From: Spirochaetaceae bacterium
Lineage (GTDB): Bacteria; Spirochaetota; Spirochaetia; DSM-2461
Assembly (NCBI GenBank): GCA_051531975.1
Contig: JAOPTT010000012.1
Coordinates: 95,783 to 159,782, forward strand
Length of the DNA: 64,000 nt
Reading direction: 5' to 3'
The notes beneath the pieces are model-generated. The model was not told where the DNA came from. It saw only the letters and a program-made list of their open reading frames with translations, and ran no database searches. Position 1 is the stretch's first letter; each line of letters begins with the position of its first letter. The position numbers were made by a program, and so were the translations under genes. Positions 1 to 64,000 of this stretch are shown here, piece by piece.

Positions 1-1411
1 TACACATAGAACTATATTTACTCTCTCCGTCTAAATATAGAGTTATTTCATTACCTAAATAGACACAGAATGTTATGATTCTATACTGTTCTGGAACTTC
101 TAGAGGTCTATGGTGATAAAGAATTGCATTAACATACTTGCTTGGGAAATCCCATTTTTGGGTCAGTTTAGAACCAATAATAGAATGATTCAAACCTTCA
201 ACTAAATTATCTAATACATCTGTAGGTATCTTTCTATCGAGGCATATTTTATTAAGTTTATCGGATAATGTTGAGTTTAATGAGTTGACAACTATTTTGC
301 CAATATCATGCATTAATGCTGCAACATATATATCTTCTGAGAAATCATCTAATTTCCTAAAATGTGCTAGGTAACTTGAAATTAGAGCAACTTGGAAAAG
401 GTGTTCTTTGTAATAATTTATCTTTTTAAGATTGTATCTACTCTCTAAAGATTTAAGCATACCATAATTGTACAAAATTGCATTTAGACCAACAATACCA
501 ATTTTTTTTACAGCAATTGAAACCTTATCAATTTTATCATTAAGTCTGTAAACCGGGGAATTTACTAACCTTAGTACTTCTGTAGTTAGAGATGGATCAG
601 ATAATATATAATCAGTAATTCGGTTATAATCCCATTCTGGATCTTCTAACTCTTGCTGAAGTCTTAAAAGGCTATCAGGGAATTGTGGAAGTGTATTTAT
701 CTCCTTAATTAATTCGTTAGATAATTCTAGACTTTTTTTATCGGTTACATCTTCAAATGGAATAGATAAAGTTGTAACTGTTTGATCATCTTTAGATTCT
801 ATGGAAATAGATTTAGAAGAAATACCAATTTTTTTTAGCATAAGAATAATTAATACTATTCCAAAGCCAGGTTTTTCAGATATTTTTGGATCTTTAGCAA
901 ATACTTGATTTATATTTGTAAATTGATTTGCAAATTCGGTACTCTCGTTAATACATTCAAACTCTTTTTGAATTAGAGCACAATTTGTAATTATTGAAAG
1001 ATGAAGAGTATTATGAACTACACTAAGAGATACTTTAATAGAGATTTTATCATCTTTATAGTTATTTGTTTCCACATATTTGTTATAATATTGACTATTA
1101 TCAATTTCTTTTAAACCTTTTAAATAATCTGCCTCATCATTTATATCGAGATTATTATGAGTAAAATAAGTTCTTTTTATATTTGCTTTTGATGCGTTAC
1201 AAACGAGTTTATTTATTATGTAAGATAATCGTAGATTTAACTTCTCTTGGGATACGTTTTTTAGTAATCTAGATGTTACTCTTGCAATTAATAGTTCAGA
1301 TACTCTGTTATGGTACGGCAATACACAAGAGTACTCATTTTTATTCTCTAAACCTTCAATTATATTTTCAATATCATCTTCTTTAAAATAACTATAAAAT
1401 ATTCTACCCAT
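1..1411 (-). CDS. HDOD domain signalling protein (3' end runs off the window)
   Basis: Manual minus-strand translation from ATG 1411 (TAATG overlap with upstream stop) gives LPQFPDSLLRLQQELED...SDPSLTTEVLRLVNSP...AALMHDIGK...NHSIIG...AILYHH, typical HDOD motifs. Confidence 0.85.
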   Translation of the reverse strand, partial: MGRIFYSYFKEDDIENIIEGLENKNEYSCVLPYHNRVSELLIARVTSRLLKNVSQEKLNLRLSYIINKLVCNASKANIKRTYFTHNNLDINDEADYLKGLKEIDNSQYYNKYVETNNYKDDKISIKVSLSVVHNTLHLSIITNCALIQKEFECINESTEFANQFTNINQVFAKDPKISEKPGFGIVLIILMLKKIGISSKSISIESKDDQTVTTLSIPFEDVTDKKSLELSNELIKEINTLPQFPDSLLRLQQELEDPEWDYNRITDYILSDPSLTTEVLRLVNSPVYRLNDKIDKVSIAVKKIGIVGLNAILYNYGMLKSLESRYNLKKINYYKEHLFQVALISSYLAHFRKLDDFSEDIYVAALMHDIGKIVVNSLNSTLSDKLNKICLDRKIPTDVLDNLVEGLNHSIIGSKLTQKWDFPSKYVNAILYHHRPLEVPEQYRIITFCVYLGNEITLYLDGESKYSSMC

Positions 1412-2658
1412 TATATACAAACCCTATTTTTCCCCGAAGTTTTTGCTTCATATAGTTTCTTATCGGCATTATTTATCATATTTTCAAGACTATCTTTTTT
1501 ATCGAAGCTTAAACCTATACTGACACTAATGTTAACTTTTTCATTTCCCAGAATAATAACTTTATTAAAAATTCTCTGTCTTAAAGCATCAAAGAAGTTA
1601 AAAGCTCTCTCAGGGTCTAAGTCATTCCCTATAATTAAAAATTCTTCACCACCATATCTTATTGCTAAATCTGATTTTCTAATAGATTCTTTGAGTTCAT
1701 GGGATATCTCTTTTAAAACCAGATCCCCACAATCGTGACCATAAGTATCGTTTACAGCTTTAAAATCATCAATATCTATCATTGCTGTAACTAAATGTAG
1801 ATTATGTCTTACAGCATTTTCAAAGAATAGTGGACCAGTCTCTTTTAAAAAGTGTCTATTATTTAGCTTTGTTAGTTGGTCAACAATAGCCAAGTTTTTA
1901 ATCTCTTGAAAATACTCAACTATTTTAAGATTTTGAGTAATTCTACAATATAGAAGTTCACTAATAAATGGTTTATTTAAAAAGTCATTAGCACCTGACT
2001 TAATAAATTGTACTTTTAATGTATGGTTACCTTGGGCAGAGATTCCAATAATGGCTAATCTATCTATAGGGTAACTTTTCCTAATTTTTGAAGTTAATTC
2101 TAAACCATCTAATTTAGGCATTATATAATCGGTGATTACAAGTTGTATTTTATTATAATTATCATTTAAAACTTCAATCGCCTCTAAACCATTTGTAGCT
2201 TCATATATTTTATATTTATGAATATGTAACAGCTCTTTTAAATGATCCCTAGATTCCTTAGATTCATCTACTACTAATATTCCTGTATTAGGATTATTGA
2301 AATATCGTCGAATAACATCTATCAATGAATCTGAAGTATGATGGTGGCCTTTTAAAATATAATCGATTACTTTAAGGTTCCATATTTTTTCTTGTATATC
2401 ATGGGTGATGGAGTTCGCTAATAATACCGTAGGAATTTTGTGTTTAAAACACAGATCTAATGATAACGGACCACCATCTTGAGGTAATTCAAAGTCTAAT
2501 ATAGCCATATCAATATTTGAATAATCAATATTTGCTTCTAATAGTAGATCTATAGACCTATACCATAATACTTGGAAGCCTAAGATAGTCTCAATTTTCT
2601 GTTTTATTGCTCTTCCAAAGAAGTCACTATTTTCTAATAGCAGAATTCGATTGCCCAT
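1411..2658 (-). CDS. PleD-like diguanylate cyclase (REC-REC-GGDEF)
   Basis: Two receiver-like domains (ILVVDES, TDYIMP) and C-terminal DIDDFK..ND.YGH..GD and GGEEF. Confidence 0.92.
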   Translation of the reverse strand: MGNRILLLENSDFFGRAIKQKIETILGFQVLWYRSIDLLLEANIDYSNIDMAILDFELPQDGGPLSLDLCFKHKIPTVLLANSITHDIQEKIWNLKVIDYILKGHHHTSDSLIDVIRRYFNNPNTGILVVDESKESRDHLKELLHIHKYKIYEATNGLEAIEVLNDNYNKIQLVITDYIMPKLDGLELTSKIRKSYPIDRLAIIGISAQGNHTLKVQFIKSGANDFLNKPFISELLYCRITQNLKIVEYFQEIKNLAIVDQLTKLNNRHFLKETGPLFFENAVRHNLHLVTAMIDIDDFKAVNDTYGHDCGDLVLKEISHELKESIRKSDLAIRYGGEEFLIIGNDLDPERAFNFFDALRQRIFNKVIILGNEKVNISVSIGLSFDKKDSLENMINNADKKLYEAKTSGKNRVCI

Positions 2659-2695
2659 AAAATAATTATAGGTTATTTTTTATAGCTTTTCAATA

Positions 2696-2724
2696 TTGAC
2701 GAACTTTTATTGTCTTAGTATAGT
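2696..2724 (+). promoter_or_regulatory. sigma70-type promoter
   Basis: TTGACG-17 bp-TATAGT, ending 6 nt before the leader-peptide ATG. Confidence 0.7.
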
Positions 2725-2730
2725 TTTTAT

Positions 2731-2808
2731 ATGGTTAAAACGTTTTTAGTACAGATTAATTTCTCAGCAGAAGCCACAACATTAGATGTTGCTGTGGTAG
2801 AGAATTAA
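2731..2808 (+). CDS. putative attenuator leader peptide (25 aa, MVKTFLVQINFSAEATTLDVAVVEN)
   Basis: Short ORF between the promoter and an intrinsic terminator; ends in a V-A-V-V cluster. Confidence 0.6.
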   Translation: MVKTFLVQINFSAEATTLDVAVVEN

Positions 2809-2830
2809 TTGTTTTAGTAGACGATAATTG

Positions 2831-2861
2831 AAGCCACAGTCAGATGACTGTGGCTTTTTTT
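2831..2861 (+). terminator. attenuator terminator hairpin upstream of aminotransferase
   Basis: AAGCCACAGTC-AGAT-GACTGTGGCTT followed by a T run. Confidence 0.85.
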
Positions 2862-2894
2862 ATACCAAGGATTCTGACTGAAAAGGAGATTTTT

Positions 2895-4190
2895 ATGAGA
2901 AGAACAATATTACATGAGGGTGCAAGCCAATTAACCTACGAAATACGTGAAATTGTTAAGATTGCTAGAGTAATAGAATCTAAAGGCCAGAGTATTTCTT
3001 GGGAAAATATTGGAGATCCACTACAAAAAGGTGAAACTGTAGCTCCTTGGATTATAGAAGAAGTAACTAAAGTTGCCTCAGAGAGTATTAGTTATGGTTA
3101 TACTGATAGTCAAGGTGACTTAGATACTAGAGAATTTATAGCCAAAGAAATAAATAACAGAGCTGATGATGTAACCGTTGGTATGGATGATATCGTATTT
3201 TTTAATGGACTTGGTGATGCTATTAGTAAGGTTTATAGCTATTTAAAAAGAGAAGCTAGAATATTAGGACCATCACCAGCATATTCAACTCACTCATCTG
3301 CAGAAGCTGCTCATTCAGGTTATGAGCACTTAACATATAAATTAGATCCAAATAACTCTTGGTATCCTGACTTAGAGGACCTAGAAAATAAAGTAAAATA
3401 TAATGACTCAATTGCTGGTTTGTTAATAATTAATCCAGATAATCCAACTGGAGCTGTGTATACTAAAGAAATATTAAAATCTATGGTTGATATAGCACAA
3501 AAGTATGATCTATTTATTATCTGCGATGAAACATATGCAAATGTAACATTCCCAGGTAGTCATTGGACATTTTTAAGTTCTGTAATTAAAAAAGTACCAG
3601 CAATGTCTATGAGGAGTTTATCTAAAGAACTTCCATGGCCAGGAGCAAGATGTGGTTGGATCGAGGTATATAATAGGGATGTAGATGAAGAGTTCAATCT
3701 GTATATCGAATCTATTATATCTGCTAAACGTTTAGAGGTATGCTCAACAACTCTACCTCAACTTGTATTACCTAAGATTATGGGGGATTCAAGATACCCT
3801 CAACATATATTAGATAGATCAAAGAAATTTTCCGATAGAGCAGATGAGGCATGGAATCTCTTATCAAAAATCAAAGGGATTAACTGTGTAAAACCAAAAG
3901 GTGCACTTTATATGACTGTTCTTTTTGATTCATTACCAGAAGAAAGTACATTGGATATAAAAGACAACGGTATAAAAAATTATATAGAAGCTGCAGTTAG
4001 GGGTATAAAGGCAGATAAACGATTTGTTTATTACCTTTTAGCTGCTACAGGAATCTGTGTTGTTCCCATCTCTGGTTTTTATTCTGATCTTCAGGGATTT
4101 AGATTTACTCTCCTAGAAGAAAATGATGATAAAAGAGCCTGGATATATAAAACCTTAGCAGAATCTATATTTCAGTATCTTAAAAAATAG
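2895..4190 (+). CDS. PLP-dependent class I/II aminotransferase (AlaA-like)
   Basis: NIGDP, INPDNPTG, DETY, SLSK...PGARCGW; AAGGAG before ATG 2895. Confidence 0.88.
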   Translation: MRRTILHEGASQLTYEIREIVKIARVIESKGQSISWENIGDPLQKGETVAPWIIEEVTKVASESISYGYTDSQGDLDTREFIAKEINNRADDVTVGMDDIVFFNGLGDAISKVYSYLKREARILGPSPAYSTHSSAEAAHSGYEHLTYKLDPNNSWYPDLEDLENKVKYNDSIAGLLIINPDNPTGAVYTKEILKSMVDIAQKYDLFIICDETYANVTFPGSHWTFLSSVIKKVPAMSMRSLSKELPWPGARCGWIEVYNRDVDEEFNLYIESIISAKRLEVCSTTLPQLVLPKIMGDSRYPQHILDRSKKFSDRADEAWNLLSKIKGINCVKPKGALYMTVLFDSLPEESTLDIKDNGIKNYIEAAVRGIKADKRFVYYLLAATGICVVPISGFYSDLQGFRFTLLEENDDKRAWIYKTLAESIFQYLKK

Positions 4191-4233
4191 AAATTGTTGT
4201 GTCAAAAAGTTTATTCAACTACAATAATAAGTA

Positions 4234-4734
4234 ATGTTTAAAAGAACAAAATTCATTTCAATATCTGCTGTAGTACTAATTTCTATTATTATTACAGCAG
4301 TAATTATCAATTCTCCATATTATCCCGGTTTTGAATCCGGGTTACACTATCTATCTCCCGACTTAAGTGAATATAGAGCAGCAATTAGAGATAGTGTATT
4401 TCTATCTAGAGAGTCTGATGTTAAAATAGTTTTTGAAAAGAAAAATATCTATATCTCATACGATAGAGAGCAGTTTTATAGTTTTATAAATAGTGTTGTT
4501 ATTCAAGTTTGGAATGAGACTGAATATTTCTCATTTAATAGAGATGATTTAGATTATAAGGGCGACTATGTAGAGGACTTTCAACTTAACATAGGCTCAT
4601 TAAAGGGAACTGGGAAATATAATATATATATTAAATCTGACAATGCTATTAATGCCACCTATAATATTGGAGTTGGTATAGGTAATGAATCTAAATTTAT
4701 TCCTATTGGAAAAAATGTCCGTGATTTTTATTAA
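4234..4734 (+). CDS. hypothetical membrane-anchored or secreted protein
   Basis: N-terminal hydrophobic segment, no recognised domain. Confidence 0.6.
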   Translation: MFKRTKFISISAVVLISIIITAVIINSPYYPGFESGLHYLSPDLSEYRAAIRDSVFLSRESDVKIVFEKKNIYISYDREQFYSFINSVVIQVWNETEYFSFNRDDLDYKGDYVEDFQLNIGSLKGTGKYNIYIKSDNAINATYNIGVGIGNESKFIPIGKNVRDFY

Positions 4735-4743
4735 GGGGTTTTG

Positions 4744-5676
4744 ATGGCGCTTCAGAAATATCAAATAGATAAGGATTATCAGTTATTAGCTCTTATGAGT
4801 ATAACTATTCACGAAGAGAAGAGTATTAGAATCAGTAATGCTCTTTTAAATCGGGTAAATTTTCTACATGTTGATAGTGATATAAGTGCTCAGAAAATAT
4901 CGATTTCTAGTTTTGATGGAGAGTTTATAGACCTCTATATTTATAAACCTAAACATGTTTTGGAAGATCTACCTTGTATGGTTTATTATCATGGAGGAGG
5001 ATTTTTTTTAAAAGGTGATGCATTGTCTCCTAAAATACTCTCCGAATATGTTAGATATGCCAATATTGTTATTGTTTATGTAGATTATAGACTTTCATTG
5101 GATTATCCATATCCAACTCCATTAAAGGACTGTTATTCAGGGTTAGAGTGGGTGTTTAAAAATGATCGCTTTTTAGGTATTAATCCAAATAAGATAATAG
5201 TTACTGGATTTAGTGCAGGAGGTGCATTAGCTGCTGGTGTAACTCTAATGGCAAGGGATAAGAAAGGTCCAGATATAAAAGTTCAGGCCTTAATTTCCCC
5301 AGTAACTGACCATAGACAGATAACACATTCTGTTAATAGTTATACAGATACTCCCAATTGGAATAGTTTAAGCAATAAACATATGTGGGAGCTATATCTA
5401 AGGGATTTAGAACTAGATTCGGTACCATATTATGCATCTCCAGGAACTGCTACTTCTTATATTGGGTTACCACCTGCATATATAGAGCTTGCTCAGTTTG
5501 ATCCACTACACGATGAGGGATATAATTATGCAAATAGTTTAAAAAAAGCTGGTGTTGATACACTACTTAATGATACTAAAGGCTCTATTCATATGTCATC
5601 TATTCATATGAAATCAAAAAAAACACAAAATAATATGAAATTAATGCTAGATTTTATTAAAGGATATGTTAAATGA
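4744..5676 (+). CDS. alpha/beta hydrolase, HSL-family esterase/lipase
   Basis: HGGG, DYRL, GFSAG, DPL.DEG motifs. Confidence 0.9.
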   Translation: MALQKYQIDKDYQLLALMSITIHEEKSIRISNALLNRVNFLHVDSDISAQKISISSFDGEFIDLYIYKPKHVLEDLPCMVYYHGGGFFLKGDALSPKILSEYVRYANIVIVYVDYRLSLDYPYPTPLKDCYSGLEWVFKNDRFLGINPNKIIVTGFSAGGALAAGVTLMARDKKGPDIKVQALISPVTDHRQITHSVNSYTDTPNWNSLSNKHMWELYLRDLELDSVPYYASPGTATSYIGLPPAYIELAQFDPLHDEGYNYANSLKKAGVDTLLNDTKGSIHMSSIHMKSKKTQNNMKLMLDFIKGYVK

Positions 5677-6620
5677 GAGAGATAGAAACATGGGCCCAGA
5701 AGATTAAAGAAAATGTTGGTTTAGTTTTTTATGGTAAAGATGAAGTAATTGAAAAAATATTAACAAGTTTACTATGTGGTGGGCATGTACTGTTAGAAGA
5801 TGTTCCAGGTTTAGGAAAAACTATTTTAGCTAGAGCTGTATCTGTTAGTTTAGGTGGTATTTTTAACAGGATTCAAGCCACACCTGATCTACTGCCAAAT
5901 GACGTATTAGGTCTTTCTATTTATAGTCCTAAAGAGGAAAAATTTAAATTTACCCCAGGGCCTATAAATGGAAATATCGTTTTAGTTGATGAGATTAATA
6001 GAGCCACACCTAGAACACAATCAGCATTTCTAGAGGCGATGGCAGAATACCAGATCTCAATAGATGGGGAAGTTAGACCATTACCAGACCCATTCTTTTT
6101 AATTGCTACAGAGAATCCAACAGAGTTTGAAGGGACTTTTCCTCTGCCTGAAGCACAGAAAGATCGGTTTTTTATGACTATAAACATAGGGTATCCATCT
6201 AGAGAGGCTGAGGGACAGATCTTGGAAAGTCATAGACGATTAACCCATCCAATTACTGATTTAAAATCAGTTTCTAATTTAGACGAGTTAATAAAATTTA
6301 AAGAAACAGTTGTAAATATACATGTAGATGATGATGTAAAAAATTACATTTTAGATTTAGTTAAAGCAACAAGAGAGAGTAACTATTTCCAATTAGGAGT
6401 ATCTCCTAGAGGTTCTTTAGCCCTGTATAAAGGTGGACAAGCTTTCTCTGCATTAAAAGGCCGAGATTATGTTACTCCAGATGATATAAAAACTATTTTT
6501 TTACCAATTATGTTACAAAGGGTAATTTTAAAATCAGAGTTTTTAATAAAAGGTGTTAGTGTTAAGGATGCCTTAGATAGTACTTTCAATAGTGTAAAAG
6601 TACCTCCTTTGAGTGACTAG
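5673..6620 (+). CDS. moxR: MoxR-family AAA ATPase
   Basis: GHVLLEDVPGLGKT, DEINRA, FPLPEAQ.DRF, GVSPRG. Confidence 0.95.
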   Translation: MREIETWAQKIKENVGLVFYGKDEVIEKILTSLLCGGHVLLEDVPGLGKTILARAVSVSLGGIFNRIQATPDLLPNDVLGLSIYSPKEEKFKFTPGPINGNIVLVDEINRATPRTQSAFLEAMAEYQISIDGEVRPLPDPFFLIATENPTEFEGTFPLPEAQKDRFFMTINIGYPSREAEGQILESHRRLTHPITDLKSVSNLDELIKFKETVVNIHVDDDVKNYILDLVKATRESNYFQLGVSPRGSLALYKGGQAFSALKGRDYVTPDDIKTIFLPIMLQRVILKSEFLIKGVSVKDALDSTFNSVKVPPLSD

Positions 6621-7762
6621 TGGTTAAAGTCAATAAATTATTATTAATCATAGCAATAATTTCAGCTCTATTATATCCATTTTGGATAGTTCAAGTTATA
6701 TCTATAACAATAATATTAACCTATCTATTTGCTTTTATAATTTCAAGATATATGTTTAATAATGTTTTTGCCAGCAGAGAGAGGACAATCTATTATTGTC
6801 AAAATGGCCAAGTTGAACATAGTGATTTTACAATTTTAAATAGAGGTTTTATTCCACTTGATAATATTCTAATAACTGATAGAGGATCTGGTTGTTATAA
6901 TAATGGAATAGGTGAGTTCTTAGATACAATCCCTGGTAAACAAAGTAGCCAATTTATAAATATATTAAATACTGGTATTAGAGGAAGCCATAAAATTGGT
7001 CCTATTATTGTAAAAGGTAGCGATCCACTTAATTTCTTTCCATGGACTAAAACTTTAGAAGTATATTGTGAGGTTATTATATACCCTAGGTTTCATGATA
7101 TTAGGCTTTTATTAACACAGGGTGAGAGAGGTGGTAAGCAGAGAGTAAAAAATCCTCTATACGAAGATCTATCAGATCTTAAATCTATGCGGGAATTTAG
7201 ACGTGGTGATTCTTTAAAAAGGGTTAACTGGAAGGCTACTGCAAAGGTTGGAGTATTACAGATCATGGAATTTTCTAATACCTTAAGTGCCCCTTTATTT
7301 ATATTAATGGACATAGATCCAGAAAATTATCCTATAAAACATAGATATACATATTTAGAGAGAACAATAGAGGCAGCAGCTTCTTTAACTACAAGTTATT
7401 CTGATAAATCAGAAGCTATAGGTCTGATTACCCATGATAAATCTGGTACAATTCTTATTCCACAAAGCAGAGGATATTCCCATACTGTCTCTGTATTAGA
7501 ACATTTAGCTAAAATTGATTTCGAAAAACATCATGAAGTAAATATTATAGACCTATTTTTTGAACAGAAAATATCACTACCCCAAGGGTCACATTTTTAT
7601 ATTTTGACACCTACAATTACAGTAGAACTAATTCAGAAATTACAGTTATTAAAAAGAAAATATATTGTTAAAATAGTTATAACTGGTGGTGGAGTTTCTA
7701 TTATGTCTGCAAATATTGAATGTTATACCCTTACTTCCTATGGAAAGGAGTATTTTGAATGA
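6620..7762 (+). CDS. DUF58 domain protein
   Basis: Follows moxR; REF..GD...VNWKATAK motif. Confidence 0.88.
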   Translation: MVKVNKLLLIIAIISALLYPFWIVQVISITIILTYLFAFIISRYMFNNVFASRERTIYYCQNGQVEHSDFTILNRGFIPLDNILITDRGSGCYNNGIGEFLDTIPGKQSSQFINILNTGIRGSHKIGPIIVKGSDPLNFFPWTKTLEVYCEVIIYPRFHDIRLLLTQGERGGKQRVKNPLYEDLSDLKSMREFRRGDSLKRVNWKATAKVGVLQIMEFSNTLSAPLFILMDIDPENYPIKHRYTYLERTIEAAASLTTSYSDKSEAIGLITHDKSGTILIPQSRGYSHTVSVLEHLAKIDFEKHHEVNIIDLFFEQKISLPQGSHFYILTPTITVELIQKLQLLKRKYIVKIVITGGGVSIMSANIECYTLTSYGKEYFE

Positions 7763-9147
7763 TTCAGAAAAAAAATGATATAAGTTATACATTATTAGGG
7801 CTTTTATACCCCTTTATTACAGTTTTACCAATTTATTTTGTAATAAAACCAACAATCTTGATGTTTATTATTCCATTTATACTTCTCTTCCTATTTATAC
7901 CGTTATATAGGGGCTATATTAAGCAGCATATTTATGACTTTGAGGATGCCAGAAGCGCTATACCAAGTTTCATAATTATTGTTTCAGTTTTAGTCACAAT
8001 AATTCTAAATTTAATTTTAATAAAATCTAAACCCTCTGCTCTATTAGCAACTATACCAACTGCTATGATATTGGTCTTTGCATATATTTTTACCCTATTT
8101 GATTTTATAAATGATAACAGTGATAGTGCAATATTAAAAACTAGATTTAACCATATCCTAGACGTAGAAGTTATAATAAAAGGTTCTATAGTTTTTAAAC
8201 TAATACTGGTTATAACCCTTATTTTTTTAAATATGTTTACACTACCTTTTTTATGGATTATTGGTTTTTTATTAGATATTGTTATAATAATAAATATGAG
8301 AAACAAGCTATATTACCTTTTTGTTTTTCAAAATGGTACTTTTAGTATACAAGATAGCCCCTTCAGGAGTATTTGGGCGTATATTGTATTATCTATCTCA
8401 CTTATCATAGCACTTTTAACAAGCAGAAACTTTAGTCTTCTACCCTATACATATATTATTAAATTTCTTAATTGGTTATCTTCGTTTGGAAGGGATTATG
8501 ATGCTGGGGATCTTCCACCAGTCAAACCTGAAGTTTTAGATCGAGGCCCTGGAGGAATTGATCTATCTCAAATAGAAACTAGTGAAATATCTCCTACATT
8601 ACAAGCGTTATGGAAGATATTAGAAGTTATATTTGTCACAATATTATATGGTGCAACAATTGTTTTAGTATTCTACTTTCTGTTTTATCCACTTCTTGCT
8701 CCTCTATTTAATAAAAATAGAGAGAAAATAAGTTTTAAAGATTATTATAAGAAAATCCTTAATGGAATTATAAACTTTATGAATAATGTTAAAGAAGTCT
8801 TTCTATCATTTTTTATAGATCATATTAAGGATGATGTTTTCACTCCTAAAAAACATGTGACAATCTTAACTCAGACACAGATAAAAAGAGATAAAAAAGA
8901 AGTTAAAGCTATACTTAAGCAGTATTTTAAATTGACTAAGTGGGCTACTAAAAAAAAGTTAATTAATAAAAGTAACAATTTATCTGTAGATCTGTTTTTT
9001 AATAAAATAGAAACGGTTATTTCTAAAGATGTCGCAGACGGTTTAACACAGTTTTTTAATAGTGGTTTTTACTCACTAGAAACCATTACAAAAAATGATT
9101 TTAAAGAGATTAAAAATAGAATAAGAGATGTATTAAAGAGTAAATAA
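7759..9147 (+). CDS. multi-pass membrane protein of the MoxR/DUF58 operon
   Basis: Many hydrophobic helices; ATGA overlap with the DUF58 gene. Confidence 0.7.
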   Translation: MIQKKNDISYTLLGLLYPFITVLPIYFVIKPTILMFIIPFILLFLFIPLYRGYIKQHIYDFEDARSAIPSFIIIVSVLVTIILNLILIKSKPSALLATIPTAMILVFAYIFTLFDFINDNSDSAILKTRFNHILDVEVIIKGSIVFKLILVITLIFLNMFTLPFLWIIGFLLDIVIIINMRNKLYYLFVFQNGTFSIQDSPFRSIWAYIVLSISLIIALLTSRNFSLLPYTYIIKFLNWLSSFGRDYDAGDLPPVKPEVLDRGPGGIDLSQIETSEISPTLQALWKILEVIFVTILYGATIVLVFYFLFYPLLAPLFNKNREKISFKDYYKKILNGIINFMNNVKEVFLSFFIDHIKDDVFTPKKHVTILTQTQIKRDKKEVKAILKQYFKLTKWATKKKLINKSNNLSVDLFFNKIETVISKDVADGLTQFFNSGFYSLETITKNDFKEIKNRIRDVLKSK

Positions 9148-9212
9148 AAAAATACTTGTCCCTCGTTCTAGATAACAGTACATTATAATAAATAATTTGA
9201 AGGAATAATAAG

Positions 9213-9827
9213 ATGCAAAAAAAAGGAATAACAACATTAATTATAGTAGGAATCATATTTTTACTGATTTTTTCAGCATATGGTAAATTTAAATCCACAT
9301 ATAACAGTATGGTAATTTTAGATGAAGGGGTAAAAGCGTCCTGGAGTCAGGTAGAGAATGTTTACCAAAGACGATTAGATTTAATACCAAACCTAGTATC
9401 TACTGTTAAAGGTTATGCTACCCACGAAGAGGAAACATTTACTAAACTTGCAGAAGCTAGAAGTAAAGCTGGAGGTTCTATCACGATATCTGAAGAGGTA
9501 TTAAACGATCCGGCACTATTTCAGAAATTTCAGGAAGCACAAGCTGGTTTAGGTGGCGCATTACAAAGACTTATGATGGTTACAGAGAGCTATCCAGAAC
9601 TTAAGGCCAGTGAATCATTTTTAGCGCTACAGAGTCAGTTAGAAGGAACAGAAAACAGAATTACAGTTGAGAGAAAACGATTTAACGATACTGTTCAGGG
9701 GCATAATACTTATATAAAAACATTTCCAACTAATATTATGGCAAATATGTTTGGTTTTAGAGAGCGATCTTACTTTGAATCATCTGCAAGAGCCAATGTT
9801 GCACCTACAGTGGAATTTGGTAACTAG
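9213..9827 (+). CDS. lemA: LemA family protein
   Basis: WSQVENVYQRRLDLIPNLV, YPELKA, LEGTENRI. Confidence 0.95.
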   Translation: MQKKGITTLIIVGIIFLLIFSAYGKFKSTYNSMVILDEGVKASWSQVENVYQRRLDLIPNLVSTVKGYATHEEETFTKLAEARSKAGGSITISEEVLNDPALFQKFQEAQAGLGGALQRLMMVTESYPELKASESFLALQSQLEGTENRITVERKRFNDTVQGHNTYIKTFPTNIMANMFGFRERSYFESSARANVAPTVEFGN

Positions 9828-9828
9828 T

Positions 9829-10494
9829 ATGAAGTTTACTGAAAAAGAGTTAGAAGGAATAAATAACGCAGTTAAAAAAGCTGAGTCTACAACAAGTGGT
9901 GAGATAGCAACTGCTATAATTAAAGAGAGTTCAGACTATGCTTTTTATGAATTAGCATTTTCAGTTTTAGTTGGAGCAATATATTTTATTGTTATTGTTT
10001 TAGGTTCTACAGGTGTAGAGAGTTGGTTAAAGTCTATGTTTTGGAACTACGATCCAGCATATTTATTAATGTTTACTGGTCTTTCACTATTTTTGGTTAT
10101 TGGTATTACTTATGTAATAACAAATATACCAGTAGTTGATAGATTAATAATTCCAAAAAAGGTTATAGAAACTAAGGTTTACAATAGAGCTATAAGACAC
10201 TTTCTTGAGTCAGGAACATGTTATACAAAAGATCGTACTGGTATTTTAATATTCATATCTGAAATGGAAAGAAAGGTTATATTATTAGCTGATAAAGGTA
10301 TTAACGATAAAATACATCAGGAAAGTTGGGATGGTATTGTTAAAGGTATTACTACAGGGATTAAAAATAAAAATATTAACAAATCAATTATACAGGCTGT
10401 AGATGAGTGTGGGAAAATTCTAACAAAAGAATTTCCTATCGAACCAGACGATATTAACGAATTATCTGATGATATTCAGGTTTTGGAGAAATAA
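9829..10494 (+). CDS. TPM-domain membrane protein
   Basis: AESTTSGEI, TKDRTGILIFI, ADKGIN, NELSD. Confidence 0.88.
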   Translation: MKFTEKELEGINNAVKKAESTTSGEIATAIIKESSDYAFYELAFSVLVGAIYFIVIVLGSTGVESWLKSMFWNYDPAYLLMFTGLSLFLVIGITYVITNIPVVDRLIIPKKVIETKVYNRAIRHFLESGTCYTKDRTGILIFISEMERKVILLADKGINDKIHQESWDGIVKGITTGIKNKNINKSIIQAVDECGKILTKEFPIEPDDINELSDDIQVLEK

Positions 10495-10495
10495 A

Positions 10496-11275
10496 ATGAA
10501 GAGAAGTATAATACTATTTTTATTGGTAGCTCTGTTTTCAACAACTTTAAGTTCGTTAGAAGTACCAAAATTAAAAGGTCGAGTTAATGACTATGCTAAT
10601 ATTTTAACTAGCTCAGAAGAGCAAAAGTTAGAGAGTGAGATTAAGAAGTTAGAATCTGGTTCAAGCTCACAAATTGCAATTTTAACTATTACATCTTTAG
10701 ATGGAGATAACTTAGAAGACTTCTCTATTAGAACAGTCGAAGAGTGGAAACTTGGAAAAAAAGTTAACGATAATGGTGTTCTGATTTTAGTATCCCATAA
10801 GGATAGAAAACTTCGAATAGAGGTTGGTTACGGTTTAGAAGGAACCTTAACAGATGCTAAATCAAGTTATATTATTAGAAATATAATTGCACCTAGTTTC
10901 CAGGATGGTAAAACATACACTGGTTTAAGCCAAGCAGTTTTAGCTGTAACTGGTCTAATTTCTGGAGAGTATAAAATAACACCAAACCAGACAAAACAGA
11001 GTAGTAGAAAAAGATCCTCAGGAAGATCTCCGGTTTCTATAATTTTTGTTATTCTGTTTGTTATCTTTTCTAACTTAGGTAGAAGAGGTATTAAAGGTGG
11101 CGGTCGAGGAAGAGGAAGAGGTATAGGAACTTTCTTAATCTTGAATTCAATACTAGGAGGATCATCTAGATCATCCGGTGGTTTTGGTGGTGGAAGTAGT
11201 AGTGGCTTTGGCGGAGGTGGGTTCTCTGGTGGAGGAGGCGGCTTCGGTGGTGGTGGATCATCAGGTGGCTGGTAA
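10496..11275 (+). CDS. TPM domain protein (YgcG-like) with Gly-rich tail
   Basis: RVNDYANIL, DNGVLILV, RIEVGYGLEG.LTD, C-terminal GGGFGGGGSSGGW. Confidence 0.92.
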   Translation: MKRSIILFLLVALFSTTLSSLEVPKLKGRVNDYANILTSSEEQKLESEIKKLESGSSSQIAILTITSLDGDNLEDFSIRTVEEWKLGKKVNDNGVLILVSHKDRKLRIEVGYGLEGTLTDAKSSYIIRNIIAPSFQDGKTYTGLSQAVLAVTGLISGEYKITPNQTKQSSRKRSSGRSPVSIIFVILFVIFSNLGRRGIKGGGRGRGRGIGTFLILNSILGGSSRSSGGFGGGSSSGFGGGGFSGGGGGFGGGGSSGGW

Positions 11276-11316
11276 TTTAAAACTTTTGAGTATTACCTAA
11301 ATAAAAGTTAATACTT

Positions 11317-11341
11317 AGTAGGGTCATAAAGACCCTACTAA
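11317..11341. terminator. hairpin between convergent genes
   Basis: TAGTAGGGTC-ATAAA-GACCCTACTA. Confidence 0.7.
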
Positions 11342-11343
11342 AT

Positions 11344-12339
11344 TTACCCTAATATAATTTTATCAATTATTTTTAACTCTGAATCACTAAAGTCCAAATT
11401 GTTTTGAGCATTGGCACAATCCATAATCTGACTAGGTTTACTAGCACCTATTAACACAGAACATATAGACTTTTGACGTAAATTCCAGGCTAAGGACATC
11501 TGAGCAAGAGATTGACCTCTATTTATTGCAATTTCATTTAAGGATTTAATAATTTTTAACTTATCATCTGATATATCATTACTTTTTAAGAACCTTCCAT
11601 CTGTTGCTATTCTAGAATCTGATGGGATTCCATCTAAATATCTATTTGTTAAAAGACCTTTCTCCAGAGGGGAAAATGTTATACATCCTACTTGTTCCTC
11701 TTCTTGAACATCCAAAAGACCATTTTCTATACGACGATCAAACATATTATATTTAACCTGATGGATCAGACATGGTGTGCCTAAATCTTTTAAAATCTTA
11801 AATGCTTCCCTAGCGTCTTCTGGTTCGTAGTAGTTAGATATTCCTACATAAAGTGCTTTACCTGATCTAACAATCTGATCCAAGGTCGACATTGTCTCAT
11901 ATAGTGGAGTATCTGGATCTCTTCTATGATGATAAAAAATATCTACATAATCTAAATCCATTCGTTTCAGACTCTGATCTAAACTTGATATTAACTGTTT
12001 TTTAGAACCCCAGTTTCCATAAGGTCCTGGCCACATATCATAACCAGCTTTTGTTGATATTAATAATTCATCTCTATATGGTTTTAAATCTTGTTTTAAT
12101 ATTTTACCAAAGTTCTCTTCAGCACTTCCAGATGGAGGTCCATAGTTATTAGCTAGGTCAAAGTGGGTTAATCCTAAATCGAAAGCTGTTTTTGCCATCT
12201 GCCTGCTGTTTTCATAAATTGTAGCATCACTAAAATTATGCCACAAACCAAGGGATATAGCTGGAAACTTTATACCTGAATTTCCACTACGTAAATATTC
12301 CATGTTGTTGTATCTGTCATCTTTTGCTTTATATTCCAT
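11344..12339 (-). CDS. mgrA: aldo/keto reductase, L-glyceraldehyde-3-phosphate reductase (YghZ/MgrA) type
   Basis: SLGLWHNF, HFDLANNYGPP.GSAE, STKAGYDMWPGPYG.WGS.K. Confidence 0.9.
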   Translation of the reverse strand: MEYKAKDDRYNNMEYLRSGNSGIKFPAISLGLWHNFSDATIYENSRQMAKTAFDLGLTHFDLANNYGPPSGSAEENFGKILKQDLKPYRDELLISTKAGYDMWPGPYGNWGSKKQLISSLDQSLKRMDLDYVDIFYHHRRDPDTPLYETMSTLDQIVRSGKALYVGISNYYEPEDAREAFKILKDLGTPCLIHQVKYNMFDRRIENGLLDVQEEEQVGCITFSPLEKGLLTNRYLDGIPSDSRIATDGRFLKSNDISDDKLKIIKSLNEIAINRGQSLAQMSLAWNLRQKSICSVLIGASKPSQIMDCANAQNNLDFSDSELKIIDKIILG

Positions 12340-12412
12340 GAATAAATAATAACACCCTATTAAAATGCATAACATGGTTTTATTTACGAACAATTTGTAT
12401 TATCTTCATATT

Positions 12413-13219
12413 ATGGCAAATAGAACATATCAGTTAGCAATCCCAGAAGATGATATTAAAACTGACTTTGGAATTCGTTTTATTGGAATCAATAGAGAAA
12501 AACCTCCAGGACTTGTTACTAACCATTGTGGTATTCCTGCACTATTTTTTCTACAAATACATAGTTCTGGAATTATAAATGGTCAAAAAACAGAAAAACA
12601 AGCAACAATTATATGGTTACCTGGAGAGACCCACAGTTTTGGATCAGAAGAAAATAAATGGTCACATAGTTGGATAAAGTTTATAGGCCAGAGGGCTATA
12701 ACAATTTTTAATGAATATAACATACCTTTAGGACAACCATTCTACCTTAAAAGGGATCAACTATTTGAAAAATATACAACTCAAATTTCAGAAGAGATCA
12801 GACCCCATGTAACCCCGGATATAAGAATCATTGAAAATATTTATAGAAACTTCTTAATGGAGATAGAGAGGGACTTAACAGAGATAAATACAACATTAAT
12901 TCCACTAAATATACAAAAAGTTAAAGACCTATTAGATACTAAATATTACAAAAATATGCACTTAAAAGATCTTAGTGAAGAGTGTAATCTTGCACCAAAC
13001 TATCTAACCTCAGAGTTCAAAAATTATTATGGTTTATCAATTATAAACTATTTAATTCAGGTTAGAGTTTTTCATGCCAAAATGTTATTAAGTAATTTAA
13101 AACTAAATATAGGTGATGTAGCTAGAGAGGTTGGATACGAAGATATTCAGCACTTTTCCAAATTGTTTAAAAAACACACTGGTTATAGTCCTTCGGAGTT
13201 TAGAAAGAAGGTTCTATAG
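12413..13219 (+). CDS. AraC-family transcriptional regulator
   Basis: C-terminal VAREVGYEDIQHFSKLFKKHTGYSPSEFRK. Confidence 0.93.
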   Translation: MANRTYQLAIPEDDIKTDFGIRFIGINREKPPGLVTNHCGIPALFFLQIHSSGIINGQKTEKQATIIWLPGETHSFGSEENKWSHSWIKFIGQRAITIFNEYNIPLGQPFYLKRDQLFEKYTTQISEEIRPHVTPDIRIIENIYRNFLMEIERDLTEINTTLIPLNIQKVKDLLDTKYYKNMHLKDLSEECNLAPNYLTSEFKNYYGLSIINYLIQVRVFHAKMLLSNLKLNIGDVAREVGYEDIQHFSKLFKKHTGYSPSEFRKKVL

Positions 13220-14113
13220 ATTAAAATGTTTAAGAACTCCAGGTTTGAAATGAGTTATATTTGTAACATCAGTTAAAAACAGTTCTTTTAATGCCATGTT
13301 TTCTGATAAATATAAAAATGGAACTGGATTTTTTGTATGATTCCCTGTTGAAATATCTTCTGAGTTACCATGGTCACTTGTTAATATTATATCTATGTTA
13401 TTGTTTCCACTATTCCATAACGATCCAATAAATTTATTAAGTTTTTGGACTTCAAATAGAAGTTTTTCTCTATTTTTTTTATGTCCATAACTATCCGTAA
13501 TAAAATATTCAAAAAAGACAAAATCATTTTGTTCACAAATATTTAACATATTTTTTGCTGCTTCTTCCGGGGTAATTATATCTATATCATAACCTCTAGC
13601 TCTAATAACATTATTTGTTATGTCTGCAAAAACAGCTTCACCCTTGTTATAATCAGCCAAGAATTTAAAATCTATTTCTGCATGTATAACAGATAGGGCA
13701 GAGACTGGTAACATATTTTTTGATCTAGATTCACGGTTTTTGAAATATTCTTTAGAATACATATTTGCACAGGTAACTTTTAAACCCTTGTCCTTAAGGG
13801 TTAATAACATATTGTGTTCTTTTATTAACTCTATAAGAGGTGGGTTTGGGAATGCAGTATGGTGGTGTCCTAATAAACCCTGACCACTAATCCCTGTTAA
13901 AATTGAAGTTTGTCCTGTTGCAGATTGTGGGGTGCCTTTTATATCAAGAATTGCATCTATAGGTTTTAAAAGATACTTATCTGTTAATTTAGGGAATTTC
14001 TCTAATATAAAATCCTCTCCAGTAATATTACTAAAAAGTTCTATCATAGGATTATCATCAGTGTTAGAACCAAGACCAACACCATCTAAAAAAATAAACA
14101 GTAACTTTCTCAT
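13214..14113 (-). CDS. alkaline-phosphatase-superfamily metalloenzyme (phosphoglycerate-mutase-like)
   Basis: FLDGVGLG, PQSATGQT, D..GH, TSDHGN, HT.NPVP. Confidence 0.85.
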   Translation of the reverse strand: MRKLLFIFLDGVGLGSNTDDNPMIELFSNITGEDFILEKFPKLTDKYLLKPIDAILDIKGTPQSATGQTSILTGISGQGLLGHHHTAFPNPPLIELIKEHNMLLTLKDKGLKVTCANMYSKEYFKNRESRSKNMLPVSALSVIHAEIDFKFLADYNKGEAVFADITNNVIRARGYDIDIITPEEAAKNMLNICEQNDFVFFEYFITDSYGHKKNREKLLFEVQKLNKFIGSLWNSGNNNIDIILTSDHGNSEDISTGNHTKNPVPFLYLSENMALKELFLTDVTNITHFKPGVLKHFNL

Positions 14114-15444
14114 ATCTTTACTCCTCTATCTATTTTTTTGAGGAAGTAGAAAAATAGTGATGTTAATATAATACCTTTAAAAATAGTTGTCACAGATATA
14201 CTATACCATACTCCAGAAACACCTAGGCCAAATACGGTCGCTAATAAAATTGATAATGGAATTCTAGATGCAGTTAAACTAACACTAACAATTGGTGGTA
14301 TACCAGTTTTGCCAATACCGTTAAATGCCCCCATTGTTGTAATTTCTATACACATAAATATTTGTGAAATTGATAATATCCTAAGGTAGACTATTCCACC
14401 TTGTATTACGCTCTCTTCCTGTACAAACAGTGAAAATATCTCCCTTGGAAATATAAAAAACATTGCCGATACAATTATTCCAACAACTCCCATTATAGAT
14501 ATGGCACTAATATAACCTTTTTTTAATCTATCAAACTTTTTAGCTCCATAGTTTTGACCTATAAAGGATGTTATTGCCGCTTGCATACCAGCAGCAGTAA
14601 CCCAGGAGATAGATTCTAACTGAATACCTATTTTTTGTATTGCAATGGCATCTGTACCCCAGTTAGATATAATTTTTCCTATCATTATAGATATTGTTGT
14701 AAAAGTAACCCTTTGTATTGCAACCGGATAACTTAGTTTTACTATTTTTAGGACTTTATCGAACCTTAAACCTAACCCGGTATAAGATTTTATATTACTA
14801 CTTTTTATAAATACTATAACATAAATTATTGCAGATAGTGTCTGTGCTATAACTGTTGCATAGGCAGCACCCTTAATACCCATGTTAAACTTAAATATTA
14901 AAATTGGGTCTAGGACTATATTTAATATTAGGGATAAACTTCCAATTATTAGAGGAATTCTACCTGATCCATAACCTATAAATATTCTGTTAAATGTTAG
15001 ATTTAAATTCTTAAATATTGAGAAACTAATTACTATAGTTAAATAATCTATAGCACCTTTATAAATATAAGTTGATTTTATATTAAAAAATCCTATTAAC
15101 GGTTTCCTAAATATAACAACTGTTGTAGTTATTAAAAAACTTAGAACTAATATAATAAATAGTGATGAAAATACACACTCTATGCTATCCTTATACCTTT
15201 TTTCCCCAACTGCATGGCTAACCTTAATACCGGCACCAATAAATGCTAATGTTGCTATTGCATAACTTAGATTTATATAAAATCCGGCGGTTCCAACAGC
15301 TGCAACACTATCACTACTTAATTTACCTAACCAGTACATATCTATTATCTGATACGCCATCTGAAACATACTTGCAGCCATTACAGGAAGGCTGACTTTT
15401 AGAAGATTTTTAATTATACTACCGTTAGTTAGATCTTTTATCAT
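14110..15444 (-). CDS. MATE family efflux transporter
   Basis: NIVLDPILIF, GAAYAT, GQNYGA; about 12 TM segments. Confidence 0.93.
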   Translation of the reverse strand: MIKDLTNGSIIKNLLKVSLPVMAASMFQMAYQIIDMYWLGKLSSDSVAAVGTAGFYINLSYAIATLAFIGAGIKVSHAVGEKRYKDSIECVFSSLFIILVLSFLITTTVVIFRKPLIGFFNIKSTYIYKGAIDYLTIVISFSIFKNLNLTFNRIFIGYGSGRIPLIIGSLSLILNIVLDPILIFKFNMGIKGAAYATVIAQTLSAIIYVIVFIKSSNIKSYTGLGLRFDKVLKIVKLSYPVAIQRVTFTTISIMIGKIISNWGTDAIAIQKIGIQLESISWVTAAGMQAAITSFIGQNYGAKKFDRLKKGYISAISIMGVVGIIVSAMFFIFPREIFSLFVQEESVIQGGIVYLRILSISQIFMCIEITTMGAFNGIGKTGIPPIVSVSLTASRIPLSILLATVFGLGVSGVWYSISVTTIFKGIILTSLFFYFLKKIDRGVKI

Positions 15445-15500
15445 ATATGCTTTTTAAGATACTGAGGTATAACAGATTAGTCAATTAAAGGTGATAGTAA

Positions 15501-16757
15501 ATGAATTATATAGATTTTCATGTTCATACAAAATATACATTAGGAAATGGTTTAACAGAGATTCCAGAGTTAATAAAACAGGCAAAAAAGTTTGGTATGA
15601 AAGCTTTGGCAATTACTGATAGTGGTACAACTAAAGGTTTTAGTGAATTTGGTAAAAAATGTTTTTCAAAGGGAATTAAGCCGATCTTTGGTTGTGGGTT
15701 TTATGTTGCAATTTTAGGTTTAGAGTATAAACAAACAGCCCATATGGTTCTGATTGCAAAAAATGTCGAAGGGTATAAAAACTTAATTAAACTAGCCCAG
15801 TTCTCCTACGATAAAGGGTTACATAATAAACCAAGAATAGATTTTGATATATTAAAGCAACACAATGCTGGTTTAGCATGTTTAACCGGGGGGTTAGGTG
15901 GAATTATTGATAAACCATATATAGATGGCAATAAAAATATGGCAATTGAAAACCTACAAACTGTAAAAGGTATTTTTGGTAAGGATTTATATATTGAGCT
16001 TCAGGACAATGGTTTAGAATTAAATCAGTTAATGGGTAAAGAGCTTATTAAGATAGCAAATGAGCAAGATATTAAGTTAATTGCCACAGGAGGCAGTTTT
16101 TATATTAACCCATCAGATTCTGTTTTATGTAATAAGCTAAGAGAAGACAATGGAAATAATTTATTAGAAGGAAATGGCTACTATTTTAAATCTGAGAAAG
16201 AGATTATACAGAACTTTAATCATGTCCCAGAAAGTATTGAGAATACAATAAAATTATATAAAGAGATTACACTAACAGGTCTTCAGGTTATGTCTATTGG
16301 TATGAGGCGGAAGGATAAACAGGAATTTAGTATAAATATAATAGAGGATATTCTAAAAAATAATGACCATTGCCGGATAGGATTATCAGATAATAATGTT
16401 CCTTATATTGTATCGTTAAATTATGGTTATAAAGATGAATATCTCTATTTTCATTCTGCAACTCAGGGTAAAAAAATTGATATTGCAAAAAATAATTCAA
16501 ATGTATGTTATGAAATATCAGATAACATAGAGATAACTACAGGAAAATACGCATGGGATTATACCACAAAGTTTAGATCTTTAGTTGGAAATAGTAAATT
16601 AGAGTTTGTGGAAGATCTAGAAGAGAAGAAGATTGCTATACAGGCTATTATGGACCAGGTAGCCTCGGTTAAAGATTGGGGTATCCCGGATAAAATGTTA
16701 ATAGAACTGACTATTTTTAAAATTAGTACAAAAGGAATAAGTTGTAAAATATCCTAA
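15501..16757 (+). CDS. DnaE-like PHP domain fused to a pyridoxamine-5'-phosphate-oxidase/NimA-like flavin-binding domain
   Basis: N-terminal HVHTKY, AITD, KPIFG, LIAKN..GYKNL; C-terminal MRRKDK, PYIVSLNYGY, LYFHSA..GKK. Confidence 0.75.
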   Translation: MNYIDFHVHTKYTLGNGLTEIPELIKQAKKFGMKALAITDSGTTKGFSEFGKKCFSKGIKPIFGCGFYVAILGLEYKQTAHMVLIAKNVEGYKNLIKLAQFSYDKGLHNKPRIDFDILKQHNAGLACLTGGLGGIIDKPYIDGNKNMAIENLQTVKGIFGKDLYIELQDNGLELNQLMGKELIKIANEQDIKLIATGGSFYINPSDSVLCNKLREDNGNNLLEGNGYYFKSEKEIIQNFNHVPESIENTIKLYKEITLTGLQVMSIGMRRKDKQEFSINIIEDILKNNDHCRIGLSDNNVPYIVSLNYGYKDEYLYFHSATQGKKIDIAKNNSNVCYEISDNIEITTGKYAWDYTTKFRSLVGNSKLEFVEDLEEKKIAIQAIMDQVASVKDWGIPDKMLIELTIFKISTKGISCKIS

Positions 16758-16817
16758 TATTGTTAAACCCAATATTTAAGGTTATAGTTATATTAAGATT
16801 ATTATAAAGGAATAAAA

Positions 16818-17723
16818 ATGAAACCTACATTATTAGTATTAGCAGCTGGAATGGGAAGCCGTTATGGTGGACTTAAACAGATTGATCCAATTGGTCCTAA
16901 TGGGGAAATTATAATTGACTACTCAATATTTGATGCTGTTAAAGCTGGATTTGGAAAAGTTGTATTTGTTATTAGACGAGATATAGAAGAGATGTTTAAA
17001 GAGCATATTGGTAGTAGATTTGAGGGGATTATTCCTGTGGAGTATGCATACCAACAGTTAGATGACTTACCTCCAGGTTTTAAAGTACCTAAAGGTAGAA
17101 CTAAACCTTGGGGAACTGGACATGCTATTTTTGCAGCTAGAGAAGTTATTAACGAACCTTTTGCAGTAATAAATGCTGATGACTTTTATGGTAAAAGTGC
17201 ATATACACAGTTAGCAAAAAAACTTTCTAACTCAAAAGATTCAGATGTTGCAGATTATTCTATGGTCGGATTTGTTCTAAATAATACACTATCAGAGAAC
17301 GGTTTTGTTTCTAGAGGTGTTTGTGAACTTGGTAGTAAAAATATATTAGATACAGTTGTAGAGAGAACAAATATTGTTAAAACAGAGAGTGGTGCGGAAG
17401 CTACCCTGGAAAATGGAGATAAATTACCATTAAATGGTGATGAAGTTGTATCAATGAACTTTTGGGGATTTACTCCATCTCTTTTTAAGTTTCTTGAATC
17501 TATGTTTATTAATTTCTTAGATGAGAAAGGAACTGAGCAGAAATCTGAGTTCTACATTCCTTCTGTTGTGGCTGATTTAATAGCCGAGGGAAAAGCTAAA
17601 GCCGAGGTATTTACATCTGCTGACTCTTGGTTTGGTGTTACATACCCAGAAGATAAAGATCAAGTTGTTAAGAGTGTTAGGGAACTAGTAGAAAATGGTA
17701 CTTACCCTAATAAACTGTTTTAA
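16818..17723 (+). CDS. sugar-phosphate nucleotidyltransferase
   Basis: LAAGMGSRYGGLKQ, RTKPWGTGHA, INADDFYG, WFGVTY. Confidence 0.92.
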   Translation: MKPTLLVLAAGMGSRYGGLKQIDPIGPNGEIIIDYSIFDAVKAGFGKVVFVIRRDIEEMFKEHIGSRFEGIIPVEYAYQQLDDLPPGFKVPKGRTKPWGTGHAIFAAREVINEPFAVINADDFYGKSAYTQLAKKLSNSKDSDVADYSMVGFVLNNTLSENGFVSRGVCELGSKNILDTVVERTNIVKTESGAEATLENGDKLPLNGDEVVSMNFWGFTPSLFKFLESMFINFLDEKGTEQKSEFYIPSVVADLIAEGKAKAEVFTSADSWFGVTYPEDKDQVVKSVRELVENGTYPNKLF

Positions 17724-18403
17724 TGTATAAACTCATTTTATTAGATGCTGATAATACTATATTTGATTATGATAGGGCAGAAGAGTATGCCCTATTTGAA
17801 AGCTTTAAAAAATATGGTATTACCGGTGATTATGTAAAAATCAGAGAGACATATAGAGGAATAAACTCTAAGCTTTGGAAGATGTTAGAAGATAAATTAA
17901 TAACAAAGGTTAAACTTAAAAGTGAGAGATTTAGTCAGTTATTTGAAGTTTATGGTTATGACATAGATCCAGTATCATTTTCCGGTTATTATCTATTAAA
18001 GCTAGGTGAAGGTAACTTTTTATTAGATGGTGCAGTAGAGTTATGCAGATATTTAGCTAATAAGTATAAAGTTGTAATTTTAACCAATGGTATACAGAGT
18101 GTTCAGGAGAGTAGGATTAACAGTTCTGAAATCTCACAGTATATTGATGATATTGTTACATCAGACGAGGTTGGTGTTAATAAGCCTGATAAACATATAT
18201 TCCAGTGGACCTTTGATAAATTAGGATATACTGATAAAGATTCAACTATTATTATTGGGGACTCTTTAACATCGGATATAAAAGGTGGCTTAAACTTTGG
18301 TATAGATACCTGCTGGTTTAATTTTGATCAAATTGAGAACCAGACAGATATTATACCTAAATATAAAATTGATAAGTTATCGGAGCTCTATGAGTTGCTA
18401 TAA
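17723..18403 (+). CDS. yjjG: YjjG-family HAD pyrimidine nucleotidase
   Basis: DADNT, LTNG, KP, IGDSLTSDIKGG. Confidence 0.88.
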   Translation: MYKLILLDADNTIFDYDRAEEYALFESFKKYGITGDYVKIRETYRGINSKLWKMLEDKLITKVKLKSERFSQLFEVYGYDIDPVSFSGYYLLKLGEGNFLLDGAVELCRYLANKYKVVILTNGIQSVQESRINSSEISQYIDDIVTSDEVGVNKPDKHIFQWTFDKLGYTDKDSTIIIGDSLTSDIKGGLNFGIDTCWFNFDQIENQTDIIPKYKIDKLSELYELL

Positions 18404-18423
18404 CGTTATCGGAGCTCTATGAG
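18376..18423 (+). repeat. 19-bp perfect direct repeat spanning the yjjG stop
   Basis: GTTATCGGAGCTCTATGAG at 18376-18394 and 18405-18423. Confidence 0.9.
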
Positions 18424-18428
18424 CTTCT

Positions 18429-19337
18429 CTAACTAATAATTCCATGGAAGTCAGAAATTGTTTCAAAGTTGTTATTAGACATATACTCTTTAACACCTTC
18501 TAGGACTTTCTGTGGAATAGTTGGATCAATAAATGTACCAGTTCCAATCTGAATAGCACTAGCACCTGCTAAAAAGTACTCTATAGCATCTTCAGCATTC
18601 ATAATTCCACCAAGACCAATTACAGGTATAGAAACTTTTTTAGATACTCTGTAAACAGCGGCAACTCCTACTGGCTTAATTGCAGGTCCAGAAAGACCTC
18701 CAGTTTTAGCAGCTATCGCTGGTTTCTTTTTATGTATATCAATCTTCATCCCCATAACTGTATTTATACAGGAAATTGCATCGGCTCCACCACGTTCACA
18801 CGCCATAGCTACCTGGGTAATATCTGTTACATTTGGAGTTAATTTCATAATTACTGGTTTATCTGTCATCAATCTAATAGCTTTAGTTAAACGTTCAACC
18901 TGAATTGGATCTGTTCCAAAAGCTAAACCACCTGTTTTAACATTTGGACAAGATATATTTATCTCATAACCCCAAACAGAATCTACATGGTCTATTAGTT
19001 CTATAACTTTTAAGTACTCTTCTTCTGTTGAACCTGCAACATTAACAATTACAGCACAATTTTTAATACTATCAATAAATGGAACCTTTTTACTTAAAAA
19101 ACCTTCTACTCCACTATTAGCTAGGCCAATAGAGTTAATTAACCCATTAGGAGTCTCTGTTAATCTAGGTAGTGCATTTCCCTCTCTAGGAAGAACTGTA
19201 ACAGCTTTTGTAAAGATTGCTCCAAGCTTAGATAGATCTATTAACTGGTCATACTCTTCGCCAAAACCAAAAGTTCCAGACGCTGTTCCCACAGGATTAG
19301 GAAGGTATTTATCTCGAATTTTTACTTTTAAGTCCAT
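18429..19337 (-). CDS. pyrD: dihydroorotate dehydrogenase class 1B catalytic subunit
   Basis: ASGTFG, NSIGL.N, EINISCPN, KLTPNVTDI, GGLSGPAIKP. Confidence 0.96.
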   Translation of the reverse strand: MDLKVKIRDKYLPNPVGTASGTFGFGEEYDQLIDLSKLGAIFTKAVTVLPREGNALPRLTETPNGLINSIGLANSGVEGFLSKKVPFIDSIKNCAVIVNVAGSTEEEYLKVIELIDHVDSVWGYEINISCPNVKTGGLAFGTDPIQVERLTKAIRLMTDKPVIMKLTPNVTDITQVAMACERGGADAISCINTVMGMKIDIHKKKPAIAAKTGGLSGPAIKPVGVAAVYRVSKKVSIPVIGLGGIMNAEDAIEYFLAGASAIQIGTGTFIDPTIPQKVLEGVKEYMSNNNFETISDFHGIIS

Positions 19338-20083
19338 ATTATCTCCCTGCTGTTAAATACTGGTCCATCTTTACAGACCCTTTTATATTTTTCATCTAAG
19401 TTTGTCTCTACTACACATCCATAACAAGCACCAACAGCACATGCCATCATCTCTTCTAAGGATACTTGGCACTGTAAGTCATATTTTAATGCTAAGTTGT
19501 GGCAAGCTTTTAACATAATATGAGGTCCACATCCTAATAGTTCTGTATCTTTTAGATATTTTTTACCATCTGATTCTAAATACTGGGCAACATTACCTTT
19601 AAAACCCATAGAACCATCATCAGTACAGATTATAGTTTCTATACCATCTGCTAAGTCCATTTCAGGTATAAAACTTTTGTCTCTAGCCCCTACAACTAAA
19701 ACAGGATCTAATCTCATCTCTTTAAAGTAGTTTGCTGTAAAAATCATTGGACCTAAACCAATTCCTCCTGCAACTAACACTGGTCTTTTTGCAGGTTTTG
19801 AAAAAGCTACACCTAAAGGGCCTAAAATACTAACTTCGTCTCCAGGTTTAAGTTTGGAAAACTCTGAAGTAGCATCACCAACGGTTTTATATATAATAGA
19901 ACCTTGGCCGTTTTTGTAATCAGAAAATGCAAATGGTCTCCGTAATAGAGGAAGACCCTCGGGTTTAATTGTTAAAAACTGTCCTGGTTTAGGGACAAAA
20001 TTTTCATTCCATGTAAAAACTAACTCGTAATAATCTGCTGCAATTAGCCTATTATTAATTACTTTGCACTGTTCCTGAATCAT
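19328..20083 (-). CDS. pyrK: dihydroorotate dehydrogenase electron transfer subunit
   Basis: LRRPF, GPLG, GGIG, TDDGS, MAC.VGAC.GC, VC.DGPVF. Confidence 0.95.
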   Translation of the reverse strand: MIQEQCKVINNRLIAADYYELVFTWNENFVPKPGQFLTIKPEGLPLLRRPFAFSDYKNGQGSIIYKTVGDATSEFSKLKPGDEVSILGPLGVAFSKPAKRPVLVAGGIGLGPMIFTANYFKEMRLDPVLVVGARDKSFIPEMDLADGIETIICTDDGSMGFKGNVAQYLESDGKKYLKDTELLGCGPHIMLKACHNLALKYDLQCQVSLEEMMACAVGACYGCVVETNLDEKYKRVCKDGPVFNSREIIWT

Positions 20084-20090
20084 AAATATT

Positions 20091-20522
20091 TTATCTCTCC
20101 GAAATTATTTTTTGCCACTCATCACTGTTATCTAATGTTGGCTTTAAGTACTTTTCTAGTTTTGAAAGTTTTAATGCAGTCTCTATTTCTATAATATGTT
20201 CTATCTGGCAACCTATTTTTGTCGCATTTTCTTCATCCATAAGTAGTACATTTTTAAAAAAAGATACTAACAATTTATGTTTTTCATAAACTTTTACTGC
20301 TATGGACATACCACTTTCAGTAAGGTTAATAAAAGAATTCTTTTCGTACTCTATTAAACCTTTAGATTTTAAGTTTTTAAGAGCTCCAGATACTGATGGC
20401 ATCTGAACACCTAGATCAGAGGCTATATCTTTTACCCTTGCAACTCTATTTTTTTTCTCTAATTGCAGTATTGTCTCTAGGTAATCCTCTAAGCTTGGGG
20501 TTAGTTTTATTATATCTTCCAT
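20091..20522 (-). CDS. DtxR/MntR metal-dependent regulator
   Basis: SLEDYLE, RVKDIA..LGV..PSVS, C.IEH. Confidence 0.92.
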   Translation of the reverse strand: MEDIIKLTPSLEDYLETILQLEKKNRVARVKDIASDLGVQMPSVSGALKNLKSKGLIEYEKNSFINLTESGMSIAVKVYEKHKLLVSFFKNVLLMDEENATKIGCQIEHIIEIETALKLSKLEKYLKPTLDNSDEWQKIISER

Positions 20523-20571
20523 TTTGTCACCTTATTTTATTAGTATTAGCTATCAAAGTTTAGCATATTAA

Positions 20572-21066
20572 CTAAAGCCTTTCAACTTTGGTTCTCTCAG
20601 TTTTAAGTCTCTTTTTTTTAATTCGCCAATATTCAACTAACTCTATATTATCCAAAGGGTTATCTAAATCCCACATTGTTAGTTCATAGAATCCTAAATC
20701 CCAGTTTCTGATAACATCATAGGTTATTTCAGGAGGATTCCACCCTTTATTATCTCTACCTAATAAAATAAAAAACTCATTAGAAGGGAACTCTTTTAAG
20801 TTATGACCATTAAAAATCGCATTTAAAGGTACATTTGGCAGTGAAACTCCCCACCAATCATCAATTTTTTTAATATCACCTGTTCTAAACTCTGTTAAAA
20901 TATCTATTTTTTTATTAAACTCATTTTTAGATATTAGTGAACTGTATGATTCTAATATAGCTATAGGTGGCAAACACACTAAAAGTGGGGAGCCCAGCTG
21001 TATTTTTTTGTATTTATTATCGAGATTAGATGCAGGTATAAGTGCTGTAAAATATATTTTCTTCAT
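20572..21066 (-). CDS. hypothetical protein
   Basis: 164-aa ORF filling the intergenic space. Confidence 0.6.
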   Translation of the reverse strand: MKKIYFTALIPASNLDNKYKKIQLGSPLLVCLPPIAILESYSSLISKNEFNKKIDILTEFRTGDIKKIDDWWGVSLPNVPLNAIFNGHNLKEFPSNEFFILLGRDNKGWNPPEITYDVIRNWDLGFYELTMWDLDNPLDNIELVEYWRIKKKRLKTERTKVERL

Positions 21067-21195
21067 AAGTCTGAAGGTATTATATATATTCTTTAAATTT
21101 AATTCTACAAAGAGAGTTTAAAGGCTTTACATCTTTATCTATATTTGGTATTTTACACTCACTTATTGAGTAATTTTTCTTAAGGTAGGAATATA

Positions 21196-21423
21196 ATGGC
21201 TAGAAAATGTGAAATATGTGGTAAAGGTACTATAGCTGGAAACAGTGTACCAAGAAAGGGTTTGCCTAAAAAGAAAGGTGGAGCTGGACAACACATCGGT
21301 GTTAAATCAAAAAGAACTTTTAAACCTAATATAGTTAAGGTTCAAGCAACTATTGCTGGTTCAACAAAATCTGTAAAAGTTTGTACTAGATGCTTAAAAG
21401 CAGGAAAGGTAGAAAAACTATAA
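21196..21423 (+). CDS. rpmB: 50S ribosomal protein L28
   Basis: MARKCEICGK...KRTFKPN...VCTRCLK. Confidence 0.97.
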   Translation: MARKCEICGKGTIAGNSVPRKGLPKKKGGAGQHIGVKSKRTFKPNIVKVQATIAGSTKSVKVCTRCLKAGKVEKL

Positions 21424-21442
21424 TTAAAAGAGTGTTACTCTT

Positions 21443-22219
21443 TTAATCAGATTTTAAACAAAGTCCGTCATGTGCGGGCTTTATTTTTTTTATAAGCAAT
21501 TCTTTTTTAATCAACTCCTCTTCTAATGTATAATGATCTAAAGCATGACTAAGGTGTGTAAGGTAGGCTCTTTTAGGTTTTATTTTCTCTATCTGTTCAA
21601 TAGCTTGGTCTATACTATAATGGGTACTGTGCTCTGTATATCGTAGGGCTCCAATTATTAAAATATCTAGATCTTTTAATAGTGTATAACTCTCGACCGG
21701 GATTCCACTACAATCTGTTAAATAAGCAATATTATTAATTCTATACCCATAAATATCTAATACTCCATGTTTTAATGGTATAGGTGTTATGTTTAGATCT
21801 CCAATAGTCACTGGCTCAAAAATCTCATGGGGAATCAAGTTAGGTTTACCACCACCTTTTTGAACTGTTTCTCCAAATATATACGGAAACCTCTCTTTTA
21901 TTTCCAACATATTCTCTGGTAAACCATACAGAGGAATACTCTTTTTTACACTATATGGTCTAATATCATCTATTCCATGAAGATGGTCTGCATGGGTATG
22001 GGTGTAAAATATTGCATCAATCTGAGTAATGTTATGTTTAATCCCTTGGATTCTAAATTCTGGAGTTGTATCTATTAGAAGTTTAGTTGTTTCTGATTCT
22101 ATGTATACAGATGACCTTAAACGTCTATTTTTTTCTCTGTCTGAAGTACATACATTACAACTACAGGTTAATACAGGTATACCATGGGAGGTTCCTGTAC
22201 CTAAAAAAGTTAATTTCAT
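21443..22219 (-). CDS. MBL-fold metallo-hydrolase (PhnP/YycJ-like)
   Basis: FLGTGTS.G.P, C.C..C, THTHADHLHG.DD. Confidence 0.92.
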   Translation of the reverse strand: MKLTFLGTGTSHGIPVLTCSCNVCTSDREKNRRLRSSVYIESETTKLLIDTTPEFRIQGIKHNITQIDAIFYTHTHADHLHGIDDIRPYSVKKSIPLYGLPENMLEIKERFPYIFGETVQKGGGKPNLIPHEIFEPVTIGDLNITPIPLKHGVLDIYGYRINNIAYLTDCSGIPVESYTLLKDLDILIIGALRYTEHSTHYSIDQAIEQIEKIKPKRAYLTHLSHALDHYTLEEELIKKELLIKKIKPAHDGLCLKSD

Positions 22220-22314
22220 AATATAATAATACCATTTATCCTAACTTCTTCTATAGTAATTTTTACTATTTAGAGGCATAATTTCAAATTATCAAATTAA
22301 GGTTGGTTTTTAAG

Positions 22315-23631
22315 ATGAAATATTGCGTGATTGTACTAGGATGCCAGATGAATATATCTGATTCTGAGCGTGTTAGGACAGTATTAGACAGTTTAGGATA
22401 TACATATACAGATAACGAAGATGAAGCAGATATATTAGGTGTAGTAGCCTGTTCTGTTAGACAGAAAGCTATAGATAAGGTTTATTCTAGAATACATCGA
22501 TGGAATAAGATGAAGAAGAAGCAAAAAAGAAATATTCTTACATTTTTATCCGGTTGTGTATTAGAGAGTGACGAGAAGAAGTTTTTAAAGACATTTGATT
22601 TTGTTTTTAAAATGGGAGACTTGGACAAATTACCAGAAATGATACAAAATTATGGTATAGCAACTCCAGGTTCTTTAAAAAATCTAAATAACTTAACAGA
22701 CTTTTGGCAGATAAACCCCCAACACAGTAATAACTTCGATGCATATGTTCCAATACAAAATGGATGTAATAACTTTTGTAGTTATTGTGCTGTTCCATAT
22801 ACGAGAGGAAGAGAGTTATCTAGACCCTCTGATGATATTATTAACGAAGTTAAAGAGTTAGTAGAAAAAGGATTTAAACAGATTACTCTACTAGGGCAGA
22901 ATGTAAACTCCTACGGTTCTGATAAAGATGGTAAAGAGATTACATTTCCTAATTTATTAGAGACGTTAGGTGAATATGGTGATAAAAGTGGTAAAGAATT
23001 TTTACTATATTTTACTGCTCCACATCCAAAAGATTTTTCAGAAGAGTTATTACATATTATGTCTAGATATAACTGTTTAGCTAACTGGGTACATTTCCCA
23101 ATTCAGAGTGGTGACAATACTATCTTAGAGAAGATGAATCGAAAATATACGGTAGAGGATTATGCCAAATCTGTAGATAAAATAAGAACTATTTTACCTG
23201 AAGCTACTCTATTCACAGATATAATAGTTGGGTTTGGTGGAGAGACGGAAGAGTTCTTTCTAAATACTAAAAAAGCTATGGAAAGATTTAAGTATAATAT
23301 GGTTTATATTGCTTGTTATTCTCCAAGGCCAGGTGCCCAAAGCCATAAATGGGAAGATGATATTCCATTAGAAGTAAAAAAAGAGCGGCTTCATATTTTA
23401 TCAGATGTAATGATGGAAACATCTTTAGAGTATAATAAGAACTTATTAGGTAAAACTCTTAGGGTACTCCTAACTGGTAAAGACAGAAAAGAACTATACT
23501 ACCAGGGGTTCACCGAAGGAAGAGTTGTAACTAGAGTAAAAGTAAATGACGATGACTTAGTAGGTAAGTTTGTAAACTTAAAAATAACTGATATTACCCA
23601 CATGTCAATTGAGGGGGTTGTAGTTGAGTAA
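22315..23631 (+). CDS. miaB: tRNA methylthiotransferase MiaB
   Basis: GCQMN..DSE, CSVR, CNNFCSYC, LLGQNVNSY, YSPRPG, TRAM domain. Confidence 0.9.
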   Translation: MKYCVIVLGCQMNISDSERVRTVLDSLGYTYTDNEDEADILGVVACSVRQKAIDKVYSRIHRWNKMKKKQKRNILTFLSGCVLESDEKKFLKTFDFVFKMGDLDKLPEMIQNYGIATPGSLKNLNNLTDFWQINPQHSNNFDAYVPIQNGCNNFCSYCAVPYTRGRELSRPSDDIINEVKELVEKGFKQITLLGQNVNSYGSDKDGKEITFPNLLETLGEYGDKSGKEFLLYFTAPHPKDFSEELLHIMSRYNCLANWVHFPIQSGDNTILEKMNRKYTVEDYAKSVDKIRTILPEATLFTDIIVGFGGETEEFFLNTKKAMERFKYNMVYIACYSPRPGAQSHKWEDDIPLEVKKERLHILSDVMMETSLEYNKNLLGKTLRVLLTGKDRKELYYQGFTEGRVVTRVKVNDDDLVGKFVNLKITDITHMSIEGVVVE

Positions 23632-24901
23632 AAAAGTTGCATTAAATACTCTTGGTTGCAAAATGAATCAATATGAGTCTGATAGTCTCGCTTCTGATTT
23701 TATTAAAGCTGGTTATTCAGTTGTACCATTTGATGAAGTAGCAGACGTATATGTAATTAATACATGTACTGTTACCAATAAAAGCGATAGAAAAAGCCGT
23801 AACAGCATAAATAAAGCTAGAAAGCAGGAAGGTGCTGTTGTTGTTGTAACAGGTTGTTACGTGGATTCTACAAAACATGACTTAGAAAAAACTACAGGTT
23901 TAACATTTTTAATAGAGAATAAACGTAAAAACCAGATATTCCACTTAGTTGACTCATATTTTAATGGGGAAATTGAACATGATAACAATAAAAAAGATGT
24001 TTTTGATTTCCATACAACAGATAAAGGTCTTAGGACTAGAGCTACAATTAAGATTCAAGATGGATGTGATAGTTTTTGTAGTTATTGCATAATACCCTTT
24101 GTTCGAGGGGCTGGGATTAGTAGACCACAAGAGGATATTTTAAATAGTATTAAAGATCATCTGGATGAGGGTTTTAAAGAGATTGTATTAACAGGTATAA
24201 ACATGTCTTGTTATACTCACGAGGGTACTGGATTTATTGACCTTGTTAAATCAATATTAGAAATAGAAGGTGATTGGCGTCTTAGAATATCTTCTTTAGA
24301 ACCAGATATGATAGGTGACGAGATTGTTGAACTTTTTAAACACCCTAGAATGACTCCACATCTGCATCTATGTCTGCAAAGTGGTTCTGAACAGATTTTA
24401 AAAGAGATGAAGAGAGACTATACCTTTAAGCAGTATAAAAATATTATATTACGTATTAAAAAAGTAATCCCACTATTTAATATAACTACGGATCTGATTG
24501 TTGGATTCCCTGGTGAGAGCACAATACTATTTAATGAGAGCCTTGAAGCCAGTAAAGAGTTAGGGTTTGGACATATCCATACATTTAAATATTCTAAGAG
24601 AGAAGGAACTAAAGCAGCAGATTTTAAAGATCAGGTTGATGAGAAGGTTAAATCTTCTAGATCTGAAGAGATTCGTATACTGTCATTAGAACTGAAAAGA
24701 AATTATAGGGAATCTTTAATTGGAACTACTCAGAGAGTATTAATTGAAAAAGTTATTGATGGATTTGGAAAAGGTTTTGGGGAATATTATGTTCCTGTAA
24801 AGTTTAATACAAATTTAACTGAAATTAATCAGTTTGTTAATATAAAAATTACAGGAATATCAGATGGTTCTGAACCTATGCTATTAGGAGAGGAGATTTA
24901 A
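23624..24901 (+). CDS. mtaB: tRNA t6A methylthiotransferase MtaB
   Basis: TLGCK.NQYE, INTCTVT, KIQDGC..FCSYCIIP, YS.REGT.AA. Confidence 0.92.
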   Translation: MSKKVALNTLGCKMNQYESDSLASDFIKAGYSVVPFDEVADVYVINTCTVTNKSDRKSRNSINKARKQEGAVVVVTGCYVDSTKHDLEKTTGLTFLIENKRKNQIFHLVDSYFNGEIEHDNNKKDVFDFHTTDKGLRTRATIKIQDGCDSFCSYCIIPFVRGAGISRPQEDILNSIKDHLDEGFKEIVLTGINMSCYTHEGTGFIDLVKSILEIEGDWRLRISSLEPDMIGDEIVELFKHPRMTPHLHLCLQSGSEQILKEMKRDYTFKQYKNIILRIKKVIPLFNITTDLIVGFPGESTILFNESLEASKELGFGHIHTFKYSKREGTKAADFKDQVDEKVKSSRSEEIRILSLELKRNYRESLIGTTQRVLIEKVIDGFGKGFGEYYVPVKFNTNLTEINQFVNIKITGISDGSEPMLLGEEI

Positions 24902-24913
24902 TCCTCCCTATTA

Positions 24914-25255
24914 TTAACCAATAGCTTCATCACCATTTTCTTCTGTCCTAATTCTATAACATTGTTCTAATGGTTGTACAAATATTTTACCATCACCAAT
25001 GTTTCCAGTCTTAGCACCTCTAATTATTGCCTGAACTGTATTATCTACGTATGTATCGTTAACAGCAATTCTAATACATACTTTAGGTAGTAGATTTACT
25101 TGGTGGTTTACACCTCTATAACTCTCGGTATAACCCATTTGTTGACCACAACCCTTAACTTGAAATACTGTCATCTTACCTACGTTTTCTTTATGTAACT
25201 CTTTTTTTACAGATTCTAACTGCTCTGGTTGTATTATTGCTTCTATCATTTTCAT
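24914..25255 (-). CDS. glnK: P-II nitrogen regulatory protein
   Basis: G.G.Q.G.TE.YRG, TG.IGDGKIFV; directly after amt. Confidence 0.93.
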   Translation of the reverse strand: MKMIEAIIQPEQLESVKKELHKENVGKMTVFQVKGCGQQMGYTESYRGVNHQVNLLPKVCIRIAVNDTYVDNTVQAIIRGAKTGNIGDGKIFVQPLEQCYRIRTEENGDEAIG

Positions 25256-25268
25256 AAGTTTTCTCCTT

Positions 25269-26486
25269 TTATAGTGCTTCTTCTGGATTTGCTTCAACAT
25301 GATGGATAACAAGGTCGGCACCTAACATCTCTTGTTGTTCAGTTAACCTAATTCCAACTGTTTTCTTTAAAGTTCCATAAACTAAGATACTAGCAATTAA
25401 TGCTACTAATATAACAAAAACAGTACCAATTAACTGTGCAATAAACGAAACTTCGCCAACTCCACCAAAAAATTCTAAACCAAATATACCAACAGCTAAA
25501 CCACCCCATGTTCCACAAAGTCCATGTAGAGGCCAAACACCTAAAACATCATCAATTTTTAATTTCTCAGTAACTAAATGGAAACCAAATACAAAAATTA
25601 TACCTGCTATAATTCCAACTACTAAAGCACCAATAGGGTGATATAGATTACTACCAGCACAAACTGCAACTAAACCTGCAAGAGCACCATTATGAGTAAA
25701 TCCTGCATCATTTTTAGAAAAAATAGAACCAGCTAATATTCCACCAACCATTGCCATTAAAGAGTTAATTGCAACAATAGAATTAATTCCGTCAATTGCC
25801 TGGGCACTCATAACATTAAAACCAAACCAACCTATACATAATACCCAGCTACCAAGAGCTAAAAATGGTATGTTACTTACAGGAATAGGGGAGCTTGTTC
25901 CATCATCTAAATATCTTTTTCTTCTAGGGCCTAATATAATAATAGCAGGAAGTGCTAACCACCCACCCATTGCATGAACAACAATTGATCCAGCATAATC
26001 TTTAAATGGAGTTCCAACTAAAGCTTCTAACCAAGAACCAGGACCAAATAAGTTTAATTGTCCCCATATTGCAGATTCTATAAATGGATAAACCAAACCA
26101 ACAAAAACAGCTCCTGCTATCGAGTTTGTCCAAAATTTAGCTCTTTCTGCAACACCACCGGATATAATAGCTGGAATACAAGCAGCAAAACCTAAAAGAA
26201 GGAAGAATCGTATCATATCTATAGATCCGTTCTCTACTAAACTATTTGCACTTTGCCAAAAAGTAAATGACTTAACACCGTAGGCAATTGGAAAACCTAT
26301 AGCAAAATATACAACTGTTGAAATTGCCCAGTCAAATATTATTTTATTAAGTGCATTAACTTGATTCTTTTTTCTAACAGATCCTACCTCTAAAAAGGCA
26401 AAACCAGCATGCATTGAAAATATCATCACCGCACCTAATAGTAAAAACAGTATATTTCCACTATCTAAACTCACAAACTTTTCCAT
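25269..26486 (-). CDS. amtB: ammonium transporter
   Basis: GFAFLE.G.VR.KN, DYAGS.VVH, GWFGFN, DDVLGVWPLHG. Confidence 0.95.
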   Translation of the reverse strand: MEKFVSLDSGNILFLLLGAVMIFSMHAGFAFLEVGSVRKKNQVNALNKIIFDWAISTVVYFAIGFPIAYGVKSFTFWQSANSLVENGSIDMIRFFLLLGFAACIPAIISGGVAERAKFWTNSIAGAVFVGLVYPFIESAIWGQLNLFGPGSWLEALVGTPFKDYAGSIVVHAMGGWLALPAIIILGPRRKRYLDDGTSSPIPVSNIPFLALGSWVLCIGWFGFNVMSAQAIDGINSIVAINSLMAMVGGILAGSIFSKNDAGFTHNGALAGLVAVCAGSNLYHPIGALVVGIIAGIIFVFGFHLVTEKLKIDDVLGVWPLHGLCGTWGGLAVGIFGLEFFGGVGEVSFIAQLIGTVFVILVALIASILVYGTLKKTVGIRLTEQQEMLGADLVIHHVEANPEEAL

Positions 26487-26521
26487 ATTACTCAAACCTC
26501 CGTTGTTGTTACTTTTATGTA

Positions 26522-26536
26522 GCATTTATTGTGCCA
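26522..26536 (-). promoter_or_regulatory. sigma54 (-24/-12) promoter of amtB-glnK
   Basis: Minus-strand TGGCAC-AATAA-ATGC, close to consensus TGGCAC-N5-TTGC, 36 bp upstream of the amtB ATG. Confidence 0.75.
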
Positions 26537-26764
26537 AGTTACATTTTTGTTGATTCTATGGTTGTAATATAGATATTCAGTACATAAATCCAATATATAA
26601 ATAGTTTTAAAACATACATTTATGTATTACCGTGATGAATTATCCAACAAAATTGTTAGTTTCAGGTGAAAATGAATATGAATTACTTCATTTGTTACAT
26701 TATTGTGAATTCTTTCACTACATTTATGAATGTTTTGTGTATTTGGTTATATTATGAGGTCAAT

Positions 26765-26919
26765 AACCTAAGATTATTTCAAAAGGTATTCATTGGTGCT
26801 CTAATATTAAATAATATGTATTGATACATATTATTAGGTCTAAAACCTAAAATTTATTTCATAAGGTATTCATTGGTGTTCTATTAATAAATAATATGTA
26901 TTATACATATTATGATGTC
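26765..26919 (+). repeat. two ~76-bp direct repeats (period ~80), each with an AT-rich palindrome
   Basis: AAGGTATTCATTGGTG..ATAATATGTA-N3/4-TACATATTAT present twice. Confidence 0.85.
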
Positions 26920-27046
26920 CATTTGTATCTAATATGTATTTTGCGTATATTTGTTTGTGTAATATTTATAAATAATATGTATTATTGACACTTCTCACAG
27001 CTACTACGATAATTAGTAAGATAATATGAAAAATTGGGAGTATTTA

Positions 27047-28048
27047 ATGACTATTAACGAATCTGTATTTGGTAAAACATTAGCAGGCCAGCCTGTAAAA
27101 CAGATAAGCATAAATAATAACAGAGGTATTGAGATTACAGTAACCGACAGAGGTGCAACATTAATATCTGTCAAACTTAAAAACAGAAATGGTGATCTTG
27201 AAGAGTGTATTTTAGGTTTTGACACTGTAAAAGAATACGAAGAACATCTAGCTTTTTATGGTGCAACAATAGGTCGAGTAGGTAATAGAACTGCAAATGG
27301 TGAATTCACTCTAGATGGTATTAAATATAACCTTGCAAAAAATGATTCAGATGTTAATAACCTACATGGTGGGGTTAAAGGTTTTGATAAGGTAATTTGG
27401 AATTATTCTATAACTAAAGAGAGTGATCGAACCATTTTATCATTTAAATATTTAAGCCCAGATGCAGATGAGAACTTTCCTGGAAACCTAGATACTGAAG
27501 TTAAATATATTTTAACAGATAATAATGAGTTAATTTTAGATTATACTGCAACAACAGATAAAAGAACTCCTGTTAATTTAACTAATCATGCCTATTGGAA
27601 TTTAACTGGAAACAGTGGAAGTGTATTAGAGCATAACTTCCAAATAGAAGCAGATACATATTTACCAACCGATGAATTCCAGATTCCTACAGGGGAACTT
27701 AAAAGTGTTGAGGGTACAGGTTATGATTTTAGAACACTTAGACCTCTATCAGATGGTATTAAAATAACTGGAGGCTTTGATCATAACTTTAATCTTTCTA
27801 TTAAGAAAAGAGATAAACCAGTTAACAGAGTATATGTAGAGGAGCCAAATAGTGGACGATCTATGGAGATTAAAACAACAGAACCTGGTGTTCAGTTATA
27901 CACGGGATTTGATGATCATAAATTTTTCTGCTTAGAGACTCAAATGTTCCCTAATGCAATCAATAATAGTGACTTTGATTCTATAGTTTTATCTCCAGGT
28001 GAGACTTATAGACAGACTACAATTCACAAATTTGATTTTAAGAAATAG
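27047..28048 (+). CDS. galM: aldose 1-epimerase (mutarotase)
   Basis: GATIGR..NR, LHGG..GFDK, FPGNL, NLTNHAYWNL, CLETQ. Confidence 0.93.
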   Translation: MTINESVFGKTLAGQPVKQISINNNRGIEITVTDRGATLISVKLKNRNGDLEECILGFDTVKEYEEHLAFYGATIGRVGNRTANGEFTLDGIKYNLAKNDSDVNNLHGGVKGFDKVIWNYSITKESDRTILSFKYLSPDADENFPGNLDTEVKYILTDNNELILDYTATTDKRTPVNLTNHAYWNLTGNSGSVLEHNFQIEADTYLPTDEFQIPTGELKSVEGTGYDFRTLRPLSDGIKITGGFDHNFNLSIKKRDKPVNRVYVEEPNSGRSMEIKTTEPGVQLYTGFDDHKFFCLETQMFPNAINNSDFDSIVLSPGETYRQTTIHKFDFKK

Positions 28049-28057
28049 GAGTAATAT

Positions 28058-29239
28058 ATGGAAAACCGTGGAGTAATTTCAATAATAGGTAGACGATTAA
28101 GATTAGCAGTTATTGGTGGAGGTCCTGGTTCATTTATAGGTGGTATGCATAGAATGGCTGCCCGTTTAGATGACCAGTATGAAATTGTTGCAAGTGTATT
28201 ATCATCTGACCCAGAAAGAGCAGTTTCTAGGGGTTTAGAGCTAGGTCTTTCTAAAGATCGAGCTTATTCAACTGTTGATCAATTAATAACAGAAGAAAGA
28301 AAAAGAGATGACCCTGCTGATGTTATAGCAATAATGACGCCTAACGATTCTCATTTTGAATATTCAATGAAAGCTTTAGATAATGGGTTTGATGTTATAT
28401 GTGACAAACCAATGACAAACACAGCAGAAGAAGCAAAAGAACTACAGAAAAAAGTTAAAGACACAGGTAGAGTTTTTTGTCTGACACATAACTATACTGG
28501 TTATCCTTTAACTAGGCAGGCAAAAGCTATGGTATCTGCTGGTGAACTTGGAACAATCCGTCTAGTTCAGGTCGAATATGTTCAGGGTGGAAATGCTGAT
28601 GAGAATAAATCATTTCCTAAAACTGGTCCAAAATCTTGGAAAAATGATATCAAAAAAGGTGGACCATCTCTAGTTATGGGAGATATTGGAAGCCATGCGC
28701 ATAATTTAATAAGATTTATTACAGGGTTAGAGGTATCTGAAGTTTGTGCTGAAACTGGAGCTATAGTTCCGGGTAGGGAAGTTGATGACTTTGCTGGAGC
28801 ACTTTTAAGATTAGAAAATGGAGCAAGGGGAAGCTTTTGGGTTACTCAAGCTGCCGCTGGTGTAGAAAATAGTCTTAGAATTAGAGTGTGCGGAACATTA
28901 GGTTCTTTAGAGTGGTTACAAGAGGTTCCTCAAATCTTAACATTTAAACCTCTTGGTGCACCTGTTCAGATAAGAACTCCAAATGGTCCTGGTACTTTAC
29001 CACTTTCAAAACGATCCAGTAGAATAGTAGCTGGGCATCCAGAAGGTTTTCCTGAAGGCTTTGCTAATTTATATTCAGATGCTGCAGAAGTTATTGCATG
29101 TGGAATTGCTGGTAAAAAAGTTGATCCTCTTGCAATGTTTTTCCCTAATTCTACCGATGGCTTAGCTGGGGTATTATTTGTAGATGCTGTTATTAGATCT
29201 AGTAATAATAACAGTAGCTGGGAGAAAGTTTTTCTATAA
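28058..29239 (+). CDS. Gfo/Idh/MocA oxidoreductase
   Basis: GGG.GSFIG..H, TPN..H, CDKP, HNYTGYP, DIGSHA, GHPEG. Confidence 0.92.
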   Translation: MENRGVISIIGRRLRLAVIGGGPGSFIGGMHRMAARLDDQYEIVASVLSSDPERAVSRGLELGLSKDRAYSTVDQLITEERKRDDPADVIAIMTPNDSHFEYSMKALDNGFDVICDKPMTNTAEEAKELQKKVKDTGRVFCLTHNYTGYPLTRQAKAMVSAGELGTIRLVQVEYVQGGNADENKSFPKTGPKSWKNDIKKGGPSLVMGDIGSHAHNLIRFITGLEVSEVCAETGAIVPGREVDDFAGALLRLENGARGSFWVTQAAAGVENSLRIRVCGTLGSLEWLQEVPQILTFKPLGAPVQIRTPNGPGTLPLSKRSSRIVAGHPEGFPEGFANLYSDAAEVIACGIAGKKVDPLAMFFPNSTDGLAGVLFVDAVIRSSNNNSSWEKVFL

Positions 29240-29254
29240 AATAAAACACTTTAT

Positions 29255-29284
29255 AAAAGCTAAAGGAGTTTTCCTTTAGCTTTT
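29255..29284. terminator. bidirectional terminator
   Basis: AAAAGCTAAAGGA-GTTT-TCCTTTAGCTTTT between convergent genes. Confidence 0.8.
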
Positions 29285-29295
29285 CCCCTATATGC

Positions 29296-31425
29296 TTAGG
29301 ATTCTGTTTTAAATCTATTAACATTTTTATTTAAGTTTTCACCTGTCTCTTCTAACTGAAAAGATGTATCTTCTACTCGGGACATTGATTCTGAAATATC
29401 CTTTGTTCCATGTTCAATCTCATCAATTGCATTTACAACATCTAATGTAATCTGTTTTGTACTATTTATAGAATTTATTACACCAATAGTCGCTTGTTTT
29501 ATTGCCATGGATCTCTCTTTCACAATGCCTGAAACATTCTCAAGAGTTGTAATCGATTCTAAGATTTCCTGCCCACCAATCTGAAGCTCATTAGTGCTAT
29601 TATCTATCTCTTCTAAAGCACCTACAATATCGTTTATCTCATTATTTACAAGGGTAAAACTCCCTTTTGTTTCTCTACTTAACTGATCTGCTAATACTAT
29701 GGAAGCTTCTATGTTTTTAAGGGTATTAGTTATCTGATTAGAGTTATTATTAGAAGTCTCTGCAAGTTTTCTTATCTCATCTGCGACAACAGCAAATCCT
29801 TTCCCAGCATTACCTGCGTGTGCTGCCTCAATTGCTGCATTCATTGCTAATAAATTAGTCCTAGAAGCTATATCAGATATAATTTTTGCCATATCTTTAA
29901 TACTCGTTAACTGATTATTAACATCATTTACTGCTCTTTGAGTACTGTCTATTATTTGGGAACCGTGTTTTGCTTTTAACATCAACTCATTCGAAGATGT
30001 CTGTTTTGCAGTAGTAACTTTAGATACATTATTTATTGATGATATCATCTGGGTTATTGCCACAGTAGATGTTCCTAACATTAAAGATTGATTCTCGATG
30101 GATTGGTTTAAATCTTCAATATTTAAACTAATAGCTTCAATAGAATTAACTGAGCCAATAACGTTATCATTTAAGTATTTTGTTTGAGTATTTATACTAT
30201 TTATATTTGTAGATATTTCATGAAGGGCAGATGAAGTCTCATCAATCCCAAATTTAATCTCATTTTTTATTGTAAGTGTTTTAGTTGCAGAGGTTTTTAT
30301 TTCAATTATTAGATTCTGTAGTGTATCAATAAAACTATTAAAATTATTTACCATAGTTCCAATTTCACTTTTAGTTTTTAATTCTATTCTAGACGTTAAA
30401 TCACCATCACCATGGGATATATCTTTTAGACTATTGCTAAATCTTAATAGTGGTACTGTTACATTATTTGACACTGAAAATATTATAAAAAATATTAGTA
30501 ATATAATTATAATCCCAGATATTAAAATGATTTTTGTAATCGAATCTACAGTAGAATAATATTCATCTAAATATCCTGATATACATATTACAAGATTAGA
30601 ATTAGCCTCTTTAGTAAATACACTAAATCTTTTCCTCACTCTACCATCTTCTTCAGTCCAATTATTTACATAATATCCATCGAGTTTATCTACAACTTCA
30701 GAAAAAACCTTTGTTCCAGAAGCATCCTCTAATTTTTTTATATTTACAAAAATTAAATTAGGATCTCTATTGGTTAAAATTAATCCAGCAGGTGTTAAAA
30801 TGTAAGGAAAACCTGTTTCTCCTAGTGTCACACTATTAAGATTGTCACCAAGTTCTTTCATATCTATTGAAGCAACAAATTCTGACATATAAGTTGTTAC
30901 ACAAACATTAATATCTAGTTCTTTATTATAATACCTATATAAGATTTTTTTCTTATCCTGATATTCATAATTATAATAGACTTTTTCATGGGTTTTCTGC
31001 TCTATTATCCAATCAGCTGTAGATGCTTTTGTCCCTATTTTGCTTTTAGTTGGGTGACTTAAAATAATTCCCTTACTATCTGTAACAAAAATATAACCAG
31101 TTTTTAGAAATGTTACAGTATCAATTTCAGCCAAATGAGTAGTTAATGCTTCATCCTTTGTCATCTTACCATTTTTTACTTTAGTAGCATAAATTAATGT
31201 TTTATTATATTTCTCATCCCCTATACCAAGGAGGTAACTTCTTGCAGAGGTATTTAACAAAGTTGTAATCTGTTGTGTAATATTTTTTGATTGACTCTCT
31301 AATTGTATCGAGAGGTCTTCAGTAATTTTAGTAGTTGTAAGACTAATAATAAATGTAAATGTTACTGTCAAAAGCAACATTAGTGACCCACCAATAAATA
31401 GTAATAATTTTGATTTTATTTTCAT
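29296..31425 (-). CDS. methyl-accepting chemotaxis protein (Cache/HAMP/MCP)
   Basis: [42 protein letters not shown] motif. Confidence 0.95.
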
Positions 31426-31476
31426 TTCATTATCAACCTTAATCTGATTTAATTTAAATCTTGCCATTTGAAATTA

Positions 31477-31509
31477 AAAAAAGCCCATATTTTGAAATAT
31501 GGGCTCTTT
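31477..31509 (-). terminator. terminator after the TRAP operon
   Basis: AAAAAAAGCCCATATT-TTGA-AATATGGGCT. Confidence 0.75.
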
Positions 31510-31524
31510 GAGAAACTGTTCAAT

Positions 31525-32823
31525 TTACATAAATTCTGGAGTTATTAATCTAGGTAAGAAAAGAGCAATATTTGGGATTAAACATATTAAAACTAGTATT
31601 AAAAACATAGGAATTAAAATGATGATTACATCCTTTAATACGTTTTGAACTTTTTCTTCACCAATTCTTGCGGCAATTAAAAGGCACATTCCATAAGGAG
31701 GAGTAACTAAACCAAAACCTAATGCAACTACCCCGATTATTGAGAAATGTATAGGGTGAATACCAGCTTGTAGTGCTATAGGGTATAAAACACCACCCAT
31801 AATAATAATAGCAGGTATAGCATCAATAAACAGACCAACAATTAAAAATACAAGCGCAATAATTAGAACTATACCAATTGGACCAATAGATAAACTATTA
31901 ATTCCATCTACAAGTGCTTGTGGTATTTTATGATATGATAATAACCAACTAAAAGCTGAGGCTGTACCAACACAAAATAGAGATATACCTGTTAAACGTG
32001 CAGTATCACTTATAATTTTAGCTAATTTTTTAAAATTCAAAGATCTGTTAACAAAACCAAGACCCATCGTATATATAACTGCTATTGCTGAAGCTTCTGT
32101 TGGAGTAAACCAACCAAAAGTTATTCCACCTAAAATTATTAGAGGTGTCATTAAACCAGGAATTGCAACAAGAAATGATTTTACAAATTCTTTAAAGTTT
32201 GATTTGTCATAAACTGGATAATTAAACTTTTTAGCATAAGCATAAACAGTTATCATCATTGATAAACCGAGCATTATACCAGGAATTATTCCAGCTAAAA
32301 ATAGAGAACCAACTGAAATAGACATTGTTCCTCCCCAGATAAGCATTAATATACTTGGAGGTATAATAACACCCATTACAGAAGAACAAGCAGTTATAGC
32401 AATGGAAAATCTTCTGTCATAACCCTCTTTAACCATCTGTGGTATCAGTATCTTACCAATTCCTGCAGCATCAGCAGTAGAAGAACCAGAAATTCCAGCG
32501 AAAAGCATACTTACAAAAACATTTACATGTCCTAAACCACCAGGTAGATGCCCAACAGTAGTTCTTGATAGACCCATTAGCTTTTCAGTAACTCCACTGG
32601 AGTTCATTAAGTTTGCTGCTAATAAAAAGAATGGAACAGATAGTAATAAAAATGAATTAAAAGAAGAATATGTTCTATCAATCAATGCAAATAAAGAAAC
32701 ATGATCAGTAAACATTATTACTGGTACACATGCTAGACCTAATGCAAAAGCAACAGGAACTTTTAAAAATACTAATAATAAAAATACACTAAACATAATT
32801 AGTGCAATAACCAAAGGACTCAT
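31525..32823 (-). CDS. dctM: TRAP transporter large permease
   Basis: ISGSS.AD, IIPPS, TPTEA, TPPYG. Confidence 0.95.
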   Translation of the reverse strand: MSPLVIALIMFSVFLLLVFLKVPVAFALGLACVPVIMFTDHVSLFALIDRTYSSFNSFLLLSVPFFLLAANLMNSSGVTEKLMGLSRTTVGHLPGGLGHVNVFVSMLFAGISGSSTADAAGIGKILIPQMVKEGYDRRFSIAITACSSVMGVIIPPSILMLIWGGTMSISVGSLFLAGIIPGIMLGLSMMITVYAYAKKFNYPVYDKSNFKEFVKSFLVAIPGLMTPLIILGGITFGWFTPTEASAIAVIYTMGLGFVNRSLNFKKLAKIISDTARLTGISLFCVGTASAFSWLLSYHKIPQALVDGINSLSIGPIGIVLIIALVFLIVGLFIDAIPAIIIMGGVLYPIALQAGIHPIHFSIIGVVALGFGLVTPPYGMCLLIAARIGEEKVQNVLKDVIIILIPMFLILVLICLIPNIALFLPRLITPEFM

Positions 32824-32825
32824 AA

Positions 32826-33308
32826 TTAAAGACTCTCCTTACTAACTCGTAAAATAATAGCCTCAATTAAAAAAAGAAGAGACAAAACTCCAAATACAGG
32901 TATAGCTGCACTAACCCAAATCATAGAAACTTGAGCCACATCTGATATGTCGTAAAACATAACTTTTGCATATTTATAACCACGATATATAAATATAGTG
33001 ACAAGTATAAACATTGCTATGTTTACTCCCATATCCCAAATTAAATTTCCTATTTTTGTTTTAGGTTCAGGCAATAAACTCACTGTAAAGTGTGTACCTT
33101 CCTTAACACCAATAGATGCACCAAGAAAAATTACCCAAACAAGTAAAAATCTAGCTATCTCTTCTGTCCATAGTACATAGGGTAAAAATGGTAACAATCT
33201 AGTTACAATTTGTATTGTAACCATTACTAATAGGGATGTAAGTAAAACGGTTTGTAATACTACAAGCCCTCTATATAATCCATTTAATATTCTCTTATAA
33301 TTATTCAT
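32826..33308 (-). CDS. dctQ: TRAP transporter small permease
   Basis: WTEE.AR...W..F.GA; 4 TM segments. Confidence 0.92.
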   Translation of the reverse strand: MNNYKRILNGLYRGLVVLQTVLLTSLLVMVTIQIVTRLLPFLPYVLWTEEIARFLLVWVIFLGASIGVKEGTHFTVSLLPEPKTKIGNLIWDMGVNIAMFILVTIFIYRGYKYAKVMFYDISDVAQVSMIWVSAAIPVFGVLSLLFLIEAIILRVSKESL

Positions 33309-33366
33309 AATATTCCTTAATTGATACTAAAAGTTACCCTTAACAAAAAGGGTAACTATACAGTCT

Positions 33367-34404
33367 TTATTGGATATTCTTTATTGCGTTGAATAAATCA
33401 GTAAATCCTGCTTCATTAACGTATTCCATTATTGCAGGAGTAGCTCTGTTTCTAAACTCTGCTTTATCAGCATCTGAAAAATCATGAGCTGTAGTTAAAC
33501 CAGCATCAACAAGTCTTTGTAATTCTACATCAGCTTGGTCTAATTCTAACATTGAAGCGTACTCACCAGCTTCTTTACCAGCTTTTAAAACAGCAGCTTG
33601 AACTACAGGAGATAGTTTTTTATATGTAGCTTCTGAGATAAAAAGCGGTCTAACAGTAATAGAGTGCTCATTTACAGTGTAGTGAGGTGCAACTTCAAAG
33701 AATCTCATTTGTGCATAACCAAACTTTTCATTCTCTAAACCTTGGATAACACCAGTTTGAACGGCACTGTATACTTCGTCATAAGCTAAAACTGCAGGAA
33801 CTGCACCAACTGCAGCAAAAACTTTTGCCCAGATTGGAGCACCTTGTACTCTTAATTTAAAACCTTGTAAGTCTTCCATATTTGTAATTGGGTAGTTAGA
33901 AATAATACTTCTACTTGAACCACCAGCATAACCAATAACTCTAATGTTAGCTTTTTTTACAATATCATCAGCGATTTCTGTGAATAGTTCACTAGCTAAA
34001 ACTCTGTTTCTATGGTTAACATCTTTAAATAACAGAGGCATATCAACAATTGCAATACTTGGAACTCTTGAAGCAATATTTGCAGGAGCTAAAATAGAGA
34101 TATCTACAGACTCACCTTGACTCATAAATCTAAAAATATCACCTTCAACACCTAATGATTTATTAAGGTTATATACCAATTCAATTTTTACTTCATCTTG
34201 GTATTTATTAACTAATTCTTCAAACTTGTAATAAGATTGTGAATATGGATGATCTTTGTCAAACATTGACGCCGCATTTAAAGTTATTACCTTCATCTCA
34301 CCACTTTCTGCCGGTGCTTCTTTTTGTCCATTAGCAGAAATATTAACTACTGCCACCAATAAAAATATACATAATACAAATAATTTAGCCTGAGATTTTC
34401 TCAT
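33367..34404 (-). CDS. dctP: TRAP substrate-binding protein
   Basis: DL.G.KLRV, EVYSAVQTGVI.G.EN; signal peptide followed by ANGQKE. Confidence 0.92.
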   Translation of the reverse strand: MRKSQAKLFVLCIFLLVAVVNISANGQKEAPAESGEMKVITLNAASMFDKDHPYSQSYYKFEELVNKYQDEVKIELVYNLNKSLGVEGDIFRFMSQGESVDISILAPANIASRVPSIAIVDMPLLFKDVNHRNRVLASELFTEIADDIVKKANIRVIGYAGGSSRSIISNYPITNMEDLQGFKLRVQGAPIWAKVFAAVGAVPAVLAYDEVYSAVQTGVIQGLENEKFGYAQMRFFEVAPHYTVNEHSITVRPLFISEATYKKLSPVVQAAVLKAGKEAGEYASMLELDQADVELQRLVDAGLTTAHDFSDADKAEFRNRATPAIMEYVNEAGFTDLFNAIKNIQ

Positions 34405-34445
34405 TGCTTCCTCCAACTTATTTTGATTGATATAAATATAAACAT

Positions 34446-34482
34446 AATGTTATATACATTCAATCGTAATGTTATAGACATT
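34446..34482. promoter_or_regulatory. tandem GntR-type operators in the dctP promoter
   Basis: AATGTTATATACATT (34446-34460) and AATGTTATAGACATT (34468-34482); minus-strand TTGACA at 34509-34504 with TAGAAT 18 bp downstream. Confidence 0.75.
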
Positions 34483-34613
34483 CTATAATGCATATTTAGA
34501 AACTGTCAATTAAAACTTTTATTTTTATTTTCTAGGAGAATTTTATTTCCAGATTTGCTATTTTATGATAGATTATCAACAATAATTAAAAATAAAGTTA
34601 AGGAGTCTTTACA

Positions 34614-35798
34614 CTGAATAAGTCAAATAAAACACCTATATATCAAGTCATATTCAATGAACTGTTAATAAAAATAAAAGATGGAACTTTTGGTGTAGGG
34701 GATCAGATACCAACTGAGAAAGATCTCATGAAAAAGTATAATACTAGCCGGATAACTGTCGCTAGAGCATTAGGTGAGCTTAAAAATCTAAACTATATAA
34801 CCAGACAAAAAGCTAAAGGTTCTTTTGTTACAGAGCAAAAACATTGGGGTAAAGATAGAACTTCTAACGCTAAAATTGTAAAACCAATTATTGCTGTTGT
34901 TATCCCTTCAGCATCTTCTAATATATCAATTGAATTCGAAGTACTTCAAGGTATAGTTAAATCCTGTAACTCTTTGGGATACTCTGTTACAATTTATAAT
35001 AATAACGAAAGTGAAATAGATAATAATATTACTTCCCAGGAATTTGAGAAGACACTTATCACCGAATTAATTGATCTTGGTATAGTAGGAGTTCTTATTT
35101 TTCCATGTACTCAAAATGAGACACCAGAAATATATAACTTAATGAGTAGAAAATCTTTACCCTATGTTATTTTAGATAGAACTGTGTTTGGAGTAGAAGC
35201 ACCTATAGTATCTTCAGAAAATAGAAAAGGTTTTTTTAATATTGTTGAATATGTAATTTCTAGGGGTCATAAAAGAATTGCTTTTGTTTCTGGTAATACC
35301 TATGAGTCCAGCTGTAGAGTAGACCGTTTTTACGGTTATGTAAAAGCTTTAACAGATTATGAATTAGATATAGATAATGATCTGATTGAACATAATTTAT
35401 TCCCTGAAAATTTTAATAATCAGCATTATAATAATATAGATGATAAAAATAGAGATTATACATTAGCGATAACTAAATTAATAAACAGATTTTTAGGTAT
35501 GGAAAACAGGCCAACAGCTATAGTTGTTTCCAACGATTATATTGCTGTCCGTTTAATAAATATTATTACAAGTTTAGGATATCGAGTTCCTGATGATGTC
35601 TCTATTACAGGATTTGATGGCTTAGCATCCCATACTTTTATATCCCCTATATTAACTACAGTAGGACAAAATTTTCTGTTAATGGGTCAATCTGCAATAA
35701 AGTTATTAGATGAAGTAATTAAAAACCCAACTAAACATAGAAATGAGATACGAATCCCAACTAAATTAATAATTGGAGATTCTGTAAGAAAACTATAG
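34614..35798 (+). CDS. GntR-family regulator with LacI-type sugar-binding domain (AraR-like), probable CTG start
   Basis: Frame is open 38 codons upstream of 34728 and encodes PIYQ..IPTEKDL of the GntR HTH; AAGGAG 8 nt before CTG 34614; C-terminal VPDDVSITGFD. Confidence 0.88.
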   Translation: MNKSNKTPIYQVIFNELLIKIKDGTFGVGDQIPTEKDLMKKYNTSRITVARALGELKNLNYITRQKAKGSFVTEQKHWGKDRTSNAKIVKPIIAVVIPSASSNISIEFEVLQGIVKSCNSLGYSVTIYNNNESEIDNNITSQEFEKTLITELIDLGIVGVLIFPCTQNETPEIYNLMSRKSLPYVILDRTVFGVEAPIVSSENRKGFFNIVEYVISRGHKRIAFVSGNTYESSCRVDRFYGYVKALTDYELDIDNDLIEHNLFPENFNNQHYNNIDDKNRDYTLAITKLINRFLGMENRPTAIVVSNDYIAVRLINIITSLGYRVPDDVSITGFDGLASHTFISPILTTVGQNFLLMGQSAIKLLDEVIKNPTKHRNEIRIPTKLIIGDSVRKL

Positions 35799-35918
35799 TC
35801 TTCTAATTGTTTAATAATATTCTTTGGAACATAAGCATAGAAGAGAATAATACCAGCTATTCAAGATCAGTTTAGCTTTTAAAGTACAAAATATACAAAA
35901 TAAAAATAGTGTATTATA

Positions 35919-37322
35919 TTATAGTTTTTTCCTTTTGTATGGATTCATCACTGAAATTGCATCTTTAATTGAGTCTAACTCCCAGCCACCTAAAATTCCA
36001 AATCCTGGTGTATTATGGTGTTGTCTTGCCATATCTGCATGGGTTAAATATCCTTTTAAAATACGGGAACTACTTTGTAGATTGAACTTCTTTTTATTCT
36101 TTATATAGTAGTTTTTAAGTTGGTATTCTCCGTAGGCTTCAGTTAATACTGATCCATTACATACGTCGCACCCAGAGCAGAATTCTATGCTGGCACCTAA
36201 AAGAGATAACAGACCTTCTCGACGGCATTTTGTATTATCTCTTATTAGTTTTGTTATTGATGAATCTTTATCATTTTTTGATGTTAATAGTATAGCTTTT
36301 GCAGGATTTCTATCCCTTCCACCCCGGCCTGATTCCTGTAAATAGGACTCAATTGAATCAGGAGCTTCTAAGTGTATTACTGTTCTAATTCCTTGCTTGT
36401 CGACACCCATCCCATAAGCACATGTTGCGTTCAATATCCCACTATTACTATCAAAAAACCACTTTTCAATGTCACTCTTTTCCTCTTTTGTTAACCCAGC
36501 ATGATAATAAACAATATCATCCCTTTCTAAGCGTCTTGATAAAAATGTACTAGTTAATTCTGTACTAACTCTACTGCTATGAAATATAATAGCAGGTGTT
36601 TCAATGTTGTTAACCAGATGAACTAATGTCTCTTTTTTACTAATACAGGGTATAACAGAATAAGTAATATTAACCCTATCAGGATTTCCTCTGACAACAT
36701 TTGTATCCTCTCCTAGAAATATATATTTAATTACATTATCTACAATCCTCTGAGAGGCAGTTGCGGTATAGGCTGTAACCATCTCTACACCAATAGTTTT
36801 AATGTGTTCACCAACTTCTAAATAGGTAGGTCTAAAACTCTCTCCCCACTCGGAAACTGTATGGGTTTCATCAATTACTACGTGGTTTAAATTAGCTGAT
36901 GACAACAGCTCTAACACAACAGAGGTTCTAAGTGTTTCAGGGTTAGTTAATATAAATTTCACTTCATCGTTTTGTATCTTTTCATAAGCAATACTTTTTT
37001 CAGAGCTACTCATACCACCTTTTAAAATGGTAACTGTACTTCCTGTTTCTAATATTCTTCTCTCTTGATCTGCCATTAGAGAGAGAAGGGGGAATATAAT
37101 TAATGTAATGCCTTCCAACATAATCCCTGGTAACATAAAACATAGGGATTTCCCTGCACCAGTTGGCAGAAGAACTATCTGTCTTGGTATGGTTTCAAGT
37201 TTATCATCATCACCATAATAACCAGCTGCTCGAAGGGTGTTTGATATTACAAGTCTCTGAAATGGGAATATGTAGTCTATGTTAAATAGCTCTTTGGCTT
37301 TGTTATTAATAAAGTCTTCCAT
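35919..37322 (-). CDS. recQ: RecQ-family ATP-dependent DNA helicase (intact, 467 aa, no obvious HRDC)
   Basis: PTGAGKSLC, PLLSLM.DQ, DETH..SEWG..FRP.Y, YHAGL, AYGMGVDK, QESGRGGR, Zn-binding CRR..C..CD.C. Confidence 0.93.
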   Translation of the reverse strand: MEDFINNKAKELFNIDYIFPFQRLVISNTLRAAGYYGDDDKLETIPRQIVLLPTGAGKSLCFMLPGIMLEGITLIIFPLLSLMADQERRILETGSTVTILKGGMSSSEKSIAYEKIQNDEVKFILTNPETLRTSVVLELLSSANLNHVVIDETHTVSEWGESFRPTYLEVGEHIKTIGVEMVTAYTATASQRIVDNVIKYIFLGEDTNVVRGNPDRVNITYSVIPCISKKETLVHLVNNIETPAIIFHSSRVSTELTSTFLSRRLERDDIVYYHAGLTKEEKSDIEKWFFDSNSGILNATCAYGMGVDKQGIRTVIHLEAPDSIESYLQESGRGGRDRNPAKAILLTSKNDKDSSITKLIRDNTKCRREGLLSLLGASIEFCSGCDVCNGSVLTEAYGEYQLKNYYIKNKKKFNLQSSSRILKGYLTHADMARQHHNTPGFGILGGWELDSIKDAISVMNPYKRKKL

Positions 37323-37353
37323 AAAAGATAGATATGGATTTTTTTTGATTAAA

Positions 37354-37373
37354 TTCAGAATGAAAGAATATTT
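37354..37373. promoter_or_regulatory. conserved 20-bp motif at the upstream boundary of recQ copies (copy 1)
   Basis: TTCAGAATGAAAGAATATTT, identical at 40880-40899 and 47161-47180. Confidence 0.8.
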
Positions 37374-37428
37374 GGTAGATGAGAGTTTTAATAAAAGGTC
37401 TTTGTTTGAATTATGATATAATTTATCC

Positions 37429-37752
37429 ATGATAGTTGATTTGGATCTAATTAAAAAAGATATCACAGAAAAATTAAAAGTATTAAACCCAGATAAAATT
37501 ATTTTGTTTGGAAGCTATGTATATGGTACACCAACAGAAAATAGTGATCTTGATATCTGTGTCGTAGAAGATAAAATTGAATCCAAAATTGCGGAGAAAT
37601 CTAAAATACGAGCTTTAGTAAAAGATATTAGACTTCCTAAAGATATTATTGTCTCATATAAAGAAGAGTATGATTTTTATAAAACTGAAATAAATTCTGT
37701 ATTCTATGAAATTGATACTAAGGGTGATTTACTGTGGCAGAAAAATTCTTAA
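37429..37752 (+). CDS. minimal nucleotidyltransferase (MNT antitoxin)
   Basis: LFGS...G.....SDLD; overlaps the HEPN gene. Confidence 0.9.
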   Translation: MIVDLDLIKKDITEKLKVLNPDKIILFGSYVYGTPTENSDLDICVVEDKIESKIAEKSKIRALVKDIRLPKDIIVSYKEEYDFYKTEINSVFYEIDTKGDLLWQKNS

Positions 37753-38036
37753 AACAATATGAACTCTTACTAAAGAAAGCAAAGGTTGATTTAAAAGTAG
37801 CAAAAAATATCTTCAGGGATTTTATTGGAGGTGATGATGAGCTAGATTTAGAAGTTGTAATGTTTCATCTACAACAATCTACAGAGAAGACATTAAAATC
37901 AATTTTAGATTTCAATAAGATAAAGTTTCCAAGAACTCATGATATTGAAGTGTTAATAAATGTTGCTAAAGAGAATGATATAAATTATATTCTGCTTATC
38001 AACACCCATAGCGCGTACTATGGCTTTTTACGCTAA
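37734..38036 (+). pseudogene. HEPN toxin, probably C-terminally truncated
   Basis: FHLQQS.EK.LK, FPRTHDI; the last ~15 codons read through a recQ remnant and the IS end. Confidence 0.75.
37987..38009 (-). repeat. short recQ remnant immediately 3' of the motif V breakpoint
   Basis: Minus strand ATG GGT GTT GAT AAG CAG AAT AT (MGVDKQN..) vs intact ATG GGT GTC GAC AAG CAA. Confidence 0.65.
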
Positions 38037-39125
38037 TGTGGAAGATATACCTAAATAAAGACTGCCGATAATGAAATATGTTTAGTTTCATAACCACACT
38101 ACTCAATTCAATCTTTAAAATTTTATTCACAAAAAGAAAAGACCTAAAATTCACCTTAATGACATTGAAAAAGGAGAATCAGATCTATAAAAGACAATTA
38201 AATCATAAGAAAGCTCATAACTCCTTAAAAAGGAGAGATAGACTTTTCCTTACTCTGATTTTCAAGCTTTCCAGAAAAGCAACCGATCATTTGACTCTTG
38301 TTCAACCTTAGGCTCTTCTCGATTGATAGCGCAGATTCATTAAGAATTTCTGGAGTTACAAACATAAAACACCCGGCAGAAAGCCAGTGTCTAAAGATAT
38401 TAAAGAATTAATCCTGCAGATGAAACAGGAGAATCAACTTTGGGGATGTCATCGTATAGCTGATGAGCTGAAAAAGCTTGGTATCATACTAAATCCAACG
38501 ACTATAAATAGAATAATTCAGACTTTCAGAAGGGACGGGAAGATTCAGCCTATTGGAAGTTGGAAAAAGTTTCTTAAATCACACTGGGATTCATTATTCG
38601 GAATGGATTTTATGACTATAGACACCTTATTCGGTAAAAAATTCTACCTTCTAATCATCCTTGAACTGAAAACACGAAGGATAATCCGGTATGATTTGAC
38701 AGAAAATCCATCGCGAGAATTTGTGAAGCAAAGGATTGAGTTATTTTCTGAAGATTGTTCAGAGAAGAAGACGCTAATCTATGACAATGCACCTCAGTTT
38801 ACATCTATTGATTATAACTGGTATAACATCAAAGGAGTACATTGTTCTTACGCTCCTAAAATGAATGCTTATGTTGAAAGATTGAATGGAACAATTAGAA
38901 GAGAAGCTCTTGATCAATTTCTATTGTTTTCAGAGAAGCAAGTCCGGAAGTTCATAAAGGAGTACGTAGATTATTATAACTATCGACCTCCACATCAAGG
39001 AATTGAGAGTATTCCAGAGAGCTGCATATATCAAACCTCTGGAAATATAAAAAAACAACACATAAGCGGTTTACACCATCATTATTACAGGAGTAGTGCA
39101 TGAAAGTCAAAAAAGCCATAGCACG
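38014..39125 (+). mobile_element. IS-like element with rve/DDE transposase (IS481/IS3-like), defective
   Basis: Inverted repeats CGTACTATGGCTTTTT (38014-38029) and AAAAAGCCATAGCACG (39110-39125), 15/16 match; no target duplication seen. Confidence 0.8.
38078..39103 (+). pseudogene. integrase-core (rve) transposase with three in-frame stops
   Basis: ORFs 38078 and 38387 share a frame, separated by TAG, TGA and TAG at 38309-38329; EN..WG..RI..EL.KLG, DF.T, D..PQF, NAYVER.NGT.RRE. Confidence 0.85.
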
Positions 39126-39206
39126 GGTTTCTAGTTTATCATCATCACCATAAAAACTAGCAGCTCTTAGAGTATTTGATATTACAAGTCTCTGAAAAGG
39201 GAATAT
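39126..39206 (-). pseudogene. recQ: recQ 5' fragment abutting the IS end
   Basis: Encodes IFPFQRLVISNTLRAASFYGDDDKLET; matches intact 37190-37270. Confidence 0.9.
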
Positions 39207-39233
39207 TTAGCAAAATAGGAAAGTTCTACATAA

Positions 39234-39542
39234 CTAATTAAAGGACTTTGGATAATCAGTCGCACCATGGACAATTCTGTAAATAAAAATAGTTTGATCA
39301 ATAACTTTATAGATACAAATATAATCATTACAAACCAACTTTCTGTAGTCTTGCTTCTGTAGCAGTAAATCGGAATGTTTAGTTCCTGCATAGGGTTGGT
39401 TTTCAAGAATCTGTATTGTTTCAAGTAAGTTGTCAGTTATCAATTCAGCTGATTTGGGTCCAACCATTCTTAAATGAAATTCAGCTACTTTTTCAATATC
39501 TCTAATTGCAGGAGCTAGAAATTCAATTTTAAGCTTTGGCAC
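39234..39542 (-). CDS. RelE/ParE-family toxin
   Basis: A..D..., L...P..G, YRKLV...Y..IY, I.RIVHG..DY; overlaps the antitoxin. Confidence 0.88.
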   Translation of the reverse strand: MPKLKIEFLAPAIRDIEKVAEFHLRMVGPKSAELITDNLLETIQILENQPYAGTKHSDLLLQKQDYRKLVCNDYICIYKVIDQTIFIYRIVHGATDYPKSFN

Positions 39543-39813
39543 TAAAATATCTCTCTTTTAGACGGCTTTTCATCTCACTTATTGTAAATGTTTTTTCACC
39601 TGATAGTCGTGACAATTCAGCTTCCATTATTGCCTCACGATGCTTTAGTATTTTCTCCCGTTCTTCGAAAGCCTCAATACTCATGACAACTAAATCTCCT
39701 TCACCATTTTTGGTAATAAAGATTGCTTCATTAGTCTGATGAGCCAAAGAAGAGATACTTCCATAATCGTTTCTTAATGTTGTAGAAGATTTGATTTGCA
39801 TATTATTCTCCAA
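39529..39813 (-). CDS. Phd/YefM-family antitoxin
   Basis: LRNDY..IS, IFITKNGEGDLVVMSIEAFE. Confidence 0.9.
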   Translation of the reverse strand: MENNMQIKSSTTLRNDYGSISSLAHQTNEAIFITKNGEGDLVVMSIEAFEEREKILKHREAIMEAELSRLSGEKTFTISEMKSRLKERYFSAKA

Positions 39814-39900
39814 TTATAATATAATTCTACCTTTATTGTATCATTATTCTGCTATTCAAACAAATGGAATTGTAATATCGGATATATAATTGTGGAAATC

Positions 39901-39937
39901 TTTCATCTTTTAAACCTTACATAGTGTTTTACGCCAT
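39901..39937 (-). other. junction motif after truncated recQ copy 2 (putative recombination site)
   Basis: ATGGCGTAAAACACTATGTAAGGTTTAAAAGATGAAA, 28/37 identical to 46403-46439. Confidence 0.65.
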
Positions 39938-40848
39938 TCCGTAGGCACATGTCGCGTTCAATATCCCTGTATTACTATCAAAGAACCACTTTTCAATCTC
40001 AGTCTTCTCCTCTTTAGTTAGACCAGCATGGTAATAAATAATATTATCCCATTTTAATCTTCTTGATAAAAATGTACTACTTAATTCAGCACTTACTCTA
40101 CTTGAATGAAATATAATTGCAGGAGTTTCGATACTTTTAACCAAATGTACTAGTGTCTCTTTTTTACTAATACAGGGTATAACAGAATCAGTAATATTAA
40201 CCCTATCAGGATTTCCTCTAACAACATTTACACTCTGGTCTAAAAAAATATGTTTAATTACACTCTCTACAATATATTCTGAAGCTGTAGCTGTGTAGGC
40301 AGTGATTAGTTCTATACCCAATGTTTTAACATGTTCTCCAACTTCCAGATATGTTGGTCTGAAAATCTCTCTCCATTGAGAAACAGTATGAGTTTCATCA
40401 ATTACTACGTGATTAATAAAAGCCCCAGATAACAGTTCTAACACCACAGAGGTTCTAAGTGTTTCCGGATTAGTTAAAATAAACTTTACTTCACTGTTTT
40501 TTATCTTTTCATAAGCAATACTTTTTTCAGAGCTACTCATACCACCTTTTAAAATGGTAACTGTACTTCCTGTTTCTAATATTCTTCTTTCCTGATCTGC
40601 CATTAGGGAGAGTAGGGGGAATATGATTAGGGTTATGCCTTCTAACATGATCCCAGGTAACATAAAACAGAGGGATTTTCCTGCACCTGTTGGTAGTAAA
40701 ACTATCTGTCTTGGTATGGTTTCAAGTTTATCATCATCACCATAAAAACCTGCAGCCTACGGGTGTTTGATATTACAAGTCTCTGAAAAGGGAATATGTA
40801 GTCTATGTTAAATAGTTCTTTGGCTTTATTATTAATAAAGTCTTCCAT
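39929..40848 (-). pseudogene. recQ: recQ 5' copy 2, ATG to motif V (AYGMA*), 1-bp frameshift near 40758
   Basis: Colinear with intact 37322-36408 and one base shorter; upstream homology extends to 40900. Confidence 0.93.
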
Positions 40849-41120
40849 AAAAGATATATACTGTATTTCTATGAATAAATTCAGAATGAAAGAATATTTG
40901 TATCTTGATCATTTAGTCATTTTAAAAGTCTAGAAATTTGGGGGAATTCCAGTTCTACAACTCAATTAAATAAGTTATAGTTGGCATAGATTATATAATT
41001 ATTATTATAAAAATTTTGTATCATCCAAAATTAAACACACAAAATTTCTAAACAAACAGATCGGTTCATTATTATAAGCTGAATTTGACTTCTGCTCAAA
41101 TCACTAAATTTTTGTTCAAT

Positions 41121-44120
41121 TCAACTGTTCATTTTTAGAGTTTCACCTAAAACGTGACTAATTTCCGAGATAGTATATGGTTTATGTATAAAACTTGCTA
41201 AACCATTTCTTAATATTTCTTCAATATCCTCATTTTTGTTAAATCCCGATGATATTATAACCTTACAATTCTCATCTATTTCTTTCATCTTGTAAAATGC
41301 TTCTGTTCCACTAATTTTAGGCATTATCATATCCATTAAAACTATATCAATTTGTGAGTGTTTTATTTTAAAAATATCTATTGATTCTAATCCATCTTCC
41401 GCTAATAAAACCTTATATCCGAGAGACTCAAGAATGTCTTTACCCACAATTCTATTAATGTCTTCATCATCAACGAATAAGATTGTACCAGATCCAATTA
41501 AAATAGGACTTTGTTCTTTTTCTAATTTAATAGATGTCTGAGAACAAGGTATACTCATTGTAAATGTCGTACCAAAACCCACTTCACTATCAACTAAGAT
41601 CTCTCCTTCATGATCTACAATTGTTCCAAAAACAGCGGCTAATCCTAATCCTGTTCCCATCCCTTGTTCTTTTGTTGTGAAGAATGGATCGAATATTTTA
41701 TTAAGGATTTCAGATTGAATTCCAGTACCTGAATCACTTACACTGATTTTACAATATTTTCCAGGTTTAATATCAAAAGAACTTGTTTCACAATAAGATT
41801 GGTTTATGTCAATATCATCAGTAATAATATGAATCTCTCCTCCGCCGGTCATAGCATGACTAGCATTAATACACAAATTTAATAGAACATTTTGAAGTTT
41901 AGAACTATCTCCTAGAACATGGCAATTCTGTGCATTATTTTTATTGGAAATGACTATTTTTTTATCAATTGTATAATTAGTAATTGAAACTGTTTCTTCA
42001 ATAATCCTATGTAAATCTACAATATTTGAAGTTAAATTTTCTTTACGCCCAAATAAGAGAAGATTAGATATTGATTTAGCAGCTCGTTTGGATGCCTGTA
42101 ATATAATATTTACATACTTCTTATTCTTATCATCAAGATTTCTTTTGGGAGATAGAAGTAATTGAGCAGAACTCATTATTCCACTTAACATATTATTAAA
42201 ATCATGAGCCATTCCTCCAGCAAGTTGACCAAGAGCTTCCATTTTACTGTTATGGTAAATTTGTTTTTGTAATTTAGCTTTTTCATCTTCTGCACATTTC
42301 TGTTTTGTTATATTTTTTAATATTGCTAAATGTGTTGGATTTCCATTGTTTTTTGTATTGATAGGGGTAATCGTTAGTTCAATCCAGACAATGGAGCCAT
42401 TCTTGTGTATATACCGCTTAATCAGAGAAGACCTTGATCTCTGACCAAGAAGTAAAGGATTAATAATATCAAGAGTAGGTTTAATATCATCAGGATGAGT
42501 TAATTTAATCCAATCAAGTGATAGTAATTCTTCTTTTGTATAACCAATGATTTCTGATAATATTGTATTTACTTCTAATAATTGGCCTGTAATAGGATCA
42601 ATTAATGCTATTCCATATGGAGCTTGTTCAACCATATCTCTCAAACGGGCTTCACTTTCTTTTTGTTTTACTTCTGCTCTTTTACGCTTTGTAATATCAA
42701 TTGAAACAATCATTATATAATCCAAAATACCTTTATTATCACTAACCGGAATAATAGTTGAATGGAACCATAATTCTTTTCCATTAATATCAGAAGCTAA
42801 TGCTTCCAACGTAATAATATCAACTGTGTTTTTAGCTTTTTTTAGACTTGAAGTCATAGAATTTTGAAACGTTTCTGAAGAAAAATAGAAAGGATATGGC
42901 TTACCATAGTGATCTTCAATATTCTCTATATTCAAGCCATCTATCCCCGCACGACTCATATATTGTAAATTGAAATCTAAATCAACTATTTTTGTACATG
43001 CCGGCGAATTTTCGAGATAAGCCAAGTTCCTTTCCTCTGAGAATTTCAATTTTTCCTCAGCTTGTAAACGCTCATAAATCATAATATTTTTTTGACGTAT
43101 TATGCCTGAAATCACATATGCAATGCTTATATCCAGAAAAAATAAGAAGATTATTATAAAACGAATTTGAAAAAATATTTGACTCCACTTTATTTCTAAA
43201 TCTTCATATATAATTGTATTTAATAAAATCCAACTATTTTCTCGGTTATTAAGATTTTCTGAATATGGTCTAATTCGTATTGAAGTATAAATTACATTAT
43301 CTGCAACTATCTGATTTTGTTCTGAGTTTGATATATTCTCAAATAATTTAGGAGATTGAATATTAAAATTTATATCCTTTCTTTCTGAATACATAAATCC
43401 CCATTCTTTTTGAGAATTATTATCATATATCCAATATCCATCATTATTTAGAAGGGAAAATTTTCCTAATTCATCTATTGTTGCCCTTTGTAAATCATCT
43501 AATATTATATTTCCCAAATAATTGAAAATTATTATTCCTTTGTTTTTCATCGTTGTATTATAAACAGGTGTGCCGAATCGAATCATTGGCTTTATTGGTA
43601 ATTCAATTTTATTATTTTCAACATTGAGATCAAATGGTGAATTGTATACTTCATCAATACCAACTGAAATTGATTTAGAAAAATAATATCTGTCTTTTTT
43701 ATTTTGCAATTGAGACTTTTCAACAATAACTGGATGGCCATAATTATAATTTACCCTGACAATCTCATCTCCATTTTCATCAATATATCGGATTTGATCA
43801 TAAACTTTTTTACTTTTAATAAATTGAAGAAATTCATTTTCAATTTTTATTCTGTCAGATTCATTATGAGATTTTTGATAACTTAGAAAATCATTTATAT
43901 TGGGTAAAAAGAACAGATCAGATTGGATGGAATCAAGATGATTCATTATCAGTTCTTTTTGATATTCGATTTGATTCAGTGATGACTTTTTTGTAATTTC
44001 TATTTGACGATTTCTCTCAAGATTTTTAAAAAAAGTAATTGAAGAGAAAGATATTATAAATAGTATCAAAAAGAATATAACAAAAAACCTGAAACGAATT
44101 AAATCTATATTTTTTTTCAT
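41121..44120 (-). CDS. hybrid sensor histidine kinase (Cache-PAS-PAS-HisKA-HATPase-REC)
   Basis: GQLAGGMAHDFNN, NLCINA, DSGTG, PFFTTK..G.GTGLGL, C-terminal VDDE..DMIMP. Confidence 0.93.
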   Translation of the reverse strand: MKKNIDLIRFRFFVIFFLILFIISFSSITFFKNLERNRQIEITKKSSLNQIEYQKELIMNHLDSIQSDLFFLPNINDFLSYQKSHNESDRIKIENEFLQFIKSKKVYDQIRYIDENGDEIVRVNYNYGHPVIVEKSQLQNKKDRYYFSKSISVGIDEVYNSPFDLNVENNKIELPIKPMIRFGTPVYNTTMKNKGIIIFNYLGNIILDDLQRATIDELGKFSLLNNDGYWIYDNNSQKEWGFMYSERKDINFNIQSPKLFENISNSEQNQIVADNVIYTSIRIRPYSENLNNRENSWILLNTIIYEDLEIKWSQIFFQIRFIIIFLFFLDISIAYVISGIIRQKNIMIYERLQAEEKLKFSEERNLAYLENSPACTKIVDLDFNLQYMSRAGIDGLNIENIEDHYGKPYPFYFSSETFQNSMTSSLKKAKNTVDIITLEALASDINGKELWFHSTIIPVSDNKGILDYIMIVSIDITKRKRAEVKQKESEARLRDMVEQAPYGIALIDPITGQLLEVNTILSEIIGYTKEELLSLDWIKLTHPDDIKPTLDIINPLLLGQRSRSSLIKRYIHKNGSIVWIELTITPINTKNNGNPTHLAILKNITKQKCAEDEKAKLQKQIYHNSKMEALGQLAGGMAHDFNNMLSGIMSSAQLLLSPKRNLDDKNKKYVNIILQASKRAAKSISNLLLFGRKENLTSNIVDLHRIIEETVSITNYTIDKKIVISNKNNAQNCHVLGDSSKLQNVLLNLCINASHAMTGGGEIHIITDDIDINQSYCETSSFDIKPGKYCKISVSDSGTGIQSEILNKIFDPFFTTKEQGMGTGLGLAAVFGTIVDHEGEILVDSEVGFGTTFTMSIPCSQTSIKLEKEQSPILIGSGTILFVDDEDINRIVGKDILESLGYKVLLAEDGLESIDIFKIKHSQIDIVLMDMIMPKISGTEAFYKMKEIDENCKVIISSGFNKNEDIEEILRNGLASFIHKPYTISEISHVLGETLKMNS

Positions 44121-44727
44121 AACCAACTCTTTTCAAATTCAAATATATTTTGATTCTCATAAGAACTTAATGGCTCTATTACGCTTGAAATAATTATTAG
44201 TTTTTTCATATTATCTTCCTTTTTTGTATAACACTTTTTACACTACTACTAATTAAAATATGCTACTCCGGCCAAATATCATAAACAAAACCTATTGAAT
44301 CTGTTTGATATATAATTTCTCCAGAATAATAATACTAAAGCCAAATTGTGTAAGAGGAATTGTAAATTTCCCATCAGTTGTTATATTGTTAATATCTAAT
44401 ATTCCACAATAAGTTGGCTTTTTTATCAATTAATCTTAAGGTAAATATAATTTTATTTATATGAGAAAAAGTTATATATTTGGCTATTTAGTTATAGAAC
44501 TATGGATTTGTTAGTTTAGTAGCTATTAAAACCATCACAAACTCCCCCCAAATGGGGTTTTTCACAAAAATAATGGGACTGAAGTTTTAGAACCATATAG
44601 AGTTATTTTTAGAATCGTACTTTAAATTTAAAAGCAATATTGAGATGGTATCATAGTAATAATCTACTGTTTCTTAATGATGATTATTATGTTGAAATTG
44701 AAATAGCTGTATCACCTAGACGTTTCC

Positions 44728-45396
44728 TCAAATAATATAGCCAAAACCATGTACGTTTGATATTAGATATGTTGAAAATCCTGTATTAATTTTTTTTCGT
44801 AGATAACCGATATAAACTGTGACACTGTTAGTATCTACAGAATTATTAATATCCCAGACACTCTCCAGGATCTGCTGTTTACTGACTATTTGTCCATGAT
44901 TCTTCATCAAGAATTCTAGCAACAGAAATTCTTTTCTGGTCAGATATATCTGCTTCTCTGCCCGGTAAACTAATAAGGAAGTAGAGTTTAATACTAGATC
45001 ATCGACTACATAAATAGAGTCTGAACTCCCATCCGGTAACCATTTCCTCAATCTTGCTTTTATTCTGGCAGAGAGTTCCTCAATTTCATAGGGTTTAGTA
45101 ATATAATCATCTGCTCCAGCTTCCAGTCCCTCAACAATATCTGAAACATGGGATTTACCCGAAAGAAATATAATAGGGATCTGTGAGATCTTGCGAATAC
45201 GTCTGCAAACTTCCACCCCATTTAAATTCGGTAACATTATATCCATCAGTATCAGGTCAAAAGAGAAATTATTAAAGTTAGCAATAGCACTCCGTCCATT
45301 GTTAAAAATTTCAACTTCGTATCCATCATTAGTTAGTTCATCCTGTAATAAAAATGCATTGATTTGATCATCTTCTATAATCATTATTTTAGACAT
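44728..45396 (-). CDS. OmpR/PhoB-family response regulator
   Basis: IEDD, DIMLP..NG, GADDYITKP, LT.KEF.LLE.L, G.GY. Confidence 0.93.
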   Translation of the reverse strand: MSKIMIIEDDQINAFLLQDELTNDGYEVEIFNNGRSAIANFNNFSFDLILMDIMLPNLNGVEVCRRIRKISQIPIIFLSGKSHVSDIVEGLEAGADDYITKPYEIEELSARIKARLRKWLPDGSSDSIYVVDDLVLNSTSLLVYRAEKQIYLTRKEFLLLEFLMKNHGQIVSKQQILESVWDINNSVDTNSVTVYIGYLRKKINTGFSTYLISNVHGFGYII

Positions 45397-45440
45397 TGTA
45401 CATCCCTTCTTATGTAAACCTATTGTTTGCTACTTTAGAT

Positions 45441-46172
45441 TTAAAAAATATTTCTTTTTACTAGTCTCTTGTATATGTCGGGATATTCTCTTTTTACACA
45501 CTCAGAACACAAACTATGGCTTATTTCTGCACCTTGGTAATTATTAAGCATATAGGATTCAATATCCTCCCACTCATTATTTTTATTGCGAATTCTTTTA
45601 CAATAAGAACACATAGATAGAATCTTTTTCTGTTTAGACTCTTTTTTATCATTTAAAATTATAAGTTCTTGTTCTAATAATGTCATTTTTGAAATCAAAT
45701 CTAAAAGTAGAATATGTGATTTCATAATTACTGTTATTTGTTTGTTATCTATGACAATAGTGTTATTCATTTGAATTAAGAATTTTTTCAATTTATTACA
45801 TCTCTTCCCTTTTTTTTTCCGGAGTAAATCTCCATCTTGTGGTTTAATTAAAAATGCTTCAGATATTAGGTTACCAAAATATTGTTTGTCAATAACAATA
45901 GGGAATGAAAATTTAATAATATCATTACAACATGAACCTAAAGAACAATTACATTTTTTTTGCTTTTTTTCAGGCTTATATATAACATGTTTAGTACAAC
46001 ATATCGAAGATTTGTATTCATTCATTATAAAACCATTGCATGATTTTCTATTAATATTATCATTTTCCTTTATGTCTATAATTTCACATGAGATTTTAGA
46101 AATATTTTCGAAATTACTTTTCAGCATTGGGAGAAAATTGGATTTTATATTTTCCAAAATAACAGTATTCAT
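45441..46172 (-). CDS. PocR-like sensor domain protein with C-terminal Cys/His motif
   Basis: Cys-rich N-terminus and FSFPIVID; C-terminal CSYCKRIR....W..IE.Y......ISHSLC..C. Confidence 0.6.
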   Translation of the reverse strand: MNTVILENIKSNFLPMLKSNFENISKISCEIIDIKENDNINRKSCNGFIMNEYKSSICCTKHVIYKPEKKQKKCNCSLGSCCNDIIKFSFPIVIDKQYFGNLISEAFLIKPQDGDLLRKKKGKRCNKLKKFLIQMNNTIVIDNKQITVIMKSHILLLDLISKMTLLEQELIILNDKKESKQKKILSMCSYCKRIRNKNNEWEDIESYMLNNYQGAEISHSLCSECVKREYPDIYKRLVKRNIF

Positions 46173-46402
46173 TATTCATCCTTATAATAGTCTTTTTAAT
46201 TAATAGTCATTTTTTAAATACTCACCAAATTAGCTAATCTAATTTAGCAATAGTTTATTTCATTTAAATCTTATTTCTTAATTTCATAAAAAATTAAATT
46301 CTAATTCAATTTAAAATGTTAAAGGGGAGAAATAAAGATTTAAGTATAAAATTATATTAATTTAATAAGAATTAATTTGGATGGCCTCATTATAGAACAA
46401 TT

Positions 46403-46439
46403 TTTCACTGTTTAAACTATATATCGTGATTTAGGCCAT
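46403..46439 (-). other. junction motif after truncated recQ copy 3
   Basis: ATGGCCTAAATCACGATATATAGTTTAAACAGTGAAA. Confidence 0.65.
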
Positions 46440-47129
46440 ACCATATGCACAAGTTGCATTCAATATCCCTGTATCACTATCAAAAAACCACTTCTCTATT
46501 TCAGTTTTTTCCTCTTTAGTTAATCCAGCATGGTAATAAATAATATCATCTCTTACTAACCTTCTAGCTAAAAATGTACTAGTTAATTCTGTACTTACTC
46601 TACTTGAGTGAAAGATAATTGCAGGTGTTTCTATATTTTTAACAAGATGAACTAATGTCTTTTTTTTATTAATACAGGGAATAACGGAATAATTATTATT
46701 AACCCTATCAGGATTTCCTCTGACAACATTTGTATCCTCCCCTAAAATATATATTTAATAACATTATCTACAATTCTCTGGGAGGCAGTTGCGGTATAGG
46801 CTGTAACCATCTCCACACCAATAGTTTTAATATGTTCCCCAACTTCTAAATAGGTAGGTCTAAAACTCTCTCCCCATTCTGATACAGTGTGGGTTTCATC
46901 AATTACTACGTGGTTAATAAAAGCCCCAGATAACAGTTCTAACACCACAGAGGGATTTTCCTGCACCTGTTGGTAGTAAAACTATCTGTCTTGGTATGGT
47001 TTCAAGTTTATCATCATCACCATAAAAACCTGCAGCCCTAAGGGTGTTTGATATTACAAGTCTCTGAAATGGGAATATGTAGTCTATGTTAAATAGTTCT
47101 TTTGCTTTGCCATTAATAAAGTCTTCCAT
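46431..47129 (-). pseudogene. recQ: recQ 5' copy 3, ATG to motif V (AYGMA*), 221-bp internal deletion plus frameshift
   Basis: Explains ORFs 46914-47186 and 46742-46966; deletion junction ACAGAGG at 46947-46953; upstream homology to 47180. Confidence 0.93.
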
Positions 47130-47450
47130 AAAAGATATATATGGTGTTTCTATGAATAACTTCAGAATGAAAGAATATTTAAGCATTTGTCAAAAAGATA
47201 TGGTGTTGAAATTATTATAGAAGCTGTAGAGCAAAAAGAAGGTGGTTTTAGATAAATATGGAAAAATATTCTGTTACTGCACTTACATCCATAAATAGTA
47301 AGATAGAATACTATCCATTTACAGTAAAATCCAGTATATTTTACCTAGGGTTATGTTCATAATATGGAAGTATATCAGGAACAGTACTGTTTTCATTTAC
47401 GAAGTTCGTTTTAATAAGATCGGAACTGGAAAATTTGAATAATTTACACC

Positions 47451-49667
47451 ATGGTTAAGAATTTAGATGTTGCTACTATTAAGGGGAATTCCATTAGAAA
47501 AGAAGCGTTTCATTTAATCCTGATTGTTTTTCTCTTTCTATTTTCTGCAAGTAATATAACTGCTGCTCCAGAAATACAGCCCCCGATAGCTATTGAAGGT
47601 GTTATCGATCTGCAGAACTATAACTTTGAAAAAGACGGCTCCATCAATCTTTCCGGTCAATGGAACTTTTTCTGGAGTGAGTTGCTTAATCCTGATCAAC
47701 TCACTGATTACAGCAATTCAATATATGTTTCTGTCCCTGATAAATGGACCAATTATCAAATAGATAACGTAAATATCACTGCCAAAGGATGGGCTACTTA
47801 CTCCTTGAATATGCTTGTTCCCGATGACAATCAGATATATGGAATCTACATTAAAAGTGAGGGGAGTGCTTATAAGCTTTGGATTGACGGACAGCTTATG
47901 GCTTATGGCGGACAGCTAGGCACTTCTTTAAAAACTGAAACCCCAAACATAGGGCCAGTCAGGGTTTTCTTTGAACCGGAAAATGATAAAGTCGAAATCG
48001 TTGTTCAAATATCAAACTATCACCACCGAAAAGCAGGGTTTCGGAATGCGTTTTTACTAGGTTTAGCGGAACCTGTTCATCAACAAATGCAGAACTGGAT
48101 TGTGGCAGCCATCTCAATTGCGATCTTTTTTATAATGGGTCTATATCATCTATTTTTATTTATATTCCAGACCAGGGATAAATCACCCCTATACTTTGCC
48201 ATTATATGCTGGTTATTAACTGTTCGAGGAATAGCTATAAATAAGATTATTTTGCTTTATTTCATCCCTTCCATGAGCTGGACTTTAGCTTTTAGGCTGG
48301 AATACCTGACATTTTTTATAATTCCTTTACTATTCACACTGTTCATGCGAAGTTTGTATCCAAAAGAGCTAAATCCCTGGTTTATGCGAATTATAATTGG
48401 AATTGTCTGCTCATTTTCACTGTTTTTACTATTCACAAGTACAATAACATTAAGTTACGCGGCACCTTACTTTCAATACTTTATCCTAGGTACTATTATA
48501 TATTGGTTATTTTTTCTTGTTAGAATTCTAATCCATCGCCGTGAGGGAGCTTACTACATTGCATTAGCTTCATTTTTGCTGTTTATTACTGTAATTATGG
48601 AAACATTGTATTTTAGAGATGTAGTCAATCTGGGACATGTCACAACTTTGGGATTTCTTGCCTTTATTTTTGTTCAGGCAATATTGTTGTCATTTCGTTT
48701 TTCCAAATCGTTTACCAGAGTAGAAAGCTTATCTGTCGAGTTAAAAGAAACAAATATCAATCTGGAACATAGTGAAAAAAAATATCGTAATATCTTCAAC
48801 GATTCCAAAGATGTTATTTTTATTACAACAATGGATACAACCATTGAAGATATCAGCCCCTCCTGCAAAGAAATTCTTGGTTATACAAAAGAAGAATTAA
48901 TTGATAAGAAAGTTGAAGATATCATGGTTAATCCAGCTGAGATATCCTTATACATTGAAAAAATCAGGGAAAAGAAGTCGATAAAGAATATTGAGGTATA
49001 TGTTCAAAAAAAGGATGGTAAAGACATAAGTACACTTGTCAGTGTTAGTTATCGCCAAGATGAAAAGGGTACGATAATTGGAGTTCAAGGTACTCTGCAT
49101 GATCTCTCTGCTATAAAAGAAGCCGAAGCTGAACGGTTGAATGCACAAAAACTCGAACAAATCTCAATAACTGATCCTCTGACAGGAATATACAACCGCC
49201 GATATTTATTCCAGGAAGCCGAAAAAGAGATAGACCGTGCCAAACGACAAGATGAGCCGCTGACAGTTATCTTTTTTGATATTGATCACTTTAAGATAAT
49301 TAATGATACCTACGGACATCTAATCGGTGACCAAATTCTAATCGGTCTTACTGCCTTGTGTCAGAAACATATTAGAAATATCGATATTTTGACCAGGTTT
49401 GGGGGTGAAGAATTTGTTATATTAATGCCTGCTACAGATATCAACTCAGCTGAGATGACTGCTGAACGATTACGGAAGATAGTCTCTGAAACCCCGCTTA
49501 CAAAATTTAAATCTAAAGAAATATCTATAACTATTAGTTTGGGTATTGCTCTTTGGAAGCAATCTAATTCTTTAGACTTTAATGAATTGTTGGAACAAGC
49601 TGACAATGCACTATATCAGTCTAAAGAGGGCGGAAGAAATCAAGTTACTATTTTCTCTGAAGGATAA
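47451..49667 (+). CDS. 7TM-DISM/PAS diguanylate cyclase
   Basis: L.G.W.F.W..L sensor domain, 7TM region, PAS, TDPLTG.YNRR, GGEEF. Confidence 0.9.
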   Translation: MVKNLDVATIKGNSIRKEAFHLILIVFLFLFSASNITAAPEIQPPIAIEGVIDLQNYNFEKDGSINLSGQWNFFWSELLNPDQLTDYSNSIYVSVPDKWTNYQIDNVNITAKGWATYSLNMLVPDDNQIYGIYIKSEGSAYKLWIDGQLMAYGGQLGTSLKTETPNIGPVRVFFEPENDKVEIVVQISNYHHRKAGFRNAFLLGLAEPVHQQMQNWIVAAISIAIFFIMGLYHLFLFIFQTRDKSPLYFAIICWLLTVRGIAINKIILLYFIPSMSWTLAFRLEYLTFFIIPLLFTLFMRSLYPKELNPWFMRIIIGIVCSFSLFLLFTSTITLSYAAPYFQYFILGTIIYWLFFLVRILIHRREGAYYIALASFLLFITVIMETLYFRDVVNLGHVTTLGFLAFIFVQAILLSFRFSKSFTRVESLSVELKETNINLEHSEKKYRNIFNDSKDVIFITTMDTTIEDISPSCKEILGYTKEELIDKKVEDIMVNPAEISLYIEKIREKKSIKNIEVYVQKKDGKDISTLVSVSYRQDEKGTIIGVQGTLHDLSAIKEAEAERLNAQKLEQISITDPLTGIYNRRYLFQEAEKEIDRAKRQDEPLTVIFFDIDHFKIINDTYGHLIGDQILIGLTALCQKHIRNIDILTRFGGEEFVILMPATDINSAEMTAERLRKIVSETPLTKFKSKEISITISLGIALWKQSNSLDFNELLEQADNALYQSKEGGRNQVTIFSEG

Positions 49668-49697
49668 GTTTTAAAAGGAAGATAAATCAAGCCTATG

Positions 49698-49930
49698 GGT
49701 GTACTATAGTTTTTACCAAATCTACCAATGTCTCTTTTTTACTAATGCAAGGTATACAGAGTACCTAATATTATTCCTATCAGGATTTCACTGCTCTAGT
49801 AGGCATTCAAACTATCTTTCTTGGTATGTTTTCAAGTTTATCATCATCAAAATAAAAACCTGAAGCTCTATGGGTGTTCGCTATTACAAGTCCATGGAGT
49901 GGGAATATGTAGTCTATGTTAAATAGTTCT
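49698..49930 (-). pseudogene. recQ: highly decayed recQ 5' copy 4 with a large internal deletion
   Basis: 49698-49789 resembles intact ~36594-36688, joined to a match of intact ~37146-37292 (e.g. gggaatatgtagtctatgttaaatag). Confidence 0.85.
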
Positions 49931-50089
49931 ATATGGTCTAACTAGACATATTTTGCTTGCTAATTGGTATTCCAAACTACTCAAATCTATTTTCCAGTTG
50001 GTAGATAGATAAAAATAACAAATAATTTCTGTTCAAGTTAATTAAATATAACATCTATTTCTTAATTTACTAAAAGATTATATAGATAT

Positions 50090-50584
50090 TTACTCAATTA
50101 CAGTAATTTCTACAGTGTAGTATTTAGATTTTAAATTAGGGAAAAAAGAGACAGATTCATGATTATCTAATCTAACATCAAGTGTAGTTGTAACATTCTC
50201 TGTGAAATGATACGAACTAATATCAACATAACCAGCATCATTATAATTTTGTAAGCTAGGTATATCCTCTGAGTTTAAGTATTGTACATATTCTTCGTCT
50301 TCAATATAAAGTGATAAATAGACACCACTTATACTTAATAGAAACCACGTTTCAGAGTCTAAAACACTTTTATCAACTACAATTTCATAATTTTTATCAT
50401 CAATATATGTTGCAATTAGGTTTATGGATTCATCTGGTGAAGATAAAGTAATACTCTCTATACTTAACTCTCCATAATTAGGGTCATTAGTATTAGGAGT
50501 ATCTGTACCTATTCCAGAGATCATAAAACAGCTAGTGAGGTATAATATAAATACTATTAAAATTATATACTTTATATTTTTCAT
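50090..50584 (-). CDS. putative lipoprotein
   Basis: Signal peptide with LTSC lipobox. Confidence 0.7.
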   Translation of the reverse strand: MKNIKYIILIVFILYLTSCFMISGIGTDTPNTNDPNYGELSIESITLSSPDESINLIATYIDDKNYEIVVDKSVLDSETWFLLSISGVYLSLYIEDEEYVQYLNSEDIPSLQNYNDAGYVDISSYHFTENVTTTLDVRLDNHESVSFFPNLKSKYYTVEITVIE

Positions 50585-50586
50585 TA

Positions 50587-52479
50587 TTAATCCTTTACAA
50601 TTGCATTTAATAGATTAAATCTCAAAGAAAGAGCATCTTTTTCTAATACTAAATCAAAGTTTAATACACTCTTCTTAAAAAAGTAATAAGATAAAGCTGC
50701 AAAAGCAGCAGTAGGTATCGCAAGATCTAGTATTAAAGCACTATCGAGAGGGCTATACAGTGAATCAGTAATATCCATAGGTGTTGTAGCGTCATGATAA
50801 TCATCTTTTATCAACGCATTATTAATAGCAACAGCTGTAGCTAGAGCTCCAGTAAGAACTGCCCCACTTAAAAAAGTATAACCTGTTATATTATAAATAA
50901 ATTTATCTCTTTTTGCAATCTTTATAGGTTCTTCAATTTCAAATAATCTATTTTCAATAATATTTAGCTCATAGGATATTGTATGTTTAACATCAGTTAC
51001 TAATATTTTACTCTCTAGATCTGGAAATATCTCAACTAGTTTATAAAATGTATTCTCAGCTTCATTTTTATATCTACCAGTTAATAACCAACTACCCCTT
51101 GGAAGCTCATTATATCCCTCTACCAATTCGTATTGTAAATCTGTAAAATTTTCAGGATTATCCAATATTTTTGTAGGGTAATAAAATTGATCATCACTAT
51201 TTTTATCTATTAGCAGAATGTCTTTATTATCTTCAAAGAAGAAGGACTCTCTACCAGGTTTTATTTTTTTTGCCATAAATTCAACATTGTTATATAGTGG
51301 TTCCGCTGTTTCAAAGTTAATAGAGCCAATAGTAGATATTGGTCCCAAATTCTTTAATAATTCTTCAATTTTGAGTCTTTCTTTTTCAACTAAAAGTAAG
51401 GCTGATTTAGCTTCTTCTGATAACTTTTGGGCTTCTAGAATTGAGCTTTCAGCTCTCTGTTCAGCTTTCAGTTTGCTTTCTAAAGCTATTTCTAAAGCCT
51501 TTTCAGCTTCAGCTTTATCTAATTTACTACTCTCTAGAAGCACTGAATTTGCTAATTCAATAGCTTCTTTAGCTAACTCGATATTTTGTAACAGTGCAGC
51601 CGTTTTTAGTGCCTCTATTCCTATTGCAATAGATGCAGCTTCAGCTACTTGTTCAGCAAATTTTTTATCTTCTTCAGCTTGTATTAGTTTTGCTCGTGCT
51701 TCTCGAATTTTTGATGAAACTAAATAAAAGCTTGATGATAGACTAGCACTAATCCATGGTATCTGATTATTATTTGTTGTTTTTTTTACACTTAATGTAA
51801 CTGATCTAAACATATCCTCTAGTTTTTCACTATTATCTATATACTTTAGAAATGAAGTTGTAAATACTCCGTTTCTGCCGTTTCCATCTAAAGCAACATC
51901 TCCTGGGGAAGTTGCAAAAATTATAGCTGATCCAATATCTCCACCCGAAACTTGAACAACAGATAGACCTCGAGATTTAGAAGAGCTTCTTGATGCTACT
52001 TTGGCAAAGGGATTATCTCTACATGCATCTAATATCAATAGACTCATATCTGGTTTTATTATATTAAAAACTTCGGAGATATAGCTTAAACTAACTGCAT
52101 CTAACTTAACATCATCGACTGTTTCAAGTTTTGTTTTAATAGGCAGTAAATAGTTTTCTCCATCAATTTGCATTCCGTGTCCTGCGTAGTAGATAAGAAC
52201 TGAAGGATTCTCATAATCCATAGCTACATTTTTAAAGTTTGTAATTGATTTTAACATATTTCGTCTATCTGCATCTAAAACTAGGGTAACATCCCAACCA
52301 ATAGATTCTAACTTCTCAGATATATCAATAGCATCATTAACTGGGTTTTTTAATTTGGCCGACCCTGAATAATCAGCATTACCAATAACCAATGCCAGTC
52401 TATTTTCTTCTTGTGAATAAATCGAAAACATAATGAAATTAATACACAAAAGGACTAGTGTTTTTTTAATGTTTATCAT
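50587..52479 (-). CDS. caspase-like (Peptidase C14) protein with signal peptide, coiled coil and C-terminal TM segments
   Basis: ALVIGN..Y, L.NPVNDA, YYAGHG, ILDACR.NP, A.DG.GRNG.FT, Q.PW. Confidence 0.9.
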   Translation of the reverse strand: MINIKKTLVLLCINFIMFSIYSQEENRLALVIGNADYSGSAKLKNPVNDAIDISEKLESIGWDVTLVLDADRRNMLKSITNFKNVAMDYENPSVLIYYAGHGMQIDGENYLLPIKTKLETVDDVKLDAVSLSYISEVFNIIKPDMSLLILDACRDNPFAKVASRSSSKSRGLSVVQVSGGDIGSAIIFATSPGDVALDGNGRNGVFTTSFLKYIDNSEKLEDMFRSVTLSVKKTTNNNQIPWISASLSSSFYLVSSKIREARAKLIQAEEDKKFAEQVAEAASIAIGIEALKTAALLQNIELAKEAIELANSVLLESSKLDKAEAEKALEIALESKLKAEQRAESSILEAQKLSEEAKSALLLVEKERLKIEELLKNLGPISTIGSINFETAEPLYNNVEFMAKKIKPGRESFFFEDNKDILLIDKNSDDQFYYPTKILDNPENFTDLQYELVEGYNELPRGSWLLTGRYKNEAENTFYKLVEIFPDLESKILVTDVKHTISYELNIIENRLFEIEEPIKIAKRDKFIYNITGYTFLSGAVLTGALATAVAINNALIKDDYHDATTPMDITDSLYSPLDSALILDLAIPTAAFAALSYYFFKKSVLNFDLVLEKDALSLRFNLLNAIVKD

Positions 52480-52713
52480 AACTGTTTATATAATAAATTA
52501 TAATTATTTTCAATACAATTATTTTTTGTAGAATTTAAAATAAGATACAGTGAGATTTTCATATAAAATAATCTATAGGAAACTGTTCTTAACCACCAGA
52601 TCATCCTCTTATTTGATTATGGAAATAATTCACTATTTTAATTCTATATAGTTAAATACACCATATCCTAGGCACAGAGGATCCTAAGTGTTTCTGGATT
52701 AGTTAGATGAAAA

Positions 52714-55077
52714 CTAATAAGGGAATGTTATCTTAAATATCAATCCCTTAGGTTTTCCCAAATGACACTCCATTGTACCGTTTAAATTAACACGTACAAG
52801 ATTATAGGCAATAGTTAATCCTAAGCCGGTATATCCCTGACCTCTATTAGTTGTATAGAATGGATTAAAAATATTTGACAATAGTTTTTTAGAACAAAGA
52901 ATACCGTTATCCTCAAAAATAATATTTATATTTCCCTTTTTCTTAAAAGCAGTAATATGTATAACACCATCATTTGAATCAGAAAAACCATATATTAGAG
53001 AATTTTCCAGCAGTTCACTGAATATTTGATCAAATATAATTGCATAGCTCTTAATATTAATCTCATCTAAAGATTCAACTATAACTTTTACATTGGATTT
53101 ATCAAGATCACTCTTTTTCCTCAGTATAATAGTATTTATTTGCTCAATAAGGTTAAAAGAAGTTTTTGTGTAAATATCAGCACTTAAAGTAATTTTTTTA
53201 AACCTCTGTATTAGATTAATAGTATTTGCTAAATTGTTGTCAACTAATGGTAATATTTGATTTGATTCATTAAAAAAATCCTCTATATCAATTTTATTTA
53301 ACTTACCACTCTTATAGATTTCATTTAATTTTTTTATTTTATCCTTTAAAAAAGATGTTGCTGTTAATATTATTCCAACGGGAGTATTTATTTCGTGGGC
53401 TAATCCAGATACAAGACTACCTAAAAACTCTATTTTTTTTGATTCTACAAGAAGCTTTTGTGTCTCTTCCAGCTGATTTAAATAGAGAATATTCATCAGA
53501 GCACTATTGATATTAGTCTGGATACTTTCATAAAAAGTATTGTTGTAGTTATTTGAGTCAAGCACTATATATCCAAAGAAACGACTTACCGAGAATAGAG
53601 GAAATGAAATCAGAGTAGATCTCTTTTGTGGAAGATATTCTTCAGGTACAAATTTATCCACGAATATAGAGTCTTTACCTTTTTTGTATTTTATGGCTTT
53701 ACCTTCCTTGAATCCATGTACCAGTTTTAGCCTATTTTCTGAGTGGAATTCATCATATAAAACAATATAATAACTATTTATCCCGTTATCTGCAAAAAGA
53801 TGGTCAATATTTTGATATAGATTTGGAAGATCTTCAGAAGTAAGCACTCTTTCATTTTTCAGTCTTGTTTCAACTATATTTTCTCTATATGTAATCTGAT
53901 CATGTAAAACCCTAGAAATCTTTACATCATTAAATAGCGTTATTAGTTTGTTTATAATGTCCCATAGTAGTTCTTGATTCTCAATTTTCATATTTTTTAA
54001 CAGAGTTAAGACATAATCTTCAAAAGCTAAAAGAGATGAATCATCACTGCATGTGTAGATGATTTTCTGAACCTCTTTAATAAAAGAGTCACTTTTTGGA
54101 TAAAAAATATTATTGTTAAATATTTCCATCATTCTATCATCATCTATTTTCTTTATATAATTCGTATCTATTTTTTTATTATTGTAACTAAAACATCCAC
54201 AGGATTCATTGATAACAAGTTCAGGCATCAGGATTTTTTTTGTATTACACTCCCGGCCTTCAAGAATTGATAATAATAGCTGCACAGTAGATGCATCAAT
54301 TTTATCTAGAGATTGATCTATAGTAGTTATTCTGGGATGTTGATTTTTTGCTAAAGAACTATTATCAAAACCCGTTACTGCCATATCATTTGGAACGCTA
54401 TACCCATATCTTTTTAGCAGATCAATTGACTTACTTGCCATGCAATCATTTGCACAAACTATAACATCCCATTTTAGAAGACCTTTTTTTAATAGGGGTT
54501 CTAAAACAGGAATAACACTATCCGGTGTAAAATCACCATATAAAATATCTTCCCTATTTAAAATAATATTATGCTTTTTTAAATTCTTCTGAACACTATT
54601 CAGACGGATTATACTTTCAGGATTTTTTTTTGGACCACTTACATAGAGGAACTTTTTTAAATTATGCACCTCTACTAGATGATCTATCATAATTTTCATT
54701 CCATATTCATTGTCTATGATTATGGATGGTTTATTTTCTAAAGGAAGACTTATACTTACAATATTATTATCTATAATTTTTTTTAGTTTCTGTAAATAAT
54801 ATTCCTGACCTACATAGCTGCATATTGAGCTACTGGATAAAATGATACCGTCAAAAATCTTTGGATTAATAAATTTAAACAGTTCATTAAATATTATCTT
54901 ATGTGTTTTAATATCTTGTAGGTTTTTACCGGAAAACATTATTAGATCTATATCATTTTTTATACACTCTTTTTCAATACTCTCCCAAATCTGTCTATTA
55001 TATTCATCACCTTCAAAGAAAGTTGTAATATAAGCAAATCTGTATCTAGATCTGTTATGTCCCGATTTGATCTTCAT
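52714..55077 (-). CDS. histidine kinase with N-terminal LacI/PBP sugar-binding domain
   Basis: CAND.MA, VP.D.AVTGFD, ESCGC; GLAHEINTP, NPFYTT.R..G.TGLGL. Confidence 0.88.
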   Translation of the reverse strand: MKIKSGHNRSRYRFAYITTFFEGDEYNRQIWESIEKECIKNDIDLIMFSGKNLQDIKTHKIIFNELFKFINPKIFDGIILSSSSICSYVGQEYYLQKLKKIIDNNIVSISLPLENKPSIIIDNEYGMKIMIDHLVEVHNLKKFLYVSGPKKNPESIIRLNSVQKNLKKHNIILNREDILYGDFTPDSVIPVLEPLLKKGLLKWDVIVCANDCMASKSIDLLKRYGYSVPNDMAVTGFDNSSLAKNQHPRITTIDQSLDKIDASTVQLLLSILEGRECNTKKILMPELVINESCGCFSYNNKKIDTNYIKKIDDDRMMEIFNNNIFYPKSDSFIKEVQKIIYTCSDDSSLLAFEDYVLTLLKNMKIENQELLWDIINKLITLFNDVKISRVLHDQITYRENIVETRLKNERVLTSEDLPNLYQNIDHLFADNGINSYYIVLYDEFHSENRLKLVHGFKEGKAIKYKKGKDSIFVDKFVPEEYLPQKRSTLISFPLFSVSRFFGYIVLDSNNYNNTFYESIQTNINSALMNILYLNQLEETQKLLVESKKIEFLGSLVSGLAHEINTPVGIILTATSFLKDKIKKLNEIYKSGKLNKIDIEDFFNESNQILPLVDNNLANTINLIQRFKKITLSADIYTKTSFNLIEQINTIILRKKSDLDKSNVKVIVESLDEINIKSYAIIFDQIFSELLENSLIYGFSDSNDGVIHITAFKKKGNINIIFEDNGILCSKKLLSNIFNPFYTTNRGQGYTGLGLTIAYNLVRVNLNGTMECHLGKPKGLIFKITFPY

Positions 55078-55192
55078 ATTATAATTATAATATTGAGAAT
55101 TCTAATATGCAATATATTTTTGCTTAGATATTAAAACTAACCGTTTCATAAAAGCTACTTGTAAAATAAAATAAAGAATAATAACATAAAGT

Positions 55193-55918
55193 ATGAGAAA
55201 TTTAAAAGATAAAGTTGTGTTAATTACAGGTGCAAGTAGAGGAATTGGAGCAGAGATTGCTAGAAATATTTCTCTAATTGGTGGGAATATAATACTTGCT
55301 GCAAGATCAATAGATAATATGAATAAAATTGCAGATGAAATAAAATCTAATGGTGGAAATGTCGAAGTTGAGTATCTCGATATGCTTAGCGAGGAATCGA
55401 TAAAGAAACTTATATTTAACGTTAAGAAAAAATATGGGAAAATTGATGTATTAGTTAATAATGCAGGAGTTACTCACTCTGATCTTTTAAAAGAGACACC
55501 CACTGCATCCTGGGATTTGTGCATGAATATAAATGCACGAGGTCCATTTATCTTAATTAAAGAAGCTTTATCTCTTTTAGAACAGTCAGATAGAAGTTTT
55601 ATTATAAATATTGGTTCTGTAGTTAGTATTAAAGGATATCCATCTCAATCTGCTTATACCGCATCTAAACACGCCCTACGTGGGATGACTATGTCTTTAT
55701 CAGAAGAGTTAAATGGTTCAAATATAAGTGTTCATATGATTGCTCCTGGTGGAGTTGATACAGATATGGTTGGAGATGTTAGACCAGATATAAATAAAGA
55801 AGAACTTATTCTTCCCTCTGAGATAGCTGAAATTGTCCGATTTATAATTACCAGAGAGGGCAGAGGTATTCTTGATGAGTTTAGAATTAGGCGTGGAAGT
55901 TCGTCTCCATGGTTTTAG
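55193..55918 (+). CDS. SDR oxidoreductase
   Basis: TGASRGIG, NNAG, YTASK. Confidence 0.93.
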   Translation: MRNLKDKVVLITGASRGIGAEIARNISLIGGNIILAARSIDNMNKIADEIKSNGGNVEVEYLDMLSEESIKKLIFNVKKKYGKIDVLVNNAGVTHSDLLKETPTASWDLCMNINARGPFILIKEALSLLEQSDRSFIINIGSVVSIKGYPSQSAYTASKHALRGMTMSLSEELNGSNISVHMIAPGGVDTDMVGDVRPDINKEELILPSEIAEIVRFIITREGRGILDEFRIRRGSSSPWF

Positions 55919-56085
55919 ATATGAAACATCATTTAGTTGACTATCATAAATTCTTTTCAAATAACCTTAGTTATGTATAAATCAGATTCACATACTCTGA
56001 ATTTTATCTAAATGATAATATGTATAAATAACGATATAAAATAATTGAATTATACATATGATAAACCTATCATTTAAATAGATCA

Positions 56086-58440
56086 TTGGATAAACATTAT
56101 TTATTCATGTGTAAGGGGGGAGCTATTAATCTTCTAATAAAAATAAAGCTTCATTTAGTCGCCTATATTCTACTTATGTGTTTAATAATGTTAGTTGTCT
56201 TGGCACTTTATGTCATGAATAACAGACAGATTCAACAACTGGAAATACATGAACACTCCTTACAGTTGGCAGATGAATTACGGCAGAGTTCGGATGATCT
56301 AACCCGTATGGTTCGGACATACGTGGTCACCGATAATCCAATGTATGAAGATCAGTATTGGAAAGTTCTGGCTATTCGTAACGGTGAAATCCCGAGACCC
56401 CAAAACTATAACAACATATATTGGGATCTTGTAATAGAACCCAGGATGAAGCCATCTCCAGATACAATAGCAACTCCTTTACGGCAGCTTATGGAAAAAG
56501 CTGGATTTACAGATGAAGAGTTATCAAAGCTCGCTGAGGCTCAGTCAAACTCTGATAATTTGGTGGAAACTGAACTCGTGGCTATGAATGCGATGAAGGG
56601 CATAATTGACACAACTGTCATTTTATCACCACATAATGGAGAATCAAACCAGCAATTTGCCATAAGAATTCTACATAGTAGTTTATATCATCGTTATAAA
56701 GCCAGTATAATGAAACCAATAGGTGAATTCCTAGATTTAGTCTCAATTAGAACACATAATAAGATTCAAAATACTTCTAATAATATAATAAGGTTAAACA
56801 TATCTTTAGTTATTTTAGTGTTTTTATCTCTTCTTTCATTTGCTAATCTTTTTCATATTACTCGTTTAGAGATGGCATCTAGAATATCCAGTGAACAGAA
56901 AGCACTTCATTCAACAACACACCTAAGGACAGTAATCAATTCTATACCTGATCTTATATGGCTTAAGGACCATGATGGAAAATATATTACCTGTAACTAC
57001 CGGTTTGAACTTTTTTTGGGGCTTGATGAAAAAGAAATTATAGGAAGAACTGATTATGACTTTTTTCCAAAGGAACGTGCAGACTCTTTTAGAAATAATG
57101 ATCAAAAAGTTCTTGATTCTGGTTTGAACAATGTCATTGAAGAGGAAATAACTTTTGCTAGTGACGGCCATAAAGAGTTAATTGAAATAACTAAAACCTA
57201 TCTCTATGATGTAAATCGAAAAATTGTTGGTACATTGGGAATCGGTCACGATATAACAGCAAGGAAAGCTGTAGAATATGAAACATCAAAACTGACAGAA
57301 CAGTTGCATCAAAGCCAAAAGATGGAAGCTATCGGGCAGCTAGCTGGTGGAATTGCTCATGATTTCAATAATTCTTTAGGTGGGATTATTTCAGCAACTG
57401 AGCTTCTTCTACTAGTTAAAAACAATGATAAGAAACAAATAAAATACTTAGAGTTGATACTCTATGCTGCTGTGAGAGCTGGGGAATTAACCAAAAAGCT
57501 TCTTCTGTTTTCAAGAAAAGGAGTTAAGGCTAGCTCTACAGTAGATATGTCAAAAGTAATAGGCGACACCAAAGATCTTTTGGCCCATGTTCTTAATAAA
57601 AATATCTCTATATCGATCGATAACAACGCAGAAAATACCAAAATAATTGGTGATGACTCACAACTACAGAATGCCATTATGAATATGGCAATTAATGCAA
57701 GTCAAGTAATGCCTAAAGGAGGGGATATCGTATTTATATTGGCAAATCAGGAACTTGATGTAAATTATTGTAAGGCTTCATTATTTGATATAAATCCTGG
57801 GAAATATATAGAAATAATTATTCGTGATAATGGTAGTGGAATGTCACAACTAACCCAGTCCCATATCTTTGAACCTTTTTTTACTACCAAAGATTTGGGA
57901 AAAGGAACCGGACTCGGGTTGGCAACAGTCTATGGAACAATTCATGATCATAAAGGTGCTATCACAGTCTACTCTGAAGTGGGCACGGGTACGGTTTTTC
58001 ATATATATCTACCTCTTACTGATGTAGTATCATCCCCTACAAAAACAGAAAATATTCCCCTAGGAACTGGAAATATTTTGTTAATCGATGATGAAGAGTT
58101 AATTCGTATTACTGCTAAAGCTTTACTTGTTTCGCTTGGATATAATGTGATTTGTGCGGAGAATGGCTTAACTGGGGTACAGACATTTTCAGAAAAGCAC
58201 CAAGAAATTGACCTGATTATTCTCGATATGATTATGCCTGTTATGGGTGGCCGTCAAGCTTTTACACTGATTCGTGAAATCGATCCTAAAATACCAGTGA
58301 TAATCTCTTCTGGATTTGCCAAAGATTCAGAAATGGAAGAGTTGAAAAAACATGGGGTATCAGGATATATTCATAAACCTTTCAATAGAGCAGAGCTTGC
58401 AAGGGTGGTATCAAATAATATTCCAAATATAGCGATCTAA
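56086..58440 (+). CDS. hybrid sensor histidine kinase (TM-PAS-HisKA-HATPase-REC); start uncertain
   Basis: ELRQSSDDLTRM.R.YV sensor domain, GQLAGGIAHDFNN, GTGLGL, REC DMIMP. Confidence 0.92.
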   Translation: MDKHYLFMCKGGAINLLIKIKLHLVAYILLMCLIMLVVLALYVMNNRQIQQLEIHEHSLQLADELRQSSDDLTRMVRTYVVTDNPMYEDQYWKVLAIRNGEIPRPQNYNNIYWDLVIEPRMKPSPDTIATPLRQLMEKAGFTDEELSKLAEAQSNSDNLVETELVAMNAMKGIIDTTVILSPHNGESNQQFAIRILHSSLYHRYKASIMKPIGEFLDLVSIRTHNKIQNTSNNIIRLNISLVILVFLSLLSFANLFHITRLEMASRISSEQKALHSTTHLRTVINSIPDLIWLKDHDGKYITCNYRFELFLGLDEKEIIGRTDYDFFPKERADSFRNNDQKVLDSGLNNVIEEEITFASDGHKELIEITKTYLYDVNRKIVGTLGIGHDITARKAVEYETSKLTEQLHQSQKMEAIGQLAGGIAHDFNNSLGGIISATELLLLVKNNDKKQIKYLELILYAAVRAGELTKKLLLFSRKGVKASSTVDMSKVIGDTKDLLAHVLNKNISISIDNNAENTKIIGDDSQLQNAIMNMAINASQVMPKGGDIVFILANQELDVNYCKASLFDINPGKYIEIIIRDNGSGMSQLTQSHIFEPFFTTKDLGKGTGLGLATVYGTIHDHKGAITVYSEVGTGTVFHIYLPLTDVVSSPTKTENIPLGTGNILLIDDEELIRITAKALLVSLGYNVICAENGLTGVQTFSEKHQEIDLIILDMIMPVMGGRQAFTLIREIDPKIPVIISSGFAKDSEMEELKKHGVSGYIHKPFNRAELARVVSNNIPNIAI

Positions 58441-58467
58441 ATAAAAATGTACTCGTTAATTCTGTTC

Positions 58468-58782
58468 TTAATAACGATCCCTTTTTTTCCGTGACCGTCT
58501 CCCGGCACTACCTCCACTACCTCCAGCAAAGGCTAAAACTCCAATTAGATAGCCAAGATTATATAAAGGACCTGCATTGTGTACTTCATAAATATTTATT
58601 TCGTTATTAAATAATGAGCCAATAAAAGTAAAAAACACTATAGCTCCATGCCAAAGCCCTTTCCAAAATCCAGCTAAGTCACCACTGGCATCAGGTGTTT
58701 TTACTAGATCATTTACACCAGGTGCACAAGAAACTACTACTAACAGTAGTATTAATATCATACTTATGTATCTCTTTTTCAT
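58468..58782 (-). CDS. small membrane lipoprotein
   Basis: VVSC lipobox; AGFW.GLWHG, IYEVHN.G..Y. Confidence 0.7.
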   Translation of the reverse strand: MKKRYISMILILLLVVVSCAPGVNDLVKTPDASGDLAGFWKGLWHGAIVFFTFIGSLFNNEINIYEVHNAGPLYNLGYLIGVLAFAGGSGGSAGRRSRKKRDRY

Positions 58783-59043
58783 TTTAACTCTCCAAAATTA
58801 AATTGTAATAAAGTAATTTTAATTCTTTTTGTTCAATTTTTCATTAGATTTTTTTAAAATAAATAAATTCTCTCAAACACAATTAAAAGTAACATAAAAC
58901 ATTTACTTAAAAGTAGGAACTCTTAGTTTTTTTGATATTACAGGTTATTGAAATGAAAAAATGTTTTATAGTGTTTTAACTGAGTCTACTATGTTTAACT
59001 AAAGAAGCAATTTTAGACTTGTAACACAGTTGTTATATTTTTA

Positions 59044-59108
59044 TTGACAGTACTAATTTTAAAATTTAGAATGTTATATACATAAGACCTGATAATGTAT
59101 ATAACATT
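59044..59108 (+). promoter_or_regulatory. sigma70 promoter overlapped by two GntR-type operators
   Basis: TTGACA-17 bp-TAGAAT; AATGTTATATACATA at 59070-59084 and AATGTATATAACATT at 59094-59108. Confidence 0.8.
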
Positions 59109-59136
59109 GATGTTAGAAAATGGAAGAGGTGATAAA

Positions 59137-60231
59137 ATGAAATTAAAACCAATCTTTTTATATAATATGAGAGTAGAGAGAACTTATACAGGGGGTAAAC
59201 TGTTAGATCAATGGCAGGGAATTAACCCAGCAATTGACGGATGGAAACCTGAAGAATGGGTATCTTCTATTACTCCCTCAAGGTATGCAGAAGATCCAAA
59301 TACCGGCCTTAGTATAATTAAAAACAGAAATTTAGATGGTATATTATTAAAGGATTATTTATCAAAAAGTCCAAAAGTTTTTCTTGGGGAAAACCATTAT
59401 AATAAATATGGACTAAGCTTTGGTTTTTTAATGAAAATCATCGATTCAGATAATAGGCTCAATATTCAGACCCATCCTGATAGAGAGCATGCAAAATTAT
59501 ATTTTGATTCTGATTATGGGAAAACAGAAGCGTGGTATGTAATGGATACCAGAATAATTAATGATGAAGAACCTTATATTCTTTTAGGCTTTAAAGTTGG
59601 AATCACTAAAAAGAAGTGGGTGGAACTAATAGAGAAGCAGGATATTCCAGGAATGCTTGAATGCCTTCATAAGTTACCTGTTAAAAAAGGTGACGTTTTT
59701 ATTATAGAAAGTGGTGTTCCTCATGCTATTGGAGCCGGTTGTATGATTGCAGAGATACAGGAACCAACAGACTTTACTTTTAGAGTTGAAAAGATTTCAT
59801 CACCTGGAAAAGTTTTTCCAGAGGAGACATACCATCAAGGTATCGGATATGAAAAGATGTATAACTGTTTTGATTACAAAGGTTATACCAAAGCTGATGT
59901 TATTTCAAAAATGAAGTTGCCTTCAATAATACAAAAAGAGAATGAGAACTTTATTCAGGTACCAATTGTTAAAACAGAAAATACCCCTTTCTTTTCCATG
60001 GAAAAGCTTACTGTAAAAAGTCGGTGGGATATGAATAATAACGATACTTTCTGTGTAGTTTATATACTAAATGGTAGTGGAAGTTTAGTTTGCAACAACG
60101 AGGAATTTAATATTAAAAAAGGTGATGAACTTTTTATACCTAACTCAATAGATAAAATAACTTTTATTAATGAAGAGGACGTTTATATTGAGTTATTAAT
60201 TAGTTATCCACCAGACTTTATACTTCAATAA
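59137..60231 (+). CDS. class I mannose-6-phosphate isomerase-like cupin
   Basis: PEEW, L.K.ID....L.IQ.HP, GKTEAW, PHAIG.G....EIQEP.D. Confidence 0.85.
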   Translation: MKLKPIFLYNMRVERTYTGGKLLDQWQGINPAIDGWKPEEWVSSITPSRYAEDPNTGLSIIKNRNLDGILLKDYLSKSPKVFLGENHYNKYGLSFGFLMKIIDSDNRLNIQTHPDREHAKLYFDSDYGKTEAWYVMDTRIINDEEPYILLGFKVGITKKKWVELIEKQDIPGMLECLHKLPVKKGDVFIIESGVPHAIGAGCMIAEIQEPTDFTFRVEKISSPGKVFPEETYHQGIGYEKMYNCFDYKGYTKADVISKMKLPSIIQKENENFIQVPIVKTENTPFFSMEKLTVKSRWDMNNNDTFCVVYILNGSGSLVCNNEEFNIKKGDELFIPNSIDKITFINEEDVYIELLISYPPDFILQ

Positions 60232-60234
60232 TAA

Positions 60235-60267
60235 AAATGACACCTTGGGTTTCCTTGGTGTCATTTG
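60235..60267 (+). terminator. intrinsic terminator-like hairpin
   Basis: AAATGACACC...GGTGTCATTT. Confidence 0.7.
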
Positions 60268-60305
60268 CGGTAAATCACGTTTGATTACATTAAGGACAAA
60301 ATCTA

Positions 60306-61169
60306 ATGCAAAACAATAAAATGGCAATTCCTGCAATAATTCTGGCTACAGCACTAGGTGCATCCAGCGGTTTATATATAAAATCACTACCTTTTAGTAG
60401 CCTGGCACTTACGGGTTTCCGAATGGGTATTCCTTTTCTCTTTTTTCTTCCTTTAATGATTAAAAGAGGATTGCTATTGGGATCTCCTAAAAATAGAAAG
60501 AAACTACTTGTTGGTTCTGTTCTGAATTCTCTTAGAATGATTTTTTATGTAATGTCATATAAATTGACAACTTTAACCAATGCTGTGGTTCTTTTATATC
60601 TTTGGCCCATATTCGCTCTCCTACTAAATGCAGTTATTACCAAAAAAAAGCTTAAACTTAGGGAAGTTTCACTCTTAACTATGGCTTTATCAGGAGTAGT
60701 ATTTTTAAATATTCATAAAGGGTTCTCTTTCTCGGGTAATGATCTAACAGGTAGTGTTTTAATGATTATATCAGCTATTATATTAGCGGTTACGACTTTG
60801 CTTTTTAAAGATGTTCTTAATGATCATACTGAGGGTGAAGTTCTCTATTTTCAGAATGCATTTGGAGCACTTATTTTTATCCCTATAGTAATATTAGAGA
60901 TCCCCAGTGTTGCATTAATACCCACATTTACTGGAATCTTTTATGGTTTGTCTGTTGGAATTATCGGTTTTGGATGTTTCTTTTATGCATTAAAAAGACT
61001 TACCATTTTTCAATATGGTGCCTTTGGATATATCGAAGTGTTTTTTGGGGTACTATTTGGCATATTTCTACTTGGTGAAGATTTAAGCTGGAACATTATC
61101 ATTGGAGTAATTCTTATTCTAGTAAGTAGCTTTTTATCAAGAGTTTCGAAGAAGGAAAATATAGACTGA
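60306..61169 (+). CDS. DMT/EamA family transporter
   Basis: Two EamA repeats, about 10 TM segments. Confidence 0.88.
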   Translation: MQNNKMAIPAIILATALGASSGLYIKSLPFSSLALTGFRMGIPFLFFLPLMIKRGLLLGSPKNRKKLLVGSVLNSLRMIFYVMSYKLTTLTNAVVLLYLWPIFALLLNAVITKKKLKLREVSLLTMALSGVVFLNIHKGFSFSGNDLTGSVLMIISAIILAVTTLLFKDVLNDHTEGEVLYFQNAFGALIFIPIVILEIPSVALIPTFTGIFYGLSVGIIGFGCFFYALKRLTIFQYGAFGYIEVFFGVLFGIFLLGEDLSWNIIIGVILILVSSFLSRVSKKENID

Positions 61170-61280
61170 TACTTATACTAATTTTTTTTTATCTAAACAT
61201 AGAACTTGATAGTTTATAAGTTTAATTATGTTGTGAAGTTTAAACTGACCACTTTATATGACCAGTTTAACTAACTAATG

Positions 61281-61745
61281 TTAACCTTCTGTACCAACAT
61301 CCAAAGGGATATAATCTATATTTTGCGAAAAACTTAGATCCTCTAAAGGTATCCACTTTTTACCAGATTTAGTAAAAGTAAGATTTAAGTTTTTATAATC
61401 ATCTGACATTTTCAACTTTATTGAAACGTTAACATTTTTTTGTATTTTTTTAATTTCTAATATTTCCCAACTTTCTATACTTACAAATATGCTAATAATC
61501 TCTTTTGACTGTGATTCTTCAAGAGTTGTTATATATTTATTTAGTCCAGGGATGTCTTTAAAATCGCCAAGTTTAAGATTATTCATAATAGAATTTGTCT
61601 CTAATGTTATCTCATTTTTGTAGTTATTAAGGCCACAGGAATTAAATAACAAGATAATAGATAATATTAAAAAGAATTTGTTTATAAAAAAACCCGTAAA
61701 GGTTAATAAATTAACTTTTCGGGTTTTATAGTGGGCATTTACCAT
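61281..61745 (-). CDS. putative lipoprotein (true start probably downstream of 61745)
   Basis: LFNSC lipobox; the 5' part of the ORF overlaps a terminator-like hairpin. Confidence 0.55.
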   Translation of the reverse strand: MVNAHYKTRKVNLLTFTGFFINKFFLILSIILLFNSCGLNNYKNEITLETNSIMNNLKLGDFKDIPGLNKYITTLEESQSKEIISIFVSIESWEILEIKKIQKNVNVSIKLKMSDDYKNLNLTFTKSGKKWIPLEDLSFSQNIDYIPLDVGTEG

Positions 61746-62113
61746 TTAATAACTGTACCTGAAATATTGTAGTGCACAGGACTATAAATAGCTCCTGTAA
61801 TACCTGCTAATATCAAGTCCATTAAAGTTGCTTCTTGAACAATTTTAATATTAATAGCAGCATCTCCACCAGCTGCATTAATTTCTTCCATAATTGCTGC
61901 TTTAACAGCTGGATCCATTGCATCGGCAGTCATGTTTACAAGGTTTGCTCCACCTGGCGAACCTAATAACTCAACAACCTGAATTGTTATAGCAAAGTCA
62001 CTAACAACTTCATTCGTTGGTAAATTCTTAGACATTTGTAAACCGGAAAAAGATGCGGTTGTACAAGCCATCATTGCCATAGATAATACTAAAGCGATCA
62101 CAATTTTTTTCAT
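61739..62113 (-). CDS. lipoprotein
   Basis: MKK..hydrophobic..MMAC; AAGGAG upstream. Confidence 0.8.
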   Translation of the reverse strand: MKKIVIALVLSMAMMACTTASFSGLQMSKNLPTNEVVSDFAITIQVVELLGSPGGANLVNMTADAMDPAVKAAIMEEINAAGGDAAINIKIVQEATLMDLILAGITGAIYSPVHYNISGTVIKW

Positions 62114-62232
62114 TTTTTAACTCCTTAATGATTTTAACTTAAACTCATTATATTATAATTCAACTTAAAATCAATTATTTTTATTTTTTTCATAATTTTT
62201 TTAGTAATTTTTTTTATATTAATTCATAATTC

Positions 62233-62577
62233 CTATTTAAATCCTATAAAAAAGACTCCAAGACAAATACACCCTATACCTATTAGTTTAAATAGGGTTA
62301 CTGCTTCACCTAAAAACATAGATGAAGCAAAAATTACTAAAATAAAAGATACACTAGATGAAGGGTATGCAATACTTAGGGGTAGAACCTTAAGGACATT
62401 TAACCAGACAACAAAACCTGCTATGTAACAAAACCCTCCAATTAATATAAAAGGAGTTGTAAGGGCTCCTCCAAGAGTTAAGTTACTGGTTAGGCTAACA
62501 CCTTTTTTCATTAATATTTGCCCACTAACTGTAAATGAGATAGTTAATAGAAGTAATAATGCACCTTTTAATGTCAT
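62233..62577 (-). CDS. small EamA/SMR-like transporter (ArnE/F-like)
   Basis: GQILMKKG, PLS.AYP, 4 TM segments. Confidence 0.8.
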   Translation of the reverse strand: MTLKGALLLLLTISFTVSGQILMKKGVSLTSNLTLGGALTTPFILIGGFCYIAGFVVWLNVLKVLPLSIAYPSSSVSFILVIFASSMFLGEAVTLFKLIGIGCICLGVFFIGFK

Positions 62578-64000
62578 TTATTACCCCTTGATGAAACAAG
62601 ATCACGTCTTGCGTAACACTTCTCTGCAAACATTGCCATTTCAGCCTCAAGGTTCGACAGTTCTGAATCACCAAATACTCCAACTAAGTATGGAATTACT
62701 TTTTTAGAAGCGTCTGTTTCCTTAGATCTCTGTTGGTCAATTAGACTCTGAATCTTAGAGGTTGCAACACACTCTTGCATACAACCAAATGGTTCAACAT
62801 GGTAGATACCATGAAGTCCTTCAGGGTTATCTGTCATGAACATATATGATGTTCCAATAGATATTCCTGCTTCACCTTTAATTCTAATGTTAAAAATATT
62901 GAATTTCTCAAGTAGGTTATATATCTGTATAGGTCTTATTTGTTCTCTATCTGCTAGATACTTCTTAAATGGTTTATAGAAAGCTTTTTCTACTTGATGC
63001 ATATACATCCCTTTAATTTTAGCAACAAACCAGTGGGAGAATCTTTTCTCTTTCCAGAAGGCTGCACTCTGCATCTTATTGTTATACTCCATCATATCCG
63101 CTGTTAATCTTGGTGCAACCTCTAGTTTATGACTCTCAAGTTTTAAAATTGAGTTCTCATTTGAACCTGCATGGCTTCTTACAAATATTTCACCAAACAT
63201 TCCAACTTTTGGATACCTATTATCTATAACTGAAATTTGAGAAGTTTTAAACGCCGCCTTCTGCATTAGTTTAACCATAGACTTAAAATCACTACCTGCT
63301 TCAATTATACCAAGTAACTCTTTATGAATAGTATCAAGGACTCTCTCGGTTTCACCTTTCACCTTCTCATATGGTCTAGTCCTTAATTTAGCGTTATATA
63401 AAATATCACTAAAAACTTGAGACTTAGCTAGACCTTTTCTAATTAGACCTCTTTCCTCTTTAGGTAGGGGAATATTCTCCCAGTCTAAATATGCAGCAGG
63501 TTTTACAATTAAAACTCCTTGGAATCCACACTGATCTAGAAAGTATCTTGTTATTATATGGTACTGTCCAAGACGACAAGGTCCCCCGGCCATAGGTATT
63601 AACAGGGCTAACTGGGTATTAGGATCGTAACCCTCCCTCTGTTTCTGGTATATCCATGCAATACAGTCACCAAATAGAATATGCATTGGTAGACAGTTAT
63701 TTGTAATAAGATACTTTCTACTATAATATTCAGTTTCTGCAGTTTTAGTTGGCATAACTTCAGATTTTGCACCTACAGATGTAAATACAGCAGCGAAAGT
63801 TTCAGAAACCTCTAGTCCCATATTAGGCACACCCATAATTCTATCTTTTAAATTATCGGAAGATAAAATTGGATTTTTTAAGTCCTCTAAAGTTACCTCT
63901 TTAGGAACATGATTTTTAACTACTTCATAATTAGCCATAGCCCTAGTTCCAAATTGAGCATTACTATTATGACCATCGGTTTGAAGGGTTAGGTAAGGTT
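62574..64000 (-). CDS. C-terminal part of an acyl-CoA dehydratase-activase-related protein (5' end outside the window)
   Basis: Frame is open to the window edge (PYLTLQTDGH..); CLP, GPCRLGQY, GEIFVR, PFGCM. Confidence 0.75.
   Translation of the reverse strand, partial: PYLTLQTDGHNSNAQFGTRAMANYEVVKNHVPKEVTLEDLKNPILSSDNLKDRIMGVPNMGLEVSETFAAVFTSVGAKSEVMPTKTAETEYYSRKYLITNNCLPMHILFGDCIAWIYQKQREGYDPNTQLALLIPMAGGPCRLGQYHIITRYFLDQCGFQGVLIVKPAAYLDWENIPLPKEERGLIRKGLAKSQVFSDILYNAKLRTRPYEKVKGETERVLDTIHKELLGIIEAGSDFKSMVKLMQKAAFKTSQISVIDNRYPKVGMFGEIFVRSHAGSNENSILKLESHKLEVAPRLTADMMEYNNKMQSAAFWKEKRFSHWFVAKIKGMYMHQVEKAFYKPFKKYLADREQIRPIQIYNLLEKFNIFNIRIKGEAGISIGTSYMFMTDNPEGLHGIYHVEPFGCMQECVATSKIQSLIDQQRSKETDASKKVIPYLVGVFGDSELSNLEAEMAMFAEKCYARRDLVSSRGNK

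Follow-up and report, generated by a model that had tools for sequence, protein, structure and literature searches.

The minus strand of the window (the whole stretch of 64,000 nucleotides of DNA from a Spirochaetaceae bacterium that was analysed here) carries one intact RecQ-family gene (35919-37322) and, upstream of it, four displaced copies of its 5′ part, which are 83-91% identical to the intact gene and have different cargo between them. That this array is real has been confirmed. The break at which the copies end is the insertion site of serine-recombinase islands in related spirochaetes, so the locus looks as though it has been taking up foreign genes while the target gene was kept. We favour, with moderate confidence, the reading that it is an accretion array of gene-restoring cassettes, which lack a recombinase, derive from islands of large serine recombinases (LSRs), and are stacked at the LSR attachment site (attB) in motif V of recQ. 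The interpretation of the array that came with an earlier, sequence-only reading of the same DNA is partly supported.

The array upstream of recQ

The RecQ-family protein of the window matches the DEAD/DEAH and Helicase_C core (PF00270 and PF00271) in Pfam, with no match to RecQ_Zn_bind at E<=0.001 and none to HRDC. Its orthologues in G019, G022 and G034 match RecQ_Zn_bind, and two of them also RQC; there are two more RecQ paralogues in the window's genome. The copies were matched to region 36407-37374 of the intact gene by BLAST self-comparison and by a repeat finder, which agree on the one intact gene and four displaced 5′ copies, all on the minus strand, that the sequence-only reading had reported. 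The features are as follows, with a slash marking the break.

35919-36406, minus strand: resident 3′ part of the RecQ-family helicase gene, amino acids 307-467, from motif V onward (ORF and Pfam Helicase_C)
36407-37374, minus strand: arm 1, the 5′ arm with the predicted promoter, amino acids 1-306, fused in frame to the 3′ part (BLAST)
At 36407, minus strand: join of arm 1 and the 3′ part, ATGG/GTGTCGAC, i.e., undisturbed motif V, attB-like (sequence)
37429-38036, plus strand: cargo of the newest unit, MNT nucleotidyltransferase (37429-37752; Pfam PF01909) and HEPN protein (37734-38036; Pfam PF05168)
37989-38009, minus strand: scrap MGVDKQN, recQ sequence just 3′ of the break, B′-like, abutting the IS (36 of 300 shuffles reach its score)
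38010-39129, plus strand: rve-family IS, ORFs 38078-38311 and 38387-39103 (Pfam rve/rve_3)
39130-39210, minus strand: arm remnant, amino acids ~18-44 (match 39126-39210, 88% identity over 85 nt, to 37191-37275)
39234-39813, minus strand: cargo, ParE toxin (39234-39542; Pfam PF05016) and Phd/YefM antitoxin (39529-39813; Pfam PF02604)
39879-39933, minus strand: junction of unit 2, a stop codon right after the break, then a ~55-nt motif, a P′-like half-site (TATGT at +11), attL-like
39934-40900, minus strand: arm 2, displaced, of full arm length, ending AYGM/ (BLAST self-comparison, 85.5% identity to the intact arm over 968 nt), with a frameshift near the 5′ end (tblastn match split at amino acids 31/32)
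41121-46172, minus strand: cargo, hybrid histidine kinase (41121-44126), OmpR-type response regulator (44728-45396) and PocR-domain protein (45441-46172) (Pfam)
46381-46435, minus strand: junction of unit 3, motif as at 39879-39933, more diverged
46436-47180, minus strand: arm 3, displaced, with a ~214 nt internal deletion and a frameshift (BLAST self-comparison; 46436-46953 at 87.9% and 46947-47180 at 90.6% identity to the intact arm)
47451-49667, plus strand: cargo, 7TMR-DISM / PAS / GGDEF diguanylate cyclase (Pfam)
49712-49930, minus strand: arm 4, oldest and most decayed, in two pieces (49712-49789 and 49783-49930; 83-84% identity to 36610-36688 and 37146-37293), internally deleted and truncated at both ends, with start, middle and break end lost

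The shared boundaries of the repeated segment that had been claimed from the sequence are borne out by the alignment. Arms 1-3 have a common upstream boundary (AAATATTCTTTCATTCTGAA, ~50 nt before the ATG), and the downstream boundary is identical to the base in arms 2 and 3 (...TAYGGNATGG/) and lies in the motif V codons (AYGM/G). The 3′ part of recQ is single in the array, and no copy reaches beyond 36407 in the BLAST self-comparison. The unit is an attL-like scar, then cargo, then a 0.97-kb arm with the predicted recQ promoter and codons 1-306, which is the structure described before (a junction motif, cargo, and the recQ upstream region with ~0.9 kb of 5′ coding part). The gene-proximal arm continues in frame into the one 3′ part, so that recQ is whole and the attB-like sequence there is again undisturbed. 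Just before the ATG, the arm has a −35 sequence, (C/T)TGAAT, and a −10 sequence, TATATA, and this predicted pair, also present in the G001 and G003 orthologues and less clear in that of G002, suggests that the arm can drive recQ. Arm 4, the outermost, is the most decayed, and the proposal that each insertion of a unit rebuilds recQ and shifts the former 5′ half upstream is supported.

The kinds of cargo named before (MNT-HEPN, Phd-ParE, PocR/OmpR/hybrid kinase and a 7TM-DISM GGDEF protein) were confirmed by Pfam; the HEPN match ends at profile position 69 of 117, so this gene looks truncated. The IS, whose ends were set by a homologue on contig C2 (88-91% identity), has inverted ends without a target duplication, and is located at a deletion that took most of one arm. 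Of the remnant that the sequence-only reading took to be split by an IS, the IS and the piece at 39126-39210 stand, whereas the piece at 38009-37987 is not significant in the shuffles.

All arm/cargo junctions recur, at an even depth of 32-40, in the Logan contigs, a second assembly of the one run that contains the window DNA. The copies are 9-19% diverged, and are therefore not collapsed or duplicated reads. The same architecture is found in genomes of one to four contigs (G001, G019, G022, G034 and G071). On the other side, the Logan contigs end within arms, so that the long-range order of the cassettes is supported by the original assembly alone, and, as the run is probably that of the source sample itself, it adds no independent support. 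Taken together, an assembly artefact (a worry raised before) or a chance similarity is hardly credible. No circular unit was detected in the contigs.

The break in recQ and the islands of serine recombinases

In three Spirochaetia genomes (G025, G037 and G071), LSR islands split recQ exactly at AYGM/. In G071, a one-contig genome, an island of ~26.9 kb with genes for an LSR (Pfam Resolvase and Recombinase), ParA and restriction lies between recQ amino acids 305-389 and amino acids 3-307. In G037, amino acids 3-306 are on one contig and amino acids 304-428 on another, directly abutting a 561-aa LSR; in G025, the LSR gene begins ~60 nt past the 5′ half of recQ, and the 3′ half is on another contig. 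The island junctions have inverted P/P′ arms (CTTATGTTAAAT at one junction, ATTTAACATAAG at the opposite one); B/P′ and P/B′ half-sites with inverted P and P′ are seen in G037 and G071, and in the attR of G025 and G001. Judged from these junctions, the recQ break is the attachment site (attB) of an LSR family, inside the motif V codons, and is not arbitrary, which corrects the earlier account.

The units in the window have attL-like left junctions with the P′ motif and no attR, their right end being the recQ arm. Their ~55-nt junction motif after the break resembles the P′ half-site of the LSR islands, so the junctions can be read as attL-like scars. TATGT is present at +11 after ATGG in arm 2 of the window, in a fragment on contig C17, in the recQ2-type junctions of G005 and G028 and in G022, and at +12 to +14 in LSR islands, while only 380 of the 23825 ATGG sites (1.6%) in the window's genome have it at +8 to +17. 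The P′ likeness is that of a short AT-rich motif, of which arm 3, a C6 fragment and G034 have only degenerate versions; a search with the motif pattern matched 13 genomes versus 7 matches for a reversed control, and only 7 of the 13 are real recQ junctions.

At least eight genomes besides that of the window have recombinase-less restoring cassettes at the same recQ break, with both polarities represented, and the break itself is found in at least 12 junctions across genera. The 5′-restoring form is present in the window, G003, G019, G022 and G034 and, on a paralogue and free of cargo, in G005, G028 and G224. The 3′-restoring form is present in G001, with 7.8 kb of cargo between an intact 593-aa RecQ and, after it, a displaced fragment of the 3′ part, which has an attR-like P arm. 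An intact target together with a displaced fragment that has exactly the shared break is found in the window, G022, G034, G005, G028, G224 and G001, and beyond the break, cassettes from different genera and on two paralogues have a conserved junction motif that is not recQ sequence. The comparison with relatives that the sequence-only reading had proposed thus agrees with it: the AYGM/ break is the same, the number of units ranges from 0 to 4, and the cargo differs. No LSR gene was found in the restoring cassettes (of 9 genomes), and a recQ arm was found in none of the three LSR islands at recQ.

The earlier claim that the array encodes no integrase holds, as none was found by Pfam in 30-56 kb of the window. 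For the window's genome (rated 98.5% complete), a search for an LSR gave 0 hits to PF07508 and nothing by tblastn with the G025 LSR. Its recombinases are two small resolvases and four tyrosine recombinases, all on other contigs (the four PF00589 hits are on C17, C8 and C6; none is on C12), and the genome thus offers no candidate for the recombinase in trans that had been suggested. The units themselves are without a recombinase, their flanking sites are attL-like and attB-like, and there is no cognate element in the genome. With no LSR encoded, the array is either fixed or moving by homologous recombination only.

How the array may have formed

LSR islands inserting at motif V would normally split recQ, as in the three relatives. 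Some island-derived DNA may have become linked to the missing half of recQ and to a hybrid att site, either by aberrant excision, as in lambda gal/bio transducing phages, or by one-sided homologous repair. The captured molecule, without a recombinase, could then enter any recQ via its ~1-kb arm by RecA-type homologous recombination, i.e., a Campbell-type insertion, which would duplicate the arm, restore recQ and displace the older arms further from the gene; the arms would afterwards be shuffled and homogenised by exchange and gene conversion among them. More tentatively, it is possible that such cassettes spread without a recombinase of their own, as a “half-gene hitchhiker”: cargo, ~1 kb of a housekeeping gene and a hybrid att scar would travel between species, entering by a RecA single crossover and always repairing the gene, with LSR islands as the source of cargo. 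If this is true, integron-like arrays of signalling, toxin-antitoxin and defence genes are built at recQ and comM, LSR islands supply new cargo, and the regenerated attB keeps the site open for the next island. The window's genome does have another such array, at comM, which is without a recombinase and whose arms are 0.86 kb long and from the 3′ part.

The arms themselves bear on the mode of entry. In a three-way alignment, arm 3 follows arm 2 at 26 sites versus 7 in columns 1-500, and follows the intact arm at 40 sites versus 3 in columns 501-700. The two arms within a genome are 99.7% identical in G034 and 98.5% in G022, but only ~60-73% between species; the cargo of these two is 85-100% identical between species (98.5% over 3 kb), and along the first ~600 nt of the arm, identity drops from 86% to 61%. 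The mosaic arms of the window, and the arms homogenised within G034 and within G022 beside near-identical cargo, point to homologous recombination through the arm, which lends weight to the earlier idea of the arm as a recombination hook, and the sequences support a transfer of cargo between species for this pair. The mosaic pattern could come from gene conversion after insertion and need not show how the units entered. The three long arms of the window form one clade relative to the sampled species, so that duplication in place followed by divergence is possible for them. The upstream boundary shared by arms 1-3 implies one ancestral arm module; it counts against the favoured reading that this leaves three unrelated cargoes between the same two boundaries unaccounted for. 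The scrap at 37989-38009 suggests that the break of the newest unit was ~22 nt further into recQ, which is not predicted by a single crossover point.

The same structure could have been built by site-specific stacking. Complete LSR elements with a recQ 5′ arm beside attP would integrate at motif V and regenerate a usable attB; the right site would not be attR, there would be no excision, and the recombinase would be lost later, or else the LSR of a visiting island would act in trans, as with cis-mobilisable elements. This would suit the exact downstream boundary of arms 2 and 3, the recurrence of the break across genera and the attL-like junctions, while the outermost position of the oldest arm fits insertion always at the gene-proximal site; PMC3146451 offers a parallel in the tandem serine-recombinase islands at ssrA in Dehalococcoides, some without an integration module. 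However, the arms are mosaic and, in G034 and G022, homogenised to the local gene, and an LSR and the arm have not been found together in any island or cassette, nor an LSR in the window's genome. Moreover, the site of a circle would be a B/P′ hybrid. The pairs that canonical LSRs recombine are attP/attB and attL/attR, and they are not known to join attL to attB. We therefore regard site-specific stacking as unlikely.

Less likely again is homologous recombination or duplication alone, i.e., partial tandem duplications of recQ with cargo inserted later and a common break that reflects only the conservation of motif V. Arms that cluster by genome, the evident gene conversion between them and the cargo-free cassettes on the paralogue would be in keeping with it, but LSR genes abut exactly the same break in three genomes, with inverted P/P′ arms, the conserved non-recQ motif follows the break in different genera and two paralogues, and random duplication would give neither a base-exact break nor an immediate stop codon. 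Mosaic arms and conversion between them could also recall a silent-cassette system, in which the displaced 5′ copies would be gene-conversion donors that vary RecQ, as with pilS or vls cassettes. This is very improbable: the copies carry frameshifts and deletions and are separated by kilobases of unrelated cargo, their differences are spread along the length with many shared-ancestry sites rather than in hypervariable patches, and variation would have no obvious use in RecQ, a repair enzyme that acts inside the cell.

Comparison with known systems

An accretion array of gene-restoring cassettes at recQ has its nearest counterpart in Dehalococcoides. As described in PMC3146451, genomic islands with a CcrB-like serine recombinase lie there in tandem at ssrA, islands without an integration module are discussed as cis-mobilisable elements and in terms of accretion, and SCC composite islands are mentioned. 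The likeness to the recQ array is in the tandem stacking beside a single-copy essential gene at a serine-recombinase site, the target repeat that bounds each unit and the units without an integration module; cargo and island number differ between strains there (PMC3146451). In that account, the Dehalococcoides repeat is 20 bp of the 3′ end of an RNA gene and most islands keep the recombinase module, whereas the recQ repeat is a 0.97-kb half of a protein gene with a predicted promoter, a recombinase is absent from every unit, and the arms have sufficient length for homologous recombination and bear signs of it.

In staphylococci, SCC and pseudo-SCC cassettes, inserted by LSRs, accumulate in tandem at rlmH (orfX), and members without ccr are common; their repeats, of ~15-20 bp, lie at the very 3′ end of the gene, mobilisation is by CcrAB acting at the sites on either side, and kilobase arms are absent. 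The recQ array is similar in having tandem cassettes at one gene and members without a recombinase, and differs in its kilobase arms.

Elements that restore their target gene include SXT at prfC and phage 21 / e14 at icd; the replacement segments of gene-restoring islands are tens to ~200 nt, compared with ~970 nt for the recQ arm. Such islands are described at tRNA and tmRNA genes (the Islander concept; PMC4383910) and for dusA-specific integrases (PMC4482086). As at recQ, the element replaces the displaced part of the gene, the displaced fragment marks the far end, and tandem islands leave several fragments. Gene-restoring islands use and carry tyrosine integrases, whereas the recQ cassettes carry no recombinase and, unlike those islands, have both 5′-restoring and 3′-restoring forms at the same site.

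In the case of lambda gal/bio, aberrant excision links the host flank, on either side, to a hybrid att and part of the element, and the product can enter a new host through homology with the captured host DNA; the lambda integrase is a tyrosine integrase. The two polarities and hybrid junctions at recQ are alike, with the capture step here a proposed one, and we know of no natural stacked arrays from a process of this type.

The recQ array is not an integron, and the integron-like mechanism suggested before does not hold. The array resembles an integron in that cargo units that look promoterless are lined up in order beside a fixed anchor, the newest being closest to it. Unlike an integron, it is without IntI, attI and attC; no attC-like element was seen at the bounds of the units, which are the 0.97-kb recQ arm and the 55-nt junction motif. 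Its units contain several genes, in either orientation, together with regulators of their own, and its repeat is a gene half rather than a recombination hairpin.

A single recQ gene and its displaced 5′ parts

Between 35.9 and 50 kb of the window there is a single intact gene for a RecQ-family helicase, with DEAD and Helicase_C domains (Pfam). A BLAST search of the gene region against the window, with which a repeat finder agrees, reveals four more pieces of the 5′ part of the gene.

The intact recQ gene and its displaced pieces (nucleotide identities are to the intact gene region)
35919-37466, minus strand: open reading frame of the intact gene, with the conserved start ATGGAAGAC at 37322
39934-40900, minus strand: copy 2, 85.5% identical over 968 nt to 36407-37374
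46436-46953 and 46947-47180, minus strand: copy 3, 87.9% and 90.6% identical to 36407-36925 and 37140-37373, with about 214 nt deleted
49712-49789 and 49783-49930, minus strand: copy 4, 83-84% identical to 36610-36688 and 37146-37293
39126-39210, minus strand: remnant, 88% identical to 37191-37275

No copy reaches past 36407; thus, the 3′ part of recQ is present only once. In the alignment, the match of copies 2 and 3 to the gene ends at the identical base, after ...TAYGGNATGG (codons AYGM|G of helicase motif V), and past this break both copies run into a stop codon and then into a common motif of about 55 nt. The three long arms (that within the intact gene, copy 2 and copy 3; an arm comprises 0.97 kb, i.e., the promoter and the part of recQ encoding amino acids 1-306) also have an identical first base (AAATATTCTTTCATTCTGAA), about 50 nt ahead of the ATG. 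The upstream stretch reads (C/T)TGAAT and, after 18 nt, TATATA a few bases ahead of the ATG, a layout that also precedes the orthologues of G001 and G003 and is less clear in that of G002 (three genomes of the same genus). Thus, each arm brings its own promoter-like stretch.

The cargo between the copies consists of MNT/HEPN genes (the HEPN protein being truncated), an rve-type IS and ParE/Phd; PocR, an OmpR-type regulator and a hybrid kinase; and a 7TMR-DISM GGDEF protein (all by Pfam). The IS (38010-39129) is without target duplication, and the displaced arm of the newest unit is mostly deleted there: the IS sits between arm codons ~18-44 and a 21-nt scrap (37989-38009), which reads MGVDKQN, i.e., recQ just past the break, where the junction motif would stand. 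The scrap alone is not significant; together, the truncated HEPN gene, the IS and the scrap suggest an IS-mediated deletion, with the break of the newest unit differing from the others. Just past the outer end of the array there is a gene for a caspase-like protein (Peptidase_C14; 50587-52479), and another lies just past the outer end of a comM array elsewhere in the same genome (contig C6:173360-174568).

The sequence-only reading had described an intact recQ with displaced 5′ copies, an exact upstream boundary common to copies 1-3 and an exact downstream boundary common to copies 2 and 3, the cargo named here, and a repeat unit composed of junction motif, cargo and recQ arm; all of this is borne out. 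An assembly artefact was considered and rejected: the copies diverge by 9-19% from one another, and all arm/cargo junctions are evenly covered. The single public DNA run that contains the region (probably the source sample, kept as contigs) has contigs that span every such junction without a mismatch, and their depth is even (32-40). These contigs break within the arms (36656-37260, 40183-40792 and 46726-47073), so the unit order is that of the original assembly.

Serine-recombinase islands at motif V

In three related genomes, the recQ orthologue is split at the same codons by DNA that encodes a large serine recombinase (LSR). In G025, an open reading frame with a serine-recombinase N-terminus begins about 60 nt past the junction of the recQ 5′ half, the 3′ half being on another contig. 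In G037, amino acids 3-306 and 304-428 are encoded on two contigs, and a gene for a 561-amino-acid recombinase directly abuts the second piece. The genome of G071 consists of one contig; here about 26.9 kb of island DNA lies between the parts encoding amino acids 305-389 and 3-307, and this island contains the recombinase (Resolvase and Recombinase domains), ParA, a type ISP restriction enzyme, GmrSD and IS elements. The junctions in G037 are inverted half-sites (...ATGG GACAGGCTTCTTATGTTAAAT versus ATTTAACATAAGAGCAGTC...ATGG), those of G071 and the attR of G025 are alike, and the recombinase gene adjoins attR in both G037 and G071. The motif V codons of recQ thus define a previously undescribed putative attB for a spirochaete LSR family.

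None of the three islands carries a spare recQ half, and no intact copy of the split orthologue was found in the three genomes. Excision of the island would rebuild recQ, which makes regulated gene integrity a possibility. A scan of genome contigs with the LSR alignment yielded no more recQ-targeting islands: the G037 record alone was close, the remaining 79 loci being generic serine recombinases of at most 34% identity. A scan of viral contigs with the same alignment found no relative.

Gene-restoring cassettes without a recombinase

Matches to the RecQ protein are present in 59 of 61 related genomes. The breakpoint that the sequence-only reading had proposed to seek upstream of recQ in relatives is found in G022 and G034: each has, some kilobases upstream of the intact orthologue, a displaced 5′ copy that ends at amino acids 305-307. 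In G003 and G019 the 5′ pieces are decayed and lie 16 kb and 38 kb upstream. G005, G028 and G224 show this break in another RecQ paralogue; the partial copy lies just 136 nt or so ahead of the intact gene, so there is no cargo in this cassette. In G001, 7.8 kb of cargo separates a canonical RecQ of 593 amino acids from a displaced 3′ fragment downstream (Zn-binding, RQC and HRDC domains), which begins at motif V and has an attR-like P arm (GTATATAAGAGC...ATGG) ahead of it. This is the mirror image of the units in the window, i.e., there are 5′- and 3′-restoring forms at one site. Synteny with G001-G003 gave no empty site, as the flanks are not conserved there and such a site is not definable. 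A scan of metagenome contigs with the arm protein returned one locus, a plain intact orthologue. In G056, a genome of another family, a short contig (C114) has two 5′ starts of the recQ orthologue (6-281 and 1718-2338), 1.7 kb apart, which may be a further array.

The window's genome (5.46 Mb in 29 contigs, rated 98.5% complete) also contains two solo recQ pieces (C17:54801-55040 and C6:152635-152871), which begin near amino acid 227, end at the same codon (amino acids ~227-306; 72% and 58% protein identity) and have the same junction motif. Both are far from any recQ gene; one has a molybdopterin-biosynthesis gene on one side and an ABC transporter gene on the other.

The junction motif resembles the P′ half-site of the islands, and the junctions of the recombinase-less cassettes are therefore read, by sequence likeness, as attL-like scars of serine-recombinase insertion. 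A TATGT core stands at +11 past ATGG in copy 2, the C17 fragment, G005/G028 and G022, and at +12 to +14 in the LSR islands; in the window's genome only 380 of 23825 ATGG sites (1.6%) have TATGT at +8 to +17. Copy 3, the C6 fragment and G034 have degenerate versions. As a detector the pattern is too weak: across 401 genomes it matched in 13, against 7 matches of the reversed control, and 6 of 7 new matches had no recQ homology.

No serine recombinase is encoded in the annotated restoring cassettes (those of the window, G001, G003, G019, G022 and G034, and the cargo-free G005, G028 and G224). A recombinase acting in trans had been proposed from the sequence; a search of the window's genome gave no Recombinase-domain protein (0 matches) and no homologue of the G025 enzyme. 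What it has are two near-identical genes for 198-amino-acid resolvases/invertases (C1:53119-53556 and C10:276754-277191), which are small types unrelated to the recQ LSRs, and four tyrosine recombinases, all on contigs other than that of the window.

The arms themselves recombine. In a three-way alignment of the intact arm, copy 2 and copy 3, the sites at which copy 3 agrees with just one of the others were counted.

Agreement of copy 3 along the arm
Columns 1-500: with copy 2 at 26 sites, with the intact arm at 7
Columns 501-700: with copy 2 at 3 sites, with the intact arm at 40
Columns 701-968: with copy 2 at 14 sites, with the intact arm at 17

The arms of the window are thus mosaic, and homologous recombination acts on them. 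In a tree the window's three long arms group together to the exclusion of the three other species of the genus (support 93/100). The congeneric species G034 and G022 share their cargo, made up of a GGDEF-PtsI fusion, a two-component pair and a B12-radical SAM enzyme. This cargo is 85-100% identical between them (98.5% over 3 kb); outside the locus, their flanks cannot be aligned. Their arm pairs are 99.7% (G034) and 98.5% (G022) identical within the genome and only about 60-73% between the species, and across the first ~600 nt of the intact arm the identity declines gradually from 86% to 61%. It follows that the cargo has moved or swept between species, with crossovers ending inside the arm, and that the arms have been converted to the local gene. 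In other genomes, the identity between a genome's two arms is 66-97%.

The same logic is seen outside the window in the array at comM (encoding a Mg-chelatase-like ATPase; C6:150725-173267), where the break is at the Walker A codons and three displaced 3′ copies of amino acids ~220-504 follow the intact gene.

The comM array on contig C6
150725-152238: intact comM
156990-157843: displaced 3′ copy, 87%
167864-168522: displaced 3′ copy, 90.5%
172573-173267 and 171416-171510: displaced 3′ copy, 82%

Its cargo includes, besides IS remnants, genes for a hybrid kinase of 1853 amino acids, an ankyrin protein and a PP-loop ATPase. No recombinase is present in the array, and the C6 solo recQ fragment with its junction motif sits inside the first unit. 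This parallel suggests that the process is general in this lineage.

Origin of the array and comparison with known systems

The units have the structure described here, an attL-like junction, an in-frame fusion that restores the gene, no recombinase, and arms that recombine with each other. We consider it somewhat probable that serine-recombinase islands were the source of gene-restoring cassettes that lack a recombinase, and that the array grew as such cassettes accreted, entering by homologous crossover. LSR islands would insert at motif V and split recQ, and island DNA would become linked to a gene half and a hybrid site, either by aberrant excision, in the way that lambda gal/bio phages arise, or by one-sided homologous repair. 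Aberrant excision would explain the capture of either half of recQ and, given that the recombinase adjoins attR in G037 and G071, capture on the left side would lose it. A single homologous crossover through the 1-kb arm would then bring the molecule into recQ, duplicating the arm, restoring the gene and displacing older arms outward, and the next island would find an attB-like sequence left undisturbed. The three unrelated cargoes between the same two boundaries are unaccounted for by this model.

The exact breaks would also fit integration of arm-bearing elements by site-specific recombination, with the recombinase lost afterwards or acting in trans; this is unlikely, because a serine recombinase would have to pair an attL-like site with attB, which is not known as a canonical reaction of these enzymes, and no arm-bearing LSR element was found. 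Duplication with no recombinase at all is more doubtful still, being a poor fit with the recombinase genes that abut the site and with a common junction motif that is not from recQ. The view of an integron-like array has to be given up, as the array has no intI and no attC-like element was seen in it. Of the sequence-only mechanism the unit structure stands; what it lacked is the reading of the break as a recombinase attachment site.

Many genomic islands are integrase-less, and how they move is for the most part unexplained. The recQ locus offers a concrete, testable route by which an island arriving by serine recombinase would become a fixed or homology-mobile cassette, the target gene being repaired and the insertion site re-opened. 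In the literature searched (subscription journals and supplements being mostly outside its scope), neither arrays of this kind nor an integration target in recQ were found described.

The composite islands of SCC are among the closest described systems, and gene-restoring islands are known at prfC and icd. Also among the closest are the gene-restoring islands at tRNA genes (PMC4383910) and dusA (PMC4482086), and the tandem ssrA islands of Dehalococcoides, with repeats of 20 bp and a serine recombinase of the CcrB-like type; some of the latter are without an integration module and are discussed in terms of cis-mobilisable elements and accretion (PMC3146451). In comparison with these systems, the restoring segment is 0.97 kb long including a promoter (0.86 kb at comM), both polarities occur at one site, the restoring units are wholly without recombinases, the array in the window is not an integron, and the evidence points to homologous recombination rather than a recombinase as what governs the present behaviour of the units.

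Follow-up and report, generated by a model that had tools for sequence, protein, structure and literature searches.

Among the closest described systems are the SCC-type cassettes (SCC, SCCmec, and ECC, with CcrAB or CcrC acting at rlmH). These have a serine-recombinase target inside a conserved housekeeping gene, form tandem cassettes that are bounded by integration-site repeats while the target gene is kept intact, and show internal junctions resembling the joined ends of a circle. Their target occupies the last codons of the gene, and some 15 to 20 bp are duplicated per cassette. Tandem cassettes without a recombinase have been reported to be mobilized in trans by Ccr enzymes (PMC11470126, PMC6222049). 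The recQ locus analyzed here shares with them a probable serine-recombinase target inside a housekeeping gene, tandem recombinase-less cassettes bounded by repeats of the site, junctions of the joined-end type, and, in its own genome (G000), a target gene that is intact. It differs in that the target lies in the middle of the gene, so that about 0.97 kb of the 5' gene plus promoter is duplicated per cassette, and in that no Ccr recombinase is found. CcrB is the best NCBIfam model for both recombinases that adjoin the same recQ junction in other genomes (G025 and G059, see below), but at 101 and 103 bits against a cutoff of 900 these are not Ccr proteins; G000 has none at all.

Serine-integrase elements such as A118 in comK, SPbeta in spsM, and skin in sigK split their host genes. 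Likewise, the elements in G025 and G059 split recQ at one codon, with a recombinase beside the junction, inverted-repeat arms, and a restorable reading frame. In contrast, the gene is unsplit in G000, G022, and G005, where a spare 5' part comes with the insert and the old 5' part is a pseudogene. Replacement of a displaced target part is also typical of target-restoring tyrosine islands at dusA and tRNA genes, where arrays of partial copies mark successive arrivals; dusA-specific integrases are an example (PMC4482086). Here, however, the enzyme class, as we infer it, is different, the restored segment measures about 1 kb instead of tens of bases, and the G000 array has no integrase gene in or beside it. 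Xer-dependent elements at dif are similar in being recombinase-less, in that they would use a host enzyme, in standing in tandem at one site, and in a short right-arm resemblance, but they differ in the position of the junction and in the target, which in our case is a coding sequence and not dif. Integron arrays share recombinase-less cassettes of one to few genes that are separated by a conserved recombination site; unlike them, the recQ array has no IntI gene, its site is not a folded attC, and it is anchored inside a gene by gene copies. In the literature searched, recQ was not found as an integration target. The present analysis names a new conserved target, the motif V codons of RecQ-family helicases; this site appears to be in use in no fewer than four families of a single bacterial class, and two RecQ paralogs are affected.

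The recQ array in the window

The window, by which we mean the whole stretch of 64,000 nucleotides analyzed, contains an array in which three junctions and a total of five recQ remnants lie upstream of a single intact recQ, with all recQ and junction features on the minus strand. It comprises about five recombinase-less cassettes, arranged head to tail, each running from an arm through cargo to a recQ 5' copy. The recQ inventory of the first-pass annotation stands as far as the truncated copies 2 and 3 are concerned and has to be extended by further 5' remnants at 39126-39210, 49712-49930, and 52661-52712. The features are listed below; P' is our label for the putative element-side arm, and attB for the putative target.

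35919..37322, minus strand: intact RecQ-family helicase gene, 467 aa counted from the ATG at 37322 (Pfam DEAD, Helicase_C, RecQ_Zn_bind)
36407-36416, minus strand: putative attB core TATGGGATGG in intact recQ
36407..37374, minus strand: U0, repeated unit of 968 bp within intact recQ; 52 bp upstream of its ATG and codons 1-306, ends ATGG
37429..39103, plus strand: cargo block beside the intact gene, whole extent
37429-37752, plus strand: nucleotidyltransferase in this block (Pfam NTP_transf_2)
37734-38036, plus strand: HEPN protein in this block (Pfam HEPN)
38387-39103, plus strand: IS3-type transposase remnant in this block (Pfam rve_3/rve)
39126..39210, minus strand: U1, 85-bp recQ 5' remnant, junction lost (blastn, 88% to intact 37191-37275)
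39234-39542, minus strand: cargo, ParE toxin (Pfam)
39529-39813, minus strand: cargo, Phd/YefM antitoxin (Pfam)
39887..39937, minus strand: copy 2 junction; ATGG core 39934-39937, then 47-bp P' arm 39933-39887
39934..40900, minus strand: U2 (copy 2), truncated recQ 5' copy, 85.5% to the intact gene over 968 bp
41121-44126, minus strand: cargo, hybrid sensor kinase (Pfam)
44728-45396, minus strand: cargo, response regulator (Pfam)
45441-46172, minus strand: cargo, PocR-domain protein (Pfam)
46389..46439, minus strand: copy 3 junction; ATGG core 46436-46439, then P' arm 46435-46389
46436..47180, minus strand: U3 (copy 3), truncated recQ 5' copy with internal deletion, 88-91% to the intact gene
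47451..49667, plus strand: cargo, membrane-bound diguanylate cyclase, 7TMR-DISM + PAS + GGDEF (Pfam)
49712..49930, minus strand: U4, two joined recQ 5' remnants, junction lost (blastn, 83-84%)
50090-50584, minus strand: cargo, 164-aa protein without family match
50587-52479, minus strand: cargo, caspase-domain protein (Pfam Peptidase_C14; NCBIfam caspase domain below cutoff)
52614..52664, minus strand: third window junction; ATGG core 52661-52664, then P' arm 52660-52614
52661..52712, minus strand: U5, recQ 5' remnant of about 50 bp; codons about 170-183 joined to the last codons before the break

The product of intact recQ scores 236 bits against NCBIfam recQ_fam (cutoff 220), the gene has an ortholog in 39 of 41 related genomes, and its 3' part past the break occurs only once in the genome by blastn. 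At 36407-36416 it reads TAT GGG ATG G/GT GTC GAC, where the slash marks the break; the codons concerned, Tyr-Gly-Met-Gly, are those of helicase motif V, and the break is at ATGG. Comparison of the intact gene with the whole genome by blastn revealed four truncated copies on three contigs, all with the identical last query base (window 39934, window 46436, C17:55038, and C6:152637), and a fifth, heavily deleted copy ends likewise at window 52661-52664. The earlier claim that two copies break at one motif V codon is thus borne out and holds more widely, for five truncated 5' copies in the genome with the same end base ATGG, of which three belong to the window and the remaining two to different contigs. 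The readings quoted for copy 2 (TAC GGA ATG G/CG TAA, 39934-39943) and copy 3 (TAT GGT ATG G/CC TAA, 46436-46445) were confirmed, and an in-frame stop one codon past the break is present in both.

The three long copies have a common start base (37374/37373, 40900, and 47180) as well as a common end base. U2 carries one TAG and one TAA stop. The deletion in U3, which joins 46953 to 46947, covers codons about 110-181 if counting begins with the GTG at 37466; in the same numbering, U4 matches codons 59-108 and 260-286. Cargo genes are co-oriented with the site in four of six blocks (three of the five in the window plus the block on C17). Rfam and tRNA scans of the array yielded nothing, and the counts from a promoter/terminator scan of the array equaled those of shuffles.

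A conserved arm after the break

In all five truncated copies that keep their junction, ATGG is directly followed by a conserved arm of about 47 bp. A shared stretch of 33 bp between copies 2 and 3, followed by unrelated cargo, had been described before. Both the shared stretch (24 of 33 bases identical, ungapped, a score attained by 5 of 200,000 randomly drawn 33-mer pairs of the window) and the transition to unrelated cargo stand up, but the length is about 47 bp instead: after ATGG, 28 of 47 bases are identical between the two copies, only 38 of the following 100 are, and the cargo is entirely different from 47 bp onward. A profile of the arm built from three copies (copies 2 and 3 and the one on C17) recovers all three and also finds two sites without recQ, with E values of 1e-4 and 2e-3. 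The fifth junction reached only E=1.3 in the profile search (nhmmer); in a covariance-model search it was found with E=2.6e-9, and the arm is also visible in its sequence.

At four sites without recQ, the arm is joined at an ATGG-type core to a second conserved arm, P, which makes these sites attP-like. A left-arm profile of the first two finds three more sites (E values of 0.02 to 0.05), two of which run on into a P'-like arm at the same AT. The left arms are 70 to 90 nt long and mutually homologous, and they show no homology to recQ, which does not suggest decayed recQ copies. Given sites of both types, one arm has two alternative partners, to which it is joined at a single point. C17 carries a P-core-P' site and, 3.6 kb downstream of it, a recQ fragment with P' but no recQ gene; on C6 a single kinase gene is flanked by two P-core-P' sites. 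Since the core common to all sites amounts to only AT to ATGG, the crossover dinucleotide is not fixed. Inverted symmetry of the attP-like sites of G000 is modest; at one it is 21 of 28, reached by 25 of 2,000 shuffles, and at the other it is not above shuffles, 1,849 of 2,000 reaching its score. In the window, the P-arm profile has its best match (E=7) within the P' arm of copy 2. It has no match at the left boundary of any recQ copy, and a stretch upstream of copy 2 that looked like a P arm by eye was therefore dropped. By blastn, G000 contains no attR, in which the P arm would be joined to the recQ 3' part.

The first-pass annotation had proposed a conserved cassette end, and the wider survey supports this proposal. 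A motif scan of the genome from the junction sites finds the arm again at further recQ junctions and at sites without recQ; it is present after the five truncated copies and at the four recQ-less sites, and a related arm occurs at the same codon in four other genomes. The exact arm did not reappear in relatives, however: the G000 arm model gave no match at E<=0.01 in 37 other genomes of the family (150 candidates scored per genome). Scanning viral contigs with a degenerate arm pattern returned one match without the core, which we took as chance.

The shared stretch is probably arm P', the part contributed by the element to an attL-type junction that arose through site-specific integration. A different history would be one ancestral truncation followed by segmental duplication, the arm being a shared flank without function. 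The left and right unit boundaries common to all copies would suit such a history, as would gene conversion, which shows that the copies interact, and the confinement of the exact arm to G000 among the 38 family genomes searched. It does not account for the four recQ-less sites, where a second conserved arm adjoins the first at the identical point, for cargo that is wholly different from 47 bp onward, or for the use of the same junction codon in G022, G005, G025, and G059. Moreover, the arm of copy 2 matches the recQ-less site C6:167729 at 39 of 46 bases (ungapped) but the arms of other truncated copies at only 30-37 of 46, with 30 for copy 3, which is not the relationship of a shared flank only that the first pass had named as its counter-reading. 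We consider ancestral truncation very improbable, the recQ-less sites having largely refuted it already.

Intact elements and candidate recombinases

In G025 and G059, two genomes of the same class but of other families, an intact mobile element interrupts recQ at this very codon. The recQ 5' part of G025 ends at the same codon and continues into an arm that includes CTTATGTTAAAT. A second contig has the recQ 3' part, in front of which lie an inverted copy of this 12-mer and the gene for a large serine recombinase of 561 aa (Pfam Resolvase, 2e-28, and Recombinase, 9e-19), which starts about 50 nt from the core. In G059, a one-contig genome, about 27 kb lie between the recQ 5' and 3' parts. Its recombinase, of 607 aa and 34% identical to the G025 homolog (E value of 7e-98), starts 45 nt from the junction, and the gene is followed by ParA- and ParB-like genes. 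When the recQ halves of G059 are joined, the frame is restored (Y-G-M-G-V-D-K); in both genomes, only ATGG(G) is common at the junctions and the joined halves read F/Y-G-M-G-V-D-K in frame, so that the exchange is conservative. The arms are inverted repeats, identical in a 12-mer in G025 and in a 9-mer plus a 6-mer in G059, and have only a short submotif in common with the G000 arm.

Homologs of this recombinase are present at E<=1e-30 in 4 of 301 genomes of the class sample (G025, G059, G298, and G273, all inspected) and adjoin recQ in G025 and G059 only. The phylum sample gave 1 of 401 genomes, the query's own, a genome-contig scan the query's own locus only, and a metagenome scan two loci, neither near recQ. 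G022 and G005, from other genera of the G000 family, each contain an intact gene together with a truncated 5' copy; the break is identical, and it is followed by a related arm in which TTATGT lies 13 to 15 nt from the core; the copy in G005 is in the canonical RecQ paralog. The break codon is thus the junction in G022, G005, G025, and G059 as well. In an empty-site and synteny comparison with G001, G003, G006, G011, G019, and G010, recQ alone was conserved, and hence no empty site can be defined.

Pfam PF07508 has no match in G000, and a tblastn search of G000 with the G025 and G059 recombinases gave a best E value of 0.35 and no remnant. Because G000 has no such gene, the link to a recombinase comes from two genomes of other families. 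Two small resolvase genes of G000 (C1:53119 and C10:276754) are not near any site. PF07508 matches occur in only 3 of the 38 genomes of the family; the one of these that was inspected, in G308, is an unrelated recombinase with neither recQ nor comM nearby.

As for tyrosine recombinases, four PF00589 matches above the cutoff were found in G000, none of them in C12 or within 60 kb of a site. A target-restoring tyrosine-integrase island, as at tRNA genes or dusA, with an attP that carries part of the target gene, would agree with the architecture, since tandem islands typically combine a partial copy that has been displaced, cargo, and a gene made whole again, with attP-like junctions from unit to unit, and G000 does have two non-Xer integrase genes (C8:31783 and C6:592885). 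Neither is near any site, however, the nearest being 66 kb away; only serine recombinases were found adjoining this junction, and in two attP-like sites the identity common to the sites is shorter than the usual overlap of 6 to 8 bp. We therefore regard an island of this kind as very unlikely.

The likeness to a XerC/XerD dif site noted in the first pass fares worse. Cassettes that depend on Xer at a dif-like site could be suggested by TATGTA/TTATGT in the arm, a motif similar to the right arm of dif as given there, by an 11-mer of G025 (TTATGTTAAAT) that is identical to this right arm, and by two Xer-like tyrosine recombinase genes on C17. The latter are situated among same-strand, closely spaced open reading frames, 13 to 16 kb from the nearest site, and the gene at the junction in G025 and G059 is a serine recombinase. 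Such a site does not fit because the break, at ATGG, falls outside the proposed spacer: the outer edge of the proposed left arm is where recQ homology stops, 11 to 17 nt from the 7-bp spacer at which Xer exchange would take place. Furthermore, recQ coding sequence would have to serve as the left arm, and the spacer would be 7 bp, whereas a dif-type site has 6 bp between two 11-bp arms. A search for dif with a loose pattern over the AT-rich draft genome returned 10 scattered matches, none of which stood out. Xer dependence is, in our view, hardly credible.

Insertion and growth of the array

We propose a single family of mobile DNA whose insertion point is the ATGG within the Tyr-Gly-Met-Gly codons in a conserved RecQ-family gene. 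An intact element, as in G025 and G059, simply splits recQ and carries its large serine recombinase gene at the far end, beside arm P, an inverted repeat of P'. A cassette of G000 is made up of the P' arm, cargo, and then the recQ promoter region with codons 1-306. On each arrival, the previous recQ 5' part would be displaced and a new one supplied that keeps recQ whole. The displaced parts would be the truncated copies seen today, which end in ATGG and P' and usually run into a stop within one to three codons. This would be an unusual outcome of gene-internal integration, since the host gene is not split and receives more than a light patch, about 1 kb being resupplied per cassette. Resupply of the recQ 5' part would also leave a readable stack of past arrivals. 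The insertion step might be performed by a recombinase acting on the attL-type site of the cassette and attB, or might be a single crossover of a circular cassette via the 0.97 kb of recQ. We infer that a serine recombinase, supplied in trans or active at an earlier time, made the junctions in G000, and the array would have grown either by such an enzyme in trans or by single-crossover homologous recombination.

The latter route deserves separate consideration. The same junctions would be seen if the array had grown without a site-specific enzyme, a circle of recQ 5' part, ATGG, P', and cargo entering recQ by a Campbell-type single homologous crossover. The circle would stem from aberrant excision or from looping out between recQ copies, and its entry would leave a truncated copy, cargo, and an intact gene. 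This gives exactly the observed topology and needs no recombinase, in keeping with its absence from G000. Homologous exchange among copies is also active, given the mosaic copies in G000 and the pattern of differences in G022. In terms of alignment columns, U2 and U3 are 97-100% identical in 200-290 and 500-550, U0 and U3 90-97% in 550-750, and U0 and U2 96-100% in 350-450, while the two copies in G022 differ at 3 of the last 880 bases versus 11 of the first 44. Such mosaicism can equally result from later gene conversion, however. The Campbell-type route further leaves unexplained the origin of the first circle and the start of the G000, G022, and G005 copies just upstream of the start codon in every case. 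It also fails to explain the recQ fragment plus P' on C17, with no recQ gene to recombine with, and the single kinase gene on C6 between two P-core-P' sites. We see it as a possible but doubtful origin of the array.

By rule, the attachment sites of large serine recombinases recombine as attP with attB or, given a directionality factor, as attL with attR. If, as we favor, a site-specific enzyme was involved, the G000 array would need a reaction between an attL-type site and attB, or between two attP sites. To our knowledge, the former is not a described reaction. Recombination between two attP sites is on record for A118 integrase and for CcrA/CcrB, and most serine integrases recombine attP with attB only (PMC3783163). 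Should a serine recombinase handle attL-type or attP-attP pairs here, this would point to wider rules for an enzyme family that is much used in genome engineering.

More tentatively, and with a rather small chance of being right as a whole, the recQ locus might be a cassette platform of a new design, in which the right-hand attachment arm of recombinase-less cassettes is a complete promoter plus the first 306 codons of the target. A distantly CcrB-like serine recombinase in trans would recombine attL-type and P-core-P' sites with the motif V core, each insertion would rebuild recQ, and the displaced recQ promoter would read through the stop codon of the P' arm into the cargo, like an integron promoter; a parallel comM array on contig C6 of G000 would be a second platform. 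Repeated arrivals at recQ would explain the accumulation of signaling and toxin-antitoxin genes at one locus in these large marine genomes.

Contigs assembled separately from the one public run in which this DNA occurs, probably its source, show no excised or circular form over the array, although contigs cannot show rare forms. A weak joint in this run from 41945 to 52008, with 21 letters on the short side and linking two kinase-rich stretches, was taken as a repeat or another organism. The same contigs span all three window junctions with 0 differences.

A common break in the recQ copies

The intact RecQ-family gene lies on the minus strand at 35919 to 37322 (467 aa counted from the ATG at 37322). 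Its product has DEAD, Helicase_C, and RecQ zinc-binding domains and passes the NCBIfam RecQ-family model (236 bits versus a cutoff of 220), and an ortholog is present in 39 of 41 related genomes. All three recQ-like sequences of the first-pass annotation are on the minus strand. At 36407 to 36416, the intact gene reads TAT GGG ATG G/GT GTC GAC (slash, break). The sequences quoted for two truncated copies, copy 2 and copy 3, proved accurate, both with a stop one codon past the break, as did the 24 identities in the 33 bases following ATGG, a score reached by 5 of 200,000 random 33-mer pairs drawn from the window. Over 47 bases, 28 are identical, with 38 matches over the next 100. The shared postbreak sequence is a real, statistically clear feature. 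Moreover, all junctions in the window were bridged without difference by independently assembled contigs from the only public run in which this DNA is present, probably its source.

When intact recQ with its flanks was searched by blastn against the whole source genome (G000; 5.46 Mb, 29 contigs), four truncated copies ended at the same query base, namely, at window positions 39934 and 46436 and at C17:55038 and C6:152637 on two other contigs. A fifth copy (52661 to 52712) is nearly all lost, yet its end is again ...GGATATGG and leads into an arm like those of the others. The three long copies share their first base as well (37374/37373, 40900, and 47180), which lies 52 bp ahead of the start codon. 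Two further remnants (39126 to 39210 and 49712 to 49930) lack a junction, and the recQ 3' part occurs once in the genome.

Features of the recQ array in minus-strand order, 52712 down to 35919 (U0, 968-bp repeated unit inside intact recQ; U1 to U5, partial recQ 5' copies, copy 2 being U2 and copy 3 U3; P', conserved arm of ~47 bp after the ATGG core)
1. U5 remnant, then P'
2. Caspase-domain protein and unknown protein
3. U4 remnant
4. GGDEF cyclase, opposite strand
5. U3, then P'
6. PocR protein, response regulator, and hybrid kinase
7. U2, then P'
8. Phd/ParE
9. U1 remnant
10. IS3 remnant, HEPN, and nucleotidyltransferase, opposite strand
11. U0, continuous with the 3' part as intact recQ

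In this order, each unit starts with P', continues with cargo, and closes with a recQ 5' copy; of the five cargo blocks in the window, three are oriented like the site. The internal deletions of U3 (46947 to 46953) and U5 (52661 to 52690) each have one end at the same CTCTGT, at codon ~183 when numbered from the GTG at 37466, which suggests that slippage or recombination has occurred repeatedly at a short repeat.

Conserved arms at sites with and without recQ

A P' profile built on three arms (window copies 2 and 3 and C17) recovered these and two sites that lack recQ, C6:167725 (E value, 1e-4) and C6:658738 (2e-3). At both, P' is preceded by GGTATGG and, before that, by a second, non-recQ sequence (P), for which the two sites show homology along ~90 nt. 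A left-arm profile gave three more sites (E values, 0.02 to 0.05): at C6:161414 and C17:51415, a P'-like arm takes over from the left arm at the same AT; C6:189654 lacks this continuation. Counting the truncated copies, P' has two kinds of partner across one junction point: recQ coding sequence at five sites and P at four. The conserved cassette end originally proposed was thus right, as the arm recurs at five truncated copies and four recQ-less sites. In addition, 39 of 46 positions agree between P' of copy 2 and P' of C6:167729, against only 30 of 46 between the P' arms of copies 2 and 3, which argues against one junction duplicated later. Judged from sequence, P' is a recombination arm and not merely flank.

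P' contains a TTATGT-type element 13 to 15 nt from the crossover in all lineages, the crossover dinucleotide within ATGG not being fixable from the shared sequence. In the A118 integrase attP half-site, the zinc-ribbon domain binds a distal motif a little farther out, at positions 16 to 24 (excerpt of PMC3783163). The proposal of a Xer/dif site did not hold, since the break falls at the outer edge of the proposed left arm and not in the proposed spacer, which is 7 bp. In G025, a genome of another family in the same class, the TTATGT-type element takes the form of an 11-mer that matches the right arm of the dif cited for that proposal at every base. A search of G000 for its own dif did not identify one; its two Xer-like genes lie on C17 among same-strand, closely spaced open reading frames (ORFs), and neither of its two other integrases lies anywhere near a site.

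Most P' arms carry a stop 1 to 3 codons past the break. In G000, five arms (copy 2, copy 3, C17, C6:167729, and C6:658734) have TAA after one codon; TAA follows two codons in the related genome G022, and TAG follows one in G005, a relative from another genus. This may be a mere consequence of the GTAA in the arm or may reflect selection for an early end of the truncated protein. The distal P' half of copy 3 (46389 to 46416, minus strand) has TTTAAA, a 16-nt gap, and TATAAT, the last replaced by CATAAT/CACAAT in the same columns of other P' arms. By these motifs, it could be an inward-facing promoter for cargo; taken overall, the promoter scan gave no excess over shuffles.

Serine recombinase elements in recQ and growth of the array

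Two genomes, both from families other than that of G000, link a recombinase to the recQ junction. In G025, the recQ 5' part extends to codon 306, ending ...GGTATGGGA, followed by an arm with CTTATGTTAAAT and ApeA-like and phospholipase D-like cargo; the same 12-mer, inverted, precedes the recQ 3' part on another contig. A protein of 561 aa whose domains are Resolvase (2e-28) and Recombinase (9e-19) starts ~50 nt from the core. In G059, ~27 kb separates the recQ 5' and 3' parts on one contig, and a 607-aa homolog of the G025 recombinase (34% identity; E value, 7e-98) starts 45 nt from the junction, its gene being followed by ParA- and ParB-like genes; the two G059 arms share inverted 9-mers and 6-mers. 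Joining the halves restores the frame in both genomes (...G-M-G-V-D-K). These inserts are classical gene-splitting large-serine-recombinase elements, and their target codon is the one at which the window copies break. CcrB is the best named model for both recombinases, far below its cutoff. A search of the G000 genome found no large serine recombinase or remnant.

Truncated copies beside an intact gene occur in other lineages. In G022 (family of G000, other genus), a recQ copy spans codons 3 to 307 and ends at the same codon. Beyond it lie an arm containing TTTATGT and GTTTAAT, 6.5 kb of cargo encoding a radical SAM enzyme, a sensor kinase, a response regulator, and a GGDEF-PEP enzyme, and then the intact gene; no recombinase was found at this locus. 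Over 926 bp, the two G022 copies differ at 14 positions (98.5% identity), 11 of them within the first 44 bases, and the regions upstream of the copies are unrelated. The canonical RecQ paralog of G005 has the same arrangement, with three tandem 5' copies, the third eroded (locus L006 of contig C122, 2350 to 4000, minus strand). The interval between the motif V break and the following unit is just ~57 bp, so that the cassette is nearly empty. Eroded 5' fragments lie 16 kb and 38 kb upstream of the intact genes in G003 and G019, respectively, and a 47-codon fragment lies ~3 kb upstream in G011. The exact G000 arm was not found, at limited sensitivity, among 37 other family genomes, and the relatives sampled are too diverged for empty-site comparison.

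How were the units inserted? One route could be a single crossover of a circular cassette through its 0.97-kb recQ segment. Near the break, U0, U2, and U3 are about equally distant (82 to 90%), whereas U2 and U3 are 97 to 100% identical in alignment columns 200 to 290 and 500 to 550, U0 and U3 are 90 to 97% identical in columns 550 to 750, and U0 and U2 are 96 to 100% identical in columns 350 to 450. By this alignment, the copies are mosaics, pointing to active homologous exchange among them, as the homologous route would have it; however, later gene conversion could equally give mosaicism. Three observations speak against homology as the sole route: the C17 recQ fragment with P' lies 3.6 kb downstream of a P-core-P' (attP-like) site, with four co-oriented genes between and no recQ to pair with, two P-core-P' sites on C6 flank one 1853-aa kinase gene, and the copy starts just upstream of the start codon in three lineages. 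According to excerpts of PMC3783163, most serine integrases accept only attP with attB, and A118 integrase and CcrAB have been reported to recombine two attP sites; tandem cassettes that lack a recombinase are mobilized by Ccr enzymes (excerpt of PMC11470126). These precedents favor a serine recombinase, acting in trans or formerly present, that would have formed the G000 junctions, the insertion step left aside. The contigs over the array include no excised form, rare forms not being visible in contigs. The array is best described as a serine-recombinase cassette array that uses a new target, restores this target by a 1-kb duplication, and has no recombinase of its own. The literature searched, mostly open-access journals, yielded no report of recQ as an integration target.

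The comM array and other sites in G000

A second array of the same design lies at comM (C6:150725-182567). Here, the intact gene (C6:150725-152239, 504 aa) is followed downstream by comM 3' fragments at C6:156984-157844, 167825-168522, 171416-171510, 172573-173267, and 182517-182567, the re-supplied part thus being the 3' part. Two fragments begin at the same codon (~204-220), each preceded by a similar arm (25 of 44 bases matching). The kinase gene on C6, encoding a hybrid sensor kinase, lies between direct-orientation sites at C6:161414 and C6:167729, like one cassette between two attachment sites, and the latter site directly abuts the arm preceding a comM fragment.

A repeat of ~100 to 230 bp, noticed initially 90 to 315 bp past the comM stop, is present at five additional positions at 75 to 89% identity (C6:153995-154224, C6:155452-155576, C1:219508-219733, C2:631635-631737, and C9:328898-329080) and may be a small nonautonomous repeat element. 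Around the attP-like site C6:658734, the stretch C6:648000-667999 encodes DUF5906/AAA, Abi_2, and DUF2971 proteins, along with several ORFs without a family match, and may represent a decayed mobile element or a defense island.
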